Source: Vampirovibrio chlorellavorus (GTDB lineage Bacteria; Cyanobacteriota; Vampirovibrionia; Vampirovibrionales; Vampirovibrionaceae). Taken from it: a DNA stretch of 64,000 bases. The notes beneath the pieces are model-generated. The model had not been told where the DNA came from. It searched no databases and saw only the letters and a list, made by a program, of their open reading frames with translations. Location: positions 70,307 to 134,306 of the forward strand of contig LAPX01000001.1 in NCBI GenBank assembly GCA_001858525.1, in the 5' to 3' direction. This document shows positions 1 through 64,000 of this stretch, piece after piece (positions within the stretch are counted from its first letter, which is position 1; every line of letters begins with the position of its first letter). The position numbers were made by a program, and so were the translations under genes.

Positions 1-103
1 AAGCACCCCCAGCAAGCCAGGCAAGTCAGATCCCCCCAAAGAAAACCGTTTTTTAGAACAAAAAGCCCTTTATGAGCCGTTACTGGACAGACATAAATTT
101 GAT

Positions 104-1855
104 TTGCTTCAGGATGCGAGCAAAAAATACATTCAAGCAACCGATGGCGATGCTCGGGTTGCCGCCTATGCCTGGATTTCGAAAATCCTGAACTGCATTT
201 GCTTGCCGCAAGACACTGTCGGCATTGCGTTCCAGCAGCGTCCCCAACAGGAGGGCAGTGAATCCAGCGTCAAGATGAAGCTAAAACTAGCGCCTCAATT
301 TCCGTTCAGCCTATCTGAAAACTGCAAACTCCTCTCCCCCATTATGCAGTCAGAAGAAAAACCCCTGCTCGCGCTGTACCAAAAAAAGGGTGCCTGGGTT
401 CCCTCTGAGGAAGCGGTCGCTCGGGGACAAACGGCCTTACAGTACGACTCTGTTACCACTGACTTACCCTTGGCACGGCAAAAATCGTTAGCCAAATTAA
501 TCCAAACCGTACCCGGCATTAGACTGGAAGTACAGGATTTTCTGGGTAGAACGCCGCTTCATCATGTATCAGAGCAAGGCTATTTACCCATTGTCAACGC
601 ACTGTTAAAAGCTGACGTGAAAAAAGATGGCATTGATACCACGGGTTGCTCCCCCCTGCATTTGGCGGCAGGCAGAGGGCATCAAGATACCATTCAAGCC
701 TTTTTAGACGCAGGAGCCAATCCTGATGTGTGTACATATATTGGTTCGCCGTTGCATTCAGCCGCTTTTGGGGGACATCGTGCAGCGCTACTACAACTCA
801 TCAAGGCAAATGCCGCTACAGAATCAAGAAATCATGAACGAGAAACCCCCTTGCACATAGCAGCCTCTCAAGGACATCTGGGAGTCGTGCAAGCTCTCAT
901 TGAAGCAAAGGCAAACATCAATGCCAAAACACAAGACGCAAGAACACCCATGCATGCCGCTGCGCATAATGGGGTTTTGCCAGTGTTGGAAGCCCTAATT
1001 CAGGCAAAAGGGGATATACAGGCTCAAGATCATGCCGGATGCAGACCCATACATCTGGCCGCCGAGGCTGAAAATCAAGATGTTTTAGAACGACTGCTGG
1101 CACTCGGGTCGCCTGTCAATTCAGTGGACCGCTCAGGATTAACCCCGCTTCATTATGCCGCTGCGATGGGGCATCAAGGGACCGTGAATACATTGCTTCA
1201 TCATAAAGCCAATGTGTTTGCGACTGATCACACCAGAAAAACGCCACTCCATTGGGCCGCTTTACAGGGCCACTCTGAGACTATCAATATCCTGATTGGA
1301 CATCAGGCTGATATAAATGCAAAAGACAAGAGTGGCCAGACCCCACTTCATCTGGCGGCTGCGGAAGGAAAGTTAGACGCACTGAATACCCTGATTTTAG
1401 AACATTACGCTGACATTCTGGAACCAAACAATCAGGAACAAACACCGCTTCATTTGGCAGCGGCTGCCGGTAAGCTGGATGTGGTGAATAGATTGATTGT
1501 ACTTGGGCATGGCATGGGGATGAATATTAATGCACCCGATGAGCAAGGACAAACACCACTTCATCTGGCGGCCTTACGCGGGCGCGCGACTGTTGTGGAG
1601 ACCTTGCTAGGCAACGGGGCTGATCTTCAAGCCACCACATACCACGGTGGCACACCCTTGCATCTGGCGGCCAGTAGTGGAAAAGCGGCAGTGGTAGCCA
1701 CCCTGATTCAAGCTGGGGCCAAGCTGAATGCCCAGGAATTATCTGGTAAAACACCCCTGCACTACGCGAAAAGTCAGGACATCGCAAATATATTACTGGT
1801 CGCTGGTGCCAAGAGGTCCATTAGAGATCATTCTGGGCACGCGTCAGGCTGGTAA
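104..1855 (+). CDS. Ankyrin-repeat protein with about 13 ANK repeats after a ~150-aa N-terminal region. The frame is open back to nt 2, so the gene may start upstream of the window.
   Basis: Reiterated TPLH(L/I/W)AA...G(H/N)..(V/T)..L(L/I)..GA(D/N)(I/V)NA(K/Q)D ankyrin motifs across the ORF. No in-frame stop between nt 2 and the first ATG at 104. Confidence 0.85.
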   Translation: MLQDASKKYIQATDGDARVAAYAWISKILNCICLPQDTVGIAFQQRPQQEGSESSVKMKLKLAPQFPFSLSENCKLLSPIMQSEEKPLLALYQKKGAWVPSEEAVARGQTALQYDSVTTDLPLARQKSLAKLIQTVPGIRLEVQDFLGRTPLHHVSEQGYLPIVNALLKADVKKDGIDTTGCSPLHLAAGRGHQDTIQAFLDAGANPDVCTYIGSPLHSAAFGGHRAALLQLIKANAATESRNHERETPLHIAASQGHLGVVQALIEAKANINAKTQDARTPMHAAAHNGVLPVLEALIQAKGDIQAQDHAGCRPIHLAAEAENQDVLERLLALGSPVNSVDRSGLTPLHYAAAMGHQGTVNTLLHHKANVFATDHTRKTPLHWAALQGHSETINILIGHQADINAKDKSGQTPLHLAAAEGKLDALNTLILEHYADILEPNNQEQTPLHLAAAAGKLDVVNRLIVLGHGMGMNINAPDEQGQTPLHLAALRGRATVVETLLGNGADLQATTYHGGTPLHLAASSGKAAVVATLIQAGAKLNAQELSGKTPLHYAKSQDIANILLVAGAKRSIRDHSGHASGW

Positions 1856-1976
1856 ACAGAATAACAGTCCTGCTTCAACGAGACCCAAACACTTTATACA
1901 TGCCCGTCACCTTTTCATTCGTACAGTTAAACAATACTAACTGCTGAACGATCTCACTAAATTTTTCCGAAAATTA

Positions 1977-4688
1977 TCAGGCAGCCTGGAACTGTGGCGT
2001 TTCTAAGGTTGTCCAGCCTTGATTACTCCACTGGTAGACCTTGCCAGTCACGGGATCAAACACGGTCAGGTTGATCCATTGATTTTCAACCAGATTTCGC
2101 ACGGCTTGACTGGTTTTGATAATTTCCTGAACCCGTTCCAAGGGTGCTTCAATGCAAACCATCAAACGCTGGGGATAATGATAGGGCGCTCCATCGTTGT
2201 CAAAGAGGGACTCATAGGGCAAGCCCAATTGCAAATCACTACCATTACCAATGTAGGTGCCAAACAGACCTACCACATTGTGCACGTATTTTTTGCCACT
2301 GCCAAAGCGACTCTGATTCAAGGTTGAAAAGCCGTATTGCAAATTAATCCAGGCTCCCACCACCATGGGCGCGTTCATAATGGTGGTCAAAATACTGGCA
2401 TCCGAATCGACTTGCCAGTCATAAGAATGCAAGAAGCAACGTCCCTCCAGATCCAGGGATTTAATTGATTCACGGTTACAAATAATAAAGGCCTGATTTT
2501 TGGACAAACCCCATTCCGGACGGGTTTGAGACCAGTCAAAACTCAACTCCTGAGCCTTCTGAGAGTTGGACTGAAACCCAGGTGTGCTGAACCGTTTTTG
2601 CCGGTTCAGACTATTCAGCTGTGTGGCTTGTTCAAACACTTTTTTCAGGGCCAGAAAATGTTGTTGCTGTTGATTCGGAATCACATCCTCATTCAGAAAA
2701 ACAACATCATCCGTGGTCGTATTATGTTCAGCGGCGATAAAGCGGGTATGCTCCGGAATGGCCCAGCCCGCAAGTATGAGGGCCTCCCGAACATCGGGAT
2801 GATTCAGAATTTGGCACAGTACCAGTGCGTTGTAGCCACCGCCATTGGCACCGCAAGCCCCACAATCCAGAGCAGAGGCGTAGGGGTTATTGCGGCTTCG
2901 GGCGTTATGCCCACAGATAATCACAAACTCGGCAAAAGGTTGACGAAATCCCAGCAGCTTCAGAATACCCTTGGCCATTTCCACTTGCTCAGGGATGGCC
3001 ATACCCAGGGTTGAATGAGAATGATTGCAGGTCTGCACATCCAATTTGGGCATCAGTCCCAACAGGGGGCTCAGGGTATTCACCACGGATTGTCTGACCT
3101 TGCCAACCGGTGAAGCCCAGAACGTATCCTTCAACAGGGTTACGGCATGAAACAACCCAAAACTTTCCACGTAAGAAAAAGTGGCAAAGGTGTCTCGTTT
3201 TATTTTTTTCAGAGCGTAAATCCACTGATTCCGCAAGGGAATCCCCTGACGCAACAACTTGCCGATGGGGTTATTTTCCAGGAACGGCGAAGGCGATTCG
3301 GGAATGGTGTACTGAGGCTCTAGCAGAATAGGACAGAGCGGTACGGCCTCGTTGCTGGCATAACTGATTTTTCCGATAGGAAGCCCAAAGAAGCCGGCAA
3401 AGCCATAGGTTTGAATGTTGCCGCAACTTTCCAGAAATTTGCGATACGGCTCAGAACGAACATCAATGCAAAAGACCGCCTGAGCATCGGGATGCATCTG
3501 TACAGGCTTTGCAGCCTGTTTGGGTTGCTGAAGTTGTTGCGTCAAGTTGACCAACAACGAACGGTTTTGAGCACATTCCAAAGCCCGCATCATCAGGGTC
3601 AGGACTTGAAATTCATCCACAATGTCGAAGTAGCGCAGTAACTCTGGAACATGATTCAACAAAATCGACTCACGTTGCGAATGAGCAGCCGACTGGAAGA
3701 AAGCCGCCTGACTGAGAGTGCGCATTCTGGCGCCATATTGCTGTACCAGATCGGAGTCCGCAGTCATCGGTTCCTTGGAAGCGGAGCGGGGCCAATTACT
3801 TTCCACACAAGCAAAGTGATAAATGAAACAAATCAGCAAATAATCGTTCAGCAGATCCTGATGCCTGGGGTTCTGGGTCTGCCGGTACTGAATGTAACCC
3901 ACCCAGCCTGGCATTTGTTTTAGATGAAATTGAATCAAACGGTCCTGATCCTCAACGGATAAATCCGCTTCCAGGCAGAGCTTTTCCAGACTGCCAATGG
4001 CAGAGGCCGGTGCTTCCGCATCCAGAATCAAACCCTTGACCATCGCGCGCATGGCTTTTTTCGTGGCACCCGGCATGCTGTCATCATGCAGCATTAACTT
4101 GGCCCAACTGGCTCGCAAGGGCAACTCCTGATTGGGCATGGCCCAAATGGCTTGCCCCTCATCCAGATAAGCTGCCAGCCACTTGGTGACTTGCTCATGA
4201 ATCCAATGACTCGTCAGGGAAGGGAGCGGCTGATGGTCTTGCAACAAAGCAGGTGGTAAGGCCTCCCGAATGCGGGACTCCATTTGCGCTTGAGTAGTCT
4301 GAGATACTGCCAATTTAACCGCAGTGCCTTCAGACAGAATGATCGAGATTTCATCACGCAAGAGCTGTTTATAGCTGATGGACTGATTCACAAACCCAAT
4401 CTTGTTATCCAGACCCAATTCAGACTGGGCCTCATCCAAGACCCGATCAATATCAGCCAGGGAGAAGGCTTTCTTTTGAAATAATCGGCGTATGACATCC
4501 TGAGCTTCACTCACTGAGAAGCCCAAATCCAGAGAGGCCTCTTTCAAGGCTTGGGCAAAAGGCAAATGTTCAAAAGTCACCAAAGGATTACAGGCATTAA
4601 ATGTTTGCAGTGGCCAAAGTTTACCGTACTTTGACGCATGATGCTGAATGGTAGCCATCAACGATTCGGATGCTTGGGAGTGACTCAT
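1977..4688 (-). CDS. dabA: DabA-type subunit (DUF2309) of a DAB energy-coupled inorganic-carbon uptake complex.
   Basis: 903 aa. Beta-CA-like metal-site motifs FCIDVRSE (C-x-D-x-R) and [24 protein letters not shown] (H...C). Lies immediately downstream of a NuoL/MrpA-like membrane subunit on the same strand. Confidence 0.75.
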   Translation of the reverse strand: [903 protein letters not shown]

Positions 4689-4723
4689 GGGAATTGCTCC
4701 TTTAAGAAGTCAAAAAACTGGCT

Positions 4724-6268
4724 CTAGAAACGGGCTGAAAAAGTGCTCTGCTGTGGGTTTACACCCGCGGCGTTCAAGAAAAAGACATAACACTTTTCTT
4801 TAAGAGACGTTGGTATCGGTAACAGGTTTAAGGTAGCCAACCAGGCTAGGAAACCGGCTATCAGAAAAACCGCATTGGTTAGCGTCAGCAACATTGGCTG
4901 ATCGGAAATTTCTGCCTGATGGAAAGTCGGGAGCGCGCCCACAGCCAACCATTCATACAGTAAATAGGCCCCCACCAGTAACAAACTGAACAGAGTGGCA
5001 ATGGTCAAGCCTTTGATACCGTTGCCCTTGGTTTTAATAATGGTGGTTTGAATAAACAGCGAAGACAGCACCAGAACGCTCAACAACAGGGCAGGCAGTT
5101 GGGCCAGCAAATCTCTCAGACCTTCAATTTGCAGCAGTAGCAACCAGCTTGCCCCAACACTCGCCGCGATAATACCGGCAGTGCGCAAGCGCTGGGGGAC
5201 GGAGCTTTGGGCCTTCTCCGCCTGCTCGTTTTTCACATTGCGAATTGCTTGTCGGTACTCAATCACACTGCCCGCAGACAGAAACAGGCGCGCTTTAAAA
5301 AAGCCGTGAACCACCAAGTGAAAAATGGCCAAGTGAAAGGCGCCCAGTCCGCATTCCATCATCATAAAGCCCATTTGCCCAACGGTGGAAAACGTCAGGT
5401 AACGCTTTACATCCGATTGTACCAACATGGCGGAACTGCCATACAGTGCGGACACCAAACCCATGATCAAAATAAAGGCCATCACGGTTGGTTGGGAGCC
5501 CAACAGCGGCGCTATTTTGGCAAACAGAACGGCCCCGGCGTTCACAAATCCGGCATGCATAATGGCTGAAACCGGTGTGGGGGCTGTCAGGGTATGAACC
5601 AGCCATTTTTGGAATGGAATAATGGCAGTTTTGGAAAAAGCCCCGATGCTCACGAAAAGCAAAGAGAACAACACCGCCTGATTGTGCGGTTGGCCAGCCA
5701 ATGCGTTCCAGTCAGACAAAAACAAGCTATTACTGAGGGTAATGAGACCCGTTACCCCAATGACCAGAAATAAATCGCCGACTAAAAAACGATTCAAGGC
5801 CATGCGAGCTGAGTTAATGGCCGCCGGTGTTTTGGCATGTCCAATCAGAAAATACATCATAATGCCCGAAAACATCCAGGCCCCAACCGTAATCAGGGCG
5901 TGGTTACTCACCACAAAAAGAAGCAAGGAGGCAATTAACAACTTGATTTTCAGAAAAAACAAGGGGTAGTCTGCATCTGTTTGCAGGTAGTGATAAGCAA
6001 ACCGCTTCACCAGCAGCCCCATCAATAAAATGTAGGGCACCAGCAACGCTTGTAGCGGCCCATCCAGAAAATAACCGGTCGATGACCCAGGATACGTGGT
6101 GAAAGACTGAAAACTCCATAAAACGCCCAGAAACAGGGCAATCCAGGCAGACGTTTCACTCCACTGGCGCACTTCGGTACAGGCCCCTCTGGACTTCAGG
6201 AGGTATAAAGCCAGGGCACTGATTCCGTACAGGGCAACAATAGCGACCAATAACAGGTTCAAAACCAT
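4724..6268 (-). CDS. dabB: DabB-type proton-conducting membrane transporter, NuoL/MrpA/NdhF family.
   Basis: 514-aa polytopic membrane protein with NuoL-like helices (e.g. MHAGFVNAGAVLFAKIAPLLG, SVIEYRQAIR). Paired with the DUF2309 gene 35 nt downstream. Confidence 0.75.
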   Translation of the reverse strand: MVLNLLLVAIVALYGISALALYLLKSRGACTEVRQWSETSAWIALFLGVLWSFQSFTTYPGSSTGYFLDGPLQALLVPYILLMGLLVKRFAYHYLQTDADYPLFFLKIKLLIASLLLFVVSNHALITVGAWMFSGIMMYFLIGHAKTPAAINSARMALNRFLVGDLFLVIGVTGLITLSNSLFLSDWNALAGQPHNQAVLFSLLFVSIGAFSKTAIIPFQKWLVHTLTAPTPVSAIMHAGFVNAGAVLFAKIAPLLGSQPTVMAFILIMGLVSALYGSSAMLVQSDVKRYLTFSTVGQMGFMMMECGLGAFHLAIFHLVVHGFFKARLFLSAGSVIEYRQAIRNVKNEQAEKAQSSVPQRLRTAGIIAASVGASWLLLLQIEGLRDLLAQLPALLLSVLVLSSLFIQTTIIKTKGNGIKGLTIATLFSLLLVGAYLLYEWLAVGALPTFHQAEISDQPMLLTLTNAVFLIAGFLAWLATLNLLPIPTSLKEKCYVFFLNAAGVNPQQSTFSARF

Positions 6269-6366
6269 AAAAAGCCGGCCTCAAAAGTAATCTACGATTA
6301 CCGTCAGTATGAGATAAATCTGTCGATAAGTAAAATTAATGATTTTTATATTTTTTATTACAAAAA

Positions 6367-7248
6367 CTAATGGCCTGCCTCGATGGCGGCCAGAGAGTCC
6401 TGAATAAAATCCTGAAAGGCCAGGATTGCCTGAGAGGGCTGAGGCGTAGCCAACAGCTTGATTTGAGTTGCTTCCAGCGCCGGAAGACGTTCCTGCGCAT
6501 GTGAAGAATGTAACAACTCCGGGGGGACACTGGTAATGGGTAAAACGGTAACCCCCAAGCCCCCGCGCACAGCGGCTATGTTTCCGGCGATACTTTGACT
6601 GGTATAAACTTGTTCCCAGCCGATATTGTGTCGCTCCAGCGCTTCAATGGCCCGAGAACGATACACACAGGGCTGAGGGGCAAGAACCAATCGAACGTTA
6701 CCAGCTTCCAGCGCCTGTTCCAGATTATAGCCCTTTCCCTGAATCCACACCAGTGGCTCTTCCCACAGAGGAATGGCTCGTTCCAGCTGATGCGAAGGTT
6801 CCTGCTTGAACACAATCAAGTCATAATCCCCTTGCTCATAGGCTTCCAGCAGCTTGAGGGTCAGTTCACAGTTCACTTCCAGTCGCACCTGCGGGTACAG
6901 GTTGGTGAATCGAGCCAAAATATTGGGCAAATAGACTGTGGCAAAATCCTCCGGGGAGCCGAAACGGATTCGTCCTGCCACGTTGGTTTGGTTAAACTCA
7001 CTGATCAGCCCTTCGTGCTGAAGCAACAAATTCTCGGCCTTGGCCAAAAACGTTTGCCCTTGCGGGGTCAGGTTTACATTCTTCTTGGCCCGATCGATCA
7101 ACGCCACTCCCAGCAGGGCTTCCAGCTTTTGGATTTGCTGGCTAACAGCAGATTGACTTAGCCCAACCTGATTGGCCGCCTTGGTAAACTGACCGGCATA
7201 GGCCAGCTTAACGAAGGTATAGAGCAACTGGGGATCAATAAATTTCAT
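6367..7248 (-). CDS. LysR-family transcriptional regulator.
   Basis: N-terminal HTH LLYTFVKLAYAGQFTKAANQVGLSQSAVSQQIQKLE. 293 aa with a typical LysR substrate-binding domain. Confidence 0.9.
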   Translation of the reverse strand: MKFIDPQLLYTFVKLAYAGQFTKAANQVGLSQSAVSQQIQKLEALLGVALIDRAKKNVNLTPQGQTFLAKAENLLLQHEGLISEFNQTNVAGRIRFGSPEDFATVYLPNILARFTNLYPQVRLEVNCELTLKLLEAYEQGDYDLIVFKQEPSHQLERAIPLWEEPLVWIQGKGYNLEQALEAGNVRLVLAPQPCVYRSRAIEALERHNIGWEQVYTSQSIAGNIAAVRGGLGVTVLPITSVPPELLHSSHAQERLPALEATQIKLLATPQPSQAILAFQDFIQDSLAAIEAGH

Positions 7249-7268
7249 CAGGCGCTTTCAGGCAAGAT

Positions 7269-7949
7269 TCAAGGTACCTGTTTTTCAATCTGACCCAGGG
7301 TCATATCAGGGCGAACTTCTTCTTCCAGATTGGCGATGACCGCAGACAGGGGTTCTGGTTTACAAGAGAAGGGGTCAATCAGCATGGTTTCCCCGCTTTG
7401 CAAGCGGTACTTCCAGCCATACAAATGAAGAGCCCCCGCTTCCAGACGTTTGGCCACTTCCGGGTAGGTCGCCAGGTTCTGCAATTGTTGAATAACATTC
7501 CGACGAATCAACTCATTCAAACATTCATCCAAATCCTGATGAACTTCCAGCGAATCAAGAACCTCCAAATTAGGTGCCAACCACTGATAAATCGAAGACT
7601 CCTGTGGTAAATCCTTCAGACTGAACATGGCCTTCAAGGCAGCGCAGTCGGTATGACCACAAACAATAATATGGTGAACATTCAGCATGGTTAGCGCAAA
7701 CTCTATGGCAGCAGCTTCACTACTGCTTCCCCCCACCTGGTATTTGGGTATCAAATTCCCAGGGTTTTTGACAACAAAAAGCGTCCCGGGGGGCGACTGA
7801 GTAATGATGGCTGGCTCCACCCGCGAATCGCAGCAGGTAAACATCAAGGCCACCGGATGCTGCTCGTGAGACAAAGGTTGAAAAAATTCCTTGTTCGGCT
7901 CAAATACCTTATCTTTAAAGACGATGGTGCCTTCTGCCAGCCTTTTCAT
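7269..7949 (-). CDS. Beta-class carbonic anhydrase.
   Basis: CCDSRVEP (CxDxR) and HTDCAAL (HxxC) zinc-ligand motifs. 226 aa. Confidence 0.85.
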   Translation of the reverse strand: MKRLAEGTIVFKDKVFEPNKEFFQPLSHEQHPVALMFTCCDSRVEPAIITQSPPGTLFVVKNPGNLIPKYQVGGSSSEAAAIEFALTMLNVHHIIVCGHTDCAALKAMFSLKDLPQESSIYQWLAPNLEVLDSLEVHQDLDECLNELIRRNVIQQLQNLATYPEVAKRLEAGALHLYGWKYRLQSGETMLIDPFSCKPEPLSAVIANLEEEVRPDMTLGQIEKQVP

Positions 7950-8159
7950 GGATGAATGTTGCCTCTTTTTTTAGCCTTTTCCCCAATCATACTACGGTCC
8001 AGCCGTAAAGCTGTCCAGCATCCAGTCGCACTGGCGCTGACACTGGAAGAGGGAAGCCTATTCATGCTTAAAAGCTGTCTCACTAAAGCGTGTTACCATT
8101 CCACAGTCAAAAACTGCCACTCGTTCCCCGATGGCCTATTTAGTTTCAATTAGTGCTGC

Positions 8160-8618
8160 TTAGTCGTCCGAATCGGCCAGGCGTTGCTGATAGGTAGCCA
8201 AGGCCAGGGAGACCAAATCCTGAAAGGCTACAGAGGCTTTTTCCGCGCCGTAATTTTCATGGTACTCGGCGGTGAATAAACCAATCAGCCCGGCCAGCAC
8301 TTCAAAGACGGCCTGGGTATCAATTTCATCATCGTCATCGGTACAATTTTCCAGCAAAAGCGGGTACAGTTCTCCCATAATATCCAGGGCCAAATCGCTC
8401 TGAAATTCAGGAGCTGCCGGTTCTTCGGGCGTGGCTTTGCGAGCAAAGGCATCCCCTTTGGCACTCACACTAGCGGTCACCGTTTTCTGATTCGAGCCCT
8501 TTTGACTGGTTTCTTTTGAGCTCGTGGCTTTTTGACTCGTGCCCTTTTTACTCGTTTCCTTGGTTTTCTCTCCGGAACCACTGCCCTTTTTTACTGCCAT
8601 TTCCGCCTCCCGAATCAC
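8160..8618 (-). CDS. Hypothetical protein with a K/S/T-rich basic N-terminus and an acidic C-terminal domain. The start may be the internal MAVKKG.
   Basis: ORF only. Compositionally biased N-terminus (KTKETSKKGTSQKATSSKETSQKG). No recognisable family. Confidence 0.45.
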   Translation of the reverse strand: MIREAEMAVKKGSGSGEKTKETSKKGTSQKATSSKETSQKGSNQKTVTASVSAKGDAFARKATPEEPAAPEFQSDLALDIMGELYPLLLENCTDDDDEIDTQAVFEVLAGLIGLFTAEYHENYGAEKASVAFQDLVSLALATYQQRLADSDD

Positions 8619-8697
8619 ATAATTTTTAGCCAGTTTACCTGTTTTCCGGCATCCGTGCTAGCCCTGAGCCCGGTCTATAAAATAGCCCTCAGCGGTC

Positions 8698-9906
8698 TTA
8701 AGCCTTTAAGACAGGGCGCTGCCCAGCCTCTTCAATCAGGCCCCGCAATTCGGATTCGGTCCACACGGGCACTGGCGGCTTGTTCCTTAAAAATTGAGCA
8801 TAGGATAAATCATCGGTGTTTCCGGCGTGACTGGCCCCCCACTCAAAGGCCTGCTGGGCCATCTCCAAGCGTTCCGGAACCCAGCTGAATTGAATCTGCG
8901 GGATTTGCTGACCCAACAGTAAACGTGCCACCGAAACCAGTTTCAAGGCTTCCGATTCGGAGATCAGTCCCGCTTGCGGCCCGGCAATGGGTTGATGGGA
9001 GGGATGAGGCCACAGTTGAATGATCAATCGTTGAAAGGCACCGGGGTGAGCCTCCTGAAATTCACGCAGCAAGGCCAAATGGGCCACTCGCTGCTCCCGG
9101 CTTTCCAAAGGGCCAGCTTCCAACCGGGCCAGGGTGGGCATGCCCCGCTGATGGGCCAAGGCCACGATCTCCAGCCACCGTTTTACAGTCAGCTTTTTGG
9201 GTGCAATGCGAGCCCGATGAGCATCCTCTAGAATTTCTGTGCCGAAACTTTCCAGAACCCGCACCCCATGATCCTTTAGGCAGTCCAGTATGTAGGCCTC
9301 GCTACGGTTGCTCACCACGGCCAAAAAGGCAATCTCATCGGGCGAAAAACCCTGAATCCGGCAGGAGGCAACCTGATCCTGAATGTGATTTAGCACCCGC
9401 AAATAGGTTTTCAGCACCGTGGCAGCCTCTAATCCGGGAATAACCAACTCCGAGTCAAAGCCGCCGCCACTCACGGTCAGCCATTGGGATTGCTGGGTTT
9501 TGACCGCTTGCAAAATGGCATCAATATCATCAATGGACACACGATAAGCCTGGGGATTGCCCTGATTTGCAGGGTAAGGATAAAGCGCCGGGGCCATCTC
9601 GCACACATTGGTGAGGAACAAAGAGTGTCCCGTGCCGTAGGCAATGTCGCCACCTGCCTGTTGCGCTTTCAGGGCCTCAGCCACCGAGCGCAACCGGGCA
9701 CAATCGGGCGGTGCTTGTAGAGCCAGTAAGGGCACCGCTTGTGAAGGGGTCAGGGGCTGCCCATCTTCAACGGCATCCAGCACAGCCGAGGCATTCCCCT
9801 GAACTGAGCGGGCAGTGACTGTTCGATTGCTTAAGGCTTGAGAAAACATACTGCTATTGTAGAAGAAACAGAAAACAGAAACAGTTTTCCGGCACGGGGG
9901 CGGCAA
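8698..9906 (-). CDS. MqnC/MqnE (aminofutalosine / cyclic-DHFL synthase) family homolog that lacks the canonical radical-SAM CxxxCxxC cluster motif. The probable start is the internal MFSQALS.
   Basis: Family-typical blocks are present: GDIAYGTGHSLFLTNVC, TVSGGGF, LESFGTEILEDAHRARIAPKKLTVKRWLEIVALAHQRGMPTLARLEAG...RVAHLALLREFQEAHPGAFQRLI. Where CxxxCxFCAF is expected, the sequence is TNVCEMAPALYPY (checked on the DNA). Confidence 0.6.
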   Translation of the reverse strand: MPPPCRKTVSVFCFFYNSSMFSQALSNRTVTARSVQGNASAVLDAVEDGQPLTPSQAVPLLALQAPPDCARLRSVAEALKAQQAGGDIAYGTGHSLFLTNVCEMAPALYPYPANQGNPQAYRVSIDDIDAILQAVKTQQSQWLTVSGGGFDSELVIPGLEAATVLKTYLRVLNHIQDQVASCRIQGFSPDEIAFLAVVSNRSEAYILDCLKDHGVRVLESFGTEILEDAHRARIAPKKLTVKRWLEIVALAHQRGMPTLARLEAGPLESREQRVAHLALLREFQEAHPGAFQRLIIQLWPHPSHQPIAGPQAGLISESEALKLVSVARLLLGQQIPQIQFSWVPERLEMAQQAFEWGASHAGNTDDLSYAQFLRNKPPVPVWTESELRGLIEEAGQRPVLKA

Positions 9907-10005
9907 GCCCCAAAAAAAAGGCGGTTATCAAAACCGCCTATATCTCATCATCATCATTCAGTTGGGAAATAAATCTCTCTATCCAATCAACAGATTTAAT
10001 CGGGG

Positions 10006-11103
10006 TTAGGCAATCCAGGCCGGGATGCCATTGGGCTCCGCCAGTTGATTGATGGTCAGGCCATTCACAGTGGTGCTGAGAATATTGCCCAGATCAGCTG
10101 TGGGGGCCTCAGGTTCTGCCAATAAGTTCATCAGGTCCGATTGGGCCTGAATGGGGACAATCAGGTTTCCAGCAGCCAGACCAAAGGGCTGCCCGGCCCA
10201 AACACCCGGAATAATACCGATGGCCGATGCTGGTGGCTGAGTGACCCGGGCTTGACTCAGCAAGAATTCCAACTGGGGAAGCGCTTGCTGGGCCGCGGTC
10301 AATTGAGTGGTTTTTTCAGTAATCTGGGCTTGCAATTCGGCGGCTCGGGCTTGTACACGGGCCTTATCTTCCTTGCCCGTCTGATCGGTCTTAAGCACTT
10401 TGGCCCGAAGATCTTGCAGATCCGTAATGTCTTTTTGCAATGTACTGATTTGAGCTTTCAACTGTAGAATGGCCAAGCCAATTTGAGTGACATTGTTGGT
10501 GTTGGGAGCGACCGGTTGACCCACAGGCTGAAATAAGGGGGAGCCACTGAGGAACGTATTGGGAAACAGTTGAGCCTGAGAAGCAACGGGGGTGACAAAA
10601 TTCTGGAAGGGGGGCACCACAGGGGTTACAAAAGGGTACAGGGGTGGCACCAGATTGGGCTGAAATAAGCCATTTCCGCCAAAAATCTTATTGGTGGAAT
10701 CCATGGTTCCCAGCAAAACGTTCAGGGAGTTCGGATTTCTCCAAATCAGGGGGTTAAAAGCTGTCAAATCCTTGTTCAGACTGGCTGAAGGGGTGAAGAT
10801 GTTGCTGCCAAAACCGGGGGATAAAATATTACCGATGAGTCCGGTGGTCCCGTTTAAAACACTGACCGGATTGGCATTTTTGGGAATGGGATTGTTTCCC
10901 AGCAACAAAAACGGAGAGTTGCTGCCGCCGGAGGAAATACTGCCGGAAAAATCATTGACTGAACCCAAAATATCGCGAGGGTGTAAAAAGTCATTGCCCC
11001 GACCATCGAAAACACTACCGGACAATACGCCAGCATTGACAGTGGTACCGGCAAAAGCACGCTGGTTGGTCAACGGGGTAAAAGAACTAGACAGAGTCGA
11101 CAT
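10006..11103 (-). CDS. Hypothetical protein. The N-terminal half is G/N/S/P-rich and low-complexity; there is a central coiled coil.
   Basis: Long ORF. The coiled-coil segment is LQLKAQISTLQKDITDLQDLRAKVL...AELQAQITEKTTQLTAAQQ. Confidence 0.55.
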   Translation of the reverse strand: MSTLSSSFTPLTNQRAFAGTTVNAGVLSGSVFDGRGNDFLHPRDILGSVNDFSGSISSGGSNSPFLLLGNNPIPKNANPVSVLNGTTGLIGNILSPGFGSNIFTPSASLNKDLTAFNPLIWRNPNSLNVLLGTMDSTNKIFGGNGLFQPNLVPPLYPFVTPVVPPFQNFVTPVASQAQLFPNTFLSGSPLFQPVGQPVAPNTNNVTQIGLAILQLKAQISTLQKDITDLQDLRAKVLKTDQTGKEDKARVQARAAELQAQITEKTTQLTAAQQALPQLEFLLSQARVTQPPASAIGIIPGVWAGQPFGLAAGNLIVPIQAQSDLMNLLAEPEAPTADLGNILSTTVNGLTINQLAEPNGIPAWIA

Positions 11104-11389
11104 AATGCGGTATCCCTTCTGATGATGAGAAACTCACTAACCTTGAATGACTTCGGCGGTGGGTGGTTTGGGAATGGATGAGATGGCTTGAAAAATCTGG
11201 AGGGTAAAAAAGATGAGGATGATATCTAAAACTTATCCCTTATGATGGAATAAAAAATCATTAGTATATAAAATTGATCCCAAACCCCAGTTTAGTTACA
11301 AAAGTTCATAAAATGCCCGAAGAAAAGCCAAAACAACCCGTCCCAAAGTTCCTTCTGGAAACGTGACTCTGAGAACTCGATTGAAGAGC

Positions 11390-12211
11390 CTATGATTTCT
11401 GGGGTTTCACCATTTCAAAGAGCAAAATAGCGGTGGCCGTGGCCACATTGAGGGAATCCACGGTGCCATGCATGGGTATTTTGACCAGAAAATCGCAGTT
11501 TTTGCGCACCAGTGAGGCCAAACCCTTGCCCTCGCTACCCATAATCAGCAACATGGGCATCTGGTAATCCTGCCGGTGATAATCCACGGCCCCGGTATCG
11601 TTGGCCGCCCCGGCCACCCAAAAACCGGCATCTTTAACCTGTTGAATGGCCTGATTGAGATTAGAGACCACGGCGATGGCAACGGTTTCTTCGGCCCCGG
11701 AAGCCGTTTTAGAGACACCCGGGCCAAAACCGGCGCTGTGCTGCTTGGGAATAATCACCCCGTCAATGCCTGAGGCATCGGCCACCCGCAAAATGGCCCC
11801 AAAGTTCCGGGGATCGGTTACTCCATCCAGCATCAACAGGCGGGGGTGTTTACCCTGGGCTTTTTTGGCCTCACAAAGCTGCAGTAGGACAGGCAGATTC
11901 AATAAGGTTTTGGGGGCCACCGAGGCCATGACCCCCTGATGGCTGATGCCGCCCTCGTCCCGATCTTCGGCAATATCAGGGTTGGCCTCAGCGAAGGCCG
12001 CCTCTTGCCCCCGCAGCATCTGATCCAGCTTTTGGCGCGGTACCACCTGCACAGGAATTTTGGCCTGCCGGGCACTGTCCTGGATGGCCTGCACCCGCTT
12101 ATCAGGTTTTAACCCTTCCGCCAGAAAAATTTTAAACACCTTGGTCGGGCTGGCATCCAGCAGGGCTTTGACGCTATTTTTACCGTACACATAACGAGAG
12201 CCACCGCTCAT
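11390..12211 (-). CDS. rlmB: TrmH/SpoU-family 23S rRNA 2'-O-methyltransferase (RlmB-like).
   Basis: SpoU motifs GVTDPRNFGAILRVADASGIDGVIIP, LLIMGSEGKGL, IPMHGTVDSLNVATATAILLFE. Confidence 0.8.
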   Translation of the reverse strand: MSGGSRYVYGKNSVKALLDASPTKVFKIFLAEGLKPDKRVQAIQDSARQAKIPVQVVPRQKLDQMLRGQEAAFAEANPDIAEDRDEGGISHQGVMASVAPKTLLNLPVLLQLCEAKKAQGKHPRLLMLDGVTDPRNFGAILRVADASGIDGVIIPKQHSAGFGPGVSKTASGAEETVAIAVVSNLNQAIQQVKDAGFWVAGAANDTGAVDYHRQDYQMPMLLIMGSEGKGLASLVRKNCDFLVKIPMHGTVDSLNVATATAILLFEMVKPQKS

Positions 12212-12246
12212 GACAGACCTTCCTTTTCAGTTCTAACGCTTCGGAT

Positions 12247-13401
12247 TTAGGGCGTTTTAGAGGATGAAGCAGAGTTATCATAACTGAAAGGATGACGGAT
12301 CCGTTCTTTCAAGGATGTTTTTTGATCCGGTTGGGGTGGTGGTGGCACCGGAAATGGCAACCAGCCATTGGCCCCCACAGCAGGGGCGGTATCATTCAGG
12401 GAAACCATTTGGGTCCGCTCACTGGAAACATCGTAGCGCCACACGCCCAAAAACTTCTTTTCTTTCAAATCGTAGGCCCAGGCCTTAATCAACACCACGT
12501 CATCGCTATTGGGTTCCCACCCCAGCGGTTGAATGTCCCAGTTCAGCTTTTCAATGTGTGCTAAATTGCCATGCTGAATCCAGTAATGCTGAATAACCCG
12601 CTGCACTTCCGGGTAAATGGTCACGGTGCCCTTGGCCTGATCATGGATGAGAATATTGGTGGTGCGCACCCCCAGGTGCAAAATGCCACTGCGCTCCTTG
12701 AACAGCAGACGATTGCCGGTGTAAGACCAATCCACCACGGTTAGGGTTCTAAAATCAAAGCGACCCACCCGGTTAAAACCCACATCGGCCAGGGATTTTC
12801 GAATGCGGGTGGTCTTTCGGGGATCAAAACGAGCGGCATAGGTAGCAAAGGCCACCGGGGGATCAGGCTTGGCTTGGGCCGCCTCACTGGGCAGTCGTTC
12901 CAGCGGCGGCTGAGGGAGCGGCGTGACCGGGACCCAGTACAATCTGGAAATGGTCTGGCGATCGTCTGGGGTAAACAGCACCTCTGTGTAGACAAAGGCG
13001 GTTTTGTCCGGGGCAACCACCGGGGGACTCTGAATCAGGCGTCGCCCTTCCAGATTCCACAGATCCAACTCTCGAGGATAGGTATTATAAGGTTCATAGC
13101 GGACATAGTCCGGGATATTGGACGGGCTATCCACGGACAGAGAAGCGTTATTGGCTGGCATCCCATAAACGGGCCGCGTTTCCGGGGCCATGGGCGGCGC
13201 AGGGGTGACCTGAATGGGGATAGCCGGTTTTTTGGCGGCCTCTACCCAGCCCAAAGCCAGGACGAAAAGGGCCATTAGCCCACACACGCTCAAGCGCCAA
13301 AACCGCTGCAACATCGGGATACGCATAGCGTTATTGTGGCACGGCGGTAAGATGTCGCCGTCCTCAATCCAAAGGAACTTCTGGCTAAAAGGATGAAGCA
13401 A
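12247..13401 (-). CDS. Hypothetical exported or membrane-anchored Pro-rich protein. The start is probably an internal Met (MRIPMLQRFWRLSV...).
   Basis: N-terminal hydrophobic segment LSVCGLMALFVLALGWVEA. No recognisable catalytic motifs. Confidence 0.55.
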   Translation of the reverse strand: MLHPFSQKFLWIEDGDILPPCHNNAMRIPMLQRFWRLSVCGLMALFVLALGWVEAAKKPAIPIQVTPAPPMAPETRPVYGMPANNASLSVDSPSNIPDYVRYEPYNTYPRELDLWNLEGRRLIQSPPVVAPDKTAFVYTEVLFTPDDRQTISRLYWVPVTPLPQPPLERLPSEAAQAKPDPPVAFATYAARFDPRKTTRIRKSLADVGFNRVGRFDFRTLTVVDWSYTGNRLLFKERSGILHLGVRTTNILIHDQAKGTVTIYPEVQRVIQHYWIQHGNLAHIEKLNWDIQPLGWEPNSDDVVLIKAWAYDLKEKKFLGVWRYDVSSERTQMVSLNDTAPAVGANGWLPFPVPPPPQPDQKTSLKERIRHPFSYDNSASSSKTP

Positions 13402-13419
13402 CTGATGAGAAAACAGAAG

Positions 13420-13523
13420 AAAAAAAAAGACCTCTTTTTACAGAGAGGTCGATCCATTTTTTTGGTTGGGAGTGAGGGGGAAAGTGAGTGTTTTTGTAGG
13501 GATGTTAGTGTGTTACTAACTTT
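13420..13523 (-). ncRNA. Candidate small RNA, unit 1 of a tandem paralogous pair. It ends in a canonical intrinsic terminator.
   Basis: On the minus strand: -35 TTGCCA, 16-nt spacer, -10 TATATT (plus 13531..13558). Then a conserved C-rich 3' block (CACTTTCCCCCTCACTCCCAACC), a 7-bp hairpin (13429-35 / 13444-50) and a T9 run. Confidence 0.35.
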
Positions 13524-13530
13524 AGATAGC

Positions 13531-13558
13531 AATATACCGCTTCAAAAATTGCTGGCAA
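13531..13558 (-). promoter_or_regulatory. Putative sigma70-type promoter for sRNA unit 1.
   Basis: TTGCCA, 16 nt, TATATT on the minus strand. The region is partly conserved upstream of unit 2 (13921..13946). Confidence 0.3.
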
Positions 13559-13762
13559 GAAAATCCGTAGCTCAACCGTCATGTTGTAATATTTCGTTAC
13601 ATTCACCATTAAAAAGACTATAGAAGCAATACAACCTAACCACCCTCGGGTGAAGCAGGCCTTTGGCTCTGTACATTCTCTGGCGGGCTTTACCTATAGA
13701 CGCTCAGGAGGCCAGAAACCGTTTGAAAACAGAAAAGTCAGAGCCGCAGTGTATGAGTAAGC

Positions 13763-13913
13763 AAAAAAAAGACCTTCTAACGAATTAGAAGGTCGATCCA
13801 ATTTTTAGGTTGGGAGTGAGGGGGAAAGTGAAAGATTTAAGAGTTAGATCTAACTCCCAAACAACAGACTTTGCTTTGCTATAAGGCTTAAAGCGCCGCC
13901 GTGTTTGAGTGTT
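13763..13913 (-). ncRNA. Candidate small RNA, unit 2 of the tandem pair.
   Basis: Same conserved 3' block (plus 13791..13830). 10-bp hairpin GACCTTCTAA-CGAA-TTAGAAGGTC (13771..13794) followed by T8. The stem differs from unit 1 by compensatory changes. The upstream region is similar (ATAT(A/C)CGCTTCAAA). Confidence 0.35.
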
Positions 13914-14355
13914 TAAGTAGAATATCGCTTCAAATTTCGGGCGCAACTGTTTTCGTACAATTTCGCCCCACGTGTTTACAATTATTTACATAGAGTGTTC
14001 AAATCACACTAAAACCGTGGCTTTTTGATTTCAGCCCAATCATCACTGACCGTCCTTTAAAATCAGGGCCATTTTGACAGCAGACTAATTGACAGTTGCC
14101 CCAAAATTTCTCCCGTAGCAAATGCACACCATGACTGGTAAGTGTGGCCCAAACACGGGATTCTCACTGTTACATTTGCTTACATGGCGACCCTGCTTGG
14201 TGTTTCCAAGACACGGACTTTGGCAAATCACCACACCGACTGAGAATCCTCCATCATGAATTCCCCCGGTGGAGCAAAGAAAATGAAAGTAAAAGTCGAA
14301 CCAGGCCCTTGGGGTGCGATAGAATAAGGCATCGAGCAAGAGATCAGCGAACCCC

Positions 14356-15567
14356 ATGGATTTTTCTGGAAAAACAATTGTCGTAGCCATTACCGGAGGC
14401 ATTGCCGCCTACAAAGCCTGCGACCTCATACGGGAACTCTACCGGCGAGGTGCCCACCGGGTGCTGGGTATTATGACCCCGACCGCAGAAGCCTTTCTCC
14501 CCTCACTGACGGTACAGGCCTTGAGCCGCTACCCAGTGTACACGTCCGAATTGTCCGTGGATGATCATGGGGTGCCCATTCACATCGTGCTGGCCCAGCA
14601 GGCCGACGCCTTGCTGATTGTCCCTGCCACCACCGACACCCTGGCCAAGCTGGCCCATGGTCTGGCCGATAATCTGGTGACCACCACGGCCATTACCTTT
14701 ACCGGCAAGCCGGTTCTGATAGCCCCGGCCATGAACACCCGCATGTGGGATCATCCCATCAGCCAACAAAATCTGGAAACCCTTAAAAGCGTTCCCAATT
14801 ACCAAGTGATCGAACCGGCCTCCGGCAGTCTGGCCTGCGGGGAAGTGGGCGAGGGCCATTTGGCTGACCAAGAGACCATACTACAAGCTCTATACGCCGC
14901 TCTGCATCCCCAGCGAGATTTGTACAACGGCGTGAAGGTTGTGGTCACCGCCGGAGGCACTTCTGAGCCCATTGATCCGGTGCGGGTCATCTCCAATCGC
15001 AGCTCCGGCAAAATGGGGTTGGCCTTGGCCGATGAACTGGCCGCAATGGGGGCGGAGGTCATCCTGATTACCACCCGTCCGCCCAGTGGCAGGCGTTATC
15101 CGATCATGACCGTGCAGACGGCCGCCGACATGAAAGAGGCCGTGGAGGCTCAAGCGGCACAAAGCCAATTGGTACTCATGGCTGCGGCCATATCCGATTA
15201 CCGGGTGGACAACCCTTCGGCCCAAAAACTGAAGCGCACGGCCAGCGAGTCCCGGCAACTGGACTTGGTACCCAACCCGGATATTTTAGCCGGTCTGGGG
15301 GCCAATAAACCTGCTGGACAAATTCTGGTGGGGTTTGCCGCCGAATCACAGGCACTCATTCATCACGCCACCCAAAAGCTACAGGCCAAAAACCTGGATG
15401 CCATTGTGGCCAATGACATCAGCCGCAGTGATATTGGCTTTGAGGCCGATCACAACGAAGTGACCGTCCTGTTTCCCCATCGGGCGCCTGAAATGCTAAC
15501 CCGCAGCAGTAAGCCTGAAATCGCCAGGCAGTTGTTACTGTTATTACACCAGCAGTTTTTTGCATAA
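14356..15567 (+). CDS. coaBC: Bifunctional phosphopantothenoylcysteine decarboxylase / phosphopantothenate-cysteine ligase.
   Basis: Flavoprotein N-terminal domain (KTIVVAITGGIAAYKACDLIRELYRRG) and a DFP C-terminal ligase domain. 403 aa. Confidence 0.9.
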   Translation: MDFSGKTIVVAITGGIAAYKACDLIRELYRRGAHRVLGIMTPTAEAFLPSLTVQALSRYPVYTSELSVDDHGVPIHIVLAQQADALLIVPATTDTLAKLAHGLADNLVTTTAITFTGKPVLIAPAMNTRMWDHPISQQNLETLKSVPNYQVIEPASGSLACGEVGEGHLADQETILQALYAALHPQRDLYNGVKVVVTAGGTSEPIDPVRVISNRSSGKMGLALADELAAMGAEVILITTRPPSGRRYPIMTVQTAADMKEAVEAQAAQSQLVLMAAAISDYRVDNPSAQKLKRTASESRQLDLVPNPDILAGLGANKPAGQILVGFAAESQALIHHATQKLQAKNLDAIVANDISRSDIGFEADHNEVTVLFPHRAPEMLTRSSKPEIARQLLLLLHQQFFA

Positions 15568-15576
15568 AGCAACAGA

Positions 15577-15598
15577 CCTTCCGAATCGTTTCGGAAGG
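15577..15598. terminator. Hairpin between the convergent coaBC and AAA-ATPase genes; putative terminator.
   Basis: CCTTCCGAA-TCGT-TTCGGAAGG 9-bp stem. Only a weak T-run follows. Confidence 0.35.
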
Positions 15599-15624
15599 CC
15601 TGCCAATTTTCCACTTGAGTTCTA

Positions 15625-17121
15625 TCAAACGTACATATTTTTCCAGGCCGTATCCCGCTCAGGCTTGACCTCAAACTTGGCTATCATTTGTTTATAGCTT
15701 TCAGCCATATCATCGCTGACTGAGGGATGCACCTTTTTCAGGGCCTTGCTGAAATGCGCCTCGGTGATTTTTTCCCGCTGCGCTAAGGCAAACCGGGAAG
15801 CCTGATTCACCAACTCCTTCAAGTCCGCAATAGAATACCCATGGGTCTTTGCGGCCAGACTTCCAACATCCAGCCCATCGGCTAAAACCTGGGCAGATCG
15901 CTGCTTTAAGTACATATCCAGCACCTGTTTGCGGCTGGGCTCATCGGGAGCGCCTACGTAAATTTTGGCGTTCATCCGCCCTGAGCGTACTAGGGCCGGA
16001 TCCAGCATGGCTGGCAAATTGGTGGTAGCCACCACGAACACATTCTTCTGGGCGCATTCATTCAACTGGTTCAGGAACTCGGCCACTTCTTCATTGTGAT
16101 GGGTATTGACGGACTCTCCATTCCGCTGCGGGGCCACCGCGTCTACCTCATCAATCAACAGCACCGTGGGCCGCTTGGTCTTCTTAGCCATCTCGGCGGC
16201 TGCGTCAAAAGATTCCCCGATAAACTTAGAGGTTTCATGGATATAGGGCGATCCAATGGTGGACGGGTGAATCTCCAGGAAGTTGGCCCCGGCCTCTTCC
16301 GCCACAGCCTTGGCAAAAAAGGTTTTTCCATTGCCAGGTGGGCCATACAACAGCACCCCAGACGCCGAATTTTCCAGTCCGTAATCTTTATAAAGCTGAG
16401 GGTTTTGAATCTGATCCACCAGCAACCGGTTCAAATCCGATTTCAATCCCTCCATTCCGGCGATTCGCTTAAAGCCCAGCCGCTCGGCATTGGGTCCAAA
16501 GGGACTCTGTTTGTAGGAAATAACCTTAATGGGATTGTTTTCGGTCTTGTTATTTTTAAACCGATTGTAGTCACGATCATCGTCACTGTCAGAACCACTC
16601 CAGTCAGACTCGTCCGCCCGTTTATTCCAGGGGGTCTTTAAAATGTCTTCAAATGCCTTCTTCACACTGGCCTGCACCAACAACCGCAGGCCTTCATCAT
16701 CAGAGGCAGGGGCCACATCAGGCACTCGCCGGGGCGGGGTAGAAGTCGCCGTCAGAGAATCTTTCGGTGCCACGGGCTTTTGAAACGTTGGCCCATCCTG
16801 CTTGGGCCGTTTTCGCAAATTATAACGATTGTCAGAAAGTGGCTTTTCACTCAAAGAAGCCAACGTGGACTCTTCAGTCAAAGACGATGAGGTCCACTGG
16901 CTTTGACTTTCCTCGGTGTCAGAAGGTGAGTAGCCTTCCTCTGAATCACTTTCGCTGGGTGTCGGGGTGCGTTTGCGACGCCCTGCAAAATGAACCTCAT
17001 CCCGCTGCAATAACGAGGCACTTGGCCCGATGTGTGGAGACACCTCTCGTTGACCGTTCTGTTTTCTAAGCGGTGTCACCTGAGCTTGCTTGCCGAAAAC
17101 GGCACTCGAAATCCCGACCAT
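15625..17121 (-). CDS. AAA+ ATPase of the classic CDC48/FtsH-type clade, with a ~270-aa acidic Ser/Asp/Glu-rich disordered N-terminus.
   Basis: Walker A GPPGNGKT, Walker B LLIDEVD, second region of homology ALVRSGRMNAKIYVGAPD. The N-terminus is low-complexity (DSDSEEGYSPSDTEESQSQ...). Confidence 0.8.
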   Translation of the reverse strand: MVGISSAVFGKQAQVTPLRKQNGQREVSPHIGPSASLLQRDEVHFAGRRKRTPTPSESDSEEGYSPSDTEESQSQWTSSSLTEESTLASLSEKPLSDNRYNLRKRPKQDGPTFQKPVAPKDSLTATSTPPRRVPDVAPASDDEGLRLLVQASVKKAFEDILKTPWNKRADESDWSGSDSDDDRDYNRFKNNKTENNPIKVISYKQSPFGPNAERLGFKRIAGMEGLKSDLNRLLVDQIQNPQLYKDYGLENSASGVLLYGPPGNGKTFFAKAVAEEAGANFLEIHPSTIGSPYIHETSKFIGESFDAAAEMAKKTKRPTVLLIDEVDAVAPQRNGESVNTHHNEEVAEFLNQLNECAQKNVFVVATTNLPAMLDPALVRSGRMNAKIYVGAPDEPSRKQVLDMYLKQRSAQVLADGLDVGSLAAKTHGYSIADLKELVNQASRFALAQREKITEAHFSKALKKVHPSVSDDMAESYKQMIAKFEVKPERDTAWKNMYV

Positions 17122-17404
17122 GTTTTATTCCCCTTCTCTTGAACTCACTAAAGCAGCCAGAACACTCTAAACCCTATCCAGGAGTGGTAACTGCTTTACA
17201 AACACTGACTTTGTCAACAAACTAAAATCTCAAAACCCATTGTGTTGGTTGTTGAGTGCTAAAAAACCCACTTCGAAACTCACTTGATAATCCATTAAAA
17301 AACATACACCAAAAAATACAAAACTCAAGCTTGTATTTGCAGTTCCCAATAAAAACGCCCGGCTGAGCACAACCGAGCGTTTTTTAGAGATCAATCAAAC
17401 GCTA

Positions 17405-18292
17405 TTAGACAGAGCCAGCCAGTTCCGGCAGCACATCAATGAATTCAGGCTCAATTTTGTCCTGAATCACCCCGATGGCTTGTCCCCGCCATAACAGCAG
17501 CTTCACAGCCTTGCGGATTTCCACATCAGCGTCCAGGGTCATCTCGTTCACGTACATGCCCACAAAGGCGTCAGCGGTCTTTTTATCCAGGCCACGGGCG
17601 AACTGCAAGGCATAATCCAGGGCTTCTTCCCGATGTTTCAAGCCATGCTCAATGCTGCGCTTTAACACCCGTCCAATTTTCTGAATCATTTCCGGCCCTA
17701 AATCCCGACGGATGGCGTTGCCGCCCAGGGGCAGGGTCAGGTTGCACTCTTCAAACCACCATTCGCCCAGATCCACAATCTTCACAAAGCCCTGTTGCTG
17801 ATAGGTCAGCTGGCCTTCGTGAATGATCAAACCGGCTGCAAACTCACCGCTTTCCACCCGTTCCATAATCTGATCAAAAGGCACCACAGCGGTTTTCAGT
17901 TCCGGCTCCCAAATTTTAAGGGCCAGGTAAGCCGTGGTCATTTCACCAGGGATGGCCACCGTAATTTGCTTCAATTCATCACGGGTCATTGGTTTTTTGG
18001 CAATCAGAACCGGGCCGTACTTGTCCCCGACACTGGAACCCACATTGAGTATGGCGTATTTGTCATGCAAATGGGCATAGGCGTGATAAGAAATGGCGGT
18101 CAACTCGTAGGTGCCATTCAAGGCTTCCCGGTTCAGGGTTTCAATATCGGTCAAGATGTGCTCGAAGGTCAGGCCTTCGGCATCGATTTTGTGATGGGCC
18201 AGAGCCCAGAACATAAAAGCATCGTCGGAGTCCGGGCTGTGGGCCACTCGAATGACAGCCGGGGCGGGTTTGATTTCGCTCATAATTAGCAC
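17405..18292 (-). CDS. mqnD: 1,4-dihydroxy-6-naphthoate synthase (MqnD, futalosine menaquinone pathway).
   Basis: The N-terminal segment SPDSDDAFMFWALAHHKIDAEGLTFEHILTDIETLN resembles the MqnD consensus SPCPNDTFMF.AL. About 290 aa. Confidence 0.7.
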   Translation of the reverse strand: MLIMSEIKPAPAVIRVAHSPDSDDAFMFWALAHHKIDAEGLTFEHILTDIETLNREALNGTYELTAISYHAYAHLHDKYAILNVGSSVGDKYGPVLIAKKPMTRDELKQITVAIPGEMTTAYLALKIWEPELKTAVVPFDQIMERVESGEFAAGLIIHEGQLTYQQQGFVKIVDLGEWWFEECNLTLPLGGNAIRRDLGPEMIQKIGRVLKRSIEHGLKHREEALDYALQFARGLDKKTADAFVGMYVNEMTLDADVEIRKAVKLLLWRGQAIGVIQDKIEPEFIDVLPELAGSV

Positions 18293-18588
18293 TCTCCAGT
18301 TAAAGGGTTGGGGGATCGAACTTGATCATAGGGTACCCCAAATATCCCCAGACCCAAAGTGTCAGCCTCAAAGCATCAAGATACGCCTTTCCGTTGAACC
18401 CTGCGTTGACCTTAAAAATTGAAAAACAAGCTCAGCCGCTTTTCGATTTTGCTTGCTTTTTGAGCATTAACCGGGTAATACTAACTGAAATTGGATTTTT
18501 TGGTTCAGGTTTGTTATTCACTATGGCAACGGGCCTCATCTAGAAATCTGGTTGTATATATCAAGTAATTTTTGAGGTTCCTAACATC

Positions 18589-18936
18589 GTGACCGTAACC
18601 GAACTCATTTGCGTCAACTGTGGCACTGGTTTTCCCTTTACCGCCGAAGAGCAAGAATTTTATCAATCCAAAGGGTTTCAGCCCCCTAAAAAGTGCAAAC
18701 CCTGCCGGGATGCCGCAAAACAAAACCGTGGCGGCGGTTACGGTGGCGGTAGCAGTTATGGCGGCGGAAGCCGTGGTGGCTACGGTGGCGGCGGCGGCGG
18801 TTACGATCGTCCCCAGCGCCAAATGTATGATGCTGTTTGCGCTAGCTGCGGCGTGAATACCCAGGTTCCGTTCCAACCGAACGGCAGTAAGCCTGTGTAT
18901 TGCCGTGATTGCTACCAAAATACCGGCTCTTACTAA
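18589..18936 (+). CDS. Zinc-ribbon protein with two CxxC...CxxC pairs flanking an RGG/YGG Gly-rich linker (probably nucleic-acid binding). GTG start.
   Basis: ICVNCG...KKCKPCR and CASCG...VYCRDCY. Central GGGYGGGSSYGGGSRGGYGGGGGGY. GAGGT ribosome-binding site 8 nt upstream of the GTG. Confidence 0.7.
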   Translation: MTVTELICVNCGTGFPFTAEEQEFYQSKGFQPPKKCKPCRDAAKQNRGGGYGGGSSYGGGSRGGYGGGGGGYDRPQRQMYDAVCASCGVNTQVPFQPNGSKPVYCRDCYQNTGSY

Positions 18937-19143
18937 AATTTAGGCAATTCTCAGTATGGGGGTGGTTTGTTCCATTCAGGAAAACCATCCCCATTCTACT
19001 GTTTATCTCCCCCCTCCGAAAAACTGAGTGGAAAAATCCGATAGTCGTTACTGTCCGTGGTTAACACCTGCAACGTGTGATGAAAGTCTGATTTTTACTC
19101 TGTTCATCGAAATCAGTACAAATCACCAATTGAAGGTAACCAT

Positions 19144-20277
19144 ATGACTGCTATCCTATTTCAGGACTTGCCTTTGAGCGAGTCCATTCAAAGAGCTATT
19201 GCCGATATGGGCTTTGAAAGCGCTTCCGACATCCAGGGTCAGGCCATCCCGCCCCTACTGGAAGGCAAAGATCTCATTGGGCAAGCCCAAACCGGCACCG
19301 GCAAAACCTGCGCCTTTGGTATTCCCATTGTGGAGCGCATCGATCCGCTCTCTAAAAACGTGCAGGCACTTATTCTGTGCCCTACCCGTGAGCTGGCCGT
19401 TCAAGTCTCCGAAGAGTTCAAAAAACTGCTGAAGCACCACAAACAGATTTCTGTAGCCACCTTGTACGGTGGTGACCCCATGCCCAAGCAATTGCGGGCC
19501 CTGCAAAAGCGTCCTCAAATTGTCGTGGGTACCCCAGGTCGGGTGATTGATCACTTGGGCCGGAGAACCCTGCGCATCCAGGCCGTACAAACCGTCGTGC
19601 TGGATGAAGCCGATGAAATGCTGAACATGGGCTTTGTTGAAGACATTGAAAAAATTCTGGCCTACACCCCCAAAGAGCGCCAAACCGTCTTCTTCTCGGC
19701 CACCTTGCCCCGGGCCATTCTGGAACTGAAAGATCGTTACCAGCGCAACCCCATCCACATTCAAGCGGCTCACCAAGCCAAGACCGCCGCGCTCATCGAT
19801 GCCTCCTACTACGAAGTGCATCGTCGCAAAAAAGCGGAAGCCCTGGTCTTCTTGTTGGAACAGCACCAGTTTCAACTGGGCCTCATCTTCTGCAACACCA
19901 AAATGCAGGTGGAAGAGCTGGTGGATTGCCTGCAAAGCCAAGGCTACCCGGCCGAAGGCCTCCACGGTGGGATGCCCCAACGCAAGCGGGATAAAGTAAT
20001 GCAACGCTTCCGCAAAGGGGCGGTTCGTTTCCTGATTGCCACCGATGTCGCCGCCCGCGGCATTGACGTGCGCAACATCGAAGCGGTGTTCAACTACGAT
20101 TTACCGCTGGATCAGGCTTTTTATATCCACCGGGTCGGTCGTACAGGACGGGCAGGACAATCTGGCCGGGCCATTACCTTCGTGGAAAAAAGCCAATTAC
20201 CGCGACTGAGAAGCTTCCTGCGCTGCCCGGAAATTTCCCTGCGCAAAGAGCAACTGCCTTACGCGGCCAACGCTTAA
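19144..20277 (+). CDS. DEAD-box ATP-dependent RNA helicase (minimal core, 377 aa).
   Basis: Q motif, AQTGTGKT, PTRELA, DEAD, SAT, HRVGRTGRAG. Confidence 0.9.
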   Translation: MTAILFQDLPLSESIQRAIADMGFESASDIQGQAIPPLLEGKDLIGQAQTGTGKTCAFGIPIVERIDPLSKNVQALILCPTRELAVQVSEEFKKLLKHHKQISVATLYGGDPMPKQLRALQKRPQIVVGTPGRVIDHLGRRTLRIQAVQTVVLDEADEMLNMGFVEDIEKILAYTPKERQTVFFSATLPRAILELKDRYQRNPIHIQAAHQAKTAALIDASYYEVHRRKKAEALVFLLEQHQFQLGLIFCNTKMQVEELVDCLQSQGYPAEGLHGGMPQRKRDKVMQRFRKGAVRFLIATDVAARGIDVRNIEAVFNYDLPLDQAFYIHRVGRTGRAGQSGRAITFVEKSQLPRLRSFLRCPEISLRKEQLPYAANA

Positions 20278-20302
20278 ACACCATTAGTCTATAGCGATTT
20301 AG

Positions 20303-20353
20303 GGGGCGTTCCGAGAGTCCAATCTCAGAGACGCCCCTTTTTTGCTGCCTTTG
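20303..20353 (+). terminator. Putative intrinsic terminator after the helicase gene.
   Basis: GGGGCGT...ACGCCCC stem followed by T6. Confidence 0.45.
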
Positions 20354-20357
20354 TCTA

Positions 20358-21479
20358 TTAAGCCGGTAAGAGGGTCTCTAGTGGCGTAAACGGCAAGCCA
20401 TGGGCTTCCGCCACCGAGGCATAGGTAATTTGCCCGTTTAAGGCATTGACCCCTTTGGCCAGGGCTGCATCCTTGCGAACGGCCGTTTCAAAGCCCTGAT
20501 TGGCCAGCGCCAGCACGTAAGGCAATGTGGCGTTGGTCAGCGCAAAGGTGGAGGTTCGGGCCACGGCACCCGGCATATTGGCCACCGAGTAATGAATCAC
20601 CCCATGCTTAACGTAAGCCGGATCGGCATGGGTGGTGACCCGATCGATGGTCTCAATGGAGCCGCCCTGATCAATGGCCACATCCACAATGACGGAGCCC
20701 GGCTGCATTTCCTTCACCATAGCCTCAGTCACCAGTTTGGGGGCCTTGGCTCCGGGAATGAGCACCGCTCCGATCAGTAAATCGGCCTGCTTGGCCTCTT
20801 CCCGGATATTAAAACTGTTGGAAATCAGGGTTTTCAGACGACCCTGAAAAATATCATCCAAATGCCGCAAGCGATCCAGATTCACATCCAGCAAGGTCAC
20901 ATCGGCCCCAAAGCCCAGCGCGATTTTTGCGGCGCTGGTGCCCACCGTTCCCCCGCCTAGAATCATAACCCGGGCCGGATGGGTGCCCGGTACCCCGCCC
21001 AGTAACAGGCCCTTGCCGCCGTAGTGTTTTTCCAACAGCATGGCCCCAATTTGCACGGACATTTTACCCGCCACCTCGCTCATGGGGGTGAGTAAGGGCA
21101 AGGAGCGATCCGGCAACTGAATGGTTTCGTAGGCAATGGCCTTGACCCGGTTGCGAATAAGAGCTTGAGTCAGGGCCGGTTCGGCGGCCAGGTGCAAAAA
21201 GGTAAAGAGTAACTGGTTTTCCCGCAGCAAATCGTACTCCGGGGCCAAAGGCTCTTTCACTTTCACGATCATCTCGGCGTTGGCAAAAACCTCCGCCGGG
21301 CTGGTGACGATCTGGGCACCGGCCTGTTCATAGTCAGCGTCGCTAAAACCGCTGCCCACCCCGGCATTGCTTTCCAGAAGCACCGTGTGCCCCTTTTTGA
21401 TTAAGGCTTCCACCCCGGCGGGGGTCATGGCCACCCGATGCTCGTTGGGTTTAATCTCTTTGGGAACACCAATGCGCAT
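20358..21479 (-). CDS. ald: Alanine dehydrogenase.
   Basis: [23 protein letters not shown]... and an NAD-binding GAGVVG-type region. 373 aa. Confidence 0.9.
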
Positions 21480-21603
21480 GCTTTGCCCTCATCACAATTT
21501 GCCAAGACTCAACCATATAGTATCAAGCCTATCCTAACAAGCATCGCCGTATTGATAAAGGAGTCCGCTCAAGTACCGAGAAAAAATGCCCAAAAACGCT
21601 CTT

Positions 21604-21746
21604 AGAAACTATCCAAAAAGTTTTCAGTCCGGTGTGGATACAAGTTCGAAGCAGCGCAAGCAAGGCGCTTATACTGATAAGTAACGCAGCTGAGCAGCAC
21701 ACGAACGCAGGAGACGCCCGGAATGGAAGCTTTTTGGATAGTTTCT
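21604..21746. repeat. Perfect 17-bp inverted repeat (AGAAACTATCCAAAAAG / CTTTTTGGATAGTTTCT) flanking a 109-bp core. MITE-like or a long structured RNA.
   Basis: Arms at 21604..21620 and 21730..21746. Intergenic between the degT stop and the ald start. Confidence 0.5.
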
Positions 21747-22870
21747 CAGGGGCGGCTTTCAAAAAAAGCCTTGACGGTCCGAACCACTTCCTCGGCCTCG
21801 GACATGGTCAGTTCCGGGCAAATGGGCAGGGATAAACATTGCTGGCTCAGGGTCTCAGCGTGAGGGAAGGCCCCGGCCTGATAGCCCAGGTAAGCAAAAG
21901 CAGGTTGCAAATGCAGCGGAATGGGGTAATGAATGGCCGCCTGAATGCCTTGCCCGTTCAAGAATTGCAGCAACGCATCCCGCTGGGCAGTTTGCACCAC
22001 GTACAAATGGAAAACATGAGTGCGATTCGCCCCCAACTGCGGCAATTTCAAATCAGGTAAATCGCTCAGGGCATGGTTGTAGAAAGCTGCAATCTCATTG
22101 CGACGGGCATTCCAGGCATCCAGATGCCCCAACTTGGTGAGCAGAATGGAGGCCTGAACAGTATCCAGACGGCTGTTGACCCCTTCCACGGCGTGTTCAT
22201 ACTTGGTCAAGCGGCCATGGTTGGCCAACATGCGGATTTTATGGGCCAATTCGGCGTCATTGGTGGTGATGCCGCCCCCATCCCCAAAGGCCCCCAAATT
22301 TTTACCGGGATAAAAACTAAATGCAGCGGCCTGCCCCCAGGAACCAATGCGCTGACCGGCAAATTCCGCCCCATGGGCTTGGGCTGCGTCTTCAATCAGA
22401 AACAACCCGTGCTGAGTGGCCAACTGCTGAAGGGCGGCCAAGTCGGCAGGCTGGCCGTACAAATGGACCGGTAACAGGGCTTTGGTTTTCTCCGTGATTA
22501 ACCGGGCCACCTGAGCCGCATCCAGTGTGTAGGTGAGGGGATCGATATCGGCGAAGACCACCTTGACGCCCAAGGGGGCAAAAATCTCGGCGGTGGCAAT
22601 AAAACTCATGGTGCAGGTAATCACTTCATCGCCCGGCTGTAGGCCCAAGGCCTTGAAAATGAGATACAGGGCATCTGTCCCGTTGCCTACTCCCACGCAA
22701 TGCTGCGCCCCGCAGTACTGAGCAAAGGCTTTCTCAAACTGCTCCACGGAGGCCCCGCCAATAAAGTCGGCCTTGTTCAGCAAGGCGGTAAAGCTGGCCT
22801 GAAAAGCGTCTCTGTAAGTCTGTGCCTGACGCTGCAAATTCACCAGCGGGATACTTGTTTTGACGGTCAT
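21746..22870 (-). CDS. DegT/DnrJ/EryC1/StrS-family PLP-dependent sugar aminotransferase.
   Basis: Family-typical N-terminus and PLP-fold motifs (GNGTDALYL, ITCTMSFIAT...). 374 aa. Confidence 0.85.
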   Translation of the reverse strand: MTVKTSIPLVNLQRQAQTYRDAFQASFTALLNKADFIGGASVEQFEKAFAQYCGAQHCVGVGNGTDALYLIFKALGLQPGDEVITCTMSFIATAEIFAPLGVKVVFADIDPLTYTLDAAQVARLITEKTKALLPVHLYGQPADLAALQQLATQHGLFLIEDAAQAHGAEFAGQRIGSWGQAAAFSFYPGKNLGAFGDGGGITTNDAELAHKIRMLANHGRLTKYEHAVEGVNSRLDTVQASILLTKLGHLDAWNARRNEIAAFYNHALSDLPDLKLPQLGANRTHVFHLYVVQTAQRDALLQFLNGQGIQAAIHYPIPLHLQPAFAYLGYQAGAFPHAETLSQQCLSLPICPELTMSEAEEVVRTVKAFFESRP

Positions 22871-22966
22871 GCCTCTACCACTCCATCTTGTAAGTCTATA
22901 AATCCTATCTTACCGCAAGTGACGGGCATCCTTCCAATAACCGAAATCCACAGACTGAAATTAAAC

Positions 22967-22980
22967 ATTGAACGTTCAAT
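22967..22980. promoter_or_regulatory. Perfect 14-bp palindrome ATTGAACGTTCAAT upstream of degT; candidate operator.
   Basis: Seen directly in the sequence, about 100 nt upstream of the degT start. Confidence 0.25.
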
Positions 22981-23026
22981 TAGTGGCCTGAGAAGGACTC
23001 AAACTTGCAACCACAGATAAATGGCC

Positions 23027-23641
23027 TCAATCTCCTGAAGACTCTATTCTCGTTATTAATTCTTCAATGGATAGGGGTGGAAGAAACTTATGAACAACAG
23101 CATGACAGTTCGGACAAAGTGGTATTAAATCCTTAATCGGATCTACTTGATAAGACTCTTTAATTAAGGAGAGTGGGATTTTGTGGTGTACATGTATAAA
23201 CCCACACAATTCTTCTCCGTATTTCGATGAAAAATCAAGCTTGCAAGCATAACACTGTGCACCATAATGTTGGATGCAAGCTTCACGTGCCTTTTGATCT
23301 CTTTCATATCGATTGACCAGCGCTCTCAGCGCCTTGCCTTCTCGAAAACTACTTTCAGAGACAATCTGTTCCTCACCGTCTAAAGCAACCCGGACATAAT
23401 TAGGCAAAGAAGAAATGCGTTTAGGAACATTAATTCTTTTACCCACTTTGACACCTGGTGTATTTACTAATTCATTTATAGTCAAAAAACAAATATATCC
23501 ATATTTGTCGGTCAGAGCAGCAGGAAAAAGCGCTTCATCAATGAGTCCATAAAAATTTCCCCACTCACTATAAAGTGCAGATTTAACGTCAAGTCCCCAA
23601 ATTTTTTGAAGCTGTTTGCCTGTTATCGTTGGCTTACCCAT
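23027..23641 (-). CDS. HNH endonuclease-family protein. Visibly AT-richer than its surroundings.
   Basis: CYAC...HVHHKIPLS...LIPLCPNCHAVVH HNH motif. I chose the start at the internal MGKPTITGK because the longer ORF overlaps the tRNA. Confidence 0.65.
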   Translation of the reverse strand: MGKPTITGKQLQKIWGLDVKSALYSEWGNFYGLIDEALFPAALTDKYGYICFLTINELVNTPGVKVGKRINVPKRISSLPNYVRVALDGEEQIVSESSFREGKALRALVNRYERDQKAREACIQHYGAQCYACKLDFSSKYGEELCGFIHVHHKIPLSLIKESYQVDPIKDLIPLCPNCHAVVHKFLPPLSIEELITRIESSGD

Positions 23642-23659
23642 CAAAATTAACCCAAAAAA

Positions 23660-23735
23660 TGGTGGCCCCAGCAGGATTCGAACCTGCAACCAACGAATTA
23701 TGAGTTCGCTGCTCTAACCGTTGAGCTATAGGGCC
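23660..23735 (-). tRNA. tRNA with anticodon CAT. Elongator Met or Ile2 type, not initiator-like. Encoded CCA.
   Basis: Manual fold: acceptor GGCCCUA/UGGGGCC, D-stem GCUC/GAGC, anticodon stem GCGAA/UUCGU with loop CUCAUAA, T-stem GCAGG/CCUGC with loop UUCGAAU, 3' ACCA. Confidence 0.85.
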
Positions 23736-23937
23736 TCAATCTCACAAACAATCGTTCATTATAATAGCCTGAACCTTGCCCAATTGAAAATGGCTGGGCT
23801 GAAATCCGTTACCAACACCAAACCTCCAGCGGAATCCGATATAATAAAAGGGTCAGCCATACCATTGCAACCACGGTAAGGCATGCTGAGACAGGCATTC
23901 ACCGAAAGTCAAATCAGACGGAGAGGGCGCAAAGACT

Positions 23938-25029
23938 GTGTTTAGTATTTTTTGGCCGCTGAATCTGGCCAAGGGTCTGCTGGGCTTTGTGATGAACGGG
24001 CTTGTTTTTCTCTCTTGCGCGCTGACCGTGATGGCCCTGATGGGCGACAAAGGCTGGGTGTGGAGCCTGAGCACCCATTTCCGAGTGCAGTATCTGTGCG
24101 TGCAATCGCTGGCTTTTCTCTTCGCCAGTTTCAGTTACTGGCAAAAAAGCAAACCGGATGGTCCCCGTAAAATCGATCAGTGGGTCAGCCTGATTGTACT
24201 GGGCAGCTTTTTAGGCATTAACCTGGCGGCGGTGCTGCCCTATTATTTGCCACAACCCAAGCCGGATCTGGCCCAAATTTCAGGCCGCCCCCTCAAGCTA
24301 ATGCACATCAACGTGTTTGGCAACGTCAATTTCAACACCGAAGCGGTCATAAAGGCCATCCAGACCGAACAGCCGGACATGGTGGACCTGGTGGAATACG
24401 CGGAACGCTGGCGACACAAGCTGGAACAATCGCCAGTGCTGAAGCAATATCCTTATCGCTTGTCTGGACTGGGTAATATGGCCCTGTACAGCAAGCGCCC
24501 ACTAAGCAACGCCCGTCTGGTTTACGCCGGACGTAAACCTGTGGCCAATCAGGCCAACATCATCGCCAAAATCTGGCTGAATGGACAGCCGGTGACCATT
24601 TTGGTAGCCCATCCGGCTTCACCCATTCGCCCATCTCATCTGGCCTGGCTCCAGGAGAGCTTTGGGACCTGGGCCAAAGAGCGCCCACGGTTGGGTAAAA
24701 ATCTGGTGATAGTGGGCGATCTCAACACCTCTCCCTGGTCTGTGGAATTTAAAACGTTAATTGAAAAAACCGGCCTGCGGGACAGCCAACTGGGCCTGGG
24801 AATACAGCCCAGCTGGCCCATGTTGCTGCCCATTATTGGTATTCGCACGGAATCCCAGTGGTTAACCCAGCTGATGCAAATCCCTATTGATCATGTGCTG
24901 GTCAGTGAGCGTCTGGTGGTCACAGAACGGCACACTGGCCCCTTCGTGGGTTCCGATCATTTGCCCGTGGTGGTGCAACTGGCCGTTGGCCCCAGTCAAC
25001 CCGTCCCTCACAAACCCCATTCCATTTAA
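23938..25029 (+). CDS. Endonuclease/exonuclease/phosphatase (EEP)-family protein with N-terminal transmembrane helices.
   Basis: EEP motifs LKLMHINVF, VGDLNTSPWS, IDHVLVS, GSDHLPV. Hydrophobic N-terminus. GTG start in the ORF track. Confidence 0.65.
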   Translation: MFSIFWPLNLAKGLLGFVMNGLVFLSCALTVMALMGDKGWVWSLSTHFRVQYLCVQSLAFLFASFSYWQKSKPDGPRKIDQWVSLIVLGSFLGINLAAVLPYYLPQPKPDLAQISGRPLKLMHINVFGNVNFNTEAVIKAIQTEQPDMVDLVEYAERWRHKLEQSPVLKQYPYRLSGLGNMALYSKRPLSNARLVYAGRKPVANQANIIAKIWLNGQPVTILVAHPASPIRPSHLAWLQESFGTWAKERPRLGKNLVIVGDLNTSPWSVEFKTLIEKTGLRDSQLGLGIQPSWPMLLPIIGIRTESQWLTQLMQIPIDHVLVSERLVVTERHTGPFVGSDHLPVVVQLAVGPSQPVPHKPHSI

Positions 25030-25062
25030 CCCTGTTTGGTAAGAAGGGTTTGATACGTTTGC

Positions 25063-26091
25063 CTACAACACAAACAGACTTTTGACCATGTGCTTCATGT
25101 AAGCCACCCGATCAGAGCGCTCCGTCATGACGCGGTTGGCCGTCTGGGTGCCCACCTCGTGCAACAGGAATAAAAAGTTCATGGCGTGCTGGGCCCGCGC
25201 CTTGGGATGTGGGGCCTTGGCCACCGCCTGAGCCAGGGATTGAATGGCCTCTTCTTCCAGCATGACCAAATCCTTGAACCCAATGACCTTTTCTACCAGC
25301 TTGTGCTGATCTTCAAGTGATTTACCGGCAATGATGCTGTCAGCCAGTTTACGGGCAATTTGACGGTCCAGTTGCCCATCCCCCGATAAGTCCCGGACAG
25401 CAGGGATGCGCGGCATCATTTCAGATGGCAGCACTTTCAGCACATAAGCCGCCATGACCCGCTTGCCATGCCAGGTTTTCATGGCCTGATTGATCACGCA
25501 CTGACCCACGTTGTCCCGCAGAAACAGGGCCCGCATATGATTTTGCTTCATCTGCTCCGGGTTGGCGTTCTGGTTGGCTTCATCCAGGGCTTCCACAATG
25601 GCCCGATCAGCGGTCAAAATATCCCAGGGCGTTCTCACTTTGCTCATCAACTCGGCGCGCTCCGGAAAGTGCGTTCCATCAATGGCACTTTTGGCCAACC
25701 GCAAAGCCTCCCCATGGTTCAATCGGCAATAAGGATGCGGTTCCTCGTCGATAGATCCATTCGTGCGGCAAGTCGGCCCGCTAATCATCATCCCGGCCAC
25801 AGCCTTGGTTTTTTGAGAAGACCGTGACTCCCATTTTTTAGTGGGCTTATTCCGGCCAATCTGGTTGGAAATCTCCAATCCAGTGGAGCGAGCCTCTTGC
25901 GAACGCGAAAAAGTTCGCGCAATCTGCAAGGGATTTTCGTTGCGGGCTCGCAATGGCTTGATAAACCCGTTGTTCAAGGCTCCTTGCGAAGCGCTTTGCT
26001 TTTTGGACTGCCCGGAATGATGCTCGGCAGAATGCTTATACGGCACACCAACGCGTGTTAATACGGTCATATGGATGAAACCCTCCCTCAA
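25063..26091 (-). CDS. Hypothetical protein.
   Basis: 342-aa ORF. No recognised motifs. Confidence 0.45.
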   Translation of the reverse strand: MREGFIHMTVLTRVGVPYKHSAEHHSGQSKKQSASQGALNNGFIKPLRARNENPLQIARTFSRSQEARSTGLEISNQIGRNKPTKKWESRSSQKTKAVAGMMISGPTCRTNGSIDEEPHPYCRLNHGEALRLAKSAIDGTHFPERAELMSKVRTPWDILTADRAIVEALDEANQNANPEQMKQNHMRALFLRDNVGQCVINQAMKTWHGKRVMAAYVLKVLPSEMMPRIPAVRDLSGDGQLDRQIARKLADSIIAGKSLEDQHKLVEKVIGFKDLVMLEEEAIQSLAQAVAKAPHPKARAQHAMNFLFLLHEVGTQTANRVMTERSDRVAYMKHMVKSLFVL

Positions 26092-26252
26092 AAAAATTCA
26101 AGAGCCCCCAAACGTTATTGAATTAATCCCAAAACAAAAGAGAACCCACTTAACTGTTTAATGTCTATTTATATACTCACTACCATGAAGCTTGGATTAT
26201 AGCACAACAGAAATAATGTCAACATTATTTAGACATGATATTCAACAAATCG

Positions 26253-26663
26253 CTAAAGCGACTTGCCTTCAAACAGGACGGCCACGGCCTCACGCCGCAG
26301 TACCAGCACCGCGGAAACCCCCAGTAAAAAGCCCAACGGGGGCAGACATAAACATTCCGCGCAACTTAACACCATGCAACTCAGCCGATTTTTACGACGA
26401 GACAAGCACCAGGCGTTCAGGCCCATCACGGTGACCTGAATCAGATTCAGCAACAGACCCGCCAGTAATAATTGCGGGGCCAAAGGCTTGAACAAGGTTA
26501 TGACCTGATAATAGCGGGGGCCGATGAGCAAAGGCATGGCATACATAAGGATGCCCAACAACAGCAGGCCAGCGGCAATCAAGCCATGGTAGAGACCCAG
26601 CAAGCGCAAATGCTCCTCGTTACGATCCACCAGTTGTGCGAACGGTTTATGAGATGAGGTCAT
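26253..26663 (-). CDS. Hypothetical small membrane protein.
   Basis: Three hydrophobic segments. ORF only. Confidence 0.4.
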   Translation of the reverse strand: MTSSHKPFAQLVDRNEEHLRLLGLYHGLIAAGLLLLGILMYAMPLLIGPRYYQVITLFKPLAPQLLLAGLLLNLIQVTVMGLNAWCLSRRKNRLSCMVLSCAECLCLPPLGFLLGVSAVLVLRREAVAVLFEGKSL

Positions 26664-26773
26664 GCTTTGGCCTGATACTTAAAATTTGAGCGGTGACGGT
26701 GGCGATACCCCCTGCGCGGGCAGTATCCTCCCTAAATTAACACAAAGTCGCGTGTCCCAAAAACACAGCACCC

Positions 26774-29700
26774 CTACAACTGGGGGCTGGCCTGATCCAC
26801 TTTTTTAACCTGGGCCATATGCCGCAAATCCAGCCAGATGCCTTTGGCCTTGAGGAAAAATTCCACACTACGGGTCAGAAACTTGCGACTGAGATCGGCA
26901 GGCATATCCTGGGCCAGGGCCTTATACAGCTGACCAATCTCAAAAGCGCAAGCCGCTATCAAGGGCTGCCAACGGGCCTGAACCACCTGAGGCCACAAGG
27001 GTTCCAGCACCTTGCCAGCCTCTTTGGGTTGCCCCTTGGCCAGCAAAGCCCGCGCACACAACAGGGATAACTGAATCACTTCATACTGGTTCTGGATATC
27101 GGGTTTTTTGGCCACATCCAACGCCTTTAAGGCAATTTCATAGGCCACATCCAGATTATCCAGCGACAATTCAAACTCAGCCAGAAACCGCCAGCCCACC
27201 AGCGCCGTGGAGGCAAATCGGTACTCCGAACTCAAGCCAATGGCCTGCTCCATTAACTGGCGGCCTTCCCGAATTTTGCCCATACGCCCGGTAATATACC
27301 CCGCATAGGCCTGAGACAGCACCCAGGTGTGATAATCCCGAGCCGCTTCCGCTTTGGACATAACCGTTAACACCAACTGGGAGGCGCTGGTCCAATCCTC
27401 CTGCTCGCAATGGTACATAATGGCCAATAAACCCCATTGGGCTAAAAACCAGTCAGAATCCGGCATTTGCTCAATGGCGTTGAGCAAACTGTCCGCTTCC
27501 CGGTTGCAGCTTTCAAAATGACCGTTGCGCAAATGCACCTGGGCCATAACCAAACGCAGAGCAATTCCCAGTCCCTCCTGGCCAGCCGATGCGGCTTGCT
27601 GCTGAGTGGATTCCAGCTCAAACAGAGCCGAGGGATCGCATTGGGCCAGTAAAATCTGAGCCTTGACCAAGCGAGCCTGCATAAAGGCTTCCATAAAATC
27701 CGGATGACTGGCCCCGTGCAACTGAACCACCGGTTCCAGAATTTTTTCCATAATCTCCCGGGCCTGATTCAGTCGACCCAGCGTGTAGAGATATTCCATA
27801 CGGTTGATTTGCAGAGAGGCCGCTTCCAGCGGATAAGCAGCAGTATCAATCAGCGACAGCGATTTTTCCAGCGTAGCCAGGGCCTGAGTGTAATCTCCGC
27901 CATTCTCGTAGGCGGATGCCAGAAAACCCAGTGGCTCCAATTGCTTAATCGCGTCGCCTTCCTGCTGGCGGGCCTCACAAACCCACTCCAGTAAACAAAC
28001 CGCAAAGTCGGCATCCTCTTCCATATTGAGGGCACCGGCACTTTCCAGCATACGCAGGGCCAGCTCCTGATGCTGGGCAGTGGCCTCTTCCGATTGGGCC
28101 ATCAGAGAAAGGGCATGAAACAAGGCCGTGTTTAAACCCGTCAGCGAGCCCACCTGACCACAGTAGATGCCGGTCAAATTCCAATAGGTAATAGCCCGGT
28201 TCAGCAAGTGCCCCTGTTGGGAGTGGTGAGCAATCAGGGCGGCTGGCACGGTGAGCCCCCGGTTGAAATCGCCTTCCAGGGCTTCACTGATCAGCTGGTG
28301 CATTTGCTCCCGAAGCTCATCCTCAATACCGGCGTAAACCACCGACCATAAAATACCGTGACGAAAACGCCCACTGTTGGCCGCATCTGGAATCAGGAAG
28401 CCGTGGTTAAACAACAGGGTCAAGGCCTCATTAAAGGCATCTTCATCCATTTGGGCCAGTGTGAACAGCAGGTTGACCGCAAATTTTTCACCCAAAATAC
28501 TGGCCAGTTGTAACAGGTACAAGCTCTGCTCGCTGAGGAAGGACAAGCGTTCGGCAATGACCTCGGGGAGTTGATCGGACAAACTTAAATCAGCGGGGTT
28601 AAAGTCCTCATTCACCAAAAATTTGCCCGTGTTGGGGTCCACAACCAAGGCTTCTTTCAGGTGCATCAGGCGCAAGGCCTCTTCCAGGTATAACGGCAAC
28701 CCTTTGGCCTGACGGGTCAACAGCCCCGTCCACTGGGAGGGCAACTGGGACAACTGTCCGCCCAAAGGCCCGTCATCCAGAAAACGCTCCATAGCGGGCA
28801 CATCCAGACGACTCACCACCCATTCATGATAAGCCGCTTTCTGGAGACATTCTGCCAGACGACCTTCGGCATAACAGTCTCGGGGATGGGTTAACACCAG
28901 ATAGACGGGCAATTGGAGCAAACCCGCCTCCAGCAACTGTGCCAGTAAATCCAGACTGGGCTGGTCCGCGTAATTTAAATCTTCAAACACCAGAATGAGC
29001 GGGCGCTTGGTGGTGATGGTCTTGAAAAAGCCCATAAAGAACGTTTCTATCCGCCCCATAAAATTCCGGGTTTCCACGCCCAAGGGTTGGGGTGGCTGCA
29101 CCAGCAGAAAATCCTGCAAAAAAGCCACCACATCCGGCGGTGGGCTACCCTCATAAACATAATCCAGAAACTTGTCCAGTGCCTGACGCACATCCGGCGA
29201 GGGGTGCCCTTCAAAAACCAGACTCAGAAGGTTCTGAAGCAATTCTACCCAATATAGCAAGGGCAAGCCGGGCGGGTGGAAGCAGCGGTAATTGGAACCG
29301 CCCATCCAGATGCCCCGCTGATTTTCCGGATCGGCTTGGGCACGGGCCATATGTACGATACTAGACTTCCCCAAGCCGTCATCCGCAGACAATGAGAGGA
29401 TTTTACCCTTTAGCCCCACAGGATTCTGGGATAGAAAGCTGGTAAAATCTGCGCTTAAGGCTTCCACCGCATCGTTGTAGGTGGTGTTTTCCGGTCTCAA
29501 AGATTTCAAGACCATCAGTGCAGGCGCGTGATAGGTTGGGAACATGGATTTTGGCGCTTTAGCCTCAGGAATAGGCTGCTCTTCCAGCTCGGGGGGTAGG
29601 GGTAAAGCCACCGCCGCCGGGGCGTTCAGATCCACTGGGCCTTCCTGCGAGGGTATTGCTGGAGGTGGGGCCACTTCCCGCTGAGGGCTTGGAGCCGGTT

Positions 29701-30616
29701 CCGTTGTAATGGCCGCAGGGGTTGGAGCAGCAATGGAGACGGTCGGTTGAGCCGCTGGGGTCATCGGTGCCGCTGAAGGCAGGGTCAGCCGATAAAATAG
29801 CAGACTGCGATTGCCAACCGACACCGGGCCCACTGGCGCGAAGGGATAGAGGGTCTGCAATCGATCATACACACGCTGACTGACCGTTAAAGTCCCAGCC
29901 TCTCCCACGGAACGTTCCAGCGTAGAGGTCAGCGGATTGCGGGCCTGGGCCAGTTCCAAATCCAGGCCCATTCTCAGTTGCAGGGTGTTGGGTCCCAATC
30001 GGTATACTTGGCTCAGCAAGCGCTTGGCCACTTCCACTGCTTTTTTCAAGGAGGCTTCCGGTGAACTTTCATGGCGAAATGAGGCGAACAGCACCCGGTT
30101 TTTACTGGCGTTGATTTGCCCGCCTACGGCGTGAATGTGCTCGGCGATGGCCGTCATCACTTCGGATTGATAAGCCTGCAAAGCTTGCGGATCGGGCGAT
30201 TCTGCCAGTGCCTGCTGCCAGTTGGCCACTTCCAGCGAAACCAGCGCATAGGCCTCCAAAGCGCTAGCGCCAGACGATTGAGGCACCGTTGGGGAGGCGG
30301 TCCTGGCCTGAGCCATGGGATTGGATTGAGCCATTGGCTTAGCCGTTTCAGTCATTGGTGTTTCCACGGCGGCCATCCCTGAAGGGGCTTCTGAGTGCTG
30401 AAACGCACTTACTGCGGCATCGACCAGCAGCTGCTTACCGCAACTGCCACAAAACTTTTGCTGCATCAAATTTTTGAAGCCACAATCGGGGCAATTGTTA
30501 TTAAGCCGATTGGCGCAATGCCCGCAGAAAATACTGTCTTCTGAATTGTAATTGCCGCACTTACCGCAAGGCTGCATCCAACACCCTCTCTGGCACCCTC
30601 TCTGGAGGACAGACAA
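26774..30616 (-). CDS. Multidomain signalling NTPase: N-terminal double zinc ribbon, degenerate class-III cyclase-like domain, Pro/Ala-rich linker, AAA_16/STAND-type ATPase and C-terminal TPR array. The probable start is the internal MQPCGKCG.
   Basis: CGKCG/CGHC/CPDCG/CGSCG ribbons. Cyclase-like block YALVSLEVANWQ...NRVLFASF...LRMGLDLE lacks the canonical Asp / GD residues. Walker A DDGLGKSS, Walker B LILVFEDLNYAD. Many TPR-like helices in the C-terminal ~600 aa. Confidence 0.75.
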   Translation of the reverse strand: MSVLQRGCQRGCWMQPCGKCGNYNSEDSIFCGHCANRLNNNCPDCGFKNLMQQKFCGSCGKQLLVDAAVSAFQHSEAPSGMAAVETPMTETAKPMAQSNPMAQARTASPTVPQSSGASALEAYALVSLEVANWQQALAESPDPQALQAYQSEVMTAIAEHIHAVGGQINASKNRVLFASFRHESSPEASLKKAVEVAKRLLSQVYRLGPNTLQLRMGLDLELAQARNPLTSTLERSVGEAGTLTVSQRVYDRLQTLYPFAPVGPVSVGNRSLLFYRLTLPSAAPMTPAAQPTVSIAAPTPAAITTEPAPSPQREVAPPPAIPSQEGPVDLNAPAAVALPLPPELEEQPIPEAKAPKSMFPTYHAPALMVLKSLRPENTTYNDAVEALSADFTSFLSQNPVGLKGKILSLSADDGLGKSSIVHMARAQADPENQRGIWMGGSNYRCFHPPGLPLLYWVELLQNLLSLVFEGHPSPDVRQALDKFLDYVYEGSPPPDVVAFLQDFLLVQPPQPLGVETRNFMGRIETFFMGFFKTITTKRPLILVFEDLNYADQPSLDLLAQLLEAGLLQLPVYLVLTHPRDCYAEGRLAECLQKAAYHEWVVSRLDVPAMERFLDDGPLGGQLSQLPSQWTGLLTRQAKGLPLYLEEALRLMHLKEALVVDPNTGKFLVNEDFNPADLSLSDQLPEVIAERLSFLSEQSLYLLQLASILGEKFAVNLLFTLAQMDEDAFNEALTLLFNHGFLIPDAANSGRFRHGILWSVVYAGIEDELREQMHQLISEALEGDFNRGLTVPAALIAHHSQQGHLLNRAITYWNLTGIYCGQVGSLTGLNTALFHALSLMAQSEEATAQHQELALRMLESAGALNMEEDADFAVCLLEWVCEARQQEGDAIKQLEPLGFLASAYENGGDYTQALATLEKSLSLIDTAAYPLEAASLQINRMEYLYTLGRLNQAREIMEKILEPVVQLHGASHPDFMEAFMQARLVKAQILLAQCDPSALFELESTQQQAASAGQEGLGIALRLVMAQVHLRNGHFESCNREADSLLNAIEQMPDSDWFLAQWGLLAIMYHCEQEDWTSASQLVLTVMSKAEAARDYHTWVLSQAYAGYITGRMGKIREGRQLMEQAIGLSSEYRFASTALVGWRFLAEFELSLDNLDVAYEIALKALDVAKKPDIQNQYEVIQLSLLCARALLAKGQPKEAGKVLEPLWPQVVQARWQPLIAACAFEIGQLYKALAQDMPADLSRKFLTRSVEFFLKAKGIWLDLRHMAQVKKVDQASPQL

Positions 30617-30758
30617 ACGCTCTCTATCTATGAAAAACCAGTATAGCGTAATTCCACAGAATAGAGGTAAACGCCGAGAGAAGGGGTTACAAAACTATAG
30701 GAATACCAAAAACAGTCCAAGCGAAGCGGCGCCCGCGTTTGTGGAGCGAGAAGACAGG

Positions 30759-31727
30759 TTAGACCAATATTTTTTGCCAGTTTTGTTCAGCTTTTTCAAA
30801 CAAAAAACCCACCAGGGCATCGTTGGTCTGCTCCATCACCGAAACGGCCCTTACGGGCGTGGGCTCTGCGGAAATCAAATCAGCAGCCTGCAGCGGGGTC
30901 AGGGGACCCAGCGGAAAGGCCCTCAAAAACAACTCACTGGAAAGCCCGAACACCCCCTGCCCCAAACAAGCTTCCTCCAGAGGATGGCCCATGGACGTCA
31001 GCGCCTGGGCAATCAAAGCTTCTATCGGGTTTTTCGACCCAACGTAAGCGGCCAAGATTTGTAACAGGGCCGGTCGCATCAGTAAGCCCGGCAGGGACTC
31101 CTTCACCCAGAAATCCCCTTCATCCACCAGCCATTGACTGGTTTTGAAAATCATTTTTTTGAATTTAAAGACATTTTCTGAATCGGACAAGCAGTGGTTA
31201 TACACAATCCGATCACAAGGAATTTCATCCATGGTCAGGGCGTTGCCTTGCACGAAACGAATATTGCCACGGCGTCCCACCGTGCCTTGGGCTTTTTCAA
31301 TTTTGCGGGCATCGGTATCTATGCCCACGATTTCCACCTCAGGCATCAACAGGGCCATCAAATTGGTAAAGGTGCCATCGCCACAACCAATTTCCACAAT
31401 ACGTCTCAAGCCAGGGCCGGATGACTGTAGAAATTGAGCAGGCACCAATGCCCCATTAAACCATTGCTGTGGTACCCAGTTTGAAAAATGCAGCCGGTCA
31501 TAAAGTTTTCCGGCCAACTGAGCCGCCAGCCGCTGGATATCCGACCATTGCTCCAGGCTTGTTCTGGATGATGCCATCTCTTGTTCAGGCATTGCCGGCT
31601 TGGACCCATTACTTTCAGCCATGACTTGCCGGATACTAATCGCCATACACACTCCCAAACACTGATCCAACTTGTGCACCGTATTGGGGAAATCATAACA
31701 ATTGCGGCCCGTGCAAGGCTCCCCCAA
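30759..31727 (-). CDS. Class I SAM-dependent methyltransferase. The start is probably an internal Met.
   Basis: Motif I VEIGCGDGTFT. Confidence 0.7.
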   Translation of the reverse strand: MGEPCTGRNCYDFPNTVHKLDQCLGVCMAISIRQVMAESNGSKPAMPEQEMASSRTSLEQWSDIQRLAAQLAGKLYDRLHFSNWVPQQWFNGALVPAQFLQSSGPGLRRIVEIGCGDGTFTNLMALLMPEVEIVGIDTDARKIEKAQGTVGRRGNIRFVQGNALTMDEIPCDRIVYNHCLSDSENVFKFKKMIFKTSQWLVDEGDFWVKESLPGLLMRPALLQILAAYVGSKNPIEALIAQALTSMGHPLEEACLGQGVFGLSSELFLRAFPLGPLTPLQAADLISAEPTPVRAVSVMEQTNDALVGFLFEKAEQNWQKILV

Positions 31728-31775
31728 ATACAGGAACTCGCCAACAGAGGCTCAGGCAAAGGGCTAGAGCAAATT

Positions 31776-33191
31776 TTAAAACACGTGAACTTTGCGATCG
31801 GCGGGATTGAGGAATCGGGTAATGCTGTTGCGGAACAACAGGGAAATCTCCCCCACCGCACCATTCCGGTGCTTGGCGATGATGATATCGGCCGTGCCCG
31901 GTCGCTCACTGTCCTTGTTGTAGTATTCATCCCGGTAGATAAACATAACTAGGTCGGCGTCCTGCTCAATGGCGCCGGATTCCCGCAAGTCGCTGAGCAT
32001 AGGCTTTTTGTCCTGACGGCTTTCCACCGCCCGGGACAACTGGGACAAGGCCATCACCGGCACTTTTAACTCCCTTGCCAAGCCCTTCAAGCCTCGGGAG
32101 ATGGCTGAAATTTCCTGGGTGCGGTTGGCATCAGAGCCCCCACCGCCGCCCGGCCCTTGCATCAACTGCAAATAGTCGATGACGATCAGGCCCAAATCCC
32201 CGCCGGATTCCATTTGCACTTTGCGGGCCTTGGCTCGCATCTCCATAACCGTCATACCGGGGGTGTCATCGATGTAAATCGGGGCATCGCCCAGCTTGCC
32301 CATGGCCTGGGTCAGCTTGGGGAACTCATGCTCACTGATTTCACCGGTTTTAATCTTTTGAGCGTCAATTTCCGCTTCGGCGCACAACATCCGCAACACC
32401 AACTGCTCTTTACCCATCTCCAAACTGAAGACCAGCACCGGCCGTTGCTCTCGCAGGGCCACGTGACTGACGATGTTCAAACAAAAAGCGGTTTTACCCA
32501 TGGACGGTCGGGCGGCCAGAATGATCAAATCGGATTTTTGCAAACCGGAGGTGTAGTTATCCAGGTCGTAAAACCCGGTGGAAACCCCCATCAAGCTGCC
32601 TTTATTGGCGCAACGCTCCTCAATCTGCTCCCAGGATTCCGGCAAAATATCCTTAATGTGGGTCAAATCGTTAGGAATGCCATGCTGGGCCAATTGGAAA
32701 ATACTCTGCTGGGCCATATCAATGGCCTGCTCGGCGTCGTTGGTCTCATAACAGTGGCTGGCAATCTCGTTGCCCGCCGTAATCAGGGAGCGCAATAAGC
32801 CCTTGTTACGGATAATCTTAGAGTAATAAACGATGTTTTCCGCCGTGGCCACGGACATGGCCAAATCCATCAGGTAAGGGCGGCCTCCAGCGGCCTCCAA
32901 TACCCCTTTGTCGCTCATCATTTCCGAGACCGTAATGATGTCGATGGGCTCGCTCTTGTTGTAAAGCTCGGTCATGGCCTCAAAAATATGCTTGTGAGGC
33001 CCCCGGTAAAAGTCATCCGGGCGAATCAGCTCAATAATTTTGTTGAAAGCGTCTGGGGAAAAGAGAATCCCACCCAACACCGATTGCTCCGCTTCCACGC
33101 TGTGGGGCGGCAATAAGCTTTCTACCAAAGCCAAACTGGGATCATCCACGGCGTTGCTGTAATTGGACGGGTAATTCCGTTTGGTGGCCAT
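31776..33191 (-). CDS. dnaB: Replicative DNA helicase DnaB.
   Basis: DnaB N-terminal domain plus RecA-like core (ILAARPSMGKTAF, Walker B LIVIDYLQLM). Confidence 0.95.
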   Translation of the reverse strand: MATKRNYPSNYSNAVDDPSLALVESLLPPHSVEAEQSVLGGILFSPDAFNKIIELIRPDDFYRGPHKHIFEAMTELYNKSEPIDIITVSEMMSDKGVLEAAGGRPYLMDLAMSVATAENIVYYSKIIRNKGLLRSLITAGNEIASHCYETNDAEQAIDMAQQSIFQLAQHGIPNDLTHIKDILPESWEQIEERCANKGSLMGVSTGFYDLDNYTSGLQKSDLIILAARPSMGKTAFCLNIVSHVALREQRPVLVFSLEMGKEQLVLRMLCAEAEIDAQKIKTGEISEHEFPKLTQAMGKLGDAPIYIDDTPGMTVMEMRAKARKVQMESGGDLGLIVIDYLQLMQGPGGGGGSDANRTQEISAISRGLKGLARELKVPVMALSQLSRAVESRQDKKPMLSDLRESGAIEQDADLVMFIYRDEYYNKDSERPGTADIIIAKHRNGAVGEISLLFRNSITRFLNPADRKVHVF

Positions 33192-33428
33192 AAAACCTGA
33201 CTCTCTTTAAGCTGAAATAACGCTGGGCTGTGGGAAGAACTACAGGATGAATTGCCCGCCAGGCGACGCACCATGCCAACTCTTTTTAAATTCTGGAAAA
33301 GCCGTTGGGTCTTCTTACGTAACGGGGCAAAACCCGTAATGCTCTGTTTACCATCATAGCAAAATGAAGGGGGCTAAACCGAATACGAGGATCATAGTTT
33401 TTACACAACACACATCCGGTACCCAGGG

Positions 33429-33600
33429 AAAATTCGCTTTAGGGGAGGCTGTCTTCACAGCCTGTTTACAAAACTGCGTGCAGCTCGGACAAGTCTAATG
33501 AACTGCTTTGGGCAAAGTGACCCAAGCCCCTACTTTTAATTCGCTGTACTCATACAGTTGTAAACGAGTTGCGAAGACAGCCTCCCCTAAAGCAAATTTT
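33429..33600. repeat. Long inverted repeat (21-bp perfect core GCTTTAGGGGAGGCTGTCTTC, extendable to ~28 bp and further with mismatches) flanking a ~115-bp core. MITE-like.
   Basis: Perfect arms at 33436..33456 and 33573..33593. Intergenic, upstream of the ArsC-like gene. Confidence 0.5.
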
Positions 33601-33771
33601 TCGGCAAGGCGTTGCCAACTGTGCAGGGGGTTCCCTCTGTTATAGAATGCGAGAATCCTATCCTCATCGTCTGCTGAAGTCATTTTGTCGCCGCGTTTTT
33701 GACAAAAACTCAGCCCGGTGTCTCTGTTTGACCCCATGTCTCTGTTTGATTTACGAAAAAGGATTTTTCCC

Positions 33772-34137
33772 ATGCCCAAACTGGAAATTGAACAAGTGTA
33801 CTGGCTTCCCTATTGCAGTACCTGCGTTAAAGCCGATCAGTACCTGAAGGACAAGGGCGCCACTGTCAAGCAATACATCAACGTGAAGGAAGAACCGGTT
33901 TCCATTGAAACCTTGAAAACCCTCTGCGAGCGGATGGGCGGGGTAGATAAATTGTTCTCCAAGCGGGCCATGAAGTACCGGGCCTGGGGCTTAAACGAAA
34001 AAGAACTCTCCGATGAGGAAATGCTGAAGTACATGCACGAGGAGTACACCTTTATTAAACGCCCCGTGGTGGTGACCAAGGACAAGCAGGTCTTGGCCGG
34101 TTTTTCCGCCAAGCAATACGATCAGTTATTCCAGTAA
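33772..34137 (+). CDS. ArsC/Spx/YffB-family thioredoxin-fold protein (N-terminal CxxC).
   Basis: MPKLEIEQVYWLPYCSTCVKA...IKRPVVV fold pattern. AAGGA ribosome-binding site upstream of this Met. The longer ORF starts in a 16-bp tandem duplication. Confidence 0.7.
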   Translation: MPKLEIEQVYWLPYCSTCVKADQYLKDKGATVKQYINVKEEPVSIETLKTLCERMGGVDKLFSKRAMKYRAWGLNEKELSDEEMLKYMHEEYTFIKRPVVVTKDKQVLAGFSAKQYDQLFQ

Positions 34138-34167
34138 GCGCCCCCGGATCGGCAGGCTGGCCCGGGG

Positions 34168-34398
34168 CTACATAGCGCTGACCGGCTCACGGAAAAAATA
34201 GGCCCAGCATTTAATGCCGCCGCAATCTTTGCACACGGCAAACTGGTTCATAAACATCAAATCGGCAATAAACTCCTGCTCACCAACGGTTACGACCACC
34301 TCGTTAAACGGGTTGGCAGAAACGGTCACCTGACCTTGCACATTTGCCTGAAGTACCAGCTGAAATTCCGTACCCTGACATTGTTTACACTTAAACAT
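34168..34398 (-). CDS. Small zinc-ribbon protein (CKQC...CKDCGG), ~76 aa from the internal Met that has a GAGGAAG ribosome-binding site.
   Basis: Two Cys pairs. Ribosome-binding-site spacing favours the MFKCKQC start. Confidence 0.4.
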   Translation of the reverse strand: MFKCKQCQGTEFQLVLQANVQGQVTVSANPFNEVVVTVGEQEFIADLMFMNQFAVCKDCGGIKCWAYFFREPVSAM

Positions 34399-34575
34399 GC
34401 TCACTTCCTCTGCCAGACCTTTGGCCATACCCCCCGCAGCCCGGTCTGATTCTCTCTGTTTGCTCCCTCTGTATTACGCCCATGGGGGTGAATTATTGGA
34501 ATCGAACATCACACGCTTCTATGATACCCTTTTAGCGGTTAATGCATAGAAAAAACAACAGTTATTTTACAAAAT

Positions 34576-35766
34576 ATGACAGAAGTAATCGCGCTACTCG
34601 GCTCCACCGGCTCTATCGGCACCCAGGTGCTGGATGTGGTTCGTCGCCTGCCGGAACGGTTTCAGGTCAAAGTTTTGGGCGCCGGAAAAAATCTGGAACG
34701 ACTGGCCCAACAAGTGGCAGAATTTCGCCCGGAAGCCATTGCCATTCAGGACGAAACCGATCGACCCGCCTTGGTAAGCTTGCTCAAGGCACTGGCCCCC
34801 GAGTTTAACGGGGAGATTCTGACAGGAGCAGAGGGCTTGAACGCCCTGGCCTTGTGGCCCGGCGTGGACACCCTCATTGTTGGTCTGGTAGGCCTCATTG
34901 GACTGGAACCGTCTCTGTTGGCACTAAAAGAAGGCCGCAAGCTATTGACGGCCAATAAAGAAACCTTTGTCACCGGTGGACATTTGGTGCAGCCTTATTT
35001 GCCCCAAATTGTGCCCATCGACAGCGAGCATGTGGCCATCCACCAATGCCTGAAGCAGGAGCCGGTGCAGGCAGTCTCCAAATTGTACCTGACCGCTTCC
35101 GGGGGCCCATTCAGAACCCACACGTTGGCGCAGTTGAGCCAAGTCACCTTGCAAGAAGCTTTAAAGCATCCCAACTGGGTTATGGGCCGGAAAATCACCA
35201 TCGATTCGGCCACCATGATGAACAAAGGGCTGGAAATTATTGAAGCGCATTGGCTGTTTGGGGTGCCTTACCACCAAATTCAGGTGGTGGTTCACCCGGA
35301 AAGTATTATTCATAGCGGGGTGGCCTTTCAGGATGGTTCTATCCTAATGCAACTGGGGGCCCCCGATATGCACGGCCCCATCCAGTACGCCATGACCTAC
35401 CCCCAGCGCTTACCCAACCTGGAACCCACGGTGCATCTGGATTTGTTGACCTTATCCCGATTAAATCTGGAGCCACCGGATCTGGAGCGCTTCCCTTGTA
35501 TTGGGCTGGCTTATCAAGCTGGCAAGCTGGGCAGTGGGGCTACCTGCGTTCTGAATGGGGCCGATGAAATGGCCGTGCAATTATTTTTAGAAGGCAAAAT
35601 CGCCTTTGTGCATATCGCCCGCCTGCTGGAAGAGACCCTGAACGCCTACCAAAAGCTAGGGGCTGTCAGCCATCCAGACCTCAGCGAAATACAGGCGCTG
35701 GACCAATGGGCGCGTGAATCGGTTTGCCGATTGGCCGGTTTAACAGGCAGCCTGACCCAGATTTAA
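34576..35766 (+). CDS. dxr: 1-deoxy-D-xylulose 5-phosphate reductoisomerase.
   Basis: LGSTGSIGTQ NADPH motif. Full-length 396 aa. Confidence 0.95.
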   Translation: MTEVIALLGSTGSIGTQVLDVVRRLPERFQVKVLGAGKNLERLAQQVAEFRPEAIAIQDETDRPALVSLLKALAPEFNGEILTGAEGLNALALWPGVDTLIVGLVGLIGLEPSLLALKEGRKLLTANKETFVTGGHLVQPYLPQIVPIDSEHVAIHQCLKQEPVQAVSKLYLTASGGPFRTHTLAQLSQVTLQEALKHPNWVMGRKITIDSATMMNKGLEIIEAHWLFGVPYHQIQVVVHPESIIHSGVAFQDGSILMQLGAPDMHGPIQYAMTYPQRLPNLEPTVHLDLLTLSRLNLEPPDLERFPCIGLAYQAGKLGSGATCVLNGADEMAVQLFLEGKIAFVHIARLLEETLNAYQKLGAVSHPDLSEIQALDQWARESVCRLAGLTGSLTQI

Positions 35767-35785
35767 GCGCAGCCTTGTTTTTTTC

Positions 35786-35935
35786 AGGTGAGGTTGCCCC
35801 CCACAACCGATTTCTAAAACTGCGTGCAGTTCAACTAAACCCTCAAGACACCTAAGGCAAGGCCTCTGAGCCCTCTTTTTTTATCTCAATGCACTTCAAA
35901 CAGTTAGAAATCGATTGTGGGGGGCAACCTCACCT
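35786..35935. repeat. 31-bp inverted repeat (one mismatch) flanking an 88-bp core, bounded by T/A runs. MITE-like, or a bidirectional terminator downstream of dxr.
   Basis: AGGTGAGGTTGCCCCCCACAACCGATTTCTA at 35786..35816 versus its reverse complement at 35905..35935. TTTTTTT precedes it and TTTTT follows it. Confidence 0.5.
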
Positions 35936-36344
35936 TTTTACAAGGCGTGACACTTGCCCGGGTCTGGCTCATCCTCCGTTTGGGGGAGCACTTTTCTGAT
36001 TTCTATTTAAATTTGAGGCACTAAGCCAATCAAACCGCTGCCGTGGAAAATTCCAGCTGGCAAGGCCTTTCCGGTTTTGCCATTCCACAAGTGGATGAAT
36101 TTTTCAAAAACAAAATAACTCAATGGTTGTAAAAACAAAAAAGACGTATAATAAGTCTTGTAAATGTATACCCCTTCGATTGGCCGGACTTTTTTCGTAA
36201 AAGTCCGGTTTTACTTTTAGGTCAAAATTCAAATCTTTCAAAGATTTGAATTGAATCGCTACAGTACCCTGCCAATCTAACGCCTCTTTTCGAATGCATC
36301 GCTTCTTCTTGTAAAAACTCTTGGAAATAATTAGCCACTCTGTG

Positions 36345-36463
36345 CAATCTGTCATTCCCGCGTAAGCGGGAATCCAGTTTCAACAAAGACTAGCTTTAAC
36401 CAAAACAATGAATATAGACATAATCTCGCCCTGGATTCCCGCCTACGCGGGAATGACAGATTG
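36345..36463. repeat. 33-bp inverted repeat (one mismatch) flanking a 53-bp AT-rich core. Each arm itself contains a small hairpin (TTCCCGC-GTAA-GCGGGAA). REP/MITE-like.
   Basis: Arms at 36345..36377 and 36431..36463. Confidence 0.5.
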
Positions 36464-36465
36464 AA

Positions 36466-36501
36466 ACGAAAACAAAAAAGAAAGCCGGAGAGATCTCCGG
36501 C
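36466..36501 (-). terminator. Intrinsic terminator for the small minus-strand gene at 36560..36826.
   Basis: GCCGGAG-AGAT-CTCCGGC hairpin, followed on the minus strand by TTTCTTTTTTGTTTT. Confidence 0.5.
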
Positions 36502-36559
36502 TATTGAATCAGCTTCATAGGGGGGTTTACGCTTTTTAGAAATCCAGTTAGTACTGACT

Positions 36560-36826
36560 TTAGTACTGACTAAGGTAGGGCAGTAACTTGTCCACGCGTC
36601 TGGTATCGGGGTGCCCCAGGGTCTTCAGCAGAACCGGCACTACTTTACTCATTTGGCAAACAAAGGAGTAACCACCTTTGGGGATGGAGCAATTGCCGCA
36701 ATCAGCGTTGGTCACATAGCACTTAATAGCCTGATCCGTCCAGGTTTGGGTTATAGAAGCAGATACTTCCTCATCCAGCGGCTGTGTCCAGAAAACACTA
36801 CCGGTCGTTGTTGTTGCCGTTACCAT
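36560..36826 (-). CDS. Small (88-aa) Cys-containing hypothetical protein with its own ribosome-binding site and terminator.
   Basis: AGGAGA ribosome-binding site ~9 nt upstream of the ATG. Downstream terminator. Four Cys (C35, C43, C46, C57). Confidence 0.45.
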   Translation of the reverse strand: MVTATTTTGSVFWTQPLDEEVSASITQTWTDQAIKCYVTNADCGNCSIPKGGYSFVCQMSKVVPVLLKTLGHPDTRRVDKLLPYLSQY

Positions 36827-37227
36827 GCCCTCAGGTCTCCTCGCTCTATCCTTTTAAAGAACCAACGCTCGTTTCAATCTCGTCCTGAACTTGATCGCCC
36901 TGAACCGGGTTGGGCTGTTTACAAAAAATCCACTCACCACAATGACTCACGCATCATTGTTACTATGTTAAGTGTTCCCAAGCCTTTTTCCTTCCCCCGG
37001 ATAGTGGACTTTGCCAGGGCGTGTTATGGGATTCGCTGGGTTCCAATACAAATTGATACAAGATTTCATTTTTCATTCAGGTTTTCCGCCAAGCTGCCGA
37101 ATATCACAACATCCCCCCTCTTGCAGCAAACCCCATCGTCCACCCGACGAGAAAAACCAGCCCCCTTCCCTTTCCAGGTATCCCTTCCCGATTACCCCGC
37201 TTTTCATCCCAATGGCAGAGGTCTCCC

Positions 37228-38475
37228 ATGTTCAAAATCTTCTCGGTTGAATCGATAGATAACCAACACCCCGGCCTGTGCGAAATCTACCGGCAATTAC
37301 AGGGTCAAGGCTTCCAACTGGTCTCCCCAAGGGAGGGAAAACCGCTGCTTGCGGAAATCAAGGCGGAACAGCCAGACCTGATTCTGGTGGACCCCACCCT
37401 CTCCGAGCAAAAAGGGGCTCAGGTCTGCCAAGGCCTCAAAAACGACCCAGAGACCGAAAACATTCCCATTATTTTTATCCACAGCCAGCTCAGACCCAAC
37501 CCCAAAATGCTGGCCAGTCTGGAAAGTGGGGTCAGCGACCTGATTTCCATTGAAACGGAAGAAGTGGAAATCCTGGCCCGCTTGAAGTCGGCCATTCGCA
37601 ACAAGCGGCTGGTCAACCAGTCCGTGCAACTGGCCGCACAGCTTAACAAAATGAATACCGAGCTGTATGAACGCAACTTGCAAGTTGAAAAAGAGTTGTA
37701 CGTGGCCCGTCAGTTGCAACAAAGCCTGCTTCCTCCGTTTTTAGCCGATTCTACCCTGCCTGCTGAAGATGTCTCCGCCTTTAGCAAGTGCCACTATAAA
37801 AACGACAAACTGAAAATTTCCGGCGTTTACCTGCCTTGTGACGCCCTGGGCGGGGATATTTACGATGTTATCCAGTTTCCCAGCGGCACGGTGGGGGTAG
37901 CCATCGCCGATGTGTCTGGGCATGGCGTACCAGCGGGCTTTATTACCGCCATTTTCAAGTCTTCCTTTTACCGAATCACCCACAATCACGATTGCCCCGC
38001 CGATATTCTGTATCACCTCAATAACGAGCTGGCCGATATCATCAAAACCGGGGAGTATGTCACCGGCATCTACGGGCGCATTTTCCAGCCGGACGATCAG
38101 CCAGACAAGCAGGTCTTTGAGTTTTCCGGCGCGGGGCATCCCTATCCGCTATACTACAAGGCTTCTGAACACAAGCTATACCGCCTGAAAGAAAACGGCA
38201 CCCCACTGGTGTGGATTAAGAACATGGAATATCCGCTGGGCCGGGTAGACTTGGAGCCGGGCGACAAGATATTTATGTTCACCGATGGGGTCAGCGAAAT
38301 GCGGAACATCCATGAGGCCATGTACTCCGAAGAGCAACTGGAGCAAACCTTTATGGCACTCATCGAACAGAAGTCGCCCCGGATGCTGGATGAGATCATT
38401 CAGCAACTCTCGGATTTCACCGAAGGCCACCCCTTGGAAGACGATGTCAGCGTGGTCCTGATCGAGGCACTGTAA
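37228..38475 (+). CDS. Response-regulator receiver domain fused to a PP2C/SpoIIE-type Ser/Thr phosphatase (RsbU-like).
   Basis: Receiver domain with LILVD acceptor Asp. C-terminal SpoIIE motifs GGDIYDVI, ADVSGHGVPAG, FTDGVSE. Confidence 0.85.
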   Translation: MFKIFSVESIDNQHPGLCEIYRQLQGQGFQLVSPREGKPLLAEIKAEQPDLILVDPTLSEQKGAQVCQGLKNDPETENIPIIFIHSQLRPNPKMLASLESGVSDLISIETEEVEILARLKSAIRNKRLVNQSVQLAAQLNKMNTELYERNLQVEKELYVARQLQQSLLPPFLADSTLPAEDVSAFSKCHYKNDKLKISGVYLPCDALGGDIYDVIQFPSGTVGVAIADVSGHGVPAGFITAIFKSSFYRITHNHDCPADILYHLNNELADIIKTGEYVTGIYGRIFQPDDQPDKQVFEFSGAGHPYPLYYKASEHKLYRLKENGTPLVWIKNMEYPLGRVDLEPGDKIFMFTDGVSEMRNIHEAMYSEEQLEQTFMALIEQKSPRMLDEIIQQLSDFTEGHPLEDDVSVVLIEAL

Positions 38476-38488
38476 AATTAAAGCTTGA

Positions 38489-40972
38489 TTATGCCTTGTC
38501 CAGCTTGGCGAACTTGGGATCCAGCAACTTCTTCCCGGCAATGGTGTCAAACTGGATGCTGTAAATGGCCTTGTCGCCATCGCCCAGCACCTGACTGACC
38601 GTGCCCTCCCCAAATTTGGCATGGGTCACCCGATCGCCCACCTTAAAGACTGCCGCTGAGGGGGCCGGTTGAGGACGATTGGAACCCACCGTGGGTAAAG
38701 CGGACGGAGACGACTTTTTGGGCGTGACATTTCGCAAGTGCGAACTGACATTGGAGTACCCCGAGTTGCCGCCCCCACCATACTGGGAACCGCTGCCCGA
38801 CCGTCCGGAGGATTTGCCGGATTTAAAACTACTACCGCCATAATCGGAATCGGAGAACCGCTCTGAGGAGTAGCCGGAACTACGCCCCTCAGAGGACGCG
38901 CCTCCCCGGCGCAGATCATCCACCGCGTCATCGTTGTAACGATTGGTGCTGTTGGCTTCCAGCGTGTAGAACCCAGAGAGATACTCCTGCGGGATTTCCT
39001 TCAGGAATCGGCTGGGTTGAGCGTAACGCAATTCGCCCATAATCAGTCGGCGGCGGGCGTAGGTCAAAAACAGACGTTCCATGGCCCGAGTAACGCCCAC
39101 ATACATCAAGCGACGCTCTTCTTCCATCTGGGTGGTGTCATTCAAGGAGCGAAAATGGGGAAATAGTCCTTCTTCCAGGCCGCAAACGGCCACCACTGGG
39201 AACTCCAGACCCTTGCAGGCGTGAAGCGTCATCAGCACGATTTTGTTTTCCACCGGCTCAGAGGTGTCAATATCACTGAGCAAGGACATTTGGGTTAAAA
39301 ATTCAGCCAGACCCGGTTGTCCCTCTTCCGTGGGCGGGTTTTCAATCATAAACTGCCGGGCCACGCTGATGAATTCCTGTACGTTGGCCTGTCGCCCTTC
39401 CGTATCGGTGGGGTCTTCCAGTTTCAGTTCATCAAAGTAACCGGTCAAATCCAGAATCTGGGTAACCAGTTCATCCAGGCCCACCTCAGTGGCCAGCCGT
39501 TTGAGGCGTTCCATCACAGACACAAAGCCCTGAATAGCCTTGACCGCCTTGGGTTTCAGATCCGGCACCTGATCCGCCTGACGCAAGACCTGATAGAGCG
39601 AGGCGTTGTGCTGAGCGGCGGTCGCTTCCAGATATTCGATGCTGGTTTTACCCACGCCCCGCTTGGGCACGTTCAGAATCCGCTTCACGCTGTAGCCGTC
39701 CTGATCGTTGAAAATGACCGTGAGGTAGGCCATGACGTCCTTGATTTCCTTGCGCTCGTAGAACTTGAGACCGCCCACCATGTTGTAGGGGATGCCCCGA
39801 GAGATCAGCACATCTTCAAGGACCCGGCTTTGCACGTTGGTACGGTACAAAATACAGCAATCGCCGGGCTTATAATTACCGGTACTAATCATCTGTTGAA
39901 TGCGATCCAGAATGTAGAAAGCCTCTTCCCGATCGTCCTTGGCCTCGTAGCAATTGATTTTCTCCCCGGCACCCCGCACGGAAATCAGCTCCTTGGGCAA
40001 GCGCTCCTGGTTTTGCTCGATGATGGCATTGGCCACTTCCAGAATATTGGCAGTGGATCGGTAGTTGTGCAGCAACTTGATGACCTTGGCACCCACAAAA
40101 CCGCTCTGGAAGTTCAGAATAATGCGGAAGTTAGCCCCCCGCCAGCTGTAGATGGACTGATCCACATCGCCCACCACGGTCAGGCTGCGGTTCAGCCAGA
40201 GTGCCTTTTGAGACTCTGGGGTACTGTCCTCTTTCAGGCAGCCTTCAGCCAGCAGGCGCACCAGTTCGTACTGGGCATCGTTGGTATCCTGAAACTCATC
40301 CACCAGCAGGTGTTTAAACTGATCGTGATACCGCTGCAAGACATGCGGGTTTTGCTGTAGCAACTTCACCATGATCATGAGCATGTCATCGAAATCCATG
40401 GCGTTGTTGCGGGCCAGTTCGGCCTCATAGCCATCGTAAATCTGGGCCAGCTTCTCGGTGCGGAAGTCTTTGGCCGTGGTGGCATAGTCGTAAGCGTCCA
40501 GCATCTGGTTTTTAAAGCCAGAGATGGAATAGCGGATGTTCTTGGGGGCGTATAACTTGTCATCCAGGTTCAGGGCCTTGATCACCGTCTTGACCGCGGC
40601 CATGGACTCGGTTTCATCGTAGATGACAAAGTTGTTGTTCCAGGTGCGCCCGGCTTTGGAGGTGTAGTGGCTAACATCCCGGCGCAGAATACGCCCGCAA
40701 ATGCTGTGGAAGGTACCAATCCACAAGCTGCGGCCATTGGCTTCCCCCACCAGGTGTTGTAAGCGTTCCCGCATTTCCCGGGCTGCCTTGTTGGTAAAGG
40801 TCACCGCCAAAATTTCAGCCGGATGAACGCCTGACTCAATACGGTGGGCGATTTGGTGGGTTAATACTCTGGTTTTGCCACTACCGGCACCGGCCAGAAC
40901 CAGCAAAGGACCCAATGCATGAGTCACTGCCTCTAACTGGGCTTCGTTTAAATTTTGAAGCAAACCATTCAT
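38489..40972 (-). CDS. pcrA: UvrD/PcrA-family ATP-dependent DNA helicase with a Gly/Ser/Arg-rich linker and a C-terminal Tudor-like domain.
   Basis: GAGSGKT, DEFQDTN, the family helicase motifs, and C-terminal VGDRVTHAKFGEGTV. Confidence 0.9.
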   Translation of the reverse strand: MNGLLQNLNEAQLEAVTHALGPLLVLAGAGSGKTRVLTHQIAHRIESGVHPAEILAVTFTNKAAREMRERLQHLVGEANGRSLWIGTFHSICGRILRRDVSHYTSKAGRTWNNNFVIYDETESMAAVKTVIKALNLDDKLYAPKNIRYSISGFKNQMLDAYDYATTAKDFRTEKLAQIYDGYEAELARNNAMDFDDMLMIMVKLLQQNPHVLQRYHDQFKHLLVDEFQDTNDAQYELVRLLAEGCLKEDSTPESQKALWLNRSLTVVGDVDQSIYSWRGANFRIILNFQSGFVGAKVIKLLHNYRSTANILEVANAIIEQNQERLPKELISVRGAGEKINCYEAKDDREEAFYILDRIQQMISTGNYKPGDCCILYRTNVQSRVLEDVLISRGIPYNMVGGLKFYERKEIKDVMAYLTVIFNDQDGYSVKRILNVPKRGVGKTSIEYLEATAAQHNASLYQVLRQADQVPDLKPKAVKAIQGFVSVMERLKRLATEVGLDELVTQILDLTGYFDELKLEDPTDTEGRQANVQEFISVARQFMIENPPTEEGQPGLAEFLTQMSLLSDIDTSEPVENKIVLMTLHACKGLEFPVVAVCGLEEGLFPHFRSLNDTTQMEEERRLMYVGVTRAMERLFLTYARRRLIMGELRYAQPSRFLKEIPQEYLSGFYTLEANSTNRYNDDAVDDLRRGGASSEGRSSGYSSERFSDSDYGGSSFKSGKSSGRSGSGSQYGGGGNSGYSNVSSHLRNVTPKKSSPSALPTVGSNRPQPAPSAAVFKVGDRVTHAKFGEGTVSQVLGDGDKAIYSIQFDTIAGKKLLDPKFAKLDKA

Positions 40973-41515
40973 TGCTATCGCCTAACCTCTCTAAAAAGTG
41001 ACCGTCAACTCAGGAATTCAACTGAAGAATTTTCACGGGGATTCTGTTGAACACAGGGCCCATTAGAATAGCACCCATAGGAAAACATGTTAAAAACAAA
41101 ACTCAAACTGTAAAGGCGGAATCCATTATTCACAAACCGCTTCCGCCCCGTGGCCGAGCGTTTAAAAAAGCCTGTCGATCCTTATAAACTCAAACTGACG
41201 ACCTTCTTTTCACGCATCCGCATCATCACAAAGCGGTTCATCCGGATCTGCCTATAAAAAAATCTCTAAAGCAGTAGCACAATGGGCGGGGTTTTATATA
41301 ATATAATGTTGAAATCAGTCGCTTGTCGATGGCTGGTTGGGTGAACGTGGGATTTCTGAATCTTGCGGGCTGAGCACAACGCAGCATCGCCCATCCCTTG
41401 GCAGGCGGACCCCAAAACATTTACAATCTTTTCCCAATCGAAGCCCGTAGCGGCCAAAATCTCAACCGTAACACATTTCGTTTTTTGAATATTCCAAAAG
41501 GATGGAAGGGACCCC

Positions 41516-42142
41516 ATGACTGAGCATTCCTCGTTTGAGGCCAAAGCACCCACCGCCATGGCCACTGTCGGTATCAGCAACATGTTTGACGACCCGAAGC
41601 AGGAACAGACCATCATGGTGCCCATCATGCCCAAGGATGAGCTGGATCAGGACACCCCGGATCCCAACGATGACCTGGCCGCTGAACTGAGCATGTTGCA
41701 GCAAAAGTCCAAGGCCATTGCCATCATCGGCAGCCGGAACATTCCGCTGCCCCATCAGCAAATTATCGAAATGCTGGCCTTCTCTCTAACCCACAATGGC
41801 AACCAGGTCATCACCAGCGGGGGCTCCTCGGGGACCAACGCGGCTGCCATCCGGGGGGCCATGAAAGGCAATCCGGAACTGCTGAAAGTCATTTTGCCCC
41901 AAACCATTGGCCAACAGCCCTCCGATGTGCAGGATCAACTCATTGGCATTCCCAATATCCTGGAACACCCGGAGTGGAGCATGATGAAACTGGCCGATGC
42001 CAGCCGCCTGTGTAACCGGGAGATTGTGGATGAGTGTCAGCAGTTGATTATTCTGCTCTCTCACGACAGCCCCACCTTGCACACGGCCATTGACTACGCC
42101 AATGAAAACCACAAGCTGGTCACCTGCCTGTACCTGGATTAA
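41516..42142 (+). CDS. Short stand-alone DprA/Smf-like Rossmann-fold (SLOG-superfamily) protein.
   Basis: IAIIGSRN...VITSGGSSGTNAAAIRGAM...LIILLSHDSPTLHTAIDYA resembles the DprA core. No SAM or winged-helix domains. 208 aa. Confidence 0.45.
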   Translation: MTEHSSFEAKAPTAMATVGISNMFDDPKQEQTIMVPIMPKDELDQDTPDPNDDLAAELSMLQQKSKAIAIIGSRNIPLPHQQIIEMLAFSLTHNGNQVITSGGSSGTNAAAIRGAMKGNPELLKVILPQTIGQQPSDVQDQLIGIPNILEHPEWSMMKLADASRLCNREIVDECQQLIILLSHDSPTLHTAIDYANENHKLVTCLYLD

Positions 42143-42166
42143 GGACCATCCAATCCCAAATTATGG

Positions 42167-42207
42167 ATAGAGTGAGCACAAGCGGCTCACTCTATTTGTA
42201 TTTATCC
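42167..42207 (+). terminator. Intrinsic terminator after the DprA-like gene.
   Basis: ATAGAGTGAGC-ACAAGCG-GCTCACTCTAT (11-bp stem) followed by TTGTATTTAT. Confidence 0.55.
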
Positions 42208-42615
42208 GTAATATCTGAGTCAAAATTAGGCAATCCCCGCCTGGCTAACTGACGGCTGCTAAAATCCTCCCATCGGGCAGTTATCTTTAGTCGTTTGGGA
42301 AATTACAAAATCATCCGTAATCCCATATACTCATTTATTCAAGGGTAACCTGTTGTCACCACAGGCCCATTTTAAAAAACAGAACCAATGGGGAATCATC
42401 ACGCTAAGACCTAAAAGCCAGCAACGGCTCAGCATTGTATTGCATGCATCCAGTTTTTAAAGTCCAACGCTTCCAAAAAAAGTAACGCCACAGTCACCGG
42501 GTCCGTCTATTACGCATCACCTTATTAAAAACCCTAAACCGGCCAGACCGAGCGCAATCATCCATTCCACATATCTAGGCAACTTAAAGAAGAAAAGACC
42601 GAGGAGGGATATTCT

Positions 42616-43278
42616 ATGCACAACTCTATGGTTTCAGGCCTGATCACGGCAGCAGTGTTAAGCCTCAGTATCTCACTCTGCGCCATGGCCGAAGAAACAA
42701 TGCAAACGCAAACCAAAAGCACCACCACCAACCAGTACGGTGGCACCACGCAAACCCAAACCAAAACAACCACCACCAGCCAATATAGTACCTACAGTAC
42801 GCAAAACGCCACAGACACGACCATACCCCAGGCCAGTATGAGCAATCTGGTGCTGAACAATCAATTTGGCTATACCCAGGATGAAATTGTCATTGGCAGC
42901 AGTGATGGCAACACACCGATGTTCTTGCCCAAACTGACCATTGGCTCGGCCAACACCTCTATCCTGGTCATGAATCCAACCCCCAAGCCCGTCAGCTTGA
43001 GCATTCCACTGTTGAATTCGACCAGCGTCATCCCGGCCAACGGCGCCCGCATCATTCAGTTGGATAAAGCCCAAACCGCCGGCTTGACGCCCGGACAAGA
43101 GGTTGCCTATTATATTAATGATGCCGATGGCAATCAGATCGCTTCCAGCAACTTTATTAATACGCAGGAAATCGTTTCCATGATTGACATCAACACTCAG
43201 GTAGCCACCACCGAAGAAACCCGCACCACCATTCGTAAGCCCACGGAACGCAAATCCACCGTGCGGGGCTATTGGTAA
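42616..43278 (+). CDS. Secreted Thr/Gln-rich hypothetical protein.
   Basis: Signal peptide MVSGLITAAVLSLSISLCAMA. TQTQTK repeats. Confidence 0.55.
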   Translation: MHNSMVSGLITAAVLSLSISLCAMAEETMQTQTKSTTTNQYGGTTQTQTKTTTTSQYSTYSTQNATDTTIPQASMSNLVLNNQFGYTQDEIVIGSSDGNTPMFLPKLTIGSANTSILVMNPTPKPVSLSIPLLNSTSVIPANGARIIQLDKAQTAGLTPGQEVAYYINDADGNQIASSNFINTQEIVSMIDINTQVATTEETRTTIRKPTERKSTVRGYW

Positions 43279-43341
43279 GTCGCCAAACCTTCGGTCAAAA
43301 GCGAGGCTGGCCGCCTGACCAACGACTCGAGACACCCCACC

Positions 43342-44151
43342 ATGCCAGTTCGTTTTGTTTATACGTCATCCGTTTCAGCACTCATGCTTACACTGGGCTT
43401 GTTCCTGGGCCTAAGCGTGAGTGCTGAACCCGTTTCACCCAAGCAGCCCCAGCCAATAGACATCGGCAAGGCACCGGCCAATCCTGTGCCCGAAAGTGTG
43501 TCGGACACGATTCATATCAAAATCAACATTCCCAGCCGAACCTTGTGGGTCTATGAAGGCGAGCGCATCATTCGCTACTTCCCGGTGGGGGTAGGACGGG
43601 TGGGCTTTCCCACACCGCTGGGACGCTTCAGCATCATTCGCAAGGTGGAAGATCCGGGCTGGGAAAATCCCTACATGGCCTCCGGCAAAATGCGCTTATC
43701 CCCCGGCAACACCAATCCCTTGGGCACCCGCTGGATGGGTTTCCTGAGAGACCCTGGTGGCGAGTACGGCATGCACGGCACCGACAATCCGGCGTCGGTG
43801 GGCAAGTTAAGTTCCCACGGCTGTGTGCGCCTTCGTGTGCCGGATGCAGAGGCCTTGTTTGAATTAGTAGACGTGGGCACCCCGGTAGAGGTGGTTTATC
43901 AGCCCGTGGTCATTCGCCGCCACGCCGATGAAGTCAAAGTGGCCGTATATGGCGATCCCTTCCGCAAAGGGATGCCATCCTTTGAGAAAGTGAAACAGGA
44001 TATTCAACAGCAATTCCCCAACGCCAAAGTAGATGAAGAAAAGCTGGAAGCTGCCCTGCGCACCCCGCAGGAAAAATACGTCAGTGTGGGCCTAATTTCC
44101 AGAGAACCCAAAGCACTGAACGAGACTGCCGATTTTATCCTGAAGCCCTGA
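43342..44151 (+). CDS. L,D-transpeptidase (YkuD family) with a signal peptide.
   Basis: Catalytic HGTDNPASVGKLSSHGCVRL motif. Confidence 0.85.
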   Translation: MPVRFVYTSSVSALMLTLGLFLGLSVSAEPVSPKQPQPIDIGKAPANPVPESVSDTIHIKINIPSRTLWVYEGERIIRYFPVGVGRVGFPTPLGRFSIIRKVEDPGWENPYMASGKMRLSPGNTNPLGTRWMGFLRDPGGEYGMHGTDNPASVGKLSSHGCVRLRVPDAEALFELVDVGTPVEVVYQPVVIRRHADEVKVAVYGDPFRKGMPSFEKVKQDIQQQFPNAKVDEEKLEAALRTPQEKYVSVGLISREPKALNETADFILKP

Positions 44152-44345
44152 GTGTCAGCTTCATCTGTTCAGCGGTTTACCCTGATGGCATGAAAGCCCA
44201 ATGGCAATCCGTCTGGGTTCTGGTGGTGCGCAACCCGGTTTTTACGCAAAAGGCAATTTTGCCCAAATGATTGTTTTTATTTATTTGTAGTGATTTCCCC
44301 CGCATTTCTAGCGCAATGTGAGTAAAACTCAGAGAGAAGTGAACC

Positions 44346-44591
44346 ATGTCACAAACATTTGCCGGTTCTTACATCAATTTATTCAGCCAAAAGCTGTTAC
44401 AGGCGGTCTTTCAGTCTGCCGTATCAAACCCTTTGACTGCTATTCCATCCCCTTTTATCGCTCAAATGGATTTGGGCCTAGCCCAGAACGTACAATCTCT
44501 GGATGCCATGTTGTCCAGCGTGGGCGTTGGGATCAGCTCCGGATTCGGTGGCAGTCCGGTGGTGGGCGGCGGCTTTAGTATGTTGATGTAA
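44346..44591 (+). CDS. Small hypothetical protein (81 aa) followed by a terminator hairpin.
   Basis: ORF with a purine-rich leader. Hairpin plus TTTT at 44623..44660. Confidence 0.35.
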   Translation: MSQTFAGSYINLFSQKLLQAVFQSAVSNPLTAIPSPFIAQMDLGLAQNVQSLDAMLSSVGVGISSGFGGSPVVGGGFSMLM

Positions 44592-44622
44592 CCAGCCGAA
44601 TCCTCCCATTTTTATCCGCTAT

Positions 44623-44660
44623 AACCAGGTTAAAGGCACCAAGCCGGTAACCTGGTTTTA
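44623..44660 (+). terminator. Putative intrinsic terminator.
   Basis: AACCAGGTTA ... TAACCTGGTT 10-bp stem followed by TTTT. Confidence 0.45.
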
Positions 44661-45043
44661 CCCATTCCTGTTCTCCATTCCTGAACTGTGGACTAAAGCA
44701 CTTTAGCCATCAGGGCGTTTGGCATCTAGCCAACAGGCTAATTGAACCATTATCGGCCATTGCTTAATGTATAGCTTGTATCAAATAGCTGGGTCAACGG
44801 AATTAATACCTGTATCAGTCCAATTTAACTTTTTTCCAAAGTAGCATTGAACCCACTCTGCCAGCTGTCTGGTACTGGGTTTCCTATTCTGGATTGAGGG
44901 GAGTTTGGCGTTAATTGAGACTGGCAGGGTCTCCGGCTGATTACTGTATTTGCAAATATGGCAGGCAAAGGCGCACAGTTGGCGTGCCCTACTGGGCATG
45001 CCCTTAAAATTCACTGAGTTCACTGTAACAAAGGAGTACTCAC

Positions 45044-46453
45044 ATGAAAAAAAGTAACCTGATTACCTTGTCCCTTACCTTGAGTCTGGCTTGCGGTATG
45101 GCCTTTGCAGCAATCCCTTATGCCGATGTCAACGGCAACTGGGCACAAAGCGACATCAACAACATGCTGGATATGCAGGTCATGAGCGGCTTTAACGACG
45201 GCAACTTTCACCCGGACGCCTGGCTGACCCGCGCCGAGTTTTCCCAAATGGCCGCTAAAACCCTGGGTCTGGAAGCAAAAAAAGCGAACAGCGTACCCAG
45301 CTTCAAGCAAGTGTCTCAAAACAGTTGGGCCTTCGGCAATGTTGAAAATCAGGACTGGATTAACAGCTATCCGGCGGGTGTGTTTCGTCCAGCCAACCCG
45401 GTGCGTCGGGTAGAAGCCCTGGCCGCTGTAGGCGGTGCCCTGAATAAACCCATGCTGACTGAAGCGGAAGCCAACACCGTTTTAAATAAATACGTTGATG
45501 GCGATCAGGTGCCCAATGCGGCTCGTCGTCAGGTGGCCACCGCCATTCAGTACGATTTATTTGAGATTGATCCGGCCAGCGGACCCAACAAAATCGAGCC
45601 ACTTCGCCCCATCAACCGGGCAGAGACAGCCGCCCTGCTGAACGATTTGTACCAAAACCGGGATATCGCCATTGTGCAAAATGGGCGGGTTCTCTCCAAA
45701 GCTGAGCAAACGCCTTCTACAGGAACCAGCGCGGTCTCTGGCGGCTACGGCACGACGGAGAGCACTGAGGCAGAGAAAATTGGCTACAAATCCACGCCGT
45801 TTCGCAACAGTGCCGATACCATTATGGAATTCCGCCAAGTGAATACCACCACCACGCCCACCAACCTGGATGCCAAAGGCCCCATCAGCCTGCCCGCCAA
45901 TACCACGTTTACCGGCACGGTGGCCAAGGCCCTCTATTCAGAATTCAACAAACCCGGCGATCCGGTCATGCTGATTCTGGATCACCCCTTGTTTGACACC
46001 AACGGCAAAATTGTGGCCCCTGCGGGAAGCAAGGTGCTGGGTGTGGTCAACAGCGTCATTTCCAAAAATGAAACCAATGATGATGCCCAACTGGGAATTA
46101 CCTTCAACGGGTTCATCACCCCGGAAGGTCAGCGCATTCCTATGAATGCCACCATTGCCAACACCGACGGGATTCTGAAAGCCACCGAGTTGCAAGGGGT
46201 CGTCTTTCACCCCGATCGCTCCACGGCAGCCCTGTCCCGAGAAATCAGCACTGCCGCCGGGGCACTGTATGGCACCAAAATTGGCAAGGCCGAAGTGCTG
46301 GATGAACCGCTGGTTCAGCAGCTCAGCAGCAAGGAAGTGGACCCCCTGGATAAACGTAACAGCAACATCGTCATCGGGGTGGGGGATCGCTTGCAGATAC
46401 GCATTGAAAGCCTGGGCACCAGCACCAGCACTGGCACCAGCAGCACACCTTAA
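45044..46453 (+). CDS. SLH (S-layer homology) domain-containing cell-envelope protein.
   Basis: Signal peptide, then the SLH consensus YADVNGNWAQSDINNMLDMQVMSGFNDGNFHPDAWLTRAEFSQM. Confidence 0.7.
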   Translation: MKKSNLITLSLTLSLACGMAFAAIPYADVNGNWAQSDINNMLDMQVMSGFNDGNFHPDAWLTRAEFSQMAAKTLGLEAKKANSVPSFKQVSQNSWAFGNVENQDWINSYPAGVFRPANPVRRVEALAAVGGALNKPMLTEAEANTVLNKYVDGDQVPNAARRQVATAIQYDLFEIDPASGPNKIEPLRPINRAETAALLNDLYQNRDIAIVQNGRVLSKAEQTPSTGTSAVSGGYGTTESTEAEKIGYKSTPFRNSADTIMEFRQVNTTTTPTNLDAKGPISLPANTTFTGTVAKALYSEFNKPGDPVMLILDHPLFDTNGKIVAPAGSKVLGVVNSVISKNETNDDAQLGITFNGFITPEGQRIPMNATIANTDGILKATELQGVVFHPDRSTAALSREISTAAGALYGTKIGKAEVLDEPLVQQLSSKEVDPLDKRNSNIVIGVGDRLQIRIESLGTSTSTGTSSTP

Positions 46454-46479
46454 ATTTATATAGAGAGCGGTACGACGAT

Positions 46480-46519
46480 GCACCCGGTCGGCAAGACCGA
46501 TCGGGTGCTTTTCTTTTTG
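46480..46519 (+). terminator. Strong intrinsic terminator after the SLH gene.
   Basis: GCACCCGGTCGG-CAAGA-CCGATCGGGTGC (12-bp stem with one G-U pair) followed by TTTTCTTTTTG. Confidence 0.75.
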
Positions 46520-46754
46520 CGCAAAATCCGATGGCACAAAACTACAGTCGTTTGTTTTTATGCACATGTACAAATAAAATCAAACTTGTACACATCGGGA
46601 CAGGTTGGCAATGGGGATACACTCTGGACTCTGAACTACCAGTTCAATCCACAGGAGTTTATTAACCAGTGCTCATTTAAAGTTTATTTTTCTCAGTTTT
46701 CTTTTTCTCAACCAGAGCCTAAGGCTCAAACTACGGGGCACACAGGGGGACAGA

Positions 46755-47738
46755 ATGACTTCACCGTTTTTAACAACACAATCCGTTGGCACCTCCAGTT
46801 ACGCAGATCCTGCTGCTGGTAGCCCAGTAACTGCGCCTTCGAGCGGAAGCGCCAGCGATCCGCTTTTGGCTAAATATTTCGGCGGCGGGCAAACGCCTCA
46901 GTCGGGTCCTGCCTATGGCATGGGTAGCGGCTATGGTGGCTATGGTGGATACCCTACCTCGCCCTGGGGATATCCACCAGGACCAGGATATGGCCCACAG
47001 CAACCGCCCTTAAACGATGCCACTGCTTTGGCCCGTATTCAAAGCATTTCCGGACAGCTGGACGCCCAAGTGGTAGGACAGGCCGATGGGCTGATTGACG
47101 TCAACGATTTGCGGAGCGCTTTGGACGATAAGAGCGGCAAATACTCCAAAACCGATAAAGAGGCCATTCAGTACATGCTGGATAACCAGAGCGGACTTCG
47201 GGGCCGAGTGGATCATTTTGATGGCAAGGACGACGGCATGTTCAGTGTGGACACCCTCAACAAGCTGGTGGCCAATCCTTCATCCCAACCGGTCTTGCCC
47301 TTGGATCAGAAGTTGACCAACACCCAGGCGCTCTCTTCCTTGCAAACATTCATGAAAGATCATAAATGGGGCAGTCTCGATCGAAATAGTCTCAATCACA
47401 TTGCCCAATACGGTGATACCGAAGAGCAAAAAGCCGCGGCCAAAAAATTGCTCAACAACGAAGAACTATTTAAAGCGGCCGACACCGGTCGGGACAACAA
47501 CGGCGACTACGACAACAAGATCAGCTACGATGATATTGGCAGCCTTATTTTACGGAGCAACGTGGATAAAATTGGGGCCAGCACCACGAGCACGACCCCA
47601 CCTCCGGGCAGCGCGCCATACACGCCTATGTACTCCGGTAACTATTACGCGGATGCCTATTACAACAATATGTACGCCAGCACATTGGGTCCGGCAACCA
47701 GTTTGTACCAAAACGCACCCGGTTTGCCTCCCCGGTAA
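46755..47738 (+). CDS. Hypothetical low-complexity Gly/Tyr/Pro-rich protein.
   Basis: GYGGYGGYPTSPWGYPPGPGYGPQQPP. Asp/Asn-rich middle region (DxNDLRSALDDKSG, DNNGDYDNKISYDDIG). Confidence 0.5.
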   Translation: MTSPFLTTQSVGTSSYADPAAGSPVTAPSSGSASDPLLAKYFGGGQTPQSGPAYGMGSGYGGYGGYPTSPWGYPPGPGYGPQQPPLNDATALARIQSISGQLDAQVVGQADGLIDVNDLRSALDDKSGKYSKTDKEAIQYMLDNQSGLRGRVDHFDGKDDGMFSVDTLNKLVANPSSQPVLPLDQKLTNTQALSSLQTFMKDHKWGSLDRNSLNHIAQYGDTEEQKAAAKKLLNNEELFKAADTGRDNNGDYDNKISYDDIGSLILRSNVDKIGASTTSTTPPPGSAPYTPMYSGNYYADAYYNNMYASTLGPATSLYQNAPGLPPR

Positions 47739-47764
47739 TAGCAGATCCTATAAAAACGCCAGAA

Positions 47765-47792
47765 GCGGCACTCAAAGCAGTGCCGCTTTTTT
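47765..47792. terminator. Bidirectional terminator between a convergent gene pair.
   Basis: GCGGCACT-CAAAGC-AGTGCCGC hairpin with A5 upstream and T6 downstream. The T-run overlaps the pepA stop. Confidence 0.55.
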
Positions 47793-49356
47793 ACGCGGTC
47801 CAGCCATACAAGTAATACAACAGGGTGCGCACCCCAAAGCCTGTGCCTCCTTTGGGCACCTCTGCCACATCACTGGTAGTCCAGGCAGGGCCGGCAATAT
47901 CCAGATGGGCCCAAGCCCGTTTTTTATCCACGAATTCCTGCAAAAACATGCCGCCCGCCGACGAACCGGCTTGCCCCTTGGCCCCGGAATTGATCAGATC
48001 AGCCACGTCGCTCTTCAAAAATGCACGGTACTCCTCGTACAGGGGCAATTCCCACAGTTTTTCTCCGGCTTGCTCTCCAGCGGCTCTCAGCCCTTGAATC
48101 AGGGAGTCGTTGCTACCCATAATGCCAGCGGCCACTTTGCCCAGGGCCACCACACAGGCTCCGGTCAAGGTAGCAAGGTCCACCAGTTCATCCGGATCCA
48201 CCTGCTGCTGGGCGTACGTCAACGCGTCACACAAAATCAGACGGCCTTCCGCATCGGTATTGTTTACCTCGATGGTTTTACCGTTCATGGCGGTCACAAT
48301 GTCGCCCGGCTTGCTGGCATTGCCACTGGGCATGTTCTCGCAAGTGGGAATAAAACCATGCACCTCAATGTTTAAATCCTTCAGGACGGCCACGGCCTTG
48401 AGGGTGGCGATCACCGCTGCGGCACCGGCCATATCCATTTTCATCAGTTCCATGGAGGCCGCCGGTTTCAGAGACAATCCACCGCTATCAAAGGTAATGC
48501 CCTTGCCCACCAGAGCCACCTTCTTGGTGGGGGCGCCAGACGGTTTGTAGCAGAGGTGAATGAGATAAGGGGGCTGTTCGCTGCCCTGAGCCACCAGTTG
48601 GAAGGCCCCCATGCCAAGGGCCTTAATCCGCTCAAAATCCAGAACTTCACACTGTAAGCCGGGAATACTCTCGGCCTGTTGCTTTAAAAATGCCGGGGTC
48701 ACGTAATTGGCACTGTCATTGACCCAGTGACGGGCCAAATTGGTATGTTCTGCCACCAGTTGCCCCACCCGTAAGCCCTGTTGAATGGCCTCCAAACGAT
48801 CGGGCTGAGGCTCAACCACGGTCAGGACTTCCAAATCGGCAGCACCGTTGGAGGCCAACTCTCCGTTTTCGTCGCTGTTCTTTTTTAAATTTTTACGCAG
48901 GGTAAAGTCATATTGGCCCAACACGGCCCCTTCCGCCAACAAGCGAGAGGCCGCTTGCACCTCCATGCCCTGAACAACCGGCTCAGGCAAACCCATGGTC
49001 AGCTGTTTGACCTTCAATTTTTTGCAGGTCCGCACGGCAGCGGCAACAGCCCGACGCCATTGAGTAGCTTTCAAGTCTTCCGCTTTGCCCAAGCCCAGCA
49101 GCACCACATGCCCGGCAGGCAGCTTTCCATAAGTGGGCAGGGTCAGGGTTTCTCCCAGCTTGGCTTTAAAAACGGGGTTTTCCGCTTTCAAACACTGGGA
49201 AATATAGTTCCCCAATGCCGCATCCACCGCTTGGGCAGAGGCCTCCAGAGACTGAGTGCCCTGTAGCAGCCCCAGCACCAACACCTCACCCGAAACCTGG
49301 GCCAATTGCCCTGAAATCACCTCAAACCGCATACAGCCTCTCCTTGCATTTGCCAT
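47791..49356 (-). CDS. pepA: Leucyl aminopeptidase (M17).
   Basis: NTDAEGRL signature. 521 aa. Confidence 0.9.
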   Translation of the reverse strand: MANARRGCMRFEVISGQLAQVSGEVLVLGLLQGTQSLEASAQAVDAALGNYISQCLKAENPVFKAKLGETLTLPTYGKLPAGHVVLLGLGKAEDLKATQWRRAVAAAVRTCKKLKVKQLTMGLPEPVVQGMEVQAASRLLAEGAVLGQYDFTLRKNLKKNSDENGELASNGAADLEVLTVVEPQPDRLEAIQQGLRVGQLVAEHTNLARHWVNDSANYVTPAFLKQQAESIPGLQCEVLDFERIKALGMGAFQLVAQGSEQPPYLIHLCYKPSGAPTKKVALVGKGITFDSGGLSLKPAASMELMKMDMAGAAAVIATLKAVAVLKDLNIEVHGFIPTCENMPSGNASKPGDIVTAMNGKTIEVNNTDAEGRLILCDALTYAQQQVDPDELVDLATLTGACVVALGKVAAGIMGSNDSLIQGLRAAGEQAGEKLWELPLYEEYRAFLKSDVADLINSGAKGQAGSSAGGMFLQEFVDKKRAWAHLDIAGPAWTTSDVAEVPKGGTGFGVRTLLYYLYGWTA

Positions 49357-49686
49357 TAAAACGCTGATTCCATTATACGTGACTGCCCGCCTCAGCAGGG
49401 TCAGCCCCCAAGGCGATCACCGTCAGCCCCCTGTCATCCATTCAGAATTTGAAGCGGGCATTTCTAACGCCGGGTTGGTTTTAACTATTTTTGTAGCCCT
49501 GGTTTGAATATGCCTCATATTGATTAATTCTTTTGAGTGATCACCATGATGAGGTTATCTATTCCTCCCTCACCGAGCAATCACAGCTATCCGCCCTAAG
49601 ACTTTCCATAAAAGAAAAAGCCTGCCTTTCCCAGTATTCACACCCTCCGTGTTCCATCGTGAACCAAGCCCGCGAGAAACCGCAAA

Positions 49687-51654
49687 ATGCCCATCATCTC
49701 CACCTATCCAACCACCCACCCGCAAAAAAGTGGCGCCCCAACCTTGGCCCGTCAACCGATCAAGCCCCCCCACCAAGCGGTTCAGTTCGCGGGAGGGAAC
49801 CCACTGGACACCATCGATCCCAATCACCTGCAGCACATTAAAAATTTACCGGCCCACTTATCTCTTCAACAGATTGCCATGAGCATCGCCCCCAAAACCA
49901 GTGATCCCGCTGTTATGCAATATTTGGCCCAACGCTTTCAACAAAAATTCAACAACGTGGATCACCCAGTCAATCCCGTGCACCAGCAAACCTTGCTGCA
50001 TATTGCGGTCTCCGCAGGGCGTCCCAAACTGGTAGAAGCCTTGCTGAACGAAGGCGCCAACCCCCTCACCGAAAATAAAAAAGGGGAAGACGCGCTCGAT
50101 TGGGCTGAAAACAAAATAAGCCGAACCGCTTCTCCCGCTGACCGCCAAGCCATCCAGCAAATGTTGTTTAAACAGGTAAAAGCCTTGGCCAAACAACAAC
50201 CCATTGTGAAAGACGAAACACCCACCCTCGCCGCCGCTCACAGCAGTCATGCCTCCGCACCCGCTGGGCCATCTTCCTGGTTGAACAACTGGGGACTGGG
50301 TTCCCTCTTCGCACAGCAAAAGGAAGCATCCCAAAAACCAGCCGCCGATGCCTTGCCCAATGAGAAGCAGGAAGCGGAACCCCAGGCATTGGCAGCGCCA
50401 TCCGTTGAGCCTGCTGCTGAAGAATCGGCTCAAAAAGAGTTGGCCCAGCTCCAACAAACCCAAAGCTTGTTGCAAAGCCAGCTGGCCGAAGCCAAGCGGA
50501 ACCTAAAACAGCTGGGGGAGACGACCCAAAAGGCTGTGCACGATAAGAAGCAACTGAAACAAGAAAAAAAGCAGCTGGAAGCAGAACTCCAACAACTACA
50601 AGCAGAGACTGCCAGCTTGGAAAACAAGCTAAGCCATCAACAAACAGGCGCCGCGCAGGCAATAAAACGGCTCTCCAAAAAAGAAGACAGCCTTCGCAAG
50701 CGGCTTGAGCAAAAAACAGAAGATCTGCAAAAAGCTGAACAGAAGCTGGAAGCAATCCTGTTGACCCAAGACACCCAATTAAAAGCCCTGCAAGCCAGTC
50801 ACGCCCAACAAATCGCCAACCTAAAGCAAGAACTGCAGAATGCCCAAAAAATAGCCTTCCGCCCTCCCACTGCGGAATCCCCAACCTCGTCTTCATCCGG
50901 CTCAGCGCCTGCCCAAAGCACCCAAGACCGAGCAAAAGCCGGAAAGCTATACGCCAAACTCAACGGGCTGCAAACGGACTTAAGCAAAGCCAATGCCCGA
51001 ATTCACCACCTGACTGAAGAATTGATGCTGGTTCAAAAACAGTATCGGGACTGGATTGCCCGCTTGCTGCAAGAAAAGGATTCACTGAACTTTCAGTTGG
51101 CCCAAACCCAGTGGCAGCGGGATGAAAGCGCCATCATTCTGCCCAAAGTGCATCAGGTCAACGAGCAGTTGGTGGCCAACATGAACCATCAGGGCCGGGA
51201 ACTGCAAACCCTCCGCCAGACCATTAGCCAGCAAACGGCGGCACTGTCAGCTCAGCAAGCCCAGTTGGCAGAACAAGCCCAGCAAATCCAGGAACAAGCG
51301 GAACTCATTGAAAAACAAAAAGCCCAGAAACAGACACTGTCCAAAACCGCAGAACATGCCATGAAACTCAGCACTTCCCATCGCCGGGATTTACAGAGGC
51401 AAGTCCAGGAGACTTACCAAATCATACTGGATTTGCTGGCACAAAAACGGGAAGCTGGATTCAACGGAAATGACTTTGTTGAAATTGAATCCGACTTGAA
51501 ACAAATCATCGCCTTTCAGCAACAGCAATTAAAAAGCAGCTCTCTGTTATCCACGGCACTGGCGGCACCCAGCACATCTGAAGCCGATGAGTCATCCGAG
51601 GCCGACACGCCCCCACTCAGACGGATACCACTGCGTTCCAAGTCCTTTCGCTAG
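49687..51654 (+). CDS. Protein with N-terminal ankyrin-like repeat(s) followed by a ~450-aa coiled coil.
   Basis: QQTLLHIAVSAGRPKLVEALLNEGANPLTENKKGEDALDWA ANK unit. Long heptad-rich Q/E/K/L region. Confidence 0.6.
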   Translation: MPIISTYPTTHPQKSGAPTLARQPIKPPHQAVQFAGGNPLDTIDPNHLQHIKNLPAHLSLQQIAMSIAPKTSDPAVMQYLAQRFQQKFNNVDHPVNPVHQQTLLHIAVSAGRPKLVEALLNEGANPLTENKKGEDALDWAENKISRTASPADRQAIQQMLFKQVKALAKQQPIVKDETPTLAAAHSSHASAPAGPSSWLNNWGLGSLFAQQKEASQKPAADALPNEKQEAEPQALAAPSVEPAAEESAQKELAQLQQTQSLLQSQLAEAKRNLKQLGETTQKAVHDKKQLKQEKKQLEAELQQLQAETASLENKLSHQQTGAAQAIKRLSKKEDSLRKRLEQKTEDLQKAEQKLEAILLTQDTQLKALQASHAQQIANLKQELQNAQKIAFRPPTAESPTSSSSGSAPAQSTQDRAKAGKLYAKLNGLQTDLSKANARIHHLTEELMLVQKQYRDWIARLLQEKDSLNFQLAQTQWQRDESAIILPKVHQVNEQLVANMNHQGRELQTLRQTISQQTAALSAQQAQLAEQAQQIQEQAELIEKQKAQKQTLSKTAEHAMKLSTSHRRDLQRQVQETYQIILDLLAQKREAGFNGNDFVEIESDLKQIIAFQQQQLKSSSLLSTALAAPSTSEADESSEADTPPLRRIPLRSKSFR

Positions 51655-53456
51655 GGATTGCCTAACAACCGCTCAATCACAGCTGGCTCTGGGCTGACAA
51701 ACAGGGTTTGCTCGTTCTTGTAATTGACGTGCCCCGGGTAGGACTGGGGAATTTTACGCACGTGTTTACAAGCGGTATAAAGGACTGGCACATTTAAACT
51801 ATGGCGGGCGGAGCTGTAATAGGCCGCCAACATGGCCGCCTCCAGCAAAGTGGTGTCAGGCACCGGCTCTTTTCCAGTCCGAATAAGCACGTGAGAACCG
51901 GGCATTTGATGCACATGCAACCACCAGTCATCTGAACGGGACAGCTTCCCCACAATGGCATCGTTGCCGTAGGCGCTTTTCCCCACCAAAATTTCCAGAC
52001 CATCGGATGATTGCAGGGTCAGAACGCCCGCTTTCTCATCCGCTTTGGCACCGCCGCCCCCCTGTTTTTGCTTTTTATCCGCCAACAATTTGGGGGAAGC
52101 ATTGCTAAAGCCTGCCGCGATCATCTCGGCTTCCAGCGTGTCAAACTCGGCCAGACTTTCCGCCTGAACCACCAATTGCCGCAAACTGGCCAGATAATCC
52201 CTTTCTTCCTGAAGCTGGTGGAATAATTGATCGTAGGCCTCTTGTCTGGCCTTGGCCTTTTTGGCCCGACGATAGTACAGCTGGGCGTTTTCCACCCAGT
52301 CCACTGCCGGATCAATCTCAATGGGCCAGGGGCTTTCATCTTCATAATGCGTCAGGGCCACCACCGTTTGACCCGGCTCGGGATGGGCGGGTACTTCCCG
52401 GGCGCTGAAGGCGGACAGCAGGCGATCGCCAGTGGCCTGAAAGCCGGTAATTTGTTCATCCGACACCGGCGTCAGTTCTTTTTCTCTGGATCGGCGGCGC
52501 TTTTCCCGTTGATCCAGCTTGAGCAGGAGCTGCTCACTCTTGCGCTTCAGTCTCAAGGCCTTCAGGTGGCCGATGAAATATCGCTCCACCAAAGCGTTCA
52601 CGGAGTCAAAGGGCACAACCGCCTCCGCAGCGTGAATGTGGCCCAGCAGGCCAAAGCGCTCCCCGTCCTGGGAGATGACCGGTTGTAGCGCCTGAGCGGT
52701 ATCCAGCTTTTGCAATTGCCGGTACAGCTCTTCTTTGGAACCTTCAAGGGAATTTGCAGGGGAATCCTCAGCGATGGCCCAGGCGTCTTCCAGCATGCGC
52801 AAGCCAAAACCGGCCAGATTGGCGTTTAAAAAGCGCAGCGGGGGCTCTTCCACCGGCTTGTGCGCTAATAAATCGCAAAAGACCGGGCCAGACAAACCCG
52901 AGATCAAACGCTTGCCCGCGGGCTGGGGCGGTGGAGCGTAGGGCAAACCCGCCGCCAGCTCCCGATGACTGCTCATATGCTCGCCCACCCCATGGGCCAC
53001 GGCCAGAATGTCCCCACGTTCATCATCGTAGAAAATCATGTTGGTGTGCTTGCCCATCAACTCCAGAGACAAGACCAGTCGCACTGGCTGACCCAGTTCA
53101 TTCAGGTTCTCAAACACCAGATTGAGCACCCGCTCCCCGGGCAGGGTGTTCACTTGCGATAGATTGGCCCCTTGCAAGTGCTTGCGCAACAGCATGCACA
53201 AAGCGGTGGGCTTGGCGAAACTGTTCAGTACCGTTTCCTGCCGGACTTTTGGTCGGGTTAGCACACAAAAGGGGGCTTCCGGGCTCAGCTGGATGTAAAA
53301 CAAATTGAGCTGTTCCGGGCGAGGAGCCCCACCCCAAAAAGTGATCAAAAACTCATGCGGGCTGGGATGCTGAACTTTACTGACCTTGGCGTTGCGCAGC
53401 AAGCCATCCAGCTCCAGGGCCAGTGCTTTCAGGGAAAGGGCATCCAGTTGTTGCAT
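51651..53456 (-). CDS. rqcH: NFACT-family ribosome quality-control protein (RqcH / FbpA-like).
   Basis: NFACT-N start (MQQLDALSLKALALEL...), coiled-coil middle, NFACT-R/DUF814 (HVHQMPGSHVLIR). Confidence 0.8.
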   Translation of the reverse strand: MQQLDALSLKALALELDGLLRNAKVSKVQHPSPHEFLITFWGGAPRPEQLNLFYIQLSPEAPFCVLTRPKVRQETVLNSFAKPTALCMLLRKHLQGANLSQVNTLPGERVLNLVFENLNELGQPVRLVLSLELMGKHTNMIFYDDERGDILAVAHGVGEHMSSHRELAAGLPYAPPPQPAGKRLISGLSGPVFCDLLAHKPVEEPPLRFLNANLAGFGLRMLEDAWAIAEDSPANSLEGSKEELYRQLQKLDTAQALQPVISQDGERFGLLGHIHAAEAVVPFDSVNALVERYFIGHLKALRLKRKSEQLLLKLDQREKRRRSREKELTPVSDEQITGFQATGDRLLSAFSAREVPAHPEPGQTVVALTHYEDESPWPIEIDPAVDWVENAQLYYRRAKKAKARQEAYDQLFHQLQEERDYLASLRQLVVQAESLAEFDTLEAEMIAAGFSNASPKLLADKKQKQGGGGAKADEKAGVLTLQSSDGLEILVGKSAYGNDAIVGKLSRSDDWWLHVHQMPGSHVLIRTGKEPVPDTTLLEAAMLAAYYSSARHSLNVPVLYTACKHVRKIPQSYPGHVNYKNEQTLFVSPEPAVIERLLGNP

Positions 53457-53471
53457 AAATTGTATCGATTT

Positions 53472-53972
53472 CTAGCACCCGGTGGGCTGAGCGGCAGCAC
53501 CCAAGCGCTGCTGGATGGTCTCAATGACCGAAGAGGTTGAACGGTTTTCCACCATGGGTACAAACTTGACCTGAGTGCCAATTTTACGCAAGGTGGCCAT
53601 CTCCGGCAAGTTGCCTTCGTTGTATTGGGCGCCCTTGGCGTGAAAGTCGGGCACGATTTTTTCCAGCAAAGGCTCCGGGGTGTCCTCATCAAAGAGCACC
53701 ACGTAATCGACACAGCCTAGGCCAGCCACCAACTCGGCGCGATCAGCCTCTGTCACGATGGGCCTTTGGGGGCCTTTCAGGCGGCGTACGGACGCATCCG
53801 AGTTGACCAGTACCACCAGCGTTTCGCCCAGGGCCTTACAGCCTTGCAGATAGCGTAAATGTCCCACGTGCAGAATATCAAAACAGCCGTTGGTGGTGAC
53901 AATAGAAGACTGGCCCCGCAAGGGGGCCAGTGCTTCCATCAAGGCTTGTAGTGAAACTACTTGCCCCATCAC
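53472..53972 (-). CDS. Cytidylyltransferase-fold D-glycero-beta-D-manno-heptose-1-phosphate adenylyltransferase-like protein (RfaE domain II type).
   Basis: TNGCFDILHVGHLRYL nucleotidyltransferase motif. Confidence 0.75.
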   Translation of the reverse strand: MMGQVVSLQALMEALAPLRGQSSIVTTNGCFDILHVGHLRYLQGCKALGETLVVLVNSDASVRRLKGPQRPIVTEADRAELVAGLGCVDYVVLFDEDTPEPLLEKIVPDFHAKGAQYNEGNLPEMATLRKIGTQVKFVPMVENRSTSSVIETIQQRLGAAAQPTGC

Positions 53973-55144
53973 TATTGGTGTCCAGCGGCGCTTTTGCCAG
54001 CATCAGCCGATTGCTCGACGGGCTGGGCAGCCTGACCGGGAGCCGGAGCCATACCACCCTGCTGAGCGCCCATTTCAGGCTCTTTGGGCTGGTATGCTTT
54101 TTCCACGTCGATTTTGGCGGCAGCCTTTTGTTGCTGTGCCCACTGTTGCAGGAAAGCCTGCTTTTTCTGTTGGGACATCTGCTCACGAATGGCCGCTTTG
54201 GCCTCATCGAAGGTCTGCTGATGGGCCGATTTGCGGTCCAGCACCTTGATAATGTGATAGCCAAACTGGCTGGTCACCACACCCGGGTAGAGCTGCCCTT
54301 TTTCAGTTTTATCGGCAGCTGCCCAGAAAGAGGGATCCACGGTGCCTTCCGGCATAAAGCCCAAGTCACCGCCTTTAACGGCGGACATGGTGTCTTCGGA
54401 ATTCTTCTTGGCGATTTCCTCAAACTTGGCTGGACTGGCTTTGACTTCCTCATACAATTTATCGGCTTTGGCCTTTAAGGCCTGCTTCTTGGCTTCCACG
54501 CCCTTTTGCAAGTCAGCGTCCGAAATTTTTTCGTTGGCCTTGCGCAATTCCTGCTTCAACTGGGGTTCGATAGCCTTCACCAGAATATGCTCAGCATGAA
54601 TGCTTTCCGGCATTTTGAACTGCTCTACGTTTTTATCGTAGAAGTTTTTCACTTCCGCATCGGTAACCTGAACCTGCTGGCCGCCTTTGGCTTCCATAAA
54701 TTTGTTCAGCAACAGGTTTTCACGCAACATAGCGTCAAAATCGGACTCCTGCATTTTATTCTGGCTGAGGAATGCTTTGAACTGCTCTTTCAGGGCCGGA
54801 TCGTTAAAGATTTTATCCTGTTTGTACTGTTTCACTTCTTCATCGGAAACCTTAATACCGGCCTTGGTGGCCTCAGTGGTAATCAGGGTCTGCAAAATAA
54901 GCTTGTTCAGGGTCATTTGCTTGAGGTAATCATCCAGCATGCCCTTTTGTTCTGCCGGAACGTTTTCCAGATGGAAGGACTTCTGGAATTCGTTGTAAGT
55001 CTTGTCATACTCGGCTTTGGAAATAACAGCACCATTGACGGTGGCTACTTTCTGCCCGCCAGCCAAACCGCCGTTGGCACAGCCGGATACCATCACGGTA
55101 ACGGCCAGCATACCAGCCAACAGGGATATTTTCATTTTATCCAT
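53972..55144 (-). CDS. SurA/PrsA-like parvulin peptidyl-prolyl isomerase lipoprotein.
   Basis: Lipobox MVSGC. C-terminal parvulin domain (...FGYHIIKV). Confidence 0.8.
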   Translation of the reverse strand: MDKMKISLLAGMLAVTVMVSGCANGGLAGGQKVATVNGAVISKAEYDKTYNEFQKSFHLENVPAEQKGMLDDYLKQMTLNKLILQTLITTEATKAGIKVSDEEVKQYKQDKIFNDPALKEQFKAFLSQNKMQESDFDAMLRENLLLNKFMEAKGGQQVQVTDAEVKNFYDKNVEQFKMPESIHAEHILVKAIEPQLKQELRKANEKISDADLQKGVEAKKQALKAKADKLYEEVKASPAKFEEIAKKNSEDTMSAVKGGDLGFMPEGTVDPSFWAAADKTEKGQLYPGVVTSQFGYHIIKVLDRKSAHQQTFDEAKAAIREQMSQQKKQAFLQQWAQQQKAAAKIDVEKAYQPKEPEMGAQQGGMAPAPGQAAQPVEQSADAGKSAAGHQ

Positions 55145-55369
55145 GGAATACTCCTTAAGAACTCGTGGTTGACTCTCTCACTATAATACGGGCTTCAAAC
55201 TGCTCTCACATCCGGTGAAATCAGGGGCACGGGGTTCCTGTTGGCAGGCAGTCGTAAACCAAAAAACAATAATTGCCTCAAAAACACATTGCCCAATGAA
55301 ATAGAGGAACATCCTCCAGATTTCCACTCGCGTAAAAACTCCCCCTATTATATACAAAAATCCCCTATA

Positions 55370-56419
55370 ATGAAGTGTATGGAAGATGCAGAAGCTGGAC
55401 AGAGAGTAGAGAAGAGCATTGAAAGGCGCGATGATAGGCGAGTCGATAGCTTTGGGCTGGACCGCTTTGAAGAAGGTGCTGCCGCTTTTTTCAGCTACCT
55501 GGATGTGACCCGTAATTTATCCCCCCATACCCTGCGGGCTTACCAATCAGACATGAGCAACTTTCTGGGGTGGCTGGATGGCTTTTCCCTTGAAAAACAG
55601 TCGTTAGAGGCCAATCCCAGCACGTTCTGGCGAGAAATTCCCGCCGCTTACATCGCCCATCTCAGCGCCCAGCAGTTATCCAAAACCTCTTTGGCTCGCA
55701 AAGGTTCCTCCCTGAAAACATTTTTTAAATTTCTGATGAAAGAACGCTACTTTGAAGAGAATAGCCTGCCAGTGGTGTTCCACAGACCCCGCCTGTCCCG
55801 CAGGCTGCCCAATTTTATTTCTCCAGCGGAAATTGAGCAATTAAGGAGTGCCGCCCTCCATGAACCGGAATCGCCCCTGAAATGGCGAAATCTGGCCATT
55901 CTGGAAGTACTCTTCTCTTCCGGAGTTCGGGTCAGTGAACTGTCCTCACTGAATGTGGGACATGTCAACTGGGAGGAGCTGGAACTGCTCATTCAGGGAA
56001 AAGGCGGTAGACAGCGGCTGGCCTTTTTCAGTCAGCGGGCCCTGCAAGCACTGCTGCAATACAAAGCACTGTGGTCCGAGTTGTGCGCGGAGCCCATGAC
56101 CGCGGATTGCCCGTTGCTTTTAAATAAAAATGGCACCCGTCTGGATGTGCGCAGTATTCGGCGCATTTTGCTGGAACTGGGAAAGCAGGCCCAGGTGGAT
56201 AAGCCCATGCACCCCCATGTGTTTCGACACAGTTTTGCCACCCATTTACTCAACAATGGGGTGGATCTGCGCATTGTGCAGGAGTTGCTGGGGCATGTCA
56301 GTATCCGCAGCACCCAGATTTACACGCACGTCAGTACGGAACGCCTGAAGCGGGCTTATATGAAAGCCCATCCCAGAGCGGCTCAAGGTAACACCACCCA
56401 ACAGGGGAAGAGGGTATGA
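55370..56419 (+). CDS. Tyrosine recombinase (XerC/XerD family). The ORF track starts at 55241; I chose an internal Met.
   Basis: Catalytic R...HxxR...Y region HPHVFRHSFATHLLNNGVDLRIVQELLGHVSIRSTQIYTHV. N-terminal SAM-like core-binding domain. Confidence 0.8.
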   Translation: MKCMEDAEAGQRVEKSIERRDDRRVDSFGLDRFEEGAAAFFSYLDVTRNLSPHTLRAYQSDMSNFLGWLDGFSLEKQSLEANPSTFWREIPAAYIAHLSAQQLSKTSLARKGSSLKTFFKFLMKERYFEENSLPVVFHRPRLSRRLPNFISPAEIEQLRSAALHEPESPLKWRNLAILEVLFSSGVRVSELSSLNVGHVNWEELELLIQGKGGRQRLAFFSQRALQALLQYKALWSELCAEPMTADCPLLLNKNGTRLDVRSIRRILLELGKQAQVDKPMHPHVFRHSFATHLLNNGVDLRIVQELLGHVSIRSTQIYTHVSTERLKRAYMKAHPRAAQGNTTQQGKRV

Positions 56420-56464
56420 CAATTATCGATCGTTTGAATACAGAAGCCGGGGTCACTGAGGCGC

Positions 56465-58372
56465 ATGGATAAAGGATTTTCCCCCAAGGCGTTTCTGCCT
56501 GAATTAACCCTGTTTGTCATTATGGCCGTGTTGCTGTTTATCAATTTGGGCGTATTTGATATTGACCCTTACAGCGAATTTTTCCACCTGGAATCCGCCA
56601 AGGAAACCTTATCTCTGGGGCGCTTCTGGGTTCCCAGTCTAAGTGGACACGATTATCTGGTGCGTGCCCCCCTGTGGACCTGGTTGATGATGATCGGTTT
56701 TAAACTGGGCGGCATTGGCTTATCTGTAGCCAGATTACCAGCAGCCATGCTCTCCCTGATAGCCTTGGGCCTGACCTACCTGATGACCATGGAGCTGACT
56801 AAAAGCCGGTTTTCAGCCCTGTTCACCACCAGTTTGCTCGCCGTAAGCTGGGGCTTCTTTTACCTGGGATCTCTGGCCACTGCTGATATCCTGACCCTTA
56901 ATCTGTATCTGGGTTTTTTATGGACATTTTTCAAATGGAAAGATCAGGCCTCTCGTCGCAATGGTGCCATTGAGGAAATGAACCGGACCATGCTGATCAT
57001 GGGCAGTCTGCTCGGGGTGCTGGTACTTTGCAGTGGCAGTCTCAGCGCGCTCATGCTGGTAGTCATCACGTCCCTTTACCTGGTTTTAAGCCAAAACACC
57101 CTGTTGTTTAACCGCATGAATTTCAAATCCCTGCTGTTACCCATGGTGCTGATTCCCTTACCCTGGCTGTTATGGACCTCCATGGCATCTGGCCAAAGTG
57201 GATTTATCTTGAATTACCTGCTGGTTTACCCCGCCCAGAAAATACTGGGTTTGGGTCTTTGGACCAGCCTACGGGGGGATTGGCTGTTTTACGCCAAGCG
57301 ACTGCTGATTGAGTTGCTGCCATTCTCGCTACTGGTGCCAGCGGCCTTACTGGACCCGGAGGTCATAACCGTGAATACTCGACACCAGTCGGCCCCGCCA
57401 ACCGCCTGGCTGCTAAGCTGGTTCTTGATTGGCTTTACGGTTTATTCGCTCTCCGCTTTTCAGGAACCCACCCTGATTTTACCCTTTATTCCGCCCCTGG
57501 CCATCATTGCGGGTGGCTATCTGGCTCAGGTAGTGGAGGCCTCCAATAACAAAACGCACGCTTACTACGAAAAAGTCCTGATTACCTACATCATGGCCCT
57601 TTTAGTGGCCGCGGTCCTTTTGACCATCGTTATTTTCCAGGTGGTGCCCAGCAACTACGTGGCCGGTTTCTGGAAGTTACCGGGGCTGGCGGTGCTGGAA
57701 TCCCTGACGTTGAAAGATAAAGTATTTCCCCTGCCAGAAGCCTTTCCCCTGTGGAAGTTCTGGCTGATACCGGGGCCGTTCATTCTGCTGATAGGGGCCT
57801 TTTCCCTCTTCTTTTTGCAATTTTCCAGAAAGCTGAGCCTGACCCCATTGGCCCTGTGCAGTTCTCTGCTGATTTTTATGCTGTTTGTCAAAACGGTCTA
57901 TTTGCCCATCATGCACCGTCCGGTCAATGAGTATCTGGCCCAGCAGCTGAACCACAGTATCAAAGCGGATGACAGGGTTTTACTATACTCCCTGCACCCA
58001 GCGGTCAAGCGTGTTTTGTTTTACATTGCCCCGCAAAACCGACCGGCCGTTTACGTTGTGCATAGCAGCCAGCAAGTTGCCCAGGCCCTGGAGAATGGCA
58101 ATGGGGTCATCTACGGGGTCATTCGGGAAAAGAGCTACTTCAACGATCTGGACTATCAGTACAGAAACCTGTTTCGGGTGAACCAGTACAACTGGCAATG
58201 GGATTTGGACAGCCTGAATGAAATGGGCAAATTGCTGACAGGGCGCCTTCCGGAATTTGATAAAATGCGCTCGGAAATTATGGTGCTGCAAAGCTTGCCC
58301 ACAGATACGCTTCGGGTGATTAAACAAGAAGAACAGAACCGGGCGGAACAGACCCGGCAAGATCGAAACTAA
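56465..58372 (+). CDS. Glycosyltransferase family 39 (PMT/ArnT-like) polytopic membrane protein.
   Basis: Multi-transmembrane protein with a GT-C N-terminal loop and a periplasmic C-terminal domain. 635 aa. Confidence 0.75.
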   Translation: MDKGFSPKAFLPELTLFVIMAVLLFINLGVFDIDPYSEFFHLESAKETLSLGRFWVPSLSGHDYLVRAPLWTWLMMIGFKLGGIGLSVARLPAAMLSLIALGLTYLMTMELTKSRFSALFTTSLLAVSWGFFYLGSLATADILTLNLYLGFLWTFFKWKDQASRRNGAIEEMNRTMLIMGSLLGVLVLCSGSLSALMLVVITSLYLVLSQNTLLFNRMNFKSLLLPMVLIPLPWLLWTSMASGQSGFILNYLLVYPAQKILGLGLWTSLRGDWLFYAKRLLIELLPFSLLVPAALLDPEVITVNTRHQSAPPTAWLLSWFLIGFTVYSLSAFQEPTLILPFIPPLAIIAGGYLAQVVEASNNKTHAYYEKVLITYIMALLVAAVLLTIVIFQVVPSNYVAGFWKLPGLAVLESLTLKDKVFPLPEAFPLWKFWLIPGPFILLIGAFSLFFLQFSRKLSLTPLALCSSLLIFMLFVKTVYLPIMHRPVNEYLAQQLNHSIKADDRVLLYSLHPAVKRVLFYIAPQNRPAVYVVHSSQQVAQALENGNGVIYGVIREKSYFNDLDYQYRNLFRVNQYNWQWDLDSLNEMGKLLTGRLPEFDKMRSEIMVLQSLPTDTLRVIKQEEQNRAEQTRQDRN

Positions 58373-58504
58373 AAATCCAAACGTTGCAATCATTCCTAAA
58401 GGAACGCCCGCCTTTGGTGAATTAAAGATTGCGCTTTGGGCTTCAGGTCGTACTATAAACTGATAATAATTCGCAATTAGGCTGAGTTATTCAAAGTCAG
58501 TCCA

Positions 58505-59611
58505 GTGGGTTTCGTTGTTCTTTTAAGTGGGAGGGTATTTGCGATGCTGTCAGGGATTCACTCACCCATCAATGGCTGGGGAAACACCGGGAGTGTTAAA
58601 AGCGCTGCAAAATCACCCGACTCCCCGCAGGCAATCAGTCGTTCCGATCAGTTTCAACGTTCAGGCAAAACGCTCAACTCAGAAGCCAGCAGTTCTCTCG
58701 CCTCTACACACAGCGGCAAAACCTTGTTTCAGCGAGTATTTCAGGCCCCCTGGACAAAACGATCCGGGGTATCCAGGAGTCAACCACGCACCCGCATTAT
58801 TGCCGGGGCCCAACACGACCGTAAAGAGCCCCGCAATCCCATTTCTTTTGAAGCACTGGATAGCATGCTCAAAGAACTGGACAATGATGTGGATCCCCAC
58901 ATCGGTTCCATCATGAAGGACGGCTATGCCAGCGGCCTCAAACATCTGCTGAAAGTGGGCAACCAGATTGTGGCCGAGATGAACAAGGTGACAGAACAGG
59001 GGCACAATAACCCGGAACTGGTTATCTACTTCGATCCACCGGTGGTTCATGGCACCCTGAAAGACCCCATGAGTGAGCGCCGTTATTCCTATGAAATCGA
59101 GGCTGAAAAAGAAGTCGTCTGTGAAGTGTTGACCCCGCGACGACTGCCCACAAAATTTAATGCCATGAACCACTGGTCCAACATCGCCCGGGACAAGCAA
59201 GGCCTGAGTGAGCTGGAGTATCTGGAATTTGATAAGACCGATCTCGGGTATATGCAAGAAACCACCCGAAGGCACACCAAAGTCCCCAGACAAGAGCGCT
59301 TCAACCTGCACAACAAGGAAGAACTGGCCGACTACGCCTTTCAACTGTTTAATATGCTTTATAACCTGCATTTAGCCCGAGAAGAAATGGCCCAGCAGTT
59401 TAAAAAAAATCCGGCCCAATATAAAGTAGGCATTGCCTCTCGCAGTCCGGGGGGTGAAACGGAAATCCACGATCTCAGCCGCCTGTTTCCGGGGTGTCAT
59501 CTTCAGGCCGACAATACGCAGCCACAAGGCCCCTTTTCTGAATTACCCCTGTCACTCCCGGCCCAGCGGGCTTTGCTGGAACGACTTTTCAGAGAGGACA
59601 ATAGCCAATAG
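58505..59611 (+). CDS. Member A of a tandem three-gene paralog family of unknown function. The start is probably the internal MLSGIHSPING.
   Basis: Shares with B and C an S/P/Q-rich disordered N-terminus, a (D/E)EL(A/S)DY..LF.ML block and the C-terminal IHDLSRLFPGC motif. Confidence 0.5.
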   Translation: MGFVVLLSGRVFAMLSGIHSPINGWGNTGSVKSAAKSPDSPQAISRSDQFQRSGKTLNSEASSSLASTHSGKTLFQRVFQAPWTKRSGVSRSQPRTRIIAGAQHDRKEPRNPISFEALDSMLKELDNDVDPHIGSIMKDGYASGLKHLLKVGNQIVAEMNKVTEQGHNNPELVIYFDPPVVHGTLKDPMSERRYSYEIEAEKEVVCEVLTPRRLPTKFNAMNHWSNIARDKQGLSELEYLEFDKTDLGYMQETTRRHTKVPRQERFNLHNKEELADYAFQLFNMLYNLHLAREEMAQQFKKNPAQYKVGIASRSPGGETEIHDLSRLFPGCHLQADNTQPQGPFSELPLSLPAQRALLERLFREDNSQ

Positions 59612-59672
59612 GCAATACTTTTTTCAGCTTGAATTGTTGCCCTAAAAAGGCACATCTGGGGAGTTCTCGATC

Positions 59673-60701
59673 ATGATTTTAAGCAGCGGCTTTTCACCGA
59701 TTCAAAGCAATCCACCCAACCAGACTGAAATCAGTTCTGGCAAAAAAAAGACGGCAAAACACCCACAAAATGCACAATATGGCGTCAGCGCGCAGCTTGG
59801 CGCTCGGCCACGCCCGAACCGAAAACCACCCCATACTGGCGCCTCAAACATTCATAACCCTTTGGAGCAAACTAAATTACGACAACTCCTGGGACACATT
59901 CGTCCAGAACCCAGCAGCCTTTACCCCATTGACGCTCAAAATATCAATGTGGCTGCCAAGCAATTGATCCAATTGGGGAACGCGCTTTTAAACCTGCAAG
60001 AAGAGCACTCCAAATGGCCTGTCAGCAAGGACCGTTATATTTATACGCACAGCCAGCTGGTCATCTATCAGGAAGAAACCATGAGAGAGACCGACGCAGG
60101 GATCTACTGGACGCCCTCAAAAATTATGCGCTACATCGACACCCCCAGTAACACCCGACGCTGGCTCCAACGTCCCTGGCGCTACCTAGCAGACCTCTCC
60201 CAACATTTAGCCAGCCAAGAAACTGATATAAGCCTCAAAATCCCCCTGCACGTGGCCCAGATGCTTTCACAGTTTTTATCTTGCAGCTTCAATCCAGATT
60301 TATTTGACTTTGAGCGGGCCTGGAAAAAAGGCCTGACCATCCTGCACAATCACATTCAAGGGGTGGGGCTGATAGATTGGAGTCGAGCCGAGCGAAACGC
60401 ACTGGCCAAAACAGCCTCTCGGCAGGGGTTTAACATTCGGCACGACGATGAACTGAGTGATTATGTGGAAGACTTGTTCCACATGCTGGAACAAGTTGCC
60501 AGTGGCCTGCACCAAGCAAAAGCAGACTATCCCAAAGCACCTATGAAATTGGGGCTTGTCAGCAAATTGCCGGACGGACGGCAGCTCTTTTATGATTTAA
60601 GCGACCTATTTCCCGGTGGCAGTTTAACGGCCATCCGCACAGTCACCGCAACCGATCGAAAAGAGCTTGAAAACTTGCTCAATCAGACGGATTCGGTTTA
60701 A
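59673..60701 (+). CDS. Member B of the tandem paralog family.
   Basis: N-terminus MILSSGFSPIQS. DELSDYVEDLFHMLE. C-terminal FYDLSDLFPGG. Confidence 0.5.
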   Translation: MILSSGFSPIQSNPPNQTEISSGKKKTAKHPQNAQYGVSAQLGARPRPNRKPPHTGASNIHNPLEQTKLRQLLGHIRPEPSSLYPIDAQNINVAAKQLIQLGNALLNLQEEHSKWPVSKDRYIYTHSQLVIYQEETMRETDAGIYWTPSKIMRYIDTPSNTRRWLQRPWRYLADLSQHLASQETDISLKIPLHVAQMLSQFLSCSFNPDLFDFERAWKKGLTILHNHIQGVGLIDWSRAERNALAKTASRQGFNIRHDDELSDYVEDLFHMLEQVASGLHQAKADYPKAPMKLGLVSKLPDGRQLFYDLSDLFPGGSLTAIRTVTATDRKELENLLNQTDSV

Positions 60702-60822
60702 GAGCGTGTTCCAGAGAGAAAGGTTCGATTTGAGTTTAAGGCTTGGCTTATTTTGTTTTTAACTTATAATGTCTTTTTGAAAGTGAGGTTTACATATAAC
60801 CAATCGGTAGGGGAGAACGCTT

Positions 60823-61959
60823 GTGATCGTACAAGGGGTATTTTCGCATTTAAAACCATTAGCGGGGCCACACCAACGCACCGGGGAAAGCCCGACTGAG
60901 CCCACATTACAAAAACATCAACCGCTGCCAGCCAACGGAGATCGATTCCAGCGCCAGGCAAAGGGTCTACCATCAGGGCTTCCAGCCAAGCCGTTTATCG
61001 GACAATCTTTATGGCCCCGCAAACCAGAATCGCCCAAACGCCAGGTCATTGCCGGAAAAAGCGCAAAAGCCAGTATGGAGCCTGAAAACCACAGGCCCTC
61101 CCCGCCTGCGCCTCCCATCAACCCCATCGCCTTTGAACGGGCCAACGCACTGCTAAAAGCCCTCAGAACAGAGCACGCTCCGACGGCTCAAGCCATTCTG
61201 AACAACGGTCAACAGGAAGGACTGAAGCAACTGCTGATGATTAGCAACCGACTGGTGAGCGACGTCAACGGCCTGCGCAAACAGGGACGTCACAACATTC
61301 GCTTTGTCTTTTATGTGCATGATCCGTCCCTGAAGGCCTTTCGCGATCCTGAATTTGATCCGCAGAATCCGGAACTCTCCGATGAGTTGTCGCTACGGTA
61401 TTACTTTAGCAAACCGCAAATTCTGGCCGATCAGGATCGCTTGCACCCACCCCTGAGGTATGGCCGCAAGGCTCCATCATTGCCCAGCGTTTTACCGGAC
61501 AACCAGGCCAAAGGGCTGGGCCATCTGGAATTTTCAATGGAAGAACTGCAGGTTCTGAAAGCCACCGCCCAAAGCGCGGGTTATCAGGACAGCGAGGCCC
61601 ATTTTAATGAGTACCTCAAACAACTCTTTGATCAGGTGGAAAATCTATACGCCCAATGGCTCACCGTGTCGCAACAGGATCAAGGCGTTCAACCCTTACG
61701 GCTGGGCCTCTATTCCGATAATTTACCCACCATGCGCTATATTATTCGAGGCAAACGCAAAGAGCCACCGATTCGGGATTTTAAGGGCTGGCAACGGCTG
61801 GATCAGCCCAAGCGAGGCTGGCAAATCCATGACGTCACCCAGCTCTTTCCGGCCTGCGATATAAGCGGCTATCAAACCGGCCCAGCGCAAGCCCTGCTGA
61901 ATCTGGAAAGTAAAATTCCATTTTGGTACGAACGAAAGAAACCCAAAGGGAACGCCTAG
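60823..61959 (+). CDS. Member C of the tandem paralog family.
   Basis: N-terminus MIVQGVFSHLKP. C-terminal IHDVTQLFPAC. Central blocks alignable with A. Confidence 0.5.
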   Translation: MIVQGVFSHLKPLAGPHQRTGESPTEPTLQKHQPLPANGDRFQRQAKGLPSGLPAKPFIGQSLWPRKPESPKRQVIAGKSAKASMEPENHRPSPPAPPINPIAFERANALLKALRTEHAPTAQAILNNGQQEGLKQLLMISNRLVSDVNGLRKQGRHNIRFVFYVHDPSLKAFRDPEFDPQNPELSDELSLRYYFSKPQILADQDRLHPPLRYGRKAPSLPSVLPDNQAKGLGHLEFSMEELQVLKATAQSAGYQDSEAHFNEYLKQLFDQVENLYAQWLTVSQQDQGVQPLRLGLYSDNLPTMRYIIRGKRKEPPIRDFKGWQRLDQPKRGWQIHDVTQLFPACDISGYQTGPAQALLNLESKIPFWYERKKPKGNA

Positions 61960-63074
61960 GGTTTGGGTTTGCAATTCTTTTTCAAATATTCCCAAAGTTC
62001 GGCGGTTTCAGCATGATTGGCCATCTTAACCGAATTGTAGAAGAACTTGGCTTGCCCATAGTCATCCGCCGCGCAGTAGGCAGTACTCAGGTTGTATTTG
62101 GCCTGAATGATATTGGCAGGATCCATGAAGCCAACCTTTAGAGAAAGGGCCTTGCGGGCGTTTATAAACACCTCTTCCCACTGATTTTTGAGCAGGTAGG
62201 CCGAAGAAAGGCCCACATAGGCATCCGCCAGATTCGGGTTTTTACGAATGGCCTGCTGATACTCCAATATGGCCTGTGCCAGTTGATTGGCATGACCGTA
62301 GTAACTGCCCCGGTTGTAATGCGACAGGGCTTCCTGATGTTTGCCAGACACCACCACAATGGAAGCCGGTAAATAGGGTCGGTAGCCCACCGGATAAAAG
62401 CCAGGCTCCATTTTGTTTCGGGCAGAACGAGTATCCGCCAAATCTTGCGGGAAGTGTACCAAAGGCTTTTCAACCGATTGGCGGTTGACCGGGGTGGCGG
62501 TAGCTTGCAAAGCCACTGCGGACTCAATAAGCACTCGGCCCTTGGGCGCCGCTGATAATTTAAGGCTGTTTTTGGGCGGAGACGGTTGCGCCTTACCGGC
62601 GAGAGCAGGCCTTAACGTAGTCGATTTGGCTGAAGCTGAACCCATTGCCTTCTTGGTGGCAGCCGGTATTACCACGGTGGGCTGCCAGTCGGTAACTTTA
62701 CGTTGCCGACGGCTTTGCGGTTCAGCAGTACGAGGCTTTTTAACGGGTGTCGACTGGGCAGGCTTGGCCTGAGAGGAGACCGTTGGCGCTGTTCGACTTT
62801 TTTGTTCCGGCTGCCAGGACACCGGCACCAGATCAGAGTAAACCGACGGCGGAGGGGTATCATGCACCCGGATATCTGGCTTTAAGTCCAGCATGGGAGA
62901 AGTTTTAGGCACATCCATACGAGTCCGGGCGGTCAAACGGGGCGTCTTGCGATACAAGGCCTCCGCCTGCACCCGAATCAGGCTAAAACACAGCGCGTAA
63001 ACCAATAAACTCAGCGCCCAAAAAGCAATCGAATTCTCAACCCGCTTCAATCTCACCGGAAAACTCCCTGCCAT
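61956..63074 (-). CDS. Membrane-anchored TPR-repeat protein with a Pro/Ser/Thr/Lys-rich linker.
   Basis: N-terminal transmembrane helix. TPR helices in the C-terminal third (AYVGLSSAYLLKNQWEE..., AKYNLSTAYCAADDYGQA...). Confidence 0.6.
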   Translation of the reverse strand: MAGSFPVRLKRVENSIAFWALSLLVYALCFSLIRVQAEALYRKTPRLTARTRMDVPKTSPMLDLKPDIRVHDTPPPSVYSDLVPVSWQPEQKSRTAPTVSSQAKPAQSTPVKKPRTAEPQSRRQRKVTDWQPTVVIPAATKKAMGSASAKSTTLRPALAGKAQPSPPKNSLKLSAAPKGRVLIESAVALQATATPVNRQSVEKPLVHFPQDLADTRSARNKMEPGFYPVGYRPYLPASIVVVSGKHQEALSHYNRGSYYGHANQLAQAILEYQQAIRKNPNLADAYVGLSSAYLLKNQWEEVFINARKALSLKVGFMDPANIIQAKYNLSTAYCAADDYGQAKFFYNSVKMANHAETAELWEYLKKNCKPKP

Positions 63075-63123
63075 TGGTGCAAGCGCCTCCGGGAAAAGTC
63101 ACGATTTCAGGCTGATAGGCCGT

Positions 63124-64000
63124 CTATTCCCACTCTACCGTGGCCGGGGGCTTACTGGTAATGTCATATAACGCCCAGTCTACATTGGGTTGCCCAGAAA
63201 GTTCCTCGGCCAGATTACGTATAAATTCCATGGGAATTTCTGAGCCCAGAGCGGCAGGACGGGCGGTCATGTAATCACTGGTAACCACGGCCCTTATGAC
63301 CGCGGAATGCCGTAAGGGACGCTCCACCTGCGGATCACTGTCCACCGGCAGCAACACCGTAAAGAGCTGGCTAATTTGGTCATGAATGCCTTCGGCCCGG
63401 AAGCCATCCGTGACCAGCTGATCCAGCACCCGCAGTTTTTCCAGCGAGACCGGACTCAACAATGTGGGAGTAATGGCCTTCAACTGCTTGGGCAAAGACT
63501 TCTCATTCAGCAACAGGGCCACCCGGTTGATGGCATGAATACGGTTGGGAATTTTTTGGGCCACCGCCCGGACTTGACTCCAGTTAAGCTGCTGTAAGTT
63601 TCCCTTGATGGCCGCCAGATAACGATAACTGCGGCTATCCCCCTGAACCCCAACGCTTTGTACGGGTACCAGCACTGCTTCAAAGCCATCGGCCTCGGCC
63701 AGTTCTTGCAACTCGGCGTTCACGCAGGCATAGTCCTCAGTTAAATATGGCGTTTGGGCGCACAACACCCGAATGCCCAAGCCCGGGCCGGGGAAAGGAT
63801 GCCGCATCACCAATTCTTCCGGCAGGCCCAACATGCGGCCCACTTTGCGCACTTCATCTTTATGCCAATCCCGGTTGGGCTCAATAATCAAGCCTTTTTT
63901 ACGCTGCTCCTGAATCAGGGGCACATCGTTATGGTGCGTTTTAATGGTATGGGCCTGACTGCTGACTTCCCGGTTGCCGCTTTCAATCAGATCCGGGCGC
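63124..64000 (-). CDS. guaA: GMP synthase, C-terminal portion (partial; the gene continues beyond the window end).
   Basis: ...SQAHTIKTHHNDVPLIQE...DEVRKVGRMLGLPEELVMRHPFPGPGLGIRVL...GKPPATVEWE matches the GuaA C-terminal/dimerisation domain. The frame is open to nt 64000. Confidence 0.9.
   Translation of the reverse strand, partial: RPDLIESGNREVSSQAHTIKTHHNDVPLIQEQRKKGLIIEPNRDWHKDEVRKVGRMLGLPEELVMRHPFPGPGLGIRVLCAQTPYLTEDYACVNAELQELAEADGFEAVLVPVQSVGVQGDSRSYRYLAAIKGNLQQLNWSQVRAVAQKIPNRIHAINRVALLLNEKSLPKQLKAITPTLLSPVSLEKLRVLDQLVTDGFRAEGIHDQISQLFTVLLPVDSDPQVERPLRHSAVIRAVVTSDYMTARPAALGSEIPMEFIRNLAEELSGQPNVDWALYDITSKPPATVEWE

Follow-up and report, generated by a model that had tools for sequence, protein, structure and literature searches.

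A predicted DAB2-type dabBA locus with a carbonic anhydrase gene and a conserved putative LysR-dependent promoter in a Vampirovibrio-like bacterium

Gene content and protein assignments

The locus comprises four genes, all on the minus strand, which encode a beta-class carbonic anhydrase (CA), a LysR-type transcriptional regulator (LTTR), DabB and DabA (Table 1). It lies in a 64-kb stretch of DNA that was analysed as a whole and is referred to below as the window. The genes are separated by 20 nt (CA/lysR), 98 nt (lysR/dabB) and 35 nt (dabB/dabA). These coordinates and gaps are exactly those claimed in a preliminary description of the DNA, and its four gene identities were likewise upheld by Pfam, including profile checks against PF10070 and PF00361. 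No ORF that could represent dabC occurs between or after dabB and dabA, which sets the locus apart from the three-subunit DAB1 type, and the next gene downstream of dabA is convergent and encodes an ankyrin-repeat protein. None of the approximately 45 genes checked in the 64-kb window is a Nuo, Mrp, Rubisco, PRK or carboxysome gene. The module is chromosomal, and the host is a non-photosynthetic, Vampirovibrio-like bacterium of the class Vampirovibrionia (also called Melainabacteria). In the nearest genome, that of Vampirovibrio chlorellavorus, DabA is 78% identical and the four-gene order is the same. The DabA of the window had no exact-sequence match in the contig collection, and genomic context was drawn from its homologues. 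Among these, the four-gene order was also present in L090 and in L087/L088, with only 62% identity for the CA and a different set of flanking genes. CA and lysR are separated by a 20-nt gap here versus a 4-nt overlap in relatives.

Table 1 Genes and putative regulatory elements at the locus (positions within the window).
Feature	Position	Strand	Description and basis
Beta-class carbonic anhydrase	7269..7949	-	226 aa; Pro_CA PF00484, E=1.5e-39 (Pfam)
LysR-type transcriptional regulator (LTTR)	6367..7248	-	293 aa; HTH_1 E=4e-20, LysR_substrate E=2.9e-31 (Pfam)
DabB	4724..6268	-	514 aa; Proton_antipo_M PF00361, E=3e-40 (Pfam)
DabA	1977..4688	-	903 aa; PF10070, E=3.6e-207, profile positions 5-747 of 747 (Pfam)
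Putative LTTR recognition site (RBS) ATTAGTTTTTGTAAT	6357..6371	-	Interrupted dyad, T-N11-A
Putative LTTR activation site (ABS), 15-mer ATTAATTTTACTTAT	6326..6340	-	Conservation upstream of dabB
-35-like hexamer TTTACT	6334..6329	-	Overlapped by the 15-mer ATTAATTTTACTTAT
-10-like hexamer CATACT	6306..6311	-	17 nt after TTTACT
Candidate CA-lysR promoter TGGACA, 17 nt, TAGTAT	7989..8017	-	Consensus scan, 9/12

DabA was assigned by Pfam and by its match to DabA2 in the PDB (9rd0_A, E=1.5e-98), with no NCBIfam model matching it. It carries the motifs C407-I-D409-V-R411-S-E, C-G-H594-N and D-C609-G-A-C. Beta-CA-like metal-site motifs had been reported for this DUF2309 protein and are indeed present, although one of them, given as DCGACGG, is one residue off and reads DCGACGA. 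The Zn ligands, on which the assignment had been set beforehand to stand or fall, are all found on alignment: C407, D409, H594 and C609 align to C351, D353, H524 and C539 of DabA2, and R411, the partner in the Asp-Arg dyad, aligns to R355. All five residues are invariant in 17 clade sequences. Furthermore, S412, E508, H655, D660 and L728 align to S356, E444, H585, D590 and L658 of DabA2, and the coupling and relay residues kept from the DAB2 structure include the finger Glu (E508) and L728, which stands in place of the beta-CA Gln.

DabB is a NuoL-like membrane subunit with approximately 13 hydrophobic segments and a GAGG 10 nt 5' of its ATG, and it matches DabB2 (9rd0_B, E=1.4e-32 over residues 76-478). 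NuoL-like proton-path residues are kept (D165, K213, H238, H317, H321, and K325). M132 replaces the TM5 Glu of NuoL (E144; compare I151 in DabB2), a position mapped through an NdhF alignment (W-M132-F versus W-E) and not by direct alignment with DabB2. A Nuo or Mrp origin of the NuoL-like gene was rejected because the gene sits next to dabA and no Nuo/Mrp genes occur in the window, in agreement with the pairing with the DUF2309 gene proposed earlier; in nearly all related loci, as here, dabB immediately precedes dabA. DabA and DabB retain every residue proven essential in the 2026 cryo-EM and mutagenesis work on DAB2, and homology and residue conservation show them to be a predicted DAB2-type complex.

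The CA has the zinc-site motifs of a beta-CA (PF00484), namely C39-C-D41-S-R43 and H99-T-D-C102, so that the CxDxR/HxxC motifs are intact, as first described. No variation occurs at C39, D41, R43, H99 or C102 across 12 homologues. The protein is of the cytosolic type, with no N-terminal signal-like segment visible, and among solved structures it is nearest to carboxysomal CcaA from cyanobacteria (PDB 5swc, E=2.1e-45, residues 1-192). By homology and residue conservation, the gene is shown to encode what is predicted to be a conventional reversible cytosolic enzyme. Such an enzyme should dissipate a bicarbonate surplus generated by a DAB, and in staphylococci co-expression of a CA with MpsAB brought no benefit or a slight cost. 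For these reasons, the joint retention of CA and DAB, like the recurrent independent pairing of a reversible CA with a one-way CO2 pump, is physiologically puzzling.

The LysR regulator and a conserved putative operator upstream of dabB

The regulator is more conserved than DabA, with 72% identity in loci whose DabA reaches only approximately 50%. Ortholog-like copies adjoin dabB in 11 of 46 evaluable metagenome loci, and a LysR gene is associated with the 5' end of dabB-dabA in 20 of 46. The genes found beside the regulator encode DabBA in Vampirovibrionia, Sphingomonas and Rhodothalassiaceae, SbtA and DUF6671 in Gemmobacter, and an iota-carbonic anhydrase homologue in 'Ca. Paracaedibacter'; in Alphaproteobacteria, orthologous regulators adjoin dabBA, sbtA or an iota-CA homologue. 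Judged from these sequence comparisons, the embedded LysR is a member of a subfamily linked to inorganic-carbon genes. CcmR/NdhR, CmpR and CbbR also belong to the LTTRs; they respond to metabolites and govern genes for inorganic-carbon uptake, with an RBS/ABS promoter layout. The likeness to CcmR/CmpR noted in the preliminary description holds as an analogy of LTTR class and promoter layout, but the regulator is not their ortholog: the CbbR model scored 59.8 bits against a cut-off of 450 (NCBIfam), the best NCBIfam match was LrhA (137 bits), and neither CmpR nor NdhR models were among the best 25 matches.

The 98-nt gap between lysR and dabB contains ATTAG-N5-GTAAT, 16 nt, ATTAATTTTACTTAT, 14 nt, CATACT. 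The putative RBS overlaps the lysR stop codon, and is centred at about -65, counted from the inferred start site. An RBS near -65 with an ABS over the -35 region is the classical layout of LTTR-activated promoters, and the gap is predicted to hold a textbook LysR-dependent promoter. The pair TTTACT/CATACT scores 8/12 and was not listed by the consensus promoter scan (threshold 9/12); the putative dabB promoter would be a weak one, of the kind needing an activator.

The 15-mer has a single exact copy in the 64-kb window and is invariant across five loci (alignment A1). In 963 kb of DabA loci, exact copies occurred only just 5' of dabB (L001-L007, L038, and L082), and the 15-mer upstream of dabB is identical even where DabA is only 32-55% identical. 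A further exact copy was found in L090, and copies with one mismatch in L020, L029, L030 and L087. An RBS-equivalent box (consensus ATTAG-N5-CTAAT) lies exactly 16 nt 5' of the 15-mer in L001, L002, L004, L007, L020, L029, L082, L087 and L090, while the -10 position is kept as CATACT, TATACT or CATAGT in L001, L002, L004, L006, L007, L087 and L090. Both spacings (RBS-ABS 16 nt, ABS to -10 14 nt) are fixed, being conserved in at least 10 loci. In the window, the RBS pattern by itself is not rarer than chance (7 matches versus 3.7 expected, with 10 of 100 shuffles reaching 7), so weight is given only to the composite and to its conservation across loci. In the GC-rich Sphingomonas locus (L094), the operator was not clearly recognisable. 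Comparative genomics shows that the putative operator (RBS, 16 nt, ABS over -35), the weak -10 and the LysR gene are conserved far beyond the clade.

The conserved element is best described as a putative LTTR site made up of an interrupted-dyad box and a 15-mer overlapping the -35 region. A LysR site had tentatively been placed at direct GATAA repeats in this gap; the location was right, but the conserved element is not that repeat. The quoted range, 6323..6341, holds one GATAA copy only, although it does coincide with the 15-mer. GATAA occurs on the plus strand at about 6308-6312 and 6325-6329, and the direct repeat was rejected as the operator because its second copy is lost even in V. chlorellavorus. 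An Rfam search of positions 1..9000 gave nothing relevant and no family matched the gap, which leaves an RNA-element reading unsupported. What appears to be new at this locus is the very strongly conserved putative regulator-binding promoter before dabBA; the gene set itself looks routine. It is possible, although we would stop short of calling it probable, that the regulator represents an undescribed cross-phylum LysR subfamily for inorganic-carbon acquisition in heterotrophs, in which one two-box operator (ATTAG-N5-CTAAT, 16 nt, ATTAATTTTACTTAT-like) switches on each lineage's own device. If true, this would provide a handle on how CO2/bicarbonate shortage is sensed in non-autotrophic bacteria.

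Transcription units and proposed function

Given the internal promoter predicted in the 98-nt gap, the locus probably consists of two units, CA-lysR and a regulated dabBA, and not of the single co-transcribed four-gene unit first proposed. Around the candidate CA-lysR promoter, L001 retains the GTAGTATGATT core and L090 retains GTGTATGATT. A convincing LysR/LTTR-type box was not found upstream of CA, and a CTAATTGAAACTAAAT stretch near 8135 was rejected as such a box because it is not conserved in L001. A single operon read from a promoter 5' of CA, with the gap sequence acting as a LysR roadblock, an autoregulatory site or an mRNA element, would be in keeping with four co-oriented genes, their short gaps and the weak, unlisted -35/-10 match. 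Neither a terminator nor a terminator-like hairpin was predicted between lysR and dabB, so that transcripts from the CA promoter could run on into dabB, and LysR bound at an RBS that overlaps the lysR stop codon could modulate this read-through. However, the two boxes and the -10 recur, identically spaced, in L020, L029, L030 and L082, where lysR and dabB are divergent and no upstream transcript can enter, as well as in L038, which has no lysR upstream. The classical LTTR-activated geometry further argues against a single operon, and the mRNA-element version found no RNA family in Rfam. We therefore regard this arrangement as unlikely.

Taken as a whole, the locus is likely to be a heterotroph's inorganic-carbon supply module, with a DAB2-type DabBA, a CA and a LysR-activated dabBA unit, and not a CO2-concentrating mechanism (CCM) that feeds Rubisco. 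CO2 that has diffused into the cell would be hydrated by DabA at its buried Zn site, while proton flow through DabB would make this hydration one-directional and trap the carbon as bicarbonate. CA-lysR would be read from its own promoter upstream of CA, and a LysR tetramer at the operator would activate dabBA when some metabolite reports carbon shortage. The bicarbonate would then supply biotin carboxylases and further carboxylation steps of anabolism when ambient CO2 is low, the role that MpsAB has in staphylococci. Such an investment of an algal predator in energy-coupled CO2 capture would fit life beside a photosynthesising host, which depletes the surrounding water of CO2.

The CcmR/CmpR analogy might suggest that the module instead belongs to an autotrophic CCM. 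The first DABs came to light in a carboxysome-based CCM, photosynthetic cyanobacteria are the sister group of the lineage, and the CA is similar to CcaA, a carboxysomal enzyme. Nevertheless, V. chlorellavorus is a predator without photosynthesis or carbon-fixation genes, Rubisco, PRK and carboxysome shell genes were not found within the 64-kb window, and it is common for genomes that lack Rubisco to encode a DabA homologue. Moreover, a free cytosolic CA would short-circuit a CCM, a point of established physiology that is argued in the literature too. We rejected this scarcely credible reading on the gene content of the window and on the lack of carbon fixation in the nearest named species, which points to an MpsAB-like bicarbonate supply. 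It is also very unlikely that DabBA serves mainly ion/pH homeostasis or membrane potential, with CO2/bicarbonate chemistry driving or buffering the process. MpsAB was originally reported to generate membrane potential and has been argued to use Na+, the COGNAT study proposed an exergonic reaction driving ion export, and pairing with a reversible CA would permit a CO2/HCO3- cycle coupled to proton movement. Yet DAB2 needs no Na+ and fails to complement Na+-transporter mutants, and its structures favour proton-driven one-way hydration. In the present proteins the TM5 Glu is replaced as in DabB2 (M132) and the coupling residue E508 is found, and orthologs of the regulator adjoin other carbon-acquisition genes (sbtA and the iota-CA homologue). 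The CA, for its part, could be a dedicated pump partner that docks to or tunes DabBA, or sets local CO2 supply, and not a housekeeping enzyme. EcaB has been proposed to act in this way on the CupA/CupB CO2-hydrating complexes of cyanobacteria. The closeness of the CA to cyanobacterial CcaA would suit such a role, as would its C-terminal tail of approximately 35 residues (~190-226), conserved only in the Vampirovibrio-like clade with the four-gene layout, the retention of the CA-lysR-dabBA order in differing genomic contexts, and independent CA-DAB adjacencies in L038, L066, L004 and Firmicutes. On the other hand, close relatives with 49-55% identical DabA have lysR-dabBA without CA, a beta-CA adjoins dab genes in only 2 of 80 metagenome loci, and the canonical catalytic residues make plain CA activity the simplest reading. 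A dedicated partner thus seems improbable, and the supply module with a conventional CA remains our preferred reading.

Comparison with known systems

DAB pumps were described in 2019 and their structures in 2026, and MpsAB has been characterised in heterotrophs; the locus chiefly extends the DAB family to the non-photosynthetic sister lineage of cyanobacteria. The conserved operator and the regulator subfamily may offer a route to the carbon-scarcity signal in heterotrophs and to CO2-responsive expression switches. In COGNAT 'clade A' (Klimchuk et al. 2017), a LysR gene is divergent from nuoL-ybcC. Both have a LysR gene at the 5' end of dabB-dabA, whereas in the Vampirovibrio-like clade lysR is co-directional and the recognition box overlaps its stop codon, not its promoter; the paper apparently does not describe an operator sequence.

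MpsAB of Staphylococcus aureus is a DAB homologue that supplies bicarbonate to heterotrophs in air. A beta-CA gene lies in or next to the mpsAB operon in B. subtilis (canC-ndhF-mpsB, also ybcF-ndhF-ybcC), B. anthracis and S. sciuri, and with these precedents the combination of a DAB with a soluble beta-CA is less notable than the preliminary description held. In those operons the CA is downstream of mpsAB and no LysR is embedded, whereas the order here is CA-lysR-dabB-dabA, with a putative internal regulated promoter and a CA of the CcaA-like clade. CcaA itself (IcfA), the beta-carboxysomal CA of Synechocystis (PDB 5SWC), has the same catalytic residues and is the best solved relative, but it has H-S-H-C-G-A in place of H-T-D-C-A-A; the C-terminal tail here is different and clade-specific, and the host has no carboxysome.

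Also among the closest known systems is the DAB2 complex (DabB2-DabA2) described from Halothiobacillus neapolitanus by Desmarais et al. (2018/2019) and solved by cryo-EM as 9rd0 (Lo et al. 2026), with the same dabB-then-dabA order, no dabC, and PF00361 plus PF10070. The two systems share the Zn ligands, the Asp-Arg dyad, the finger Glu, H585, D590 and L658, and a hydrophobic residue in DabB for NuoL E144. Over residues 151-878, identity between DabA here and DabA2 is only approximately 30-35%, and the N-terminal 150 residues of this DabA are divergent. Unlike DAB2, the present system belongs to a non-autotroph, and its locus adds a dedicated LysR and a beta-CA.

Gene content and pump architecture

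The four genes of the module and their intergenic gaps (CA-lysR, 20 nt; lysR-dabB, 98 nt; dabB-dabA, 35 nt) were recovered exactly as given in the preliminary description, all on the minus strand, and profile searches on DabA and DabB bore out their family assignments (see table). The observation as a whole is real and the genes were correctly identified. The motifs quoted were also found, except that the string given as DCGACGG is wrong by one residue and reads DCGACGA. The base composition of the module is that of its flanks. Because the next gene beyond dabA, encoding a 583-aa ankyrin-repeat protein, is convergent, the cluster ends at dabA. Approximately 45 other genes in the window have housekeeping or host-interaction functions, including futalosine-pathway enzymes, DnaB, UvrD, Dxr, alanine dehydrogenase, and ankyrin and TPR proteins. 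None of them is a Nuo, Mrp, Rubisco, or carboxysome gene, which argues against the NuoL-like dabB being part of a Nuo or Mrp operon. Eukaryote-like domains such as these ankyrin repeats are in keeping with a lineage that preys on algal cells. Futalosine-route menaquinone genes and three conserved proteins without a family match surround the module, and an HNH endonuclease gene lies near the gene for a protein with STAND-like signalling architecture.

Coordinates of features in the window and in related loci
Feature	Position	Strand	Description
CA, beta-carbonic anhydrase	window 7949..7269	minus	226 aa; Pfam Pro_CA 1.5e-39
lysR	window 7248..6367	minus	293 aa; Pfam HTH_1 and LysR_substrate
dabB	window 6268..4724	minus	514 aa; Pfam Proton_antipo_M 3e-40
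dabA	window 4688..1977	minus	903 aa; Pfam DabA/PF10070 3.6e-207, full profile length
CA C-terminal tail	window 7269-7380		
Promoter-like site upstream of CA	window 8017..7989		consensus scan
Dyad box	window 6371..6357		
15-mer	window 6340..6326		
Ankyrin-repeat protein	window 104-1855	plus	at least 8 repeats; weak resemblance to Legionella Dot/Icm Ank effectors
Ankyrin-repeat protein	window 49687-51654	plus	
MqnC/MqnE/CofH-like radical SAM protein and VitK2_biosynth protein	window 8698-9906 and 17405-18292	minus	
Three conserved proteins	window 8160-8618, 10006-11103, 12247-13401		no family match
HNH endonuclease	window 23027-23689		
STAND-like protein	window 26774-30616	minus	1280 aa; N-terminal double zinc ribbon, AAA_16 ATPase domain, C-terminal TPR repeats
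Transposase genes	L087 13992-16717		DDE_Tnp_1, IS21 IstB, Mu-type
beta-CA, 15-mer, and dabB	L038 4548-6935		
Regulator and neighbours, Gemmobacter aquarius	L092 4097-5892, 6001-6861		SbtA-type bicarbonate transporter and DUF6671
Regulator and neighbours, 'Ca. Paracaedibacter symbiosus'	L093 5504-5887, 6001-6888		127-aa CaMKII-AD protein
Regulator and neighbours, Sphingomonas changnyeongensis	L094 1864-6873		dabB-dabA (divergent)
Regulator and neighbours, Rhodothalassiaceae MAG	L095 6001-11142		dabB-dabA-PII (co-directional)
DUF6671, after sbtA	L092 4097-4915		
DUF6671, adjoining beta-CA near dabBA	L004 13723-14328		

DabA of the window aligned with DabA2 of Halothiobacillus neapolitanus (9rd0) at 1.5e-98. 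In this alignment, C407, D409, R411, and S412 correspond to C351, D353, R355, and S356 of DabA2, H594 and C609 to H524 and C539, H655 and D660 to H585 and D590, and L728 to L658, while E508 corresponds to the finger-motif glutamate E444, substitution of which abolished activity in the DAB2 study. All these positions are invariant or near-invariant among 17 clade members, and the zinc ligands on which the preliminary assignment depended (C407, D409, H594, and C609) are thus in place. DabB matches DabB2 (1.4e-32) as well as NuoL/NdhF, and keeps the Lys/His/Lys residues of the proton path together with D165/K213. Met132 replaces the TM5 glutamate of NuoL, a position mapped slightly indirectly via the NdhF alignment; the substitution is of the same type as I151 of DabB2, which replaces the same glutamate and was tied by the DAB2 study to efficient proton transfer. 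Given the absence of dabC, the complex is predicted to be DAB2-like rather than DAB1-like.

The zinc site and dyad of the carbonic anhydrase are those of a canonical beta-CA and do not vary among homologues, and no signal-like N-terminus was visible. Among solved structures, the enzyme is closest to CcaA, the beta-carboxysomal CA of Synechocystis (5SWC, 2.1e-45), in keeping with a lineage of cyanobacterial ancestry. A C-terminal tail of approximately 35 residues, with the pattern IDPFSCKPEPLSAVIA.LEEE.RP.MTLGQ.EKQ, is conserved solely within Vampirovibrio-like CAs of the four-gene layout and absent from more distant homologues. It could be an interaction peptide.

Putative operator and transcription units

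An alignment of the lysR-dabB gap from the window, from V. chlorellavorus, and from three loci with a DabA identity of only 49-55% contains an invariant 15-mer, ATTAATTTTACTTAT, present once in the 64-kb window. In 963 kb of loci that contain DabA, every exact copy lies immediately upstream of dabB (L001-L007, L038, and L082), and L020, L029, and L030 have a copy with one mismatch at the corresponding position; L090 carries the 15-mer exactly and L087 with one mismatch. Exactly 16 nt upstream of the 15-mer is an interrupted dyad of the T-N11-A type (window copy, ATTAGTTTTTGTAAT; consensus across loci, ATTAG-N5-CTAAT), which by itself is not statistically unusual within the window. A -10-like hexamer (CATACT, TATACT, or CATAGT) follows 14 nt downstream of the 15-mer, separated by a 17-nt spacer from a -35-like TTTACT inside it. 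With the hexamer set at -12..-7, the dyad is centred near -65 and the 15-mer spans approximately -41..-27. A recognition-site and activation-site layout of this geometry is classical for LysR-activated promoters.

The same elements are present where lysR is divergent from dabB, and they are therefore part of the dabB promoter rather than of a transcript coming from lysR; no Rfam match was found in the gap region. The putative dabB promoter is weak, as activator-dependent promoters are expected to be, and escaped the consensus scan. From these sequence features, we infer that the LysR protein binds at, and regulates through, the putative two-box operator. The preliminary description had proposed a GATAA direct repeat as a possible LysR site. 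Its coordinates do fall on the 15-mer, but the repeat was rejected as the conserved feature because V. chlorellavorus has lost the second copy.

A promoter-like site with a conserved GTAGTATGATT core lies upstream of CA. On sequence grounds, the most economical reading would be two units, namely CA-lysR and a LysR-activated dabBA. No terminator was predicted in the lysR-dabB gap, so transcripts from CA-lysR could also read through into dabBA.

At L038, an unrelated AT-rich locus, a different beta-CA is directly upstream of the exact 15-mer and dabB. No lysR was found there in the 5 kb upstream or the 7 kb downstream, and the regulator is presumably encoded elsewhere in the genome.

Distribution of the layout and of the regulator

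The sole match in the species-representative genome collection was V. chlorellavorus (L001; DabA 78% identical), which has the identical four-gene order. CA and lysR overlap by 4 nt there, as they do in L087. This organism lives as an obligate epibiotic predator on Chlorella, and photosynthesis and carbon-fixation genes are absent from it (PMC4451040). On the metagenomic contig L090, all four genes are again present and, as in the window, flanked by SpoU, CoaBC, and AAA genes. Only the Vampirovibrio-like clade (the window, L001, L090, L087/L088, and probably L089) has the full CA-lysR-dabB-dabA order, and the sister loci with 49-55% identical DabA have no CA. At L087, several transposase genes directly follow the module and its upstream neighbours (PGK and GatB) are unrelated; the module may be mobile as a block.

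Among 46 evaluable metagenomic loci with the dabB-then-dabA order, an ortholog-like LysR adjoins dabB in 11 (9 divergent and 2 co-directional), another LysR is present in 9, and none in 26. These counts match the 2017 COGNAT study, which described nuoL-ybcC operons with a reversely oriented LysR gene at their 5' end. Of 80 loci, only L038 and L066 have an adjacent beta-CA that the query used could detect, in L066 directly downstream of dabA; in L004, a beta-CA is two genes away.

The regulator is conserved more than the pump, with 72% identity where DabA has approximately 50%. All four alphaproteobacterial orthologs (43-45% identical) adjoin inorganic-carbon genes, and L092, L093, and L095 show related operator-like boxes. 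The 127-aa neighbour in L093 has a 2e-16 match to the iota-CA structure 3H51 from Xanthomonas and ends ..EHHSS... In this small sample of four named genomes and 46 loci, the pattern suggests a general LysR subfamily for carbon acquisition.

DUF6671 (PF20376) also recurs with carbon-uptake genes, either encoded nearby or fused to the DabA C-terminus in several homologues (P0039, P0045, P0057, P0065, and P0080 are listed for this domain). No copy was found in the window.

Proposed role and comparison with known systems

DABs in Rubisco-less genomes have been noted from the first DAB work onward, and MpsAB and CA are interchangeable bicarbonate suppliers for heterotrophic growth in air. We conclude that, in a heterotrophic bacterium, the module provides the bicarbonate that anabolic carboxylations need. 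CA would be the basal, equilibrating route, and DabBA an energy-driven one that the LysR protein activates, with induction by carbon limitation proposed by analogy. The CA is reversible and the pump works one way; in staphylococci, co-expression of CA and MpsAB brought no benefit. Only the sharply defined putative operator and the possible regulator subfamily are new, and modestly so. The pairing of CA and DAB in one operon, initially regarded as a notable arrangement, has published precedents in S. sciuri, B. anthracis, and B. subtilis (canC-ndhF-mpsB), where a CA gene is part of the mpsAB operon or adjoins it, and the arrangement in the window is thus a variant of something known.

Follow-up and report, generated by a model that had tools for sequence, protein, structure and literature searches.

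What defines the radical SAM enzymes is a chemistry that pairs SAM with a [4Fe-4S] cluster. The described members most similar to the protein considered here are CofH (FO synthase subunit 2, or 5-amino-6-(D-ribitylamino)uracil--L-tyrosine 4-hydroxyphenyl transferase), which normally acts alongside the homologous barrel of CofG, the two being fused in FbiC (PMC8498797), and the enzymes MqnE (aminofutalosine synthase) and MqnC (cyclic dehypoxanthinyl futalosine synthase) of the mqn pathway, a pathway that has been reported in Vampirovibrionophyceae (PMC11874023). In a 64,000-nucleotide stretch of the Vampirovibrio chlorellavorus genome, analyzed as a whole and referred to below as the window, one gene encodes a homologue of these enzymes from which the cluster-binding motif has been lost. 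With CofH, and in particular with the P0063/P0201-type clade, this protein shares homology over its full length, a (βα)8 barrel, an insertion with the motif IPG[LI] after beta2 and the scaffold positions TN, GG, SPxE, R212, W225, GxxE, H257 and R309, and it is CofH that gives the best profile and BLAST scores among the canonical relatives. The two differ in that CofH possesses the CxxxCxxC motif, in that 34 of the 41 CofH-specific conserved positions are changed (7 are kept), and in that no CofG is encoded near the cluster-less gene. MqnE is the closest solved structure (6XI9/6XIG; TM 0.77 for 6XIG over 370 aligned columns; phmmer 1e-9), and the HMM scores of MqnE and MqnC are similar to those of CofH, but identity to them is approximately 20–27%, BLAST scores are lower than for the CofH-type clade, the shared insertion is missing from them (a spacing of 79 versus 88–89 residues), their cluster motif is absent from the cluster-less protein, and in no locus is the gene linked to mqn genes. 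ThiH, HydG, NosL and HydE/BioB/PylB share the complete TIM-barrel fold (Foldseek E 1e-8 to 1e-16), but are 12–17% identical and bind [4Fe-4S] via CxxxCxxC. Pseudoenzymes and prozymes offer a different kind of parallel, being alike in lost catalytic residues, retained fold and purifying selection; the family described here differs from them in that its conservation is highest in the loops of the old active site. A literature search returned nothing relevant on cluster-less CofH/MqnE homologues or on radical SAM pseudo-enzymes of this clade, and the V. chlorellavorus genome paper makes no mention of the CofH-like gene.

Homology, fold and the former cluster loop

The original prediction, made from the DNA alone, described an open reading frame at 8698–9906 encoding an MqnC/MqnE-family protein. 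The frame is indeed intact, but it lies on the minus strand (Table 1) and its real start is likely ATG 9849, 57 nt inside the TTG at 9906, because every homologue begins at this Met, none carrying the 5' extension, and because TTG 9906 directly abuts the T-tail of a strong terminator, which separates the transcript of the upstream gene from the CofH-like gene. A −10-like hexamer, TACAAT, is found 7 nt ahead of ATG 9849, a start predicted to be leaderless. No exact match to the protein was present in the sequence collection, the closest relative being 73% identical.

Table 1. Features of the CofH-like locus, with positions counted from the first nucleotide of the window
Feature	Position	Strand	Description
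Cluster-less CofH-like protein, CDS	8698..9849	minus	383 aa, ATG start, stop included; open reading frame and NCBIfam homology
5' extension of the mechanical open reading frame, from TTG 9906	9850..9906	minus	Probably untranslated
Intrinsic terminator of the upstream gene	9909..9939	minus	8-bp stem, 5 GC pairs, T8 tail
Former [4Fe-4S] loop TNVCEMAPALYPYP	9571..9612	minus	Residues 80-93
GG motif after beta2, then clade-specific insertion GGGFDSELVIPGLEAAT	9418..9468	minus	Residues 128-144
EAGPLE in the beta5 motif, where canonical enzymes have GHxE	9103..9120	minus	Residues 244-249
Small downstream gene	8160..8600	minus	146 aa from ATG 8600; Lys-rich tail, ultra-conserved acidic C-terminal domain
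Upstream neighbour	10006..11103	minus	365 aa, conserved, matching no known family; synteny with the CofH-like gene kept in nearly all loci of Vampirovibrionales

All nine NCBIfam matches of the protein belong to the CofH/MqnC/MqnE clade (E 1e-20 to 1e-46). The best is CofH PRK07360 (1.8e-46, 158.6 bits, below the cut-off of 426), and TIGR00423 (CofH family radical SAM subfamily; 148.9 bits, below 260), MqnC TIGR03699 (144.6 bits, below 428.1), CofH TIGR03551 (142.1 bits, below 374.1) and MqnE TIGR03700 (141.1 bits, below 434.55) also match, each of these five alignments spanning nearly the whole protein; E for the full-length homology is approximately 1e-41 to 1e-46. Pfam Radical_SAM (PF04055) scores 17.2 bits, under the gathering threshold of 29.5, and the CofH_C domain (PF19288) 16.2 bits against a threshold of 27. 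Judged by full-length homology the protein belongs to the CofH/MqnC/MqnE clade, though it misses every curated cut-off, and neither score nor radical SAM motif would make it a CofH, an MqnC or an MqnE. The predicted end-to-end homology to this clade was thus borne out by formal alignment with TIGR00423, TIGR03699 and TIGR03700, at scores under the cut-offs, and descent from an unrelated TIM barrel is excluded; the clade was named correctly, but the nearest cluster-bearing relatives are of CofH type, the P0063 clade with its shared insertion. The AlphaFold2 model (pLDDT 87.7) predicts that the barrel is retained, with eight intact β/α units, as expected for the radical SAM superfamily, and the top Foldseek matches of the model are MqnE, HydE, BioB, PylB, HydG and ThiH.

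The loop that would bind the cluster is where the protein departs from all these enzymes. In alignment with the canonical enzymes Cys1 is kept, Cys2 has become Pro and Cys3 has become Tyr, leaving, as predicted, one Cys of the canonical three and no CxxxCxxC of the kind that characterizes the radical SAM superfamily (PF04055). The loop consensus LTNxCE[LM]xPxLYPYP is found in 57 of 57 full-length relatives, the replacements of Cys2 and Cys3 in at least 87% of family members, and the sole conserved Cys position is occupied by Cys in 93% of the family (57 sequences) and by Asp in P0025, P0028, P0030 and P0031. Since Cys2 and Cys3 are replaced and no other Cys is conserved, a [4Fe-4S]/SAM radical mechanism appears unavailable to the protein, and since the same loop occurs in all 57 full-length relatives, a frameshift or sequencing error, which could have explained the missing Cys residues, is excluded. 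Non-canonical cluster motifs are known in the superfamily (ThiC, QueE, HmdB), and the conservation of Cys83, Glu84 and His257 could be read as a sign that the protein remains an Fe-S enzyme, of the radical SAM or another type, holding its cluster through unusual ligands. We consider this highly improbable, given the single conserved Cys position, with Asp in some members, the Pro and Tyr in place of Cys2 and Cys3, and the additional loss of the GHxE His, of T242, Q265, T268 and D341, and of the C-terminal RDTxY tail, which is replaced in the family.

These further losses are part of what appears to be a remodelled pocket. Of the positions conserved across the entire clade, 27 of 49 are kept. 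Among the SAM-type motifs GG, SPxE and GxxE persist, and H247, T242, Q265, T268 and D341 are changed. Both substitutions foreseen in the original prediction were located, AGPLE for GHxE and PGAFQRLI for TGGFQAFIP (the translation reads HPGAFQRLII); the His of GHxE has disappeared from the window's clade, and distant members of the family retain it.

Distribution, origin and selection

Approximately 60 protein clusters show the same Cys loss, and all are traceable to Vampirovibrionales/Melainabacteria-type metagenome-assembled genomes; a metagenome scan added just four more loci, all short. Carriers of the family include QFWI01 (V. chlorellavorus Vc_AZ_2), GCA_041737375.1, GCA_021323475.1, GCA_964387265.1 and a 2.87-Mb contig that encodes P0001. 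In neighbor-joining trees, built with capped distances as uncapped ones were saturated, 25 family representatives were monophyletic in 200 of 200 bootstraps, and the loss of the cluster has a single origin. As to the ancestor, an insertion of 9–10 residues with the IPG[LI] motif is common only to the family and to the P0063-type canonical clade, and these two alone have a TNxC-to-SPxE spacing of 88–89 residues, the spacing elsewhere being mostly 79. Searched with the family profile, P0063 scores best among the canonical proteins (273 bits). It itself passes the CofH model TIGR03551 (396 bits versus a cut-off of 374), and it also gives the highest scores when compared by tblastn with all the family loci. 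Members of its clade are named CofH at NCBI and originate from Vampirovibrio/Cyanobacteria metagenome-assembled genomes. The shared insertion and the similarity scores suggest that the cluster-less family derives from the CofH lineage, although just 29.5% of the neighbor-joining bootstraps group the family with the P0063 clade. The P0063-type clade has an operon of its own, encoding an acyl-CoA-dehydrogenase-like protein, a radical SAM enzyme and an unknown protein, and this neighbourhood is unlike that of the cluster-less gene. No other member of the CofH/MqnC/MqnE clade was found within the window, nor were canonical MqnC, MqnE or CofH found in the fetched loci, except for L019 (Sulfurospirillum), which carries a canonical MqnC-type enzyme, and L022.

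Among the window and three related loci (L001, L009, L010) dN/dS is 0.14–0.29, and the gene is under purifying selection. It also evolves much faster than its housekeeping neighbours, the CofH-like protein being 39–62% identical between loci where the aminotransferase often encoded beside it (see below) is 70–91% identical, and this rate is more in keeping with an accessory protein or pseudo-enzyme under loose constraint than with a core enzyme. The conservation that does exist is concentrated: the most conserved 12-mers of the family lie in the clade-specific insertion (IPGLEAP), which ranks first, in the former cluster loop (TNxCE..P..Y.YP) and around GFSPDE. Twelve new positions, specific to the family, show conservation of 90% or more, and C/D83-E84, D107, D193, R212, K218, E249 and H257 are invariant in the family. 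A conservation that peaks in the loops of the old active site points to a new site and not simply to decay. A decaying pseudogene, or an artefact of assembly or sequencing, might be proposed from the missing key catalytic residues and from the rate of evolution relative to neighbour genes, but the full-length reading frame is intact in approximately 60 clusters from independent assemblies, and the dN/dS values, the invariant new positions and the confident AlphaFold2 model speak against it as well; we regard this proposal as effectively refuted.

Gene neighbourhood

In the window's clade the CofH-like gene is followed, after a gap of 98 nt in which no terminator was found, by the small downstream gene, and the two are probably co-transcribed. 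This small conserved gene holds the slot that in other lineages belongs to an aminotransferase; its product shows no similarity to proteins of the aminotransferase-type loci. The upstream gene was rejected as an operon partner in the window, as the strong terminator lies between. The original prediction had also placed the gene next to a CA/LysR/DabBA cluster. The adjacency is real, but the small gene intervenes, and the arrangement is restricted to the V. chlorellavorus-like clade (the window, L001, L009 and L010) and carries no functional signal, so that a functional link was rejected. The gene at 17405–18292, which had been called mqnD, does encode a protein of PF02621 (MqnA/MqnD family), mqnD itself being a putative name for it; the window does hold a gene of futalosine-pathway type. 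CofG and FO-/F420-using enzymes are absent from the window.

Outside the window's clade, most lineages have an aminotransferase of the YbdL/kynurenine type beside the CofH-like gene. It is encoded directly downstream of the CofH-like gene in L004, L006, L007, L008, L014, L015 and L016, in L020, L023, L025 and L029–L032, and one gene further in L013. Its adjacency extends to at least 11 lineages, one of them (L020) having no other neighbour in common with the remaining loci. Among solved structures the aminotransferase comes closest to E. coli YbdL and to kynurenine aminotransferases, whose entries also use the name glutamine transaminase K; in NCBIfam, the 'methionine aminotransferase' subfamily PRK09082 ranks third among its matches. 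The gaps between the two genes measure 46–230 nt, and three of them share a promoter-like element, TTGACA-N17-AATAAT, which makes a separate promoter for the aminotransferase probable; as the genomes are fairly closely related, the shared gene order may reflect common descent and not selection. No homologue of the aminotransferase is encoded within the window. A gene of the class-II aldolase family follows the aminotransferase in five loci (L006, L007, L012, L013, L014) and is near it in two (L016, L025). MtnB of methionine salvage was considered for this protein and found no support, with TIGR03328 scores of 21–67 bits against a cut-off of 137. The gene for P0072, a divergent member of the family, adjoins a PNP_UDP_1 nucleoside phosphorylase gene and a thymidine-phosphorylase-like gene.

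These neighbours have led us to consider a salvage role, as one metabolic form of the reading favoured below, in which the CofH-like protein, acting with the aminotransferase and the class-II aldolase-family protein, would bind or process a SAM by-product or an intermediate of sulfur or aromatic amino-acid metabolism. Candidate ligands under such a scheme are MTA, 5'-deoxyadenosine, KMTB/Met and 4-hydroxyphenylpyruvate/Tyr. The repeated adjacency of an aminotransferase with this set of matches, the aldolase-family gene behind it, the phosphorylase-type neighbours of P0072 and the surviving SAM-type motifs GG, SPxE and GxxE all agree with the scheme. The aldolase-family protein is not MtnB-like, however, the aminotransferase appears to be transcribed from its own promoter, none of the proposed partner genes occurs in the window, and the entire argument is guilt by association inside one bacterial order; we find such a role rather improbable.

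Possible functions and their significance

The reading we favour, with moderate confidence, is that the protein descends from a CofH-type radical SAM enzyme and is radical-dead yet functional, and that its family is specific to Vampirovibrionia. The cluster site is lost and yet the gene is kept under selection, which argues for a role other than radical chemistry, and the suggestion in the original prediction of a neofunctionalised or pseudo-enzyme paralog was the right class of explanation, with the barrel kept and selection purifying. From the conservation patterns, the C-terminal face of the barrel may have been rebuilt into a new site for a ligand or partner, with no redox chemistry involved. 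The protein could then serve as a subunit, either binding small molecules or acting as a pseudo-enzyme, or it could be a new acid/base enzyme employing the invariant residues listed above. As SAM-type motifs survive, the most plausible ligand would be of the adenosyl or amino-acid type, such as SAM, SAH, MTA, 5'-deoxyadenosine, Met or Tyr. The aminotransferase would be the ancestral neighbour and perhaps a metabolic partner, replaced in the window's clade by the small ultra-conserved protein; the gene order gives a weak indication of such a partnership.

Two other readings deserve mention. A prozyme-type partner would have precedents in CofG/CofH, a two-protein system found in nature, and in trypanosomatid AdoMetDC, which is activated by dead paralogs. 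The protein might likewise be non-catalytic, forming a heteromer that stabilizes or regulates an active P0063-type CofH-like enzyme, CofG, MqnC or MqnE. This agrees with the occurrence of the canonical sister clade in the same bacterial group, with CofG and CofH normally operating as paired homologous barrels, with the loss of most catalytic and substrate positions, and with fast evolution under a purifying selection that is relaxed but clear, a combination typical of pseudo-enzymes. It agrees less well with the gene order, as no radical SAM gene adjoins the CofH-like gene in any of approximately 25 loci and the P0063-type gene resides in another operon, without the cluster-less gene, or with a conservation that peaks in the former active-site loops and not on an obvious outer surface, which is unusual for a pure scaffold. 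A face-to-face interaction remains compatible with conserved loops of this kind. Overall, we see a non-catalytic partner as possible but doubtful. The second reading supposes that an oxygen-labile [4Fe-4S] cluster was shed and that the loop and the insertion now form a new non-radical catalytic site, in which case the protein would have a genuine new activity and not be a dead paralog; this we think unlikely. Its substrate would be of the adenosyl or amino-acid type, possibly handled together with the YbdL/KAT-type aminotransferase, and its setting a non-photosynthetic lineage that is sister to the oxygenic Cyanobacteria.

Under the favoured reading of a functional, radical-dead CofH descendant, the family has consequences for annotation as well as for enzyme evolution. 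Automated labels on its members include ThiH (given to some by JGI pipelines), FO synthase subunit 2, MqnC and aminodeoxyfutalosine synthase, and such mislabelling would wrongly credit Vampirovibrionia genomes with steps of thiamine, F420/FO or menaquinone biosynthesis. With a loss of single origin, cluster-bearing relatives that share the insertion, approximately 60 protein clusters and a confident model, the family presents a clean natural case: a clade without the cluster, yet under selection, that points to other uses of the radical SAM scaffold.

Limits of the gene and loss of the cluster motif

As to the limits of the gene encoding the cluster-less CofH-like protein (hereafter the target), the Met corresponding to ATG 9849 is the first residue in every homologue, and the alternative start, TTG 9906, lies immediately 3' of the T-tail of a terminator, so that the true product is encoded by 8698-9849 and not by the longer mechanical reading frame. 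The stretch before ATG 9849 (9850-9939, minus strand) has a TACAAT hexamer 7 nt 5' of the start codon but no visible Shine-Dalgarno sequence; the mRNA may be leaderless or near-leaderless.

Features of the window around and beyond the target gene
Feature	Position	Strand	Remarks
Ankyrin-repeat protein	104-1855	plus	583 aa, almost entirely ankyrin repeats
Beta-carbonic anhydrase, LysR regulator, DabB (Proton_antipo_M), DabA	1977-7949	minus	inorganic-carbon uptake cluster
Small protein gene	8160-8600	minus	directly downstream of target
Target CDS	8698-9849	minus	383 aa, ATG 9849
Mechanical ORF	8698..9906	minus	402 aa from TTG
Strong intrinsic terminator	9939-9909	minus	AGGCGGTT-TTGAT-AACCGCCT then T8
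Uncharacterised protein	10006-11103	minus	365 aa, coiled-coil-like middle, conserved NGVPAWI end
rlmB	11390-12211		in synteny block around target
Uncharacterised protein	12247-13401	minus	384 aa
PF02621 VitK2_biosynth protein	17405-18292	minus	249 bits
Tyrosine recombinase/phage-integrase family gene	55241-56419	plus	

All nine NCBIfam matches to the target come from the CofH/MqnC/MqnE clade and span nearly the full protein (CofH PRK07360, 1.8e-46, 158.6 bits; TIGR00423, 148.9 bits; MqnC, 144.6 bits; CofH TIGR03551, 142.1 bits; MqnE, 141.1 bits), with scores far below the curated cut-offs of these models (260-434). Pfam Radical_SAM reaches only 17 bits, and the sole solved structure related by sequence is MqnE 6XI9. 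The original prediction, of an MqnC/MqnE homolog without the CxxxCxxC [4Fe-4S] motif, is correct as to the clade but is not the best specific assignment, the CofH-type clade of P0063, a cluster-bearing relative, being more similar. The motif loss itself is borne out: the loop TNVCEMAPALYPYP replaces the expected TNxCxxxCxFCAF, with Cys1, the only one left, aligned to that of canonical (cluster-bearing) enzymes, Cys2 changed to Pro and Cys3 to Tyr. The predicted change of GHxE to AGPLE is likewise present. Canonical radical-SAM chemistry is not possible for this protein.

A word-indexed search produced 42 close relatives (37-73% identity), several named Vampirovibrio chlorellavorus or Vampirovibrio sp., and with a complete profile search, run on 1.84 billion representatives, the family grew to about 60 clusters, all of whose members possess TNxCE[LM]xPxxYxYP. 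The 57 full-length members share only one conserved Cys column, C83 (93%; Asp in P0025, P0028, P0030, and P0031), and binding of a non-canonical cluster by the target is very unlikely. As 25 representatives form one clade in 200/200 NJ bootstraps, the cluster was lost a single time. The target is under selection, with dN/dS of 0.14-0.29 among the window gene and its three closest orthologues (unsaturated pairs included, such as L001 and L010 with 0.24 at dS 0.42). The TIM-barrel is retained, as a check proposed with the original prediction indicates: the AlphaFold2 model built from the family alignment has eight β/α units (pLDDT 87.7, pTM 0.88), and Foldseek ranks MqnE first (TM 0.77), followed by HydE, BioB, PylB, HydG, and ThiH. 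The family-wide motif loss, the single clade, the dN/dS values and the confident model rule out a sequencing error and make a pseudogene very unlikely.

Relationship to CofH and taxonomic range

Among cluster-bearing proteins the family profile scores P0063 highest (273 bits), well ahead of further canonical matches at about 180 bits or less. P0063 passes the CofH equivalog TIGR03551 (396 bits, cut-off 374), scores lower for MqnC (329) and MqnE (289), and has the best tblastn score at each of the family loci (about 130-200 bits, versus about 80-145 for MqnC, MqnE, or another CofH). Its relatives (57-83% identity) include CofH-named NCBI entries that derive from MAGs with names beginning Vampirovibr and Cyanobacter. 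The clearest evidence on origin is an insertion of 9-10 residues with IPG[LI] after β2, which the P0063 clade has in common with the family; in both, 88-89 residues separate TNxC from SPxE, versus mostly 79 (75-84) in other CofH, MqnC, and MqnE. The target is a monophyletic offshoot with greatest similarity to a Vampirovibrionia CofH-type clade. Descent from the CofH lineage is probable rather than proven, because NJ recovers the family with the P0063 clade in 29.5% of bootstraps, the trees being too saturated to define a sister group.

The P0063-type clade has a gene setting of its own, a conserved three-gene unit (L026:2663-5627, L027, L028, L022) in which a 362-aa acyl-CoA-dehydrogenase-like protein is followed by the 380-aa radical SAM enzyme, whose gene start overlaps or abuts the preceding gene, and by an uncharacterised protein of 222-233 aa, with a polyprenyl synthase and a UbiD-family decarboxylase 3-6 kb downstream. 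No CofG is found within 10 kb of these units, and the FO synthase annotation of this clade may itself be wrong. Separately, P0096, a protein from outside the window within the canonical clade, has the loop TNVCKSGSSYFPGA, which may reflect independent motif loss or a frameshifted gene call.

The window organism is a Vampirovibrio-like member of Vampirovibrionia, and in a scan of species-representative genomes the family was seen only in MAGs labelled Vampirovibrio, Vampirovibrionales, Melainabacteria, or filamentous cyanobacteria. The latter are two, both from soil, and their single complete locus (L014) has Vampirovibrionales-type synteny.

Genomic neighbourhoods

Approximately 25 loci share a core arrangement, with rlmB and a 360-aa uncharacterised gene on one strand, while the opposite strand carries a 280-365-aa uncharacterised gene and, after it, the target. 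The corresponding window genes (10006-11103, rlmB, 12247-13401) form a synteny block retained in nearly all loci; the two uncharacterised proteins have no Pfam/NCBIfam matches and, among the loci compared, are seen only in Vampirovibrionales-type ones.

In most lineages a class I aminotransferase is found downstream of the target (L004, L006, L007, L008, L013-L016, L020, L023, L025, L029-L032), its closest solved structures being E. coli YbdL and kynurenine aminotransferase/glutamine transaminase K. The target-aminotransferase pair is the only thing L020 has in common with other loci. Three points call for caution over the link between the two genes. First, the aminotransferases are 70-91% identical between loci while the targets there are only 39-62% identical, so these genomes cannot be very far apart and it is just the target that evolves quickly. 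Second, the gaps between target and aminotransferase measure 46-230 nt, and three of them, from divergent genomes (L004:9210-9371, L006:9153-9347, L008:9219-9449), share a promoter-like TTGACA-N17-AATAAT, so the aminotransferase is probably transcribed from a promoter of its own. Third, the class-II aldolase-family gene that often lies 3' of the aminotransferase was considered as MtnB and proved not to be MtnB-like. P0072 (loop TNICELHVVQPPYG; L024:5557-9155), which diverges most from the rest of the family, has no adjoining aminotransferase; its gene comes immediately after a thymidine-phosphorylase-like gene, and the next gene upstream of that one, on the opposite strand, is a PNP_UDP_1 nucleoside phosphorylase.

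The aminotransferase is also absent next to the target in the window's own clade (window, L001, L009, L010, L002/L011), and from the entire 64-kb window. In this clade the small protein gene (8160-8600) always directly follows the target; in the window no terminator was found in between. Its product, without Pfam/NCBIfam matches, has a Lys-rich, low-complexity N-terminal tail and a nearly invariant, acidic C-terminal domain of about 80 aa, with pN of 0.02-0.06 versus pS of about 0.6 between lineages whose neighbouring targets are only about 51% identical. The inorganic-carbon uptake cluster predicted beside the target is real, but among the loci it occurs only in V. chlorellavorus-like ones; the lineage is reportedly non-photosynthetic and predatory. 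A nearly all-ankyrin protein is unusual for bacteria, and the one encoded here may be a prey-directed effector. The gene originally called mqnD belongs to PF02621, a family that includes both MqnA and MqnD; it matched no NCBIfam equivalog, so that its assignment stops at the family. The futalosine pathway has been reported for Vampirovibrionophyceae (PMC11874023). The 64-kb window contains no other CofH/MqnC/MqnE-clade radical SAM gene, nor a CofG, photolyase, or F420 gene.

A probably remodelled barrel face and its possible role

When 54 family members are compared with 40 P0063-clade, 74 other CofH, and 40 MqnC/MqnE sequences, the family retains 27 of 49 pan-clade conserved positions (including T80, N81, C83, G129, G130, E172, G195, R212, K219, W225, G246, E249, H257, R309, W323, and G338) and only 7 of 41 CofH-specific ones. 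Losses include two cysteines, T242, Q265, T268, D341, and the C-terminal RDTxY; the PGTAAEIL segment is degenerate, and the GHxE His is lost, although more remote members (P0053, P0059, and P0036 among others) still have it. Twelve positions are newly conserved (>=90%), among them P87, Y92, E141, K147, and D171. Conservation over 12 residues is highest in three segments, namely the insertion IPGLEAATVLKT, the loop that once held the cluster SLFLTNVCEMAP, and GFSPDEIAFLAV, which in the model would follow β2, β1, and β3, respectively, on the catalytic face of the TIM-barrel. With CofH positions lost, new ones fixed, and former active-face loops most conserved, this pattern points to the building of a new site, unlike a kept CofH pocket and unlike simple decay.

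A ligand or a partner is probably bound at the rebuilt C-terminal face of the barrel. An adenosyl- or amino-acid-type ligand is plausible because the GG, SPxE, and GxxE motifs survive, and the ancestral aminotransferase neighbour hints at a role in the metabolism of amino acids or 2-oxo acids. In the main rival reading the target would be a 'prozyme', a partner without catalysis of its own that works with an active enzyme from the same clade.

No Pfam/NCBIfam model covers the family, and no description of it was found in the literature searched. Source annotations are either 'hypothetical protein' or names that mislead, for example ThiH, FO synthase subunit 2, and aminodeoxyfutalosine synthase. 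Within the CofH/MqnC/MqnE radical-SAM clade the family is a branch without the cluster. It is confined to one bacterial group and its role is putative, but it presents an annotation trap and a clear instance of a scaffold put to new use.

Follow-up and report, generated by a model that had tools for sequence, protein, structure and literature searches.

What is encoded in the stretch of DNA that separates coaBC from its left neighbor in Vampirovibrio chlorellavorus? In the window, by which we mean the whole 64-kb stretch analyzed here, positions 13402-14355 are free of genes and lie between a 384-aa open reading frame (ORF) on the minus strand (12247-13401) and coaBC on the plus strand (14356-15567). 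Vampirovibrio, which preys obligately on Chlorella, is genetically hard to study, and the Vampirovibrionales are predators without photosynthesis that form, at class level, the sister group of the oxygenic cyanobacteria. A sequence-only reading had placed a tandem pair of paralogous small RNA (sRNA) genes on the minus strand of this stretch, each with a C-rich block and an intrinsic terminator. The comparative sequence analysis described in the following strongly supports the sRNA reading of both units, which display the generic features of independent sRNAs: a promoter of their own, a conserved terminator hairpin that covaries and is followed by a U-run, and the lack of a conserved ORF.

Two minus-strand units beside coaBC

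The repeat block occurs twice in the gene-free stretch, at 13446-13494 and 13790-13838, with 90% identity across 49 nt. Within it lies a 24-nt core, GGTTGGGAGTGAGGGGGAAAGTGA, for which an exact search returned exactly two occurrences in the 64 kb (13464-13487 and 13808-13831) and for which shuffled sequence yielded no match, even with up to three mismatches. On the minus strand this core forms the C-rich segment UCACUUUCCCCCUCACUCCCAACC of unit 1 (13464..13487), our proposed seed, which is predicted to be unpaired in both the minimum free energy (MFE) and the centroid fold; the same sequence is unpaired in the fold of unit 2 (13808..13831). In each unit the core is followed by an intrinsic terminator, as had been claimed: unit 1 ends in a stem-loop at 13429-13450 (GACCTCT/AGAGGTC) and a U9 tract at 13420-13428 (together 13420..13450), unit 2 in a stem-loop at 13771-13794 (GACCTTCTAA/TTAGAAGGTC) and a U8 tract at 13763-13770 (together 13763..13794). 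Both were called by the terminator scan, and the two stems differ in sequence and both pair perfectly. A weak plus-strand terminator was also called at the hairpin.

The proposed sigma70-like promoter of unit 1 was recovered by the promoter scan at 13531..13558 (-35 TTGCCA at 13553-13558, 16-nt spacer, -10 TATATT at 13531-13536) and is partly kept in the homologous promoter of unit 2 at 13919..13946 (-35 TTGCGC at 13941-13946, 16-nt spacer, -10 TATTCT at 13919-13924). Start sites and RNA lengths of both units were inferred from the promoter consensus, the start being set 7 nt past the -10 box (±3 nt). On this basis unit 1, which we call A-type, would extend over about 104 nt from the start to the end of the U-run (13421..13524; covariance model (CM) match of 87.5 bits), and unit 2, which we call B-type, over about 150 nt (13763..13912; 87.3 bits). 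The right-hand limit of 13960 proposed earlier is too short: because of the promoter of unit 2 and its upstream repeat, the functional units reach to about 13992.

Folding predicts a 5′ hairpin, an unpaired core and a terminator for both units. The MFE fold of unit 1 (z = -3.1) comprises a long unpaired region between the terminator and the 5′ hairpin GUUAGU-AACAC-ACUAAC (13504..13520), which begins about 5 nt past the inferred start site and also emerges from orthologue comparison. The fold of unit 2 (z = -3.5) contains an internal hairpin around GUUAGAUCUAAC (13835..13862); in this genome only, the hairpin is lengthened by UUUGGGAG, a segment that complements part of the core as well. Self-sequestration of the core by pairing with UUGGGAG was considered for unit 2 and rejected, as this pairing is absent from two related loci, L015 and L030.

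The end of unit 1 lies only about 20-95 nt before the 384-aa ORF, which has the same orientation, and in other lineages, too, a same-strand gene follows the last unit. The units could thus be cis-acting leaders or attenuators that control read-through to the downstream gene. We consider this very unlikely: the identity of that gene varies by lineage (a protein of unknown type, yggS-sepF, or an ArsC/Spx-like protein), what follows unit 2 is a further sRNA promoter and not a gene, and there is no conserved anti-terminator pairing, the region before the terminator being predicted to be unpaired.

A family of the Vampirovibrionales

Further copies of the conserved block, a search for which had been suggested as a check, were sought by scanning 185,579 species genomes for exact matches to a 19-mer and then applying the CM. 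The scan returned 31 loci, 26 of which are labelled Vampirovibrionales, Melainabacteria or Cyanobacteriota and show the full anatomy; two of these 26 bear photosynthetic cyanobacterial family names. The remaining five stem from unrelated phyla, have no terminator, reach only 18-30 bits and are about as numerous as expected by chance. With the CM, we found 44 copies in the window and the 26 genome loci (53-91 bits) and 14 further copies in metagenomes. In these copies we again find the strand orientation, a promoter for every unit, an intrinsic terminator and, ahead of it, the unpaired C-rich block. The copies mostly form two to four tandem units (range one to four per locus) that diverge from coaBC, an arrangement present at 15 loci, and their inferred RNA lengths range from 91 to 185 nt. 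The HIP1 palindrome GCGATCGC occurs once in the window (0.63 expected) and is not enriched, which fits a non-oxyphotobacterial genome.

The A-type RNA is near-invariant in 12 orthologues from about +5 to the terminator, with the exception of the terminator loop, whereas the adjoining CoaBC protein is merely 47-87% identical among the relatives. Among 10 orthologues of the B-type unit, the last 80 nt at the 3′ end do not vary, in contrast to the 5′ part; the sequence separating the two units cannot be aligned, not even to that of the closest relative. The two types are separate orthologous lineages that have the core in common and differ in the conserved sequence 5′ of it.

The earlier claim of compensatory changes in the terminator stems holds family-wide. 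In a CM-based alignment, 95.8% of the cells of the terminator helix are paired and double-sided changes occur at 7/7 pairs (80 cells); none of 500 shuffles matched the observed values, and slid registers were only 38-62% paired. The pairing counts are somewhat inflated because a CM-derived alignment is fitted to the helix; the stems are, however, also directly visible in the unaligned sequences. A plain MAFFT alignment evaluated with RNAalifold had given only three pairs because MAFFT misaligned the terminators, and was replaced by the CM-based one. The GUUAG-containing 5′ hairpin is found in 34 distinct copies, with a variable pairing arm. A small CCAA/UUGG helix beside the core was likewise predicted; it lacks covariation and some lineages have lost it, and we do not claim it.

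These data also bear on the reading that the block acts at the DNA level, as a REP/MITE repeat, as a cassette that terminates transcription in both directions or as a gene for a small protein, and gives rise to no functional RNA. The block is indeed repeated, its hairpin between A- and T-runs could terminate transcription both ways, and an 80-aa ORF, which we judge spurious, overlaps unit 1. A dispersed repeat, which the sequence-only reading had named as the outcome that would speak against it, is nevertheless not what we observe: there are two copies in 64 kb and one to four per locus, always on the promoter strand and at a syntenic site, a search of viral contigs returned no family members, and terminal inverted repeats or target-site duplications are absent. 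As for a small protein, unit 2 has UUG where unit 1 has AUG, and the terminator loops differ in length by numbers of nucleotides not divisible by three, which speaks against a coding region. A purely DNA-level element is therefore extremely improbable.

A search of Rfam 15 returned no match for the family, Yfr1 (RF01116) included; at gathering and permissive thresholds, only chance-level matches such as DUF805 RNA (23.9 of 51.1 bits), IhtA, STnc240 and others appeared. In the searchable literature, the core sequence matched only an unrelated human primer and its motif occurred in no paper, and full-text queries combining Vampirovibrio or Melainabacteria with sRNA gave no relevant publication. 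By these searches, the units belong to a putative sRNA family of the Vampirovibrionales that is not previously described or catalogued, and that is a possible Rfam submission.

The C-rich core as a putative seed

The most conserved element of the family is the core: UUUCCCCCUCACUCCCAACC is invariant and predicted to be unpaired, CCUCACUCCCAAC is unchanged in 44/44 copies, and invariance over 15-19 nt extends to all 58 genomic and metagenomic copies; the MFE folds of nearly all copies leave the core unpaired. We consider it probable that the two units encode paralogous, independently transcribed minus-strand base-pairing sRNAs that are switched on by an RpaB-like response regulator. The RNAs would act in trans, their C-rich core being predicted to pair with G-rich GGGAG/GAGGGGG sites; the expected target sites are of the GGGAGUGAGGG type and would overlap the ribosome-binding site (RBS). 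As such G-rich sites typically overlap RBSs, the duplex would either prevent translation or change mRNA stability, and the differing 5′ extensions of the sister RNAs may lead to overlapping yet distinct target sets. The ultraconserved seed, the two to four sister copies and the order-wide conservation together suggest that the family is probably a central post-transcriptional regulator.

Parallels are known from other phyla. In RsaE/RoxS and other sRNAs of the Firmicutes, unpaired C-rich motifs pair with G-rich RBSs; there, a single RNA carries the motif in duplicate, within loops or in the segments between hairpins. Here, in contrast, no Rfam match is found, and structure and phylum differ. 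OmrA and OmrB of the enterobacteria are adjacent paralogous sRNA genes with a common pairing domain at the 5′ end and a regulator of the OmpR family. They resemble the units described here in being paired sister genes with a common conserved domain, an otherwise differing sequence and control by an OmpR-family protein, which for our units is a proposal; they differ in that the conserved domain is located in the 3′ half here, and their sequences, regulator and taxon are unrelated.

Target searches gave no signal. In a duplex energy scan of the 64-kb window, the best value was -30.8 kcal/mol, compared to -26.7 to -32.1 kcal/mol for ten shuffled seeds; exact complements of the core of at least 9 nt occurred at chance frequency in the window and the family loci, and no orthologous target site recurred among the family loci. 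The best-looking candidate, at 4674 on the plus strand, was rejected because it is antisense to a gene start and does not coincide with an RBS; a candidate at 31658 on the minus strand overlaps the RBS of a methyltransferase gene, yet comprises merely 9 nt.

The lack of enriched complementary sites and the full invariance of the core over 15-19 nt in 58 copies would also be accounted for if the RNAs were real and acted as protein-binding or decoy RNAs, their C-rich strand being bound by a KH-domain protein, a Rho-like protein or another C-binding factor; the same alternative was put forward by Voss et al. for the Yfr1 motif (PMC2190773). Against this stand the two anti-Shine-Dalgarno-like blocks of the core, CCCUC and CUCCC, and the layout of 5′ hairpin, single-stranded core and terminator, which known pairing sRNAs, Yfr1 among them, also show. 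The negative target search, moreover, is weak because it covered only 64 kb and flanking sequence. We thus regard a purely protein-binding role as rather improbable.

The comparison with Yfr1 also raises the question of descent, any answer to which is compatible with the base-pairing explanation: the family could be a diverged Yfr1 orthologue, inherited from the common ancestor of the oxygenic cyanobacteria and the Vampirovibrionia and duplicated here. The architecture corresponds to that of Yfr1, with a stem-loop at the 5′ end, a conserved C-rich motif that is left unpaired and a GC-rich hairpin with U-tail as Rho-independent terminator; both motifs hold CCUCAC and resemble an anti-Shine-Dalgarno sequence, and the hosts belong to the same phylum-level group, the present lineage being the sister group to the Yfr1-bearing members. 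Yfr1, however, which nearly all oxygenic cyanobacteria possess, is defined by a perfectly conserved undecamer, ACUCCUCACAC, in an unpaired region (PMC2190773), has a length of 54-69 nt with an unpaired linker of 16-20 nt, and is encoded in the order guaB - yfr1 - trxA in 25-27 of 31 genomes. This undecamer is absent from 44/44 copies of our family, whose core CCCCCUCACUC agrees with it at 8/11 positions at best, a degree of likeness that in a C-rich motif could easily result from convergence on an anti-Shine-Dalgarno-like sequence. The RNAs are longer (91-185 nt), as is the unpaired stretch (about 50 nt in the A-type), and two to four tandem copies beside coaBC take the place of a single gene between guaB and trxA: tblastn searches with GuaB and TrxA returned no hit in the window or in loci L001-L031. 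The Yfr1 covariance model gave no match at the gathering score in the whole window, nor at E ≤ 10 when the search was confined to 1.1 kb or to the 121 nt of unit 1. Finally, yfr1 is reported to be constitutively expressed in Prochlorococcus (PMC6778093), whereas the promoters described here look regulated by virtue of their upstream repeat. Taken together, common ancestry with Yfr1 is conceivable but doubtful.

An HLR1-like repeat upstream of the promoters

Nearly all copies are preceded by a promoter of the form TTGCnn-16-TAnnnT with TGAAGCG before it. Further upstream lies a direct repeat, TGTAAm-N4-TGTAAm, which in reverse complement corresponds to the HLR1/RpaB site of cyanobacteria; the consensus of that site is two imperfect 8-nt direct repeats (G/T)TTACA(T/A)(T/A) spaced by 2 nt (PMC6525291). 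Measured against this consensus in reversed orientation, the repeat of unit 2, TATGTAAATAATTGTAAA (13975..13992, minus strand, center at -71), agrees at 16/16 positions and that of unit 1, AATGTAACGAAATATTAC (13586..13603, minus strand, center at about -70), at 14/16. Among 55 distinct promoters, 36 carry the reversed repeat with at least 14/16 matches centered 70-72 nt before the inferred start and five more carry it at -60 to -62, so that 41/55 have it at fixed positions; the mean best score is 14.05 compared to 9.53 in shuffles. The TGTAA columns are conserved to 74-100%, the next 27 columns to 32-66%.

In the proposed mechanism, a response regulator of the OmpR/PhoB type would bind the 10-bp-spaced repeat about 71 nt before the start and activate both genes. 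Because the repeat matches the HLR1 site of RpaB, the likeliest regulator would be a homologue of RpaB, a candidate chosen by site likeness: Melainabacteria retain homologues of RpaB, RpaA and NblS without photosynthesis (Di Rienzi et al. 2013; Soo et al. 2014), and other Melainabacteria orders are reported to have RpaB and NblS homologues whose role is unknown (PMC3787301, PMC4040986). The window and the family loci contain no gene for an OmpR-type regulator, the sole receiver-domain gene in the window encoding a REC-PP2C protein. The position of the sites departs from that in Synechocystis, where RpaB sites peak at -51 when activating and at -5 when repressing (PMC6525291): the family sites at -70 to -72 or -60 to -62 are two or one helical turns further upstream. 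This 10-bp quantisation is still as expected for an activator that depends on the face of the helix, as judged from site spacing.

A precedent for such control is the Synechocystis sRNA PsrR1, whose transcription RpaB represses through an HLR1 that overlaps the start site (PMC6525291). PsrR1 likewise has an sRNA promoter with an HLR1-type direct repeat; here, in contrast, the repeat is reversed and centered at -71 or -61, a position expected for activation, the RNAs are not similar in sequence, and the host lacks photosynthesis.

Taking regulation and descent together, the sRNAs might be both the first identified output of NblS-RpaB in non-photosynthetic relatives of cyanobacteria and descendants of a C-rich sRNA ancestor shared with Yfr1, a combination that we put forward only tentatively and hold to be somewhat unlikely. 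If true, an RpaB-controlled, anti-Shine-Dalgarno-like riboregulator would be older than oxygenic photosynthesis, and the persistence of light-stress regulators in organisms without photosystems would be explained. The HLR1-like site at fixed position offers a concrete promoter for studying why Melainabacteria keep RpaB, RpaA and NblS, and the family can be used as an outgroup for the origin of C-rich sRNAs of the Yfr1 type. In the window, HLR1-like matches with at most two mismatches number five compared to 1.09 expected, and the upstream repeat of unit 2 is identical in L015 and L030.

Two tandem units and their relatives in other genomes

Flanked by a minus-strand 384-aa ORF without a Pfam match and by coaBC on the plus strand, two repeat blocks of 90% identity (13446–13494 and 13790–13838) share a 24-nt core that occurs exactly twice in the window and never in shuffled sequence, even with up to three mismatches. 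On the minus strand, each block lies in a predicted sRNA gene, unit 1 (A-type, ~13421–13524, ~104 nt) and unit 2 (B-type, ~13763–13912, ~150 nt), in which the C-rich core leads, through an A-rich linker, into a perfect hairpin and a run of eight or nine U residues. The stem sequence differs between the units, and a terminator scan scored both ends as intrinsic terminators. The repeated blocks and terminators of the sequence-only reading were recovered, as was its σ70-like promoter for unit 1: TTGCCA-16-TATATT is the top match of the region, and unit 2 has a homologous counterpart (TTGCGC-16-TATTCT). In unit 2, UUUGGGAG (13835–13862, minus strand) lengthens the hairpin in this genome only, not being conserved in the related loci L015 and L030; it is also complementary to the core part ACUCCCAA and could, judged by this complementarity, hide the unit 2 seed.

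A scan for the exact 19-mer TTCCCCCTCACTCCCAACC in 185,579 species (one genome per species, 596 Gb), for which we calculate a chance expectation of about four matches, returned 31 loci, 26 of them with the full anatomy: a hairpin and U-run follow the motif in every one, and the motif is frequently present two to three times per locus at a spacing of roughly 200–370 nt. All 26 are metagenome-assembled genomes (MAGs) labelled Vampirovibrionales, Vampirovibrio, Melainabacteria or Cyanobacteriota, two being V. chlorellavorus assemblies. A covariance model built on the 3′ domain and run on the window and these loci identified 44 copies at 53–91 bits, three with one change in the 19-mer and exactly two in the window; the remaining five loci, from other phyla, lack a terminator and score 18–30 bits. 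A metagenome scan added 14 copies, and none was found in the viral contigs searched. Unit copy number differs among lineages: with the one-change copies counted, L001 (3110–3878) carries four tandem units, two of which differ by 1 nt in the C-run, and L024 carries two; L004 (7166–7851) has three exact-motif copies. In three MAGs two copies lie on separate contigs with different neighbours (L010/L022, L012/L021, L014/L029). Two of the 26 loci, each with an A/B pair beside coaBC, are labelled as photosynthetic cyanobacteria (L006, Coleofasciculaceae; L008, Oculatellaceae). Their coaBC is 66–68% identical to that of the window, the gene neighbourhood is the same, and L006 also carries homologues of the window's other neighbour genes; mislabelling or mixed bins is the probable explanation. 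With correct labels, the family would reach into oxygenic cyanobacteria.

The cluster is divergent from coaBC in 15 loci. The downstream gene is not constant: the window has an unknown secreted-looking protein there, seven loci have yggS-sepF and three an ArsC/Spx-like gene, and this variation disfavours a dedicated cis-leader function. An MqnA-type gene (VitK2_biosynth; 17405–18292, minus strand) recurs near coaBC in nine loci, and a weak MqnC/CofH-like radical-SAM gene (8698–9906, minus strand) in L006 only. The window further holds a DabA (PF10070, E = 3.6e-207) and DabB-like (Proton_antipo_M) gene pair (1977–6268, minus strand), by sequence a putative DAB complex for inorganic-carbon uptake, in an apparently non-photosynthetic predator.

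Signs of selection on RNA structure, and a core predicted to be unpaired

The compensatory stem changes noted between the two units extend to the whole family: pairing holds in 95.8% of terminator-helix cells, and 7/7 pairs show double-sided changes (80 cells) in an alignment fitted to the covariance model, and unaligned sequences still directly display differing perfect stems (GACCUCU, GACCUUCUAA, GAGCUCCCA, GGCCGC, CCCUCUC and others). None of 500 shuffles matched the observed values, and sliding the partner by 1–3 columns reduced pairing to 38–62%. The core CCUCACUCCCAAC is unchanged in 44/44 copies and is predicted to be unpaired in the MFE folds of nearly all of them. A 5′ hairpin around GUUAGUAA, a few nucleotides past the inferred start, is predicted in most copies, its partner arm varying to fit the preceding bases (mean z-score −2.8, 34 distinct sequences). 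The 12 A-type orthologues are near-identical between about +5 and the terminator stem, with changes limited to the terminator loop, and B-type units combine an invariant 3′ 80 nt with a variable 5′ part; the neighbouring CoaBC protein is just 47–87% identical among the loci, and the inter-unit spacer (13609–13712) is unalignable even with the closest relative. A peptide gene is unlikely, because copies differ in loop length by amounts not divisible by three and, where unit 1 has its sole AUG, unit 2 reads UUG. The tandem sRNA reading is supported: on this comparative evidence, units 1 and 2 represent a real, strongly conserved sRNA family, apparently undescribed so far.

Relation to known sRNAs and predicted mode of action

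No Rfam 15 family matched the units at any threshold. The spacer immediately before the unit 2 terminator gave a sub-threshold DUF805 RNA match (13700–13768, plus strand; 23.9 bits against a gathering threshold of 51.1, E = 0.09), which we take as chance, since it lies mostly in sequence alignable solely with the closest relative, L015. In the searchable literature, no paper ties Vampirovibrio or Melainabacteria to sRNAs, nor does the core sequence appear in any. Terminator-ended trans-acting sRNAs with sister copies are a well-known kind of element. OmrA and OmrB, adjacent sister sRNAs under OmpR control, are a functional analogue of units 1 and 2. With Yfr1 (RF01116), an sRNA of oxygenic cyanobacteria, the family shares the architecture, the CCUCAC hexamer and 8/11 positions of the undecamer, but it does not match the Yfr1 covariance model, lacks the undecamer itself, differs in size and lacks the guaB-trxA synteny. 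The family would function like Yfr1 yet, on current evidence, is not a member of it; common ancestry is possible.

The function of these RNAs is inferred from their anatomy. The core holds two anti-Shine-Dalgarno-like blocks (CCCUC, CUCCC) and, in our own comparison, resembles the 16S 3′ tail (UCACUCC versus UCACCUCC). It would pair with G-rich ribosome-binding sites and thereby repress translation, while the A- and B-specific 5′ extensions would diversify the targets. The core might possibly act as a protein decoy instead; the anti-Shine-Dalgarno-like blocks and the Yfr1-like layout of pairing sRNAs favour translational repression. Core complements of at least 9 nt occur at chance frequency in the window and loci, and duplex energies in the window do not beat those of shuffled seeds. 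One of two RBS-like target candidates did not hold up. The other, the window's only complement overlapping an RBS, UUGGGAGUG (31646–31670, minus strand), matches 9 nt of the core 3 nt upstream of the in-frame ATG of a SAM-methyltransferase gene (30759–31646), and is too short to be distinguished from an ordinary Shine-Dalgarno sequence.

An HLR1-like repeat upstream of the promoters

Upstream of nearly all copies, TTGCnn and TAnnnT are separated by a 16-nt spacer whose last bases are TGAAGCG(A/G). The −35 box is in turn preceded, at a distance of about 45 nt, by a direct repeat, TGTAA(A/C)-N4-TGT(A/T)A(A/C), the reverse complement of the cyanobacterial consensus HLR1, (G/T)TTACA(T/A)(T/A)-N2-(G/T)TTACA(T/A)(T/A), which is bound by the OmpR-type regulator RpaB (PMC6525291). 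It scores 16/16 at unit 2 (13975–13992) and 14/16 at unit 1 (13586–13603). With the seventh base past the −10 box taken as the start site, repeats of at least 14/16 are centred at −70 to −72 in 36/55 distinct promoters and at −60 to −62 in five others. Best scores average 14.05, compared with 9.53 in shuffles (maximum 9.91); conservation is 74–100% in the TGTAA columns and 32–66% in the next 27. Window-wide, five matches with up to two mismatches compare with 1.09 expected.

Quantisation by one helical turn, together with the distance separating the repeat from the core promoter, suggests a regulator that would act as an activator. The geometry differs from that in Synechocystis, where activating HLR1 sites peak at −51, and PsrR1, a precedent for an RpaB-controlled sRNA, has a repressing HLR1 site in contrast to the activating one proposed here (PMC6525291). 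RpaB, RpaA and NblS homologues have been reported in Melainabacteria, where their role without photosynthesis is unknown (PMC3787301; PMC4040986); the HLR1/RpaB link opens this standing question to experiment. No OmpR-type regulator gene was found in the window or loci. The only receiver-domain gene found in the window (37228–38475, plus strand; tblastn match to PhoB residues 22–122) is not OmpR-type, and its C-terminal part resembles, by sequence, a PP2C/SpoIIE-type phosphatase.

Between coaBC and the unit 2 promoter, ~178 nt ahead of the coaBC ATG, is a third repeat, GTTACATTTGCTTACATG (14169–14186, plus strand), with a score of 14/16. L030 has an identical copy, in L015 only the last two bases differ, and more distant loci have none at this position; the repeat may belong to a coaBC leader promoter (TTGGCA-16-GAGAAT, 14220–14247) or be left over from a third unit. 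Another site (11295–11312, two mismatches), oriented like those of the sRNA genes, lies upstream of a minus-strand 365-aa gene without a Pfam match (10006–11103). A TATACT box ~40 nt downstream would place it near −52, an activating HLR1 position reported in Synechocystis (PMC6525291), and by its sequence context this gene may belong to the same regulon as the sRNAs.
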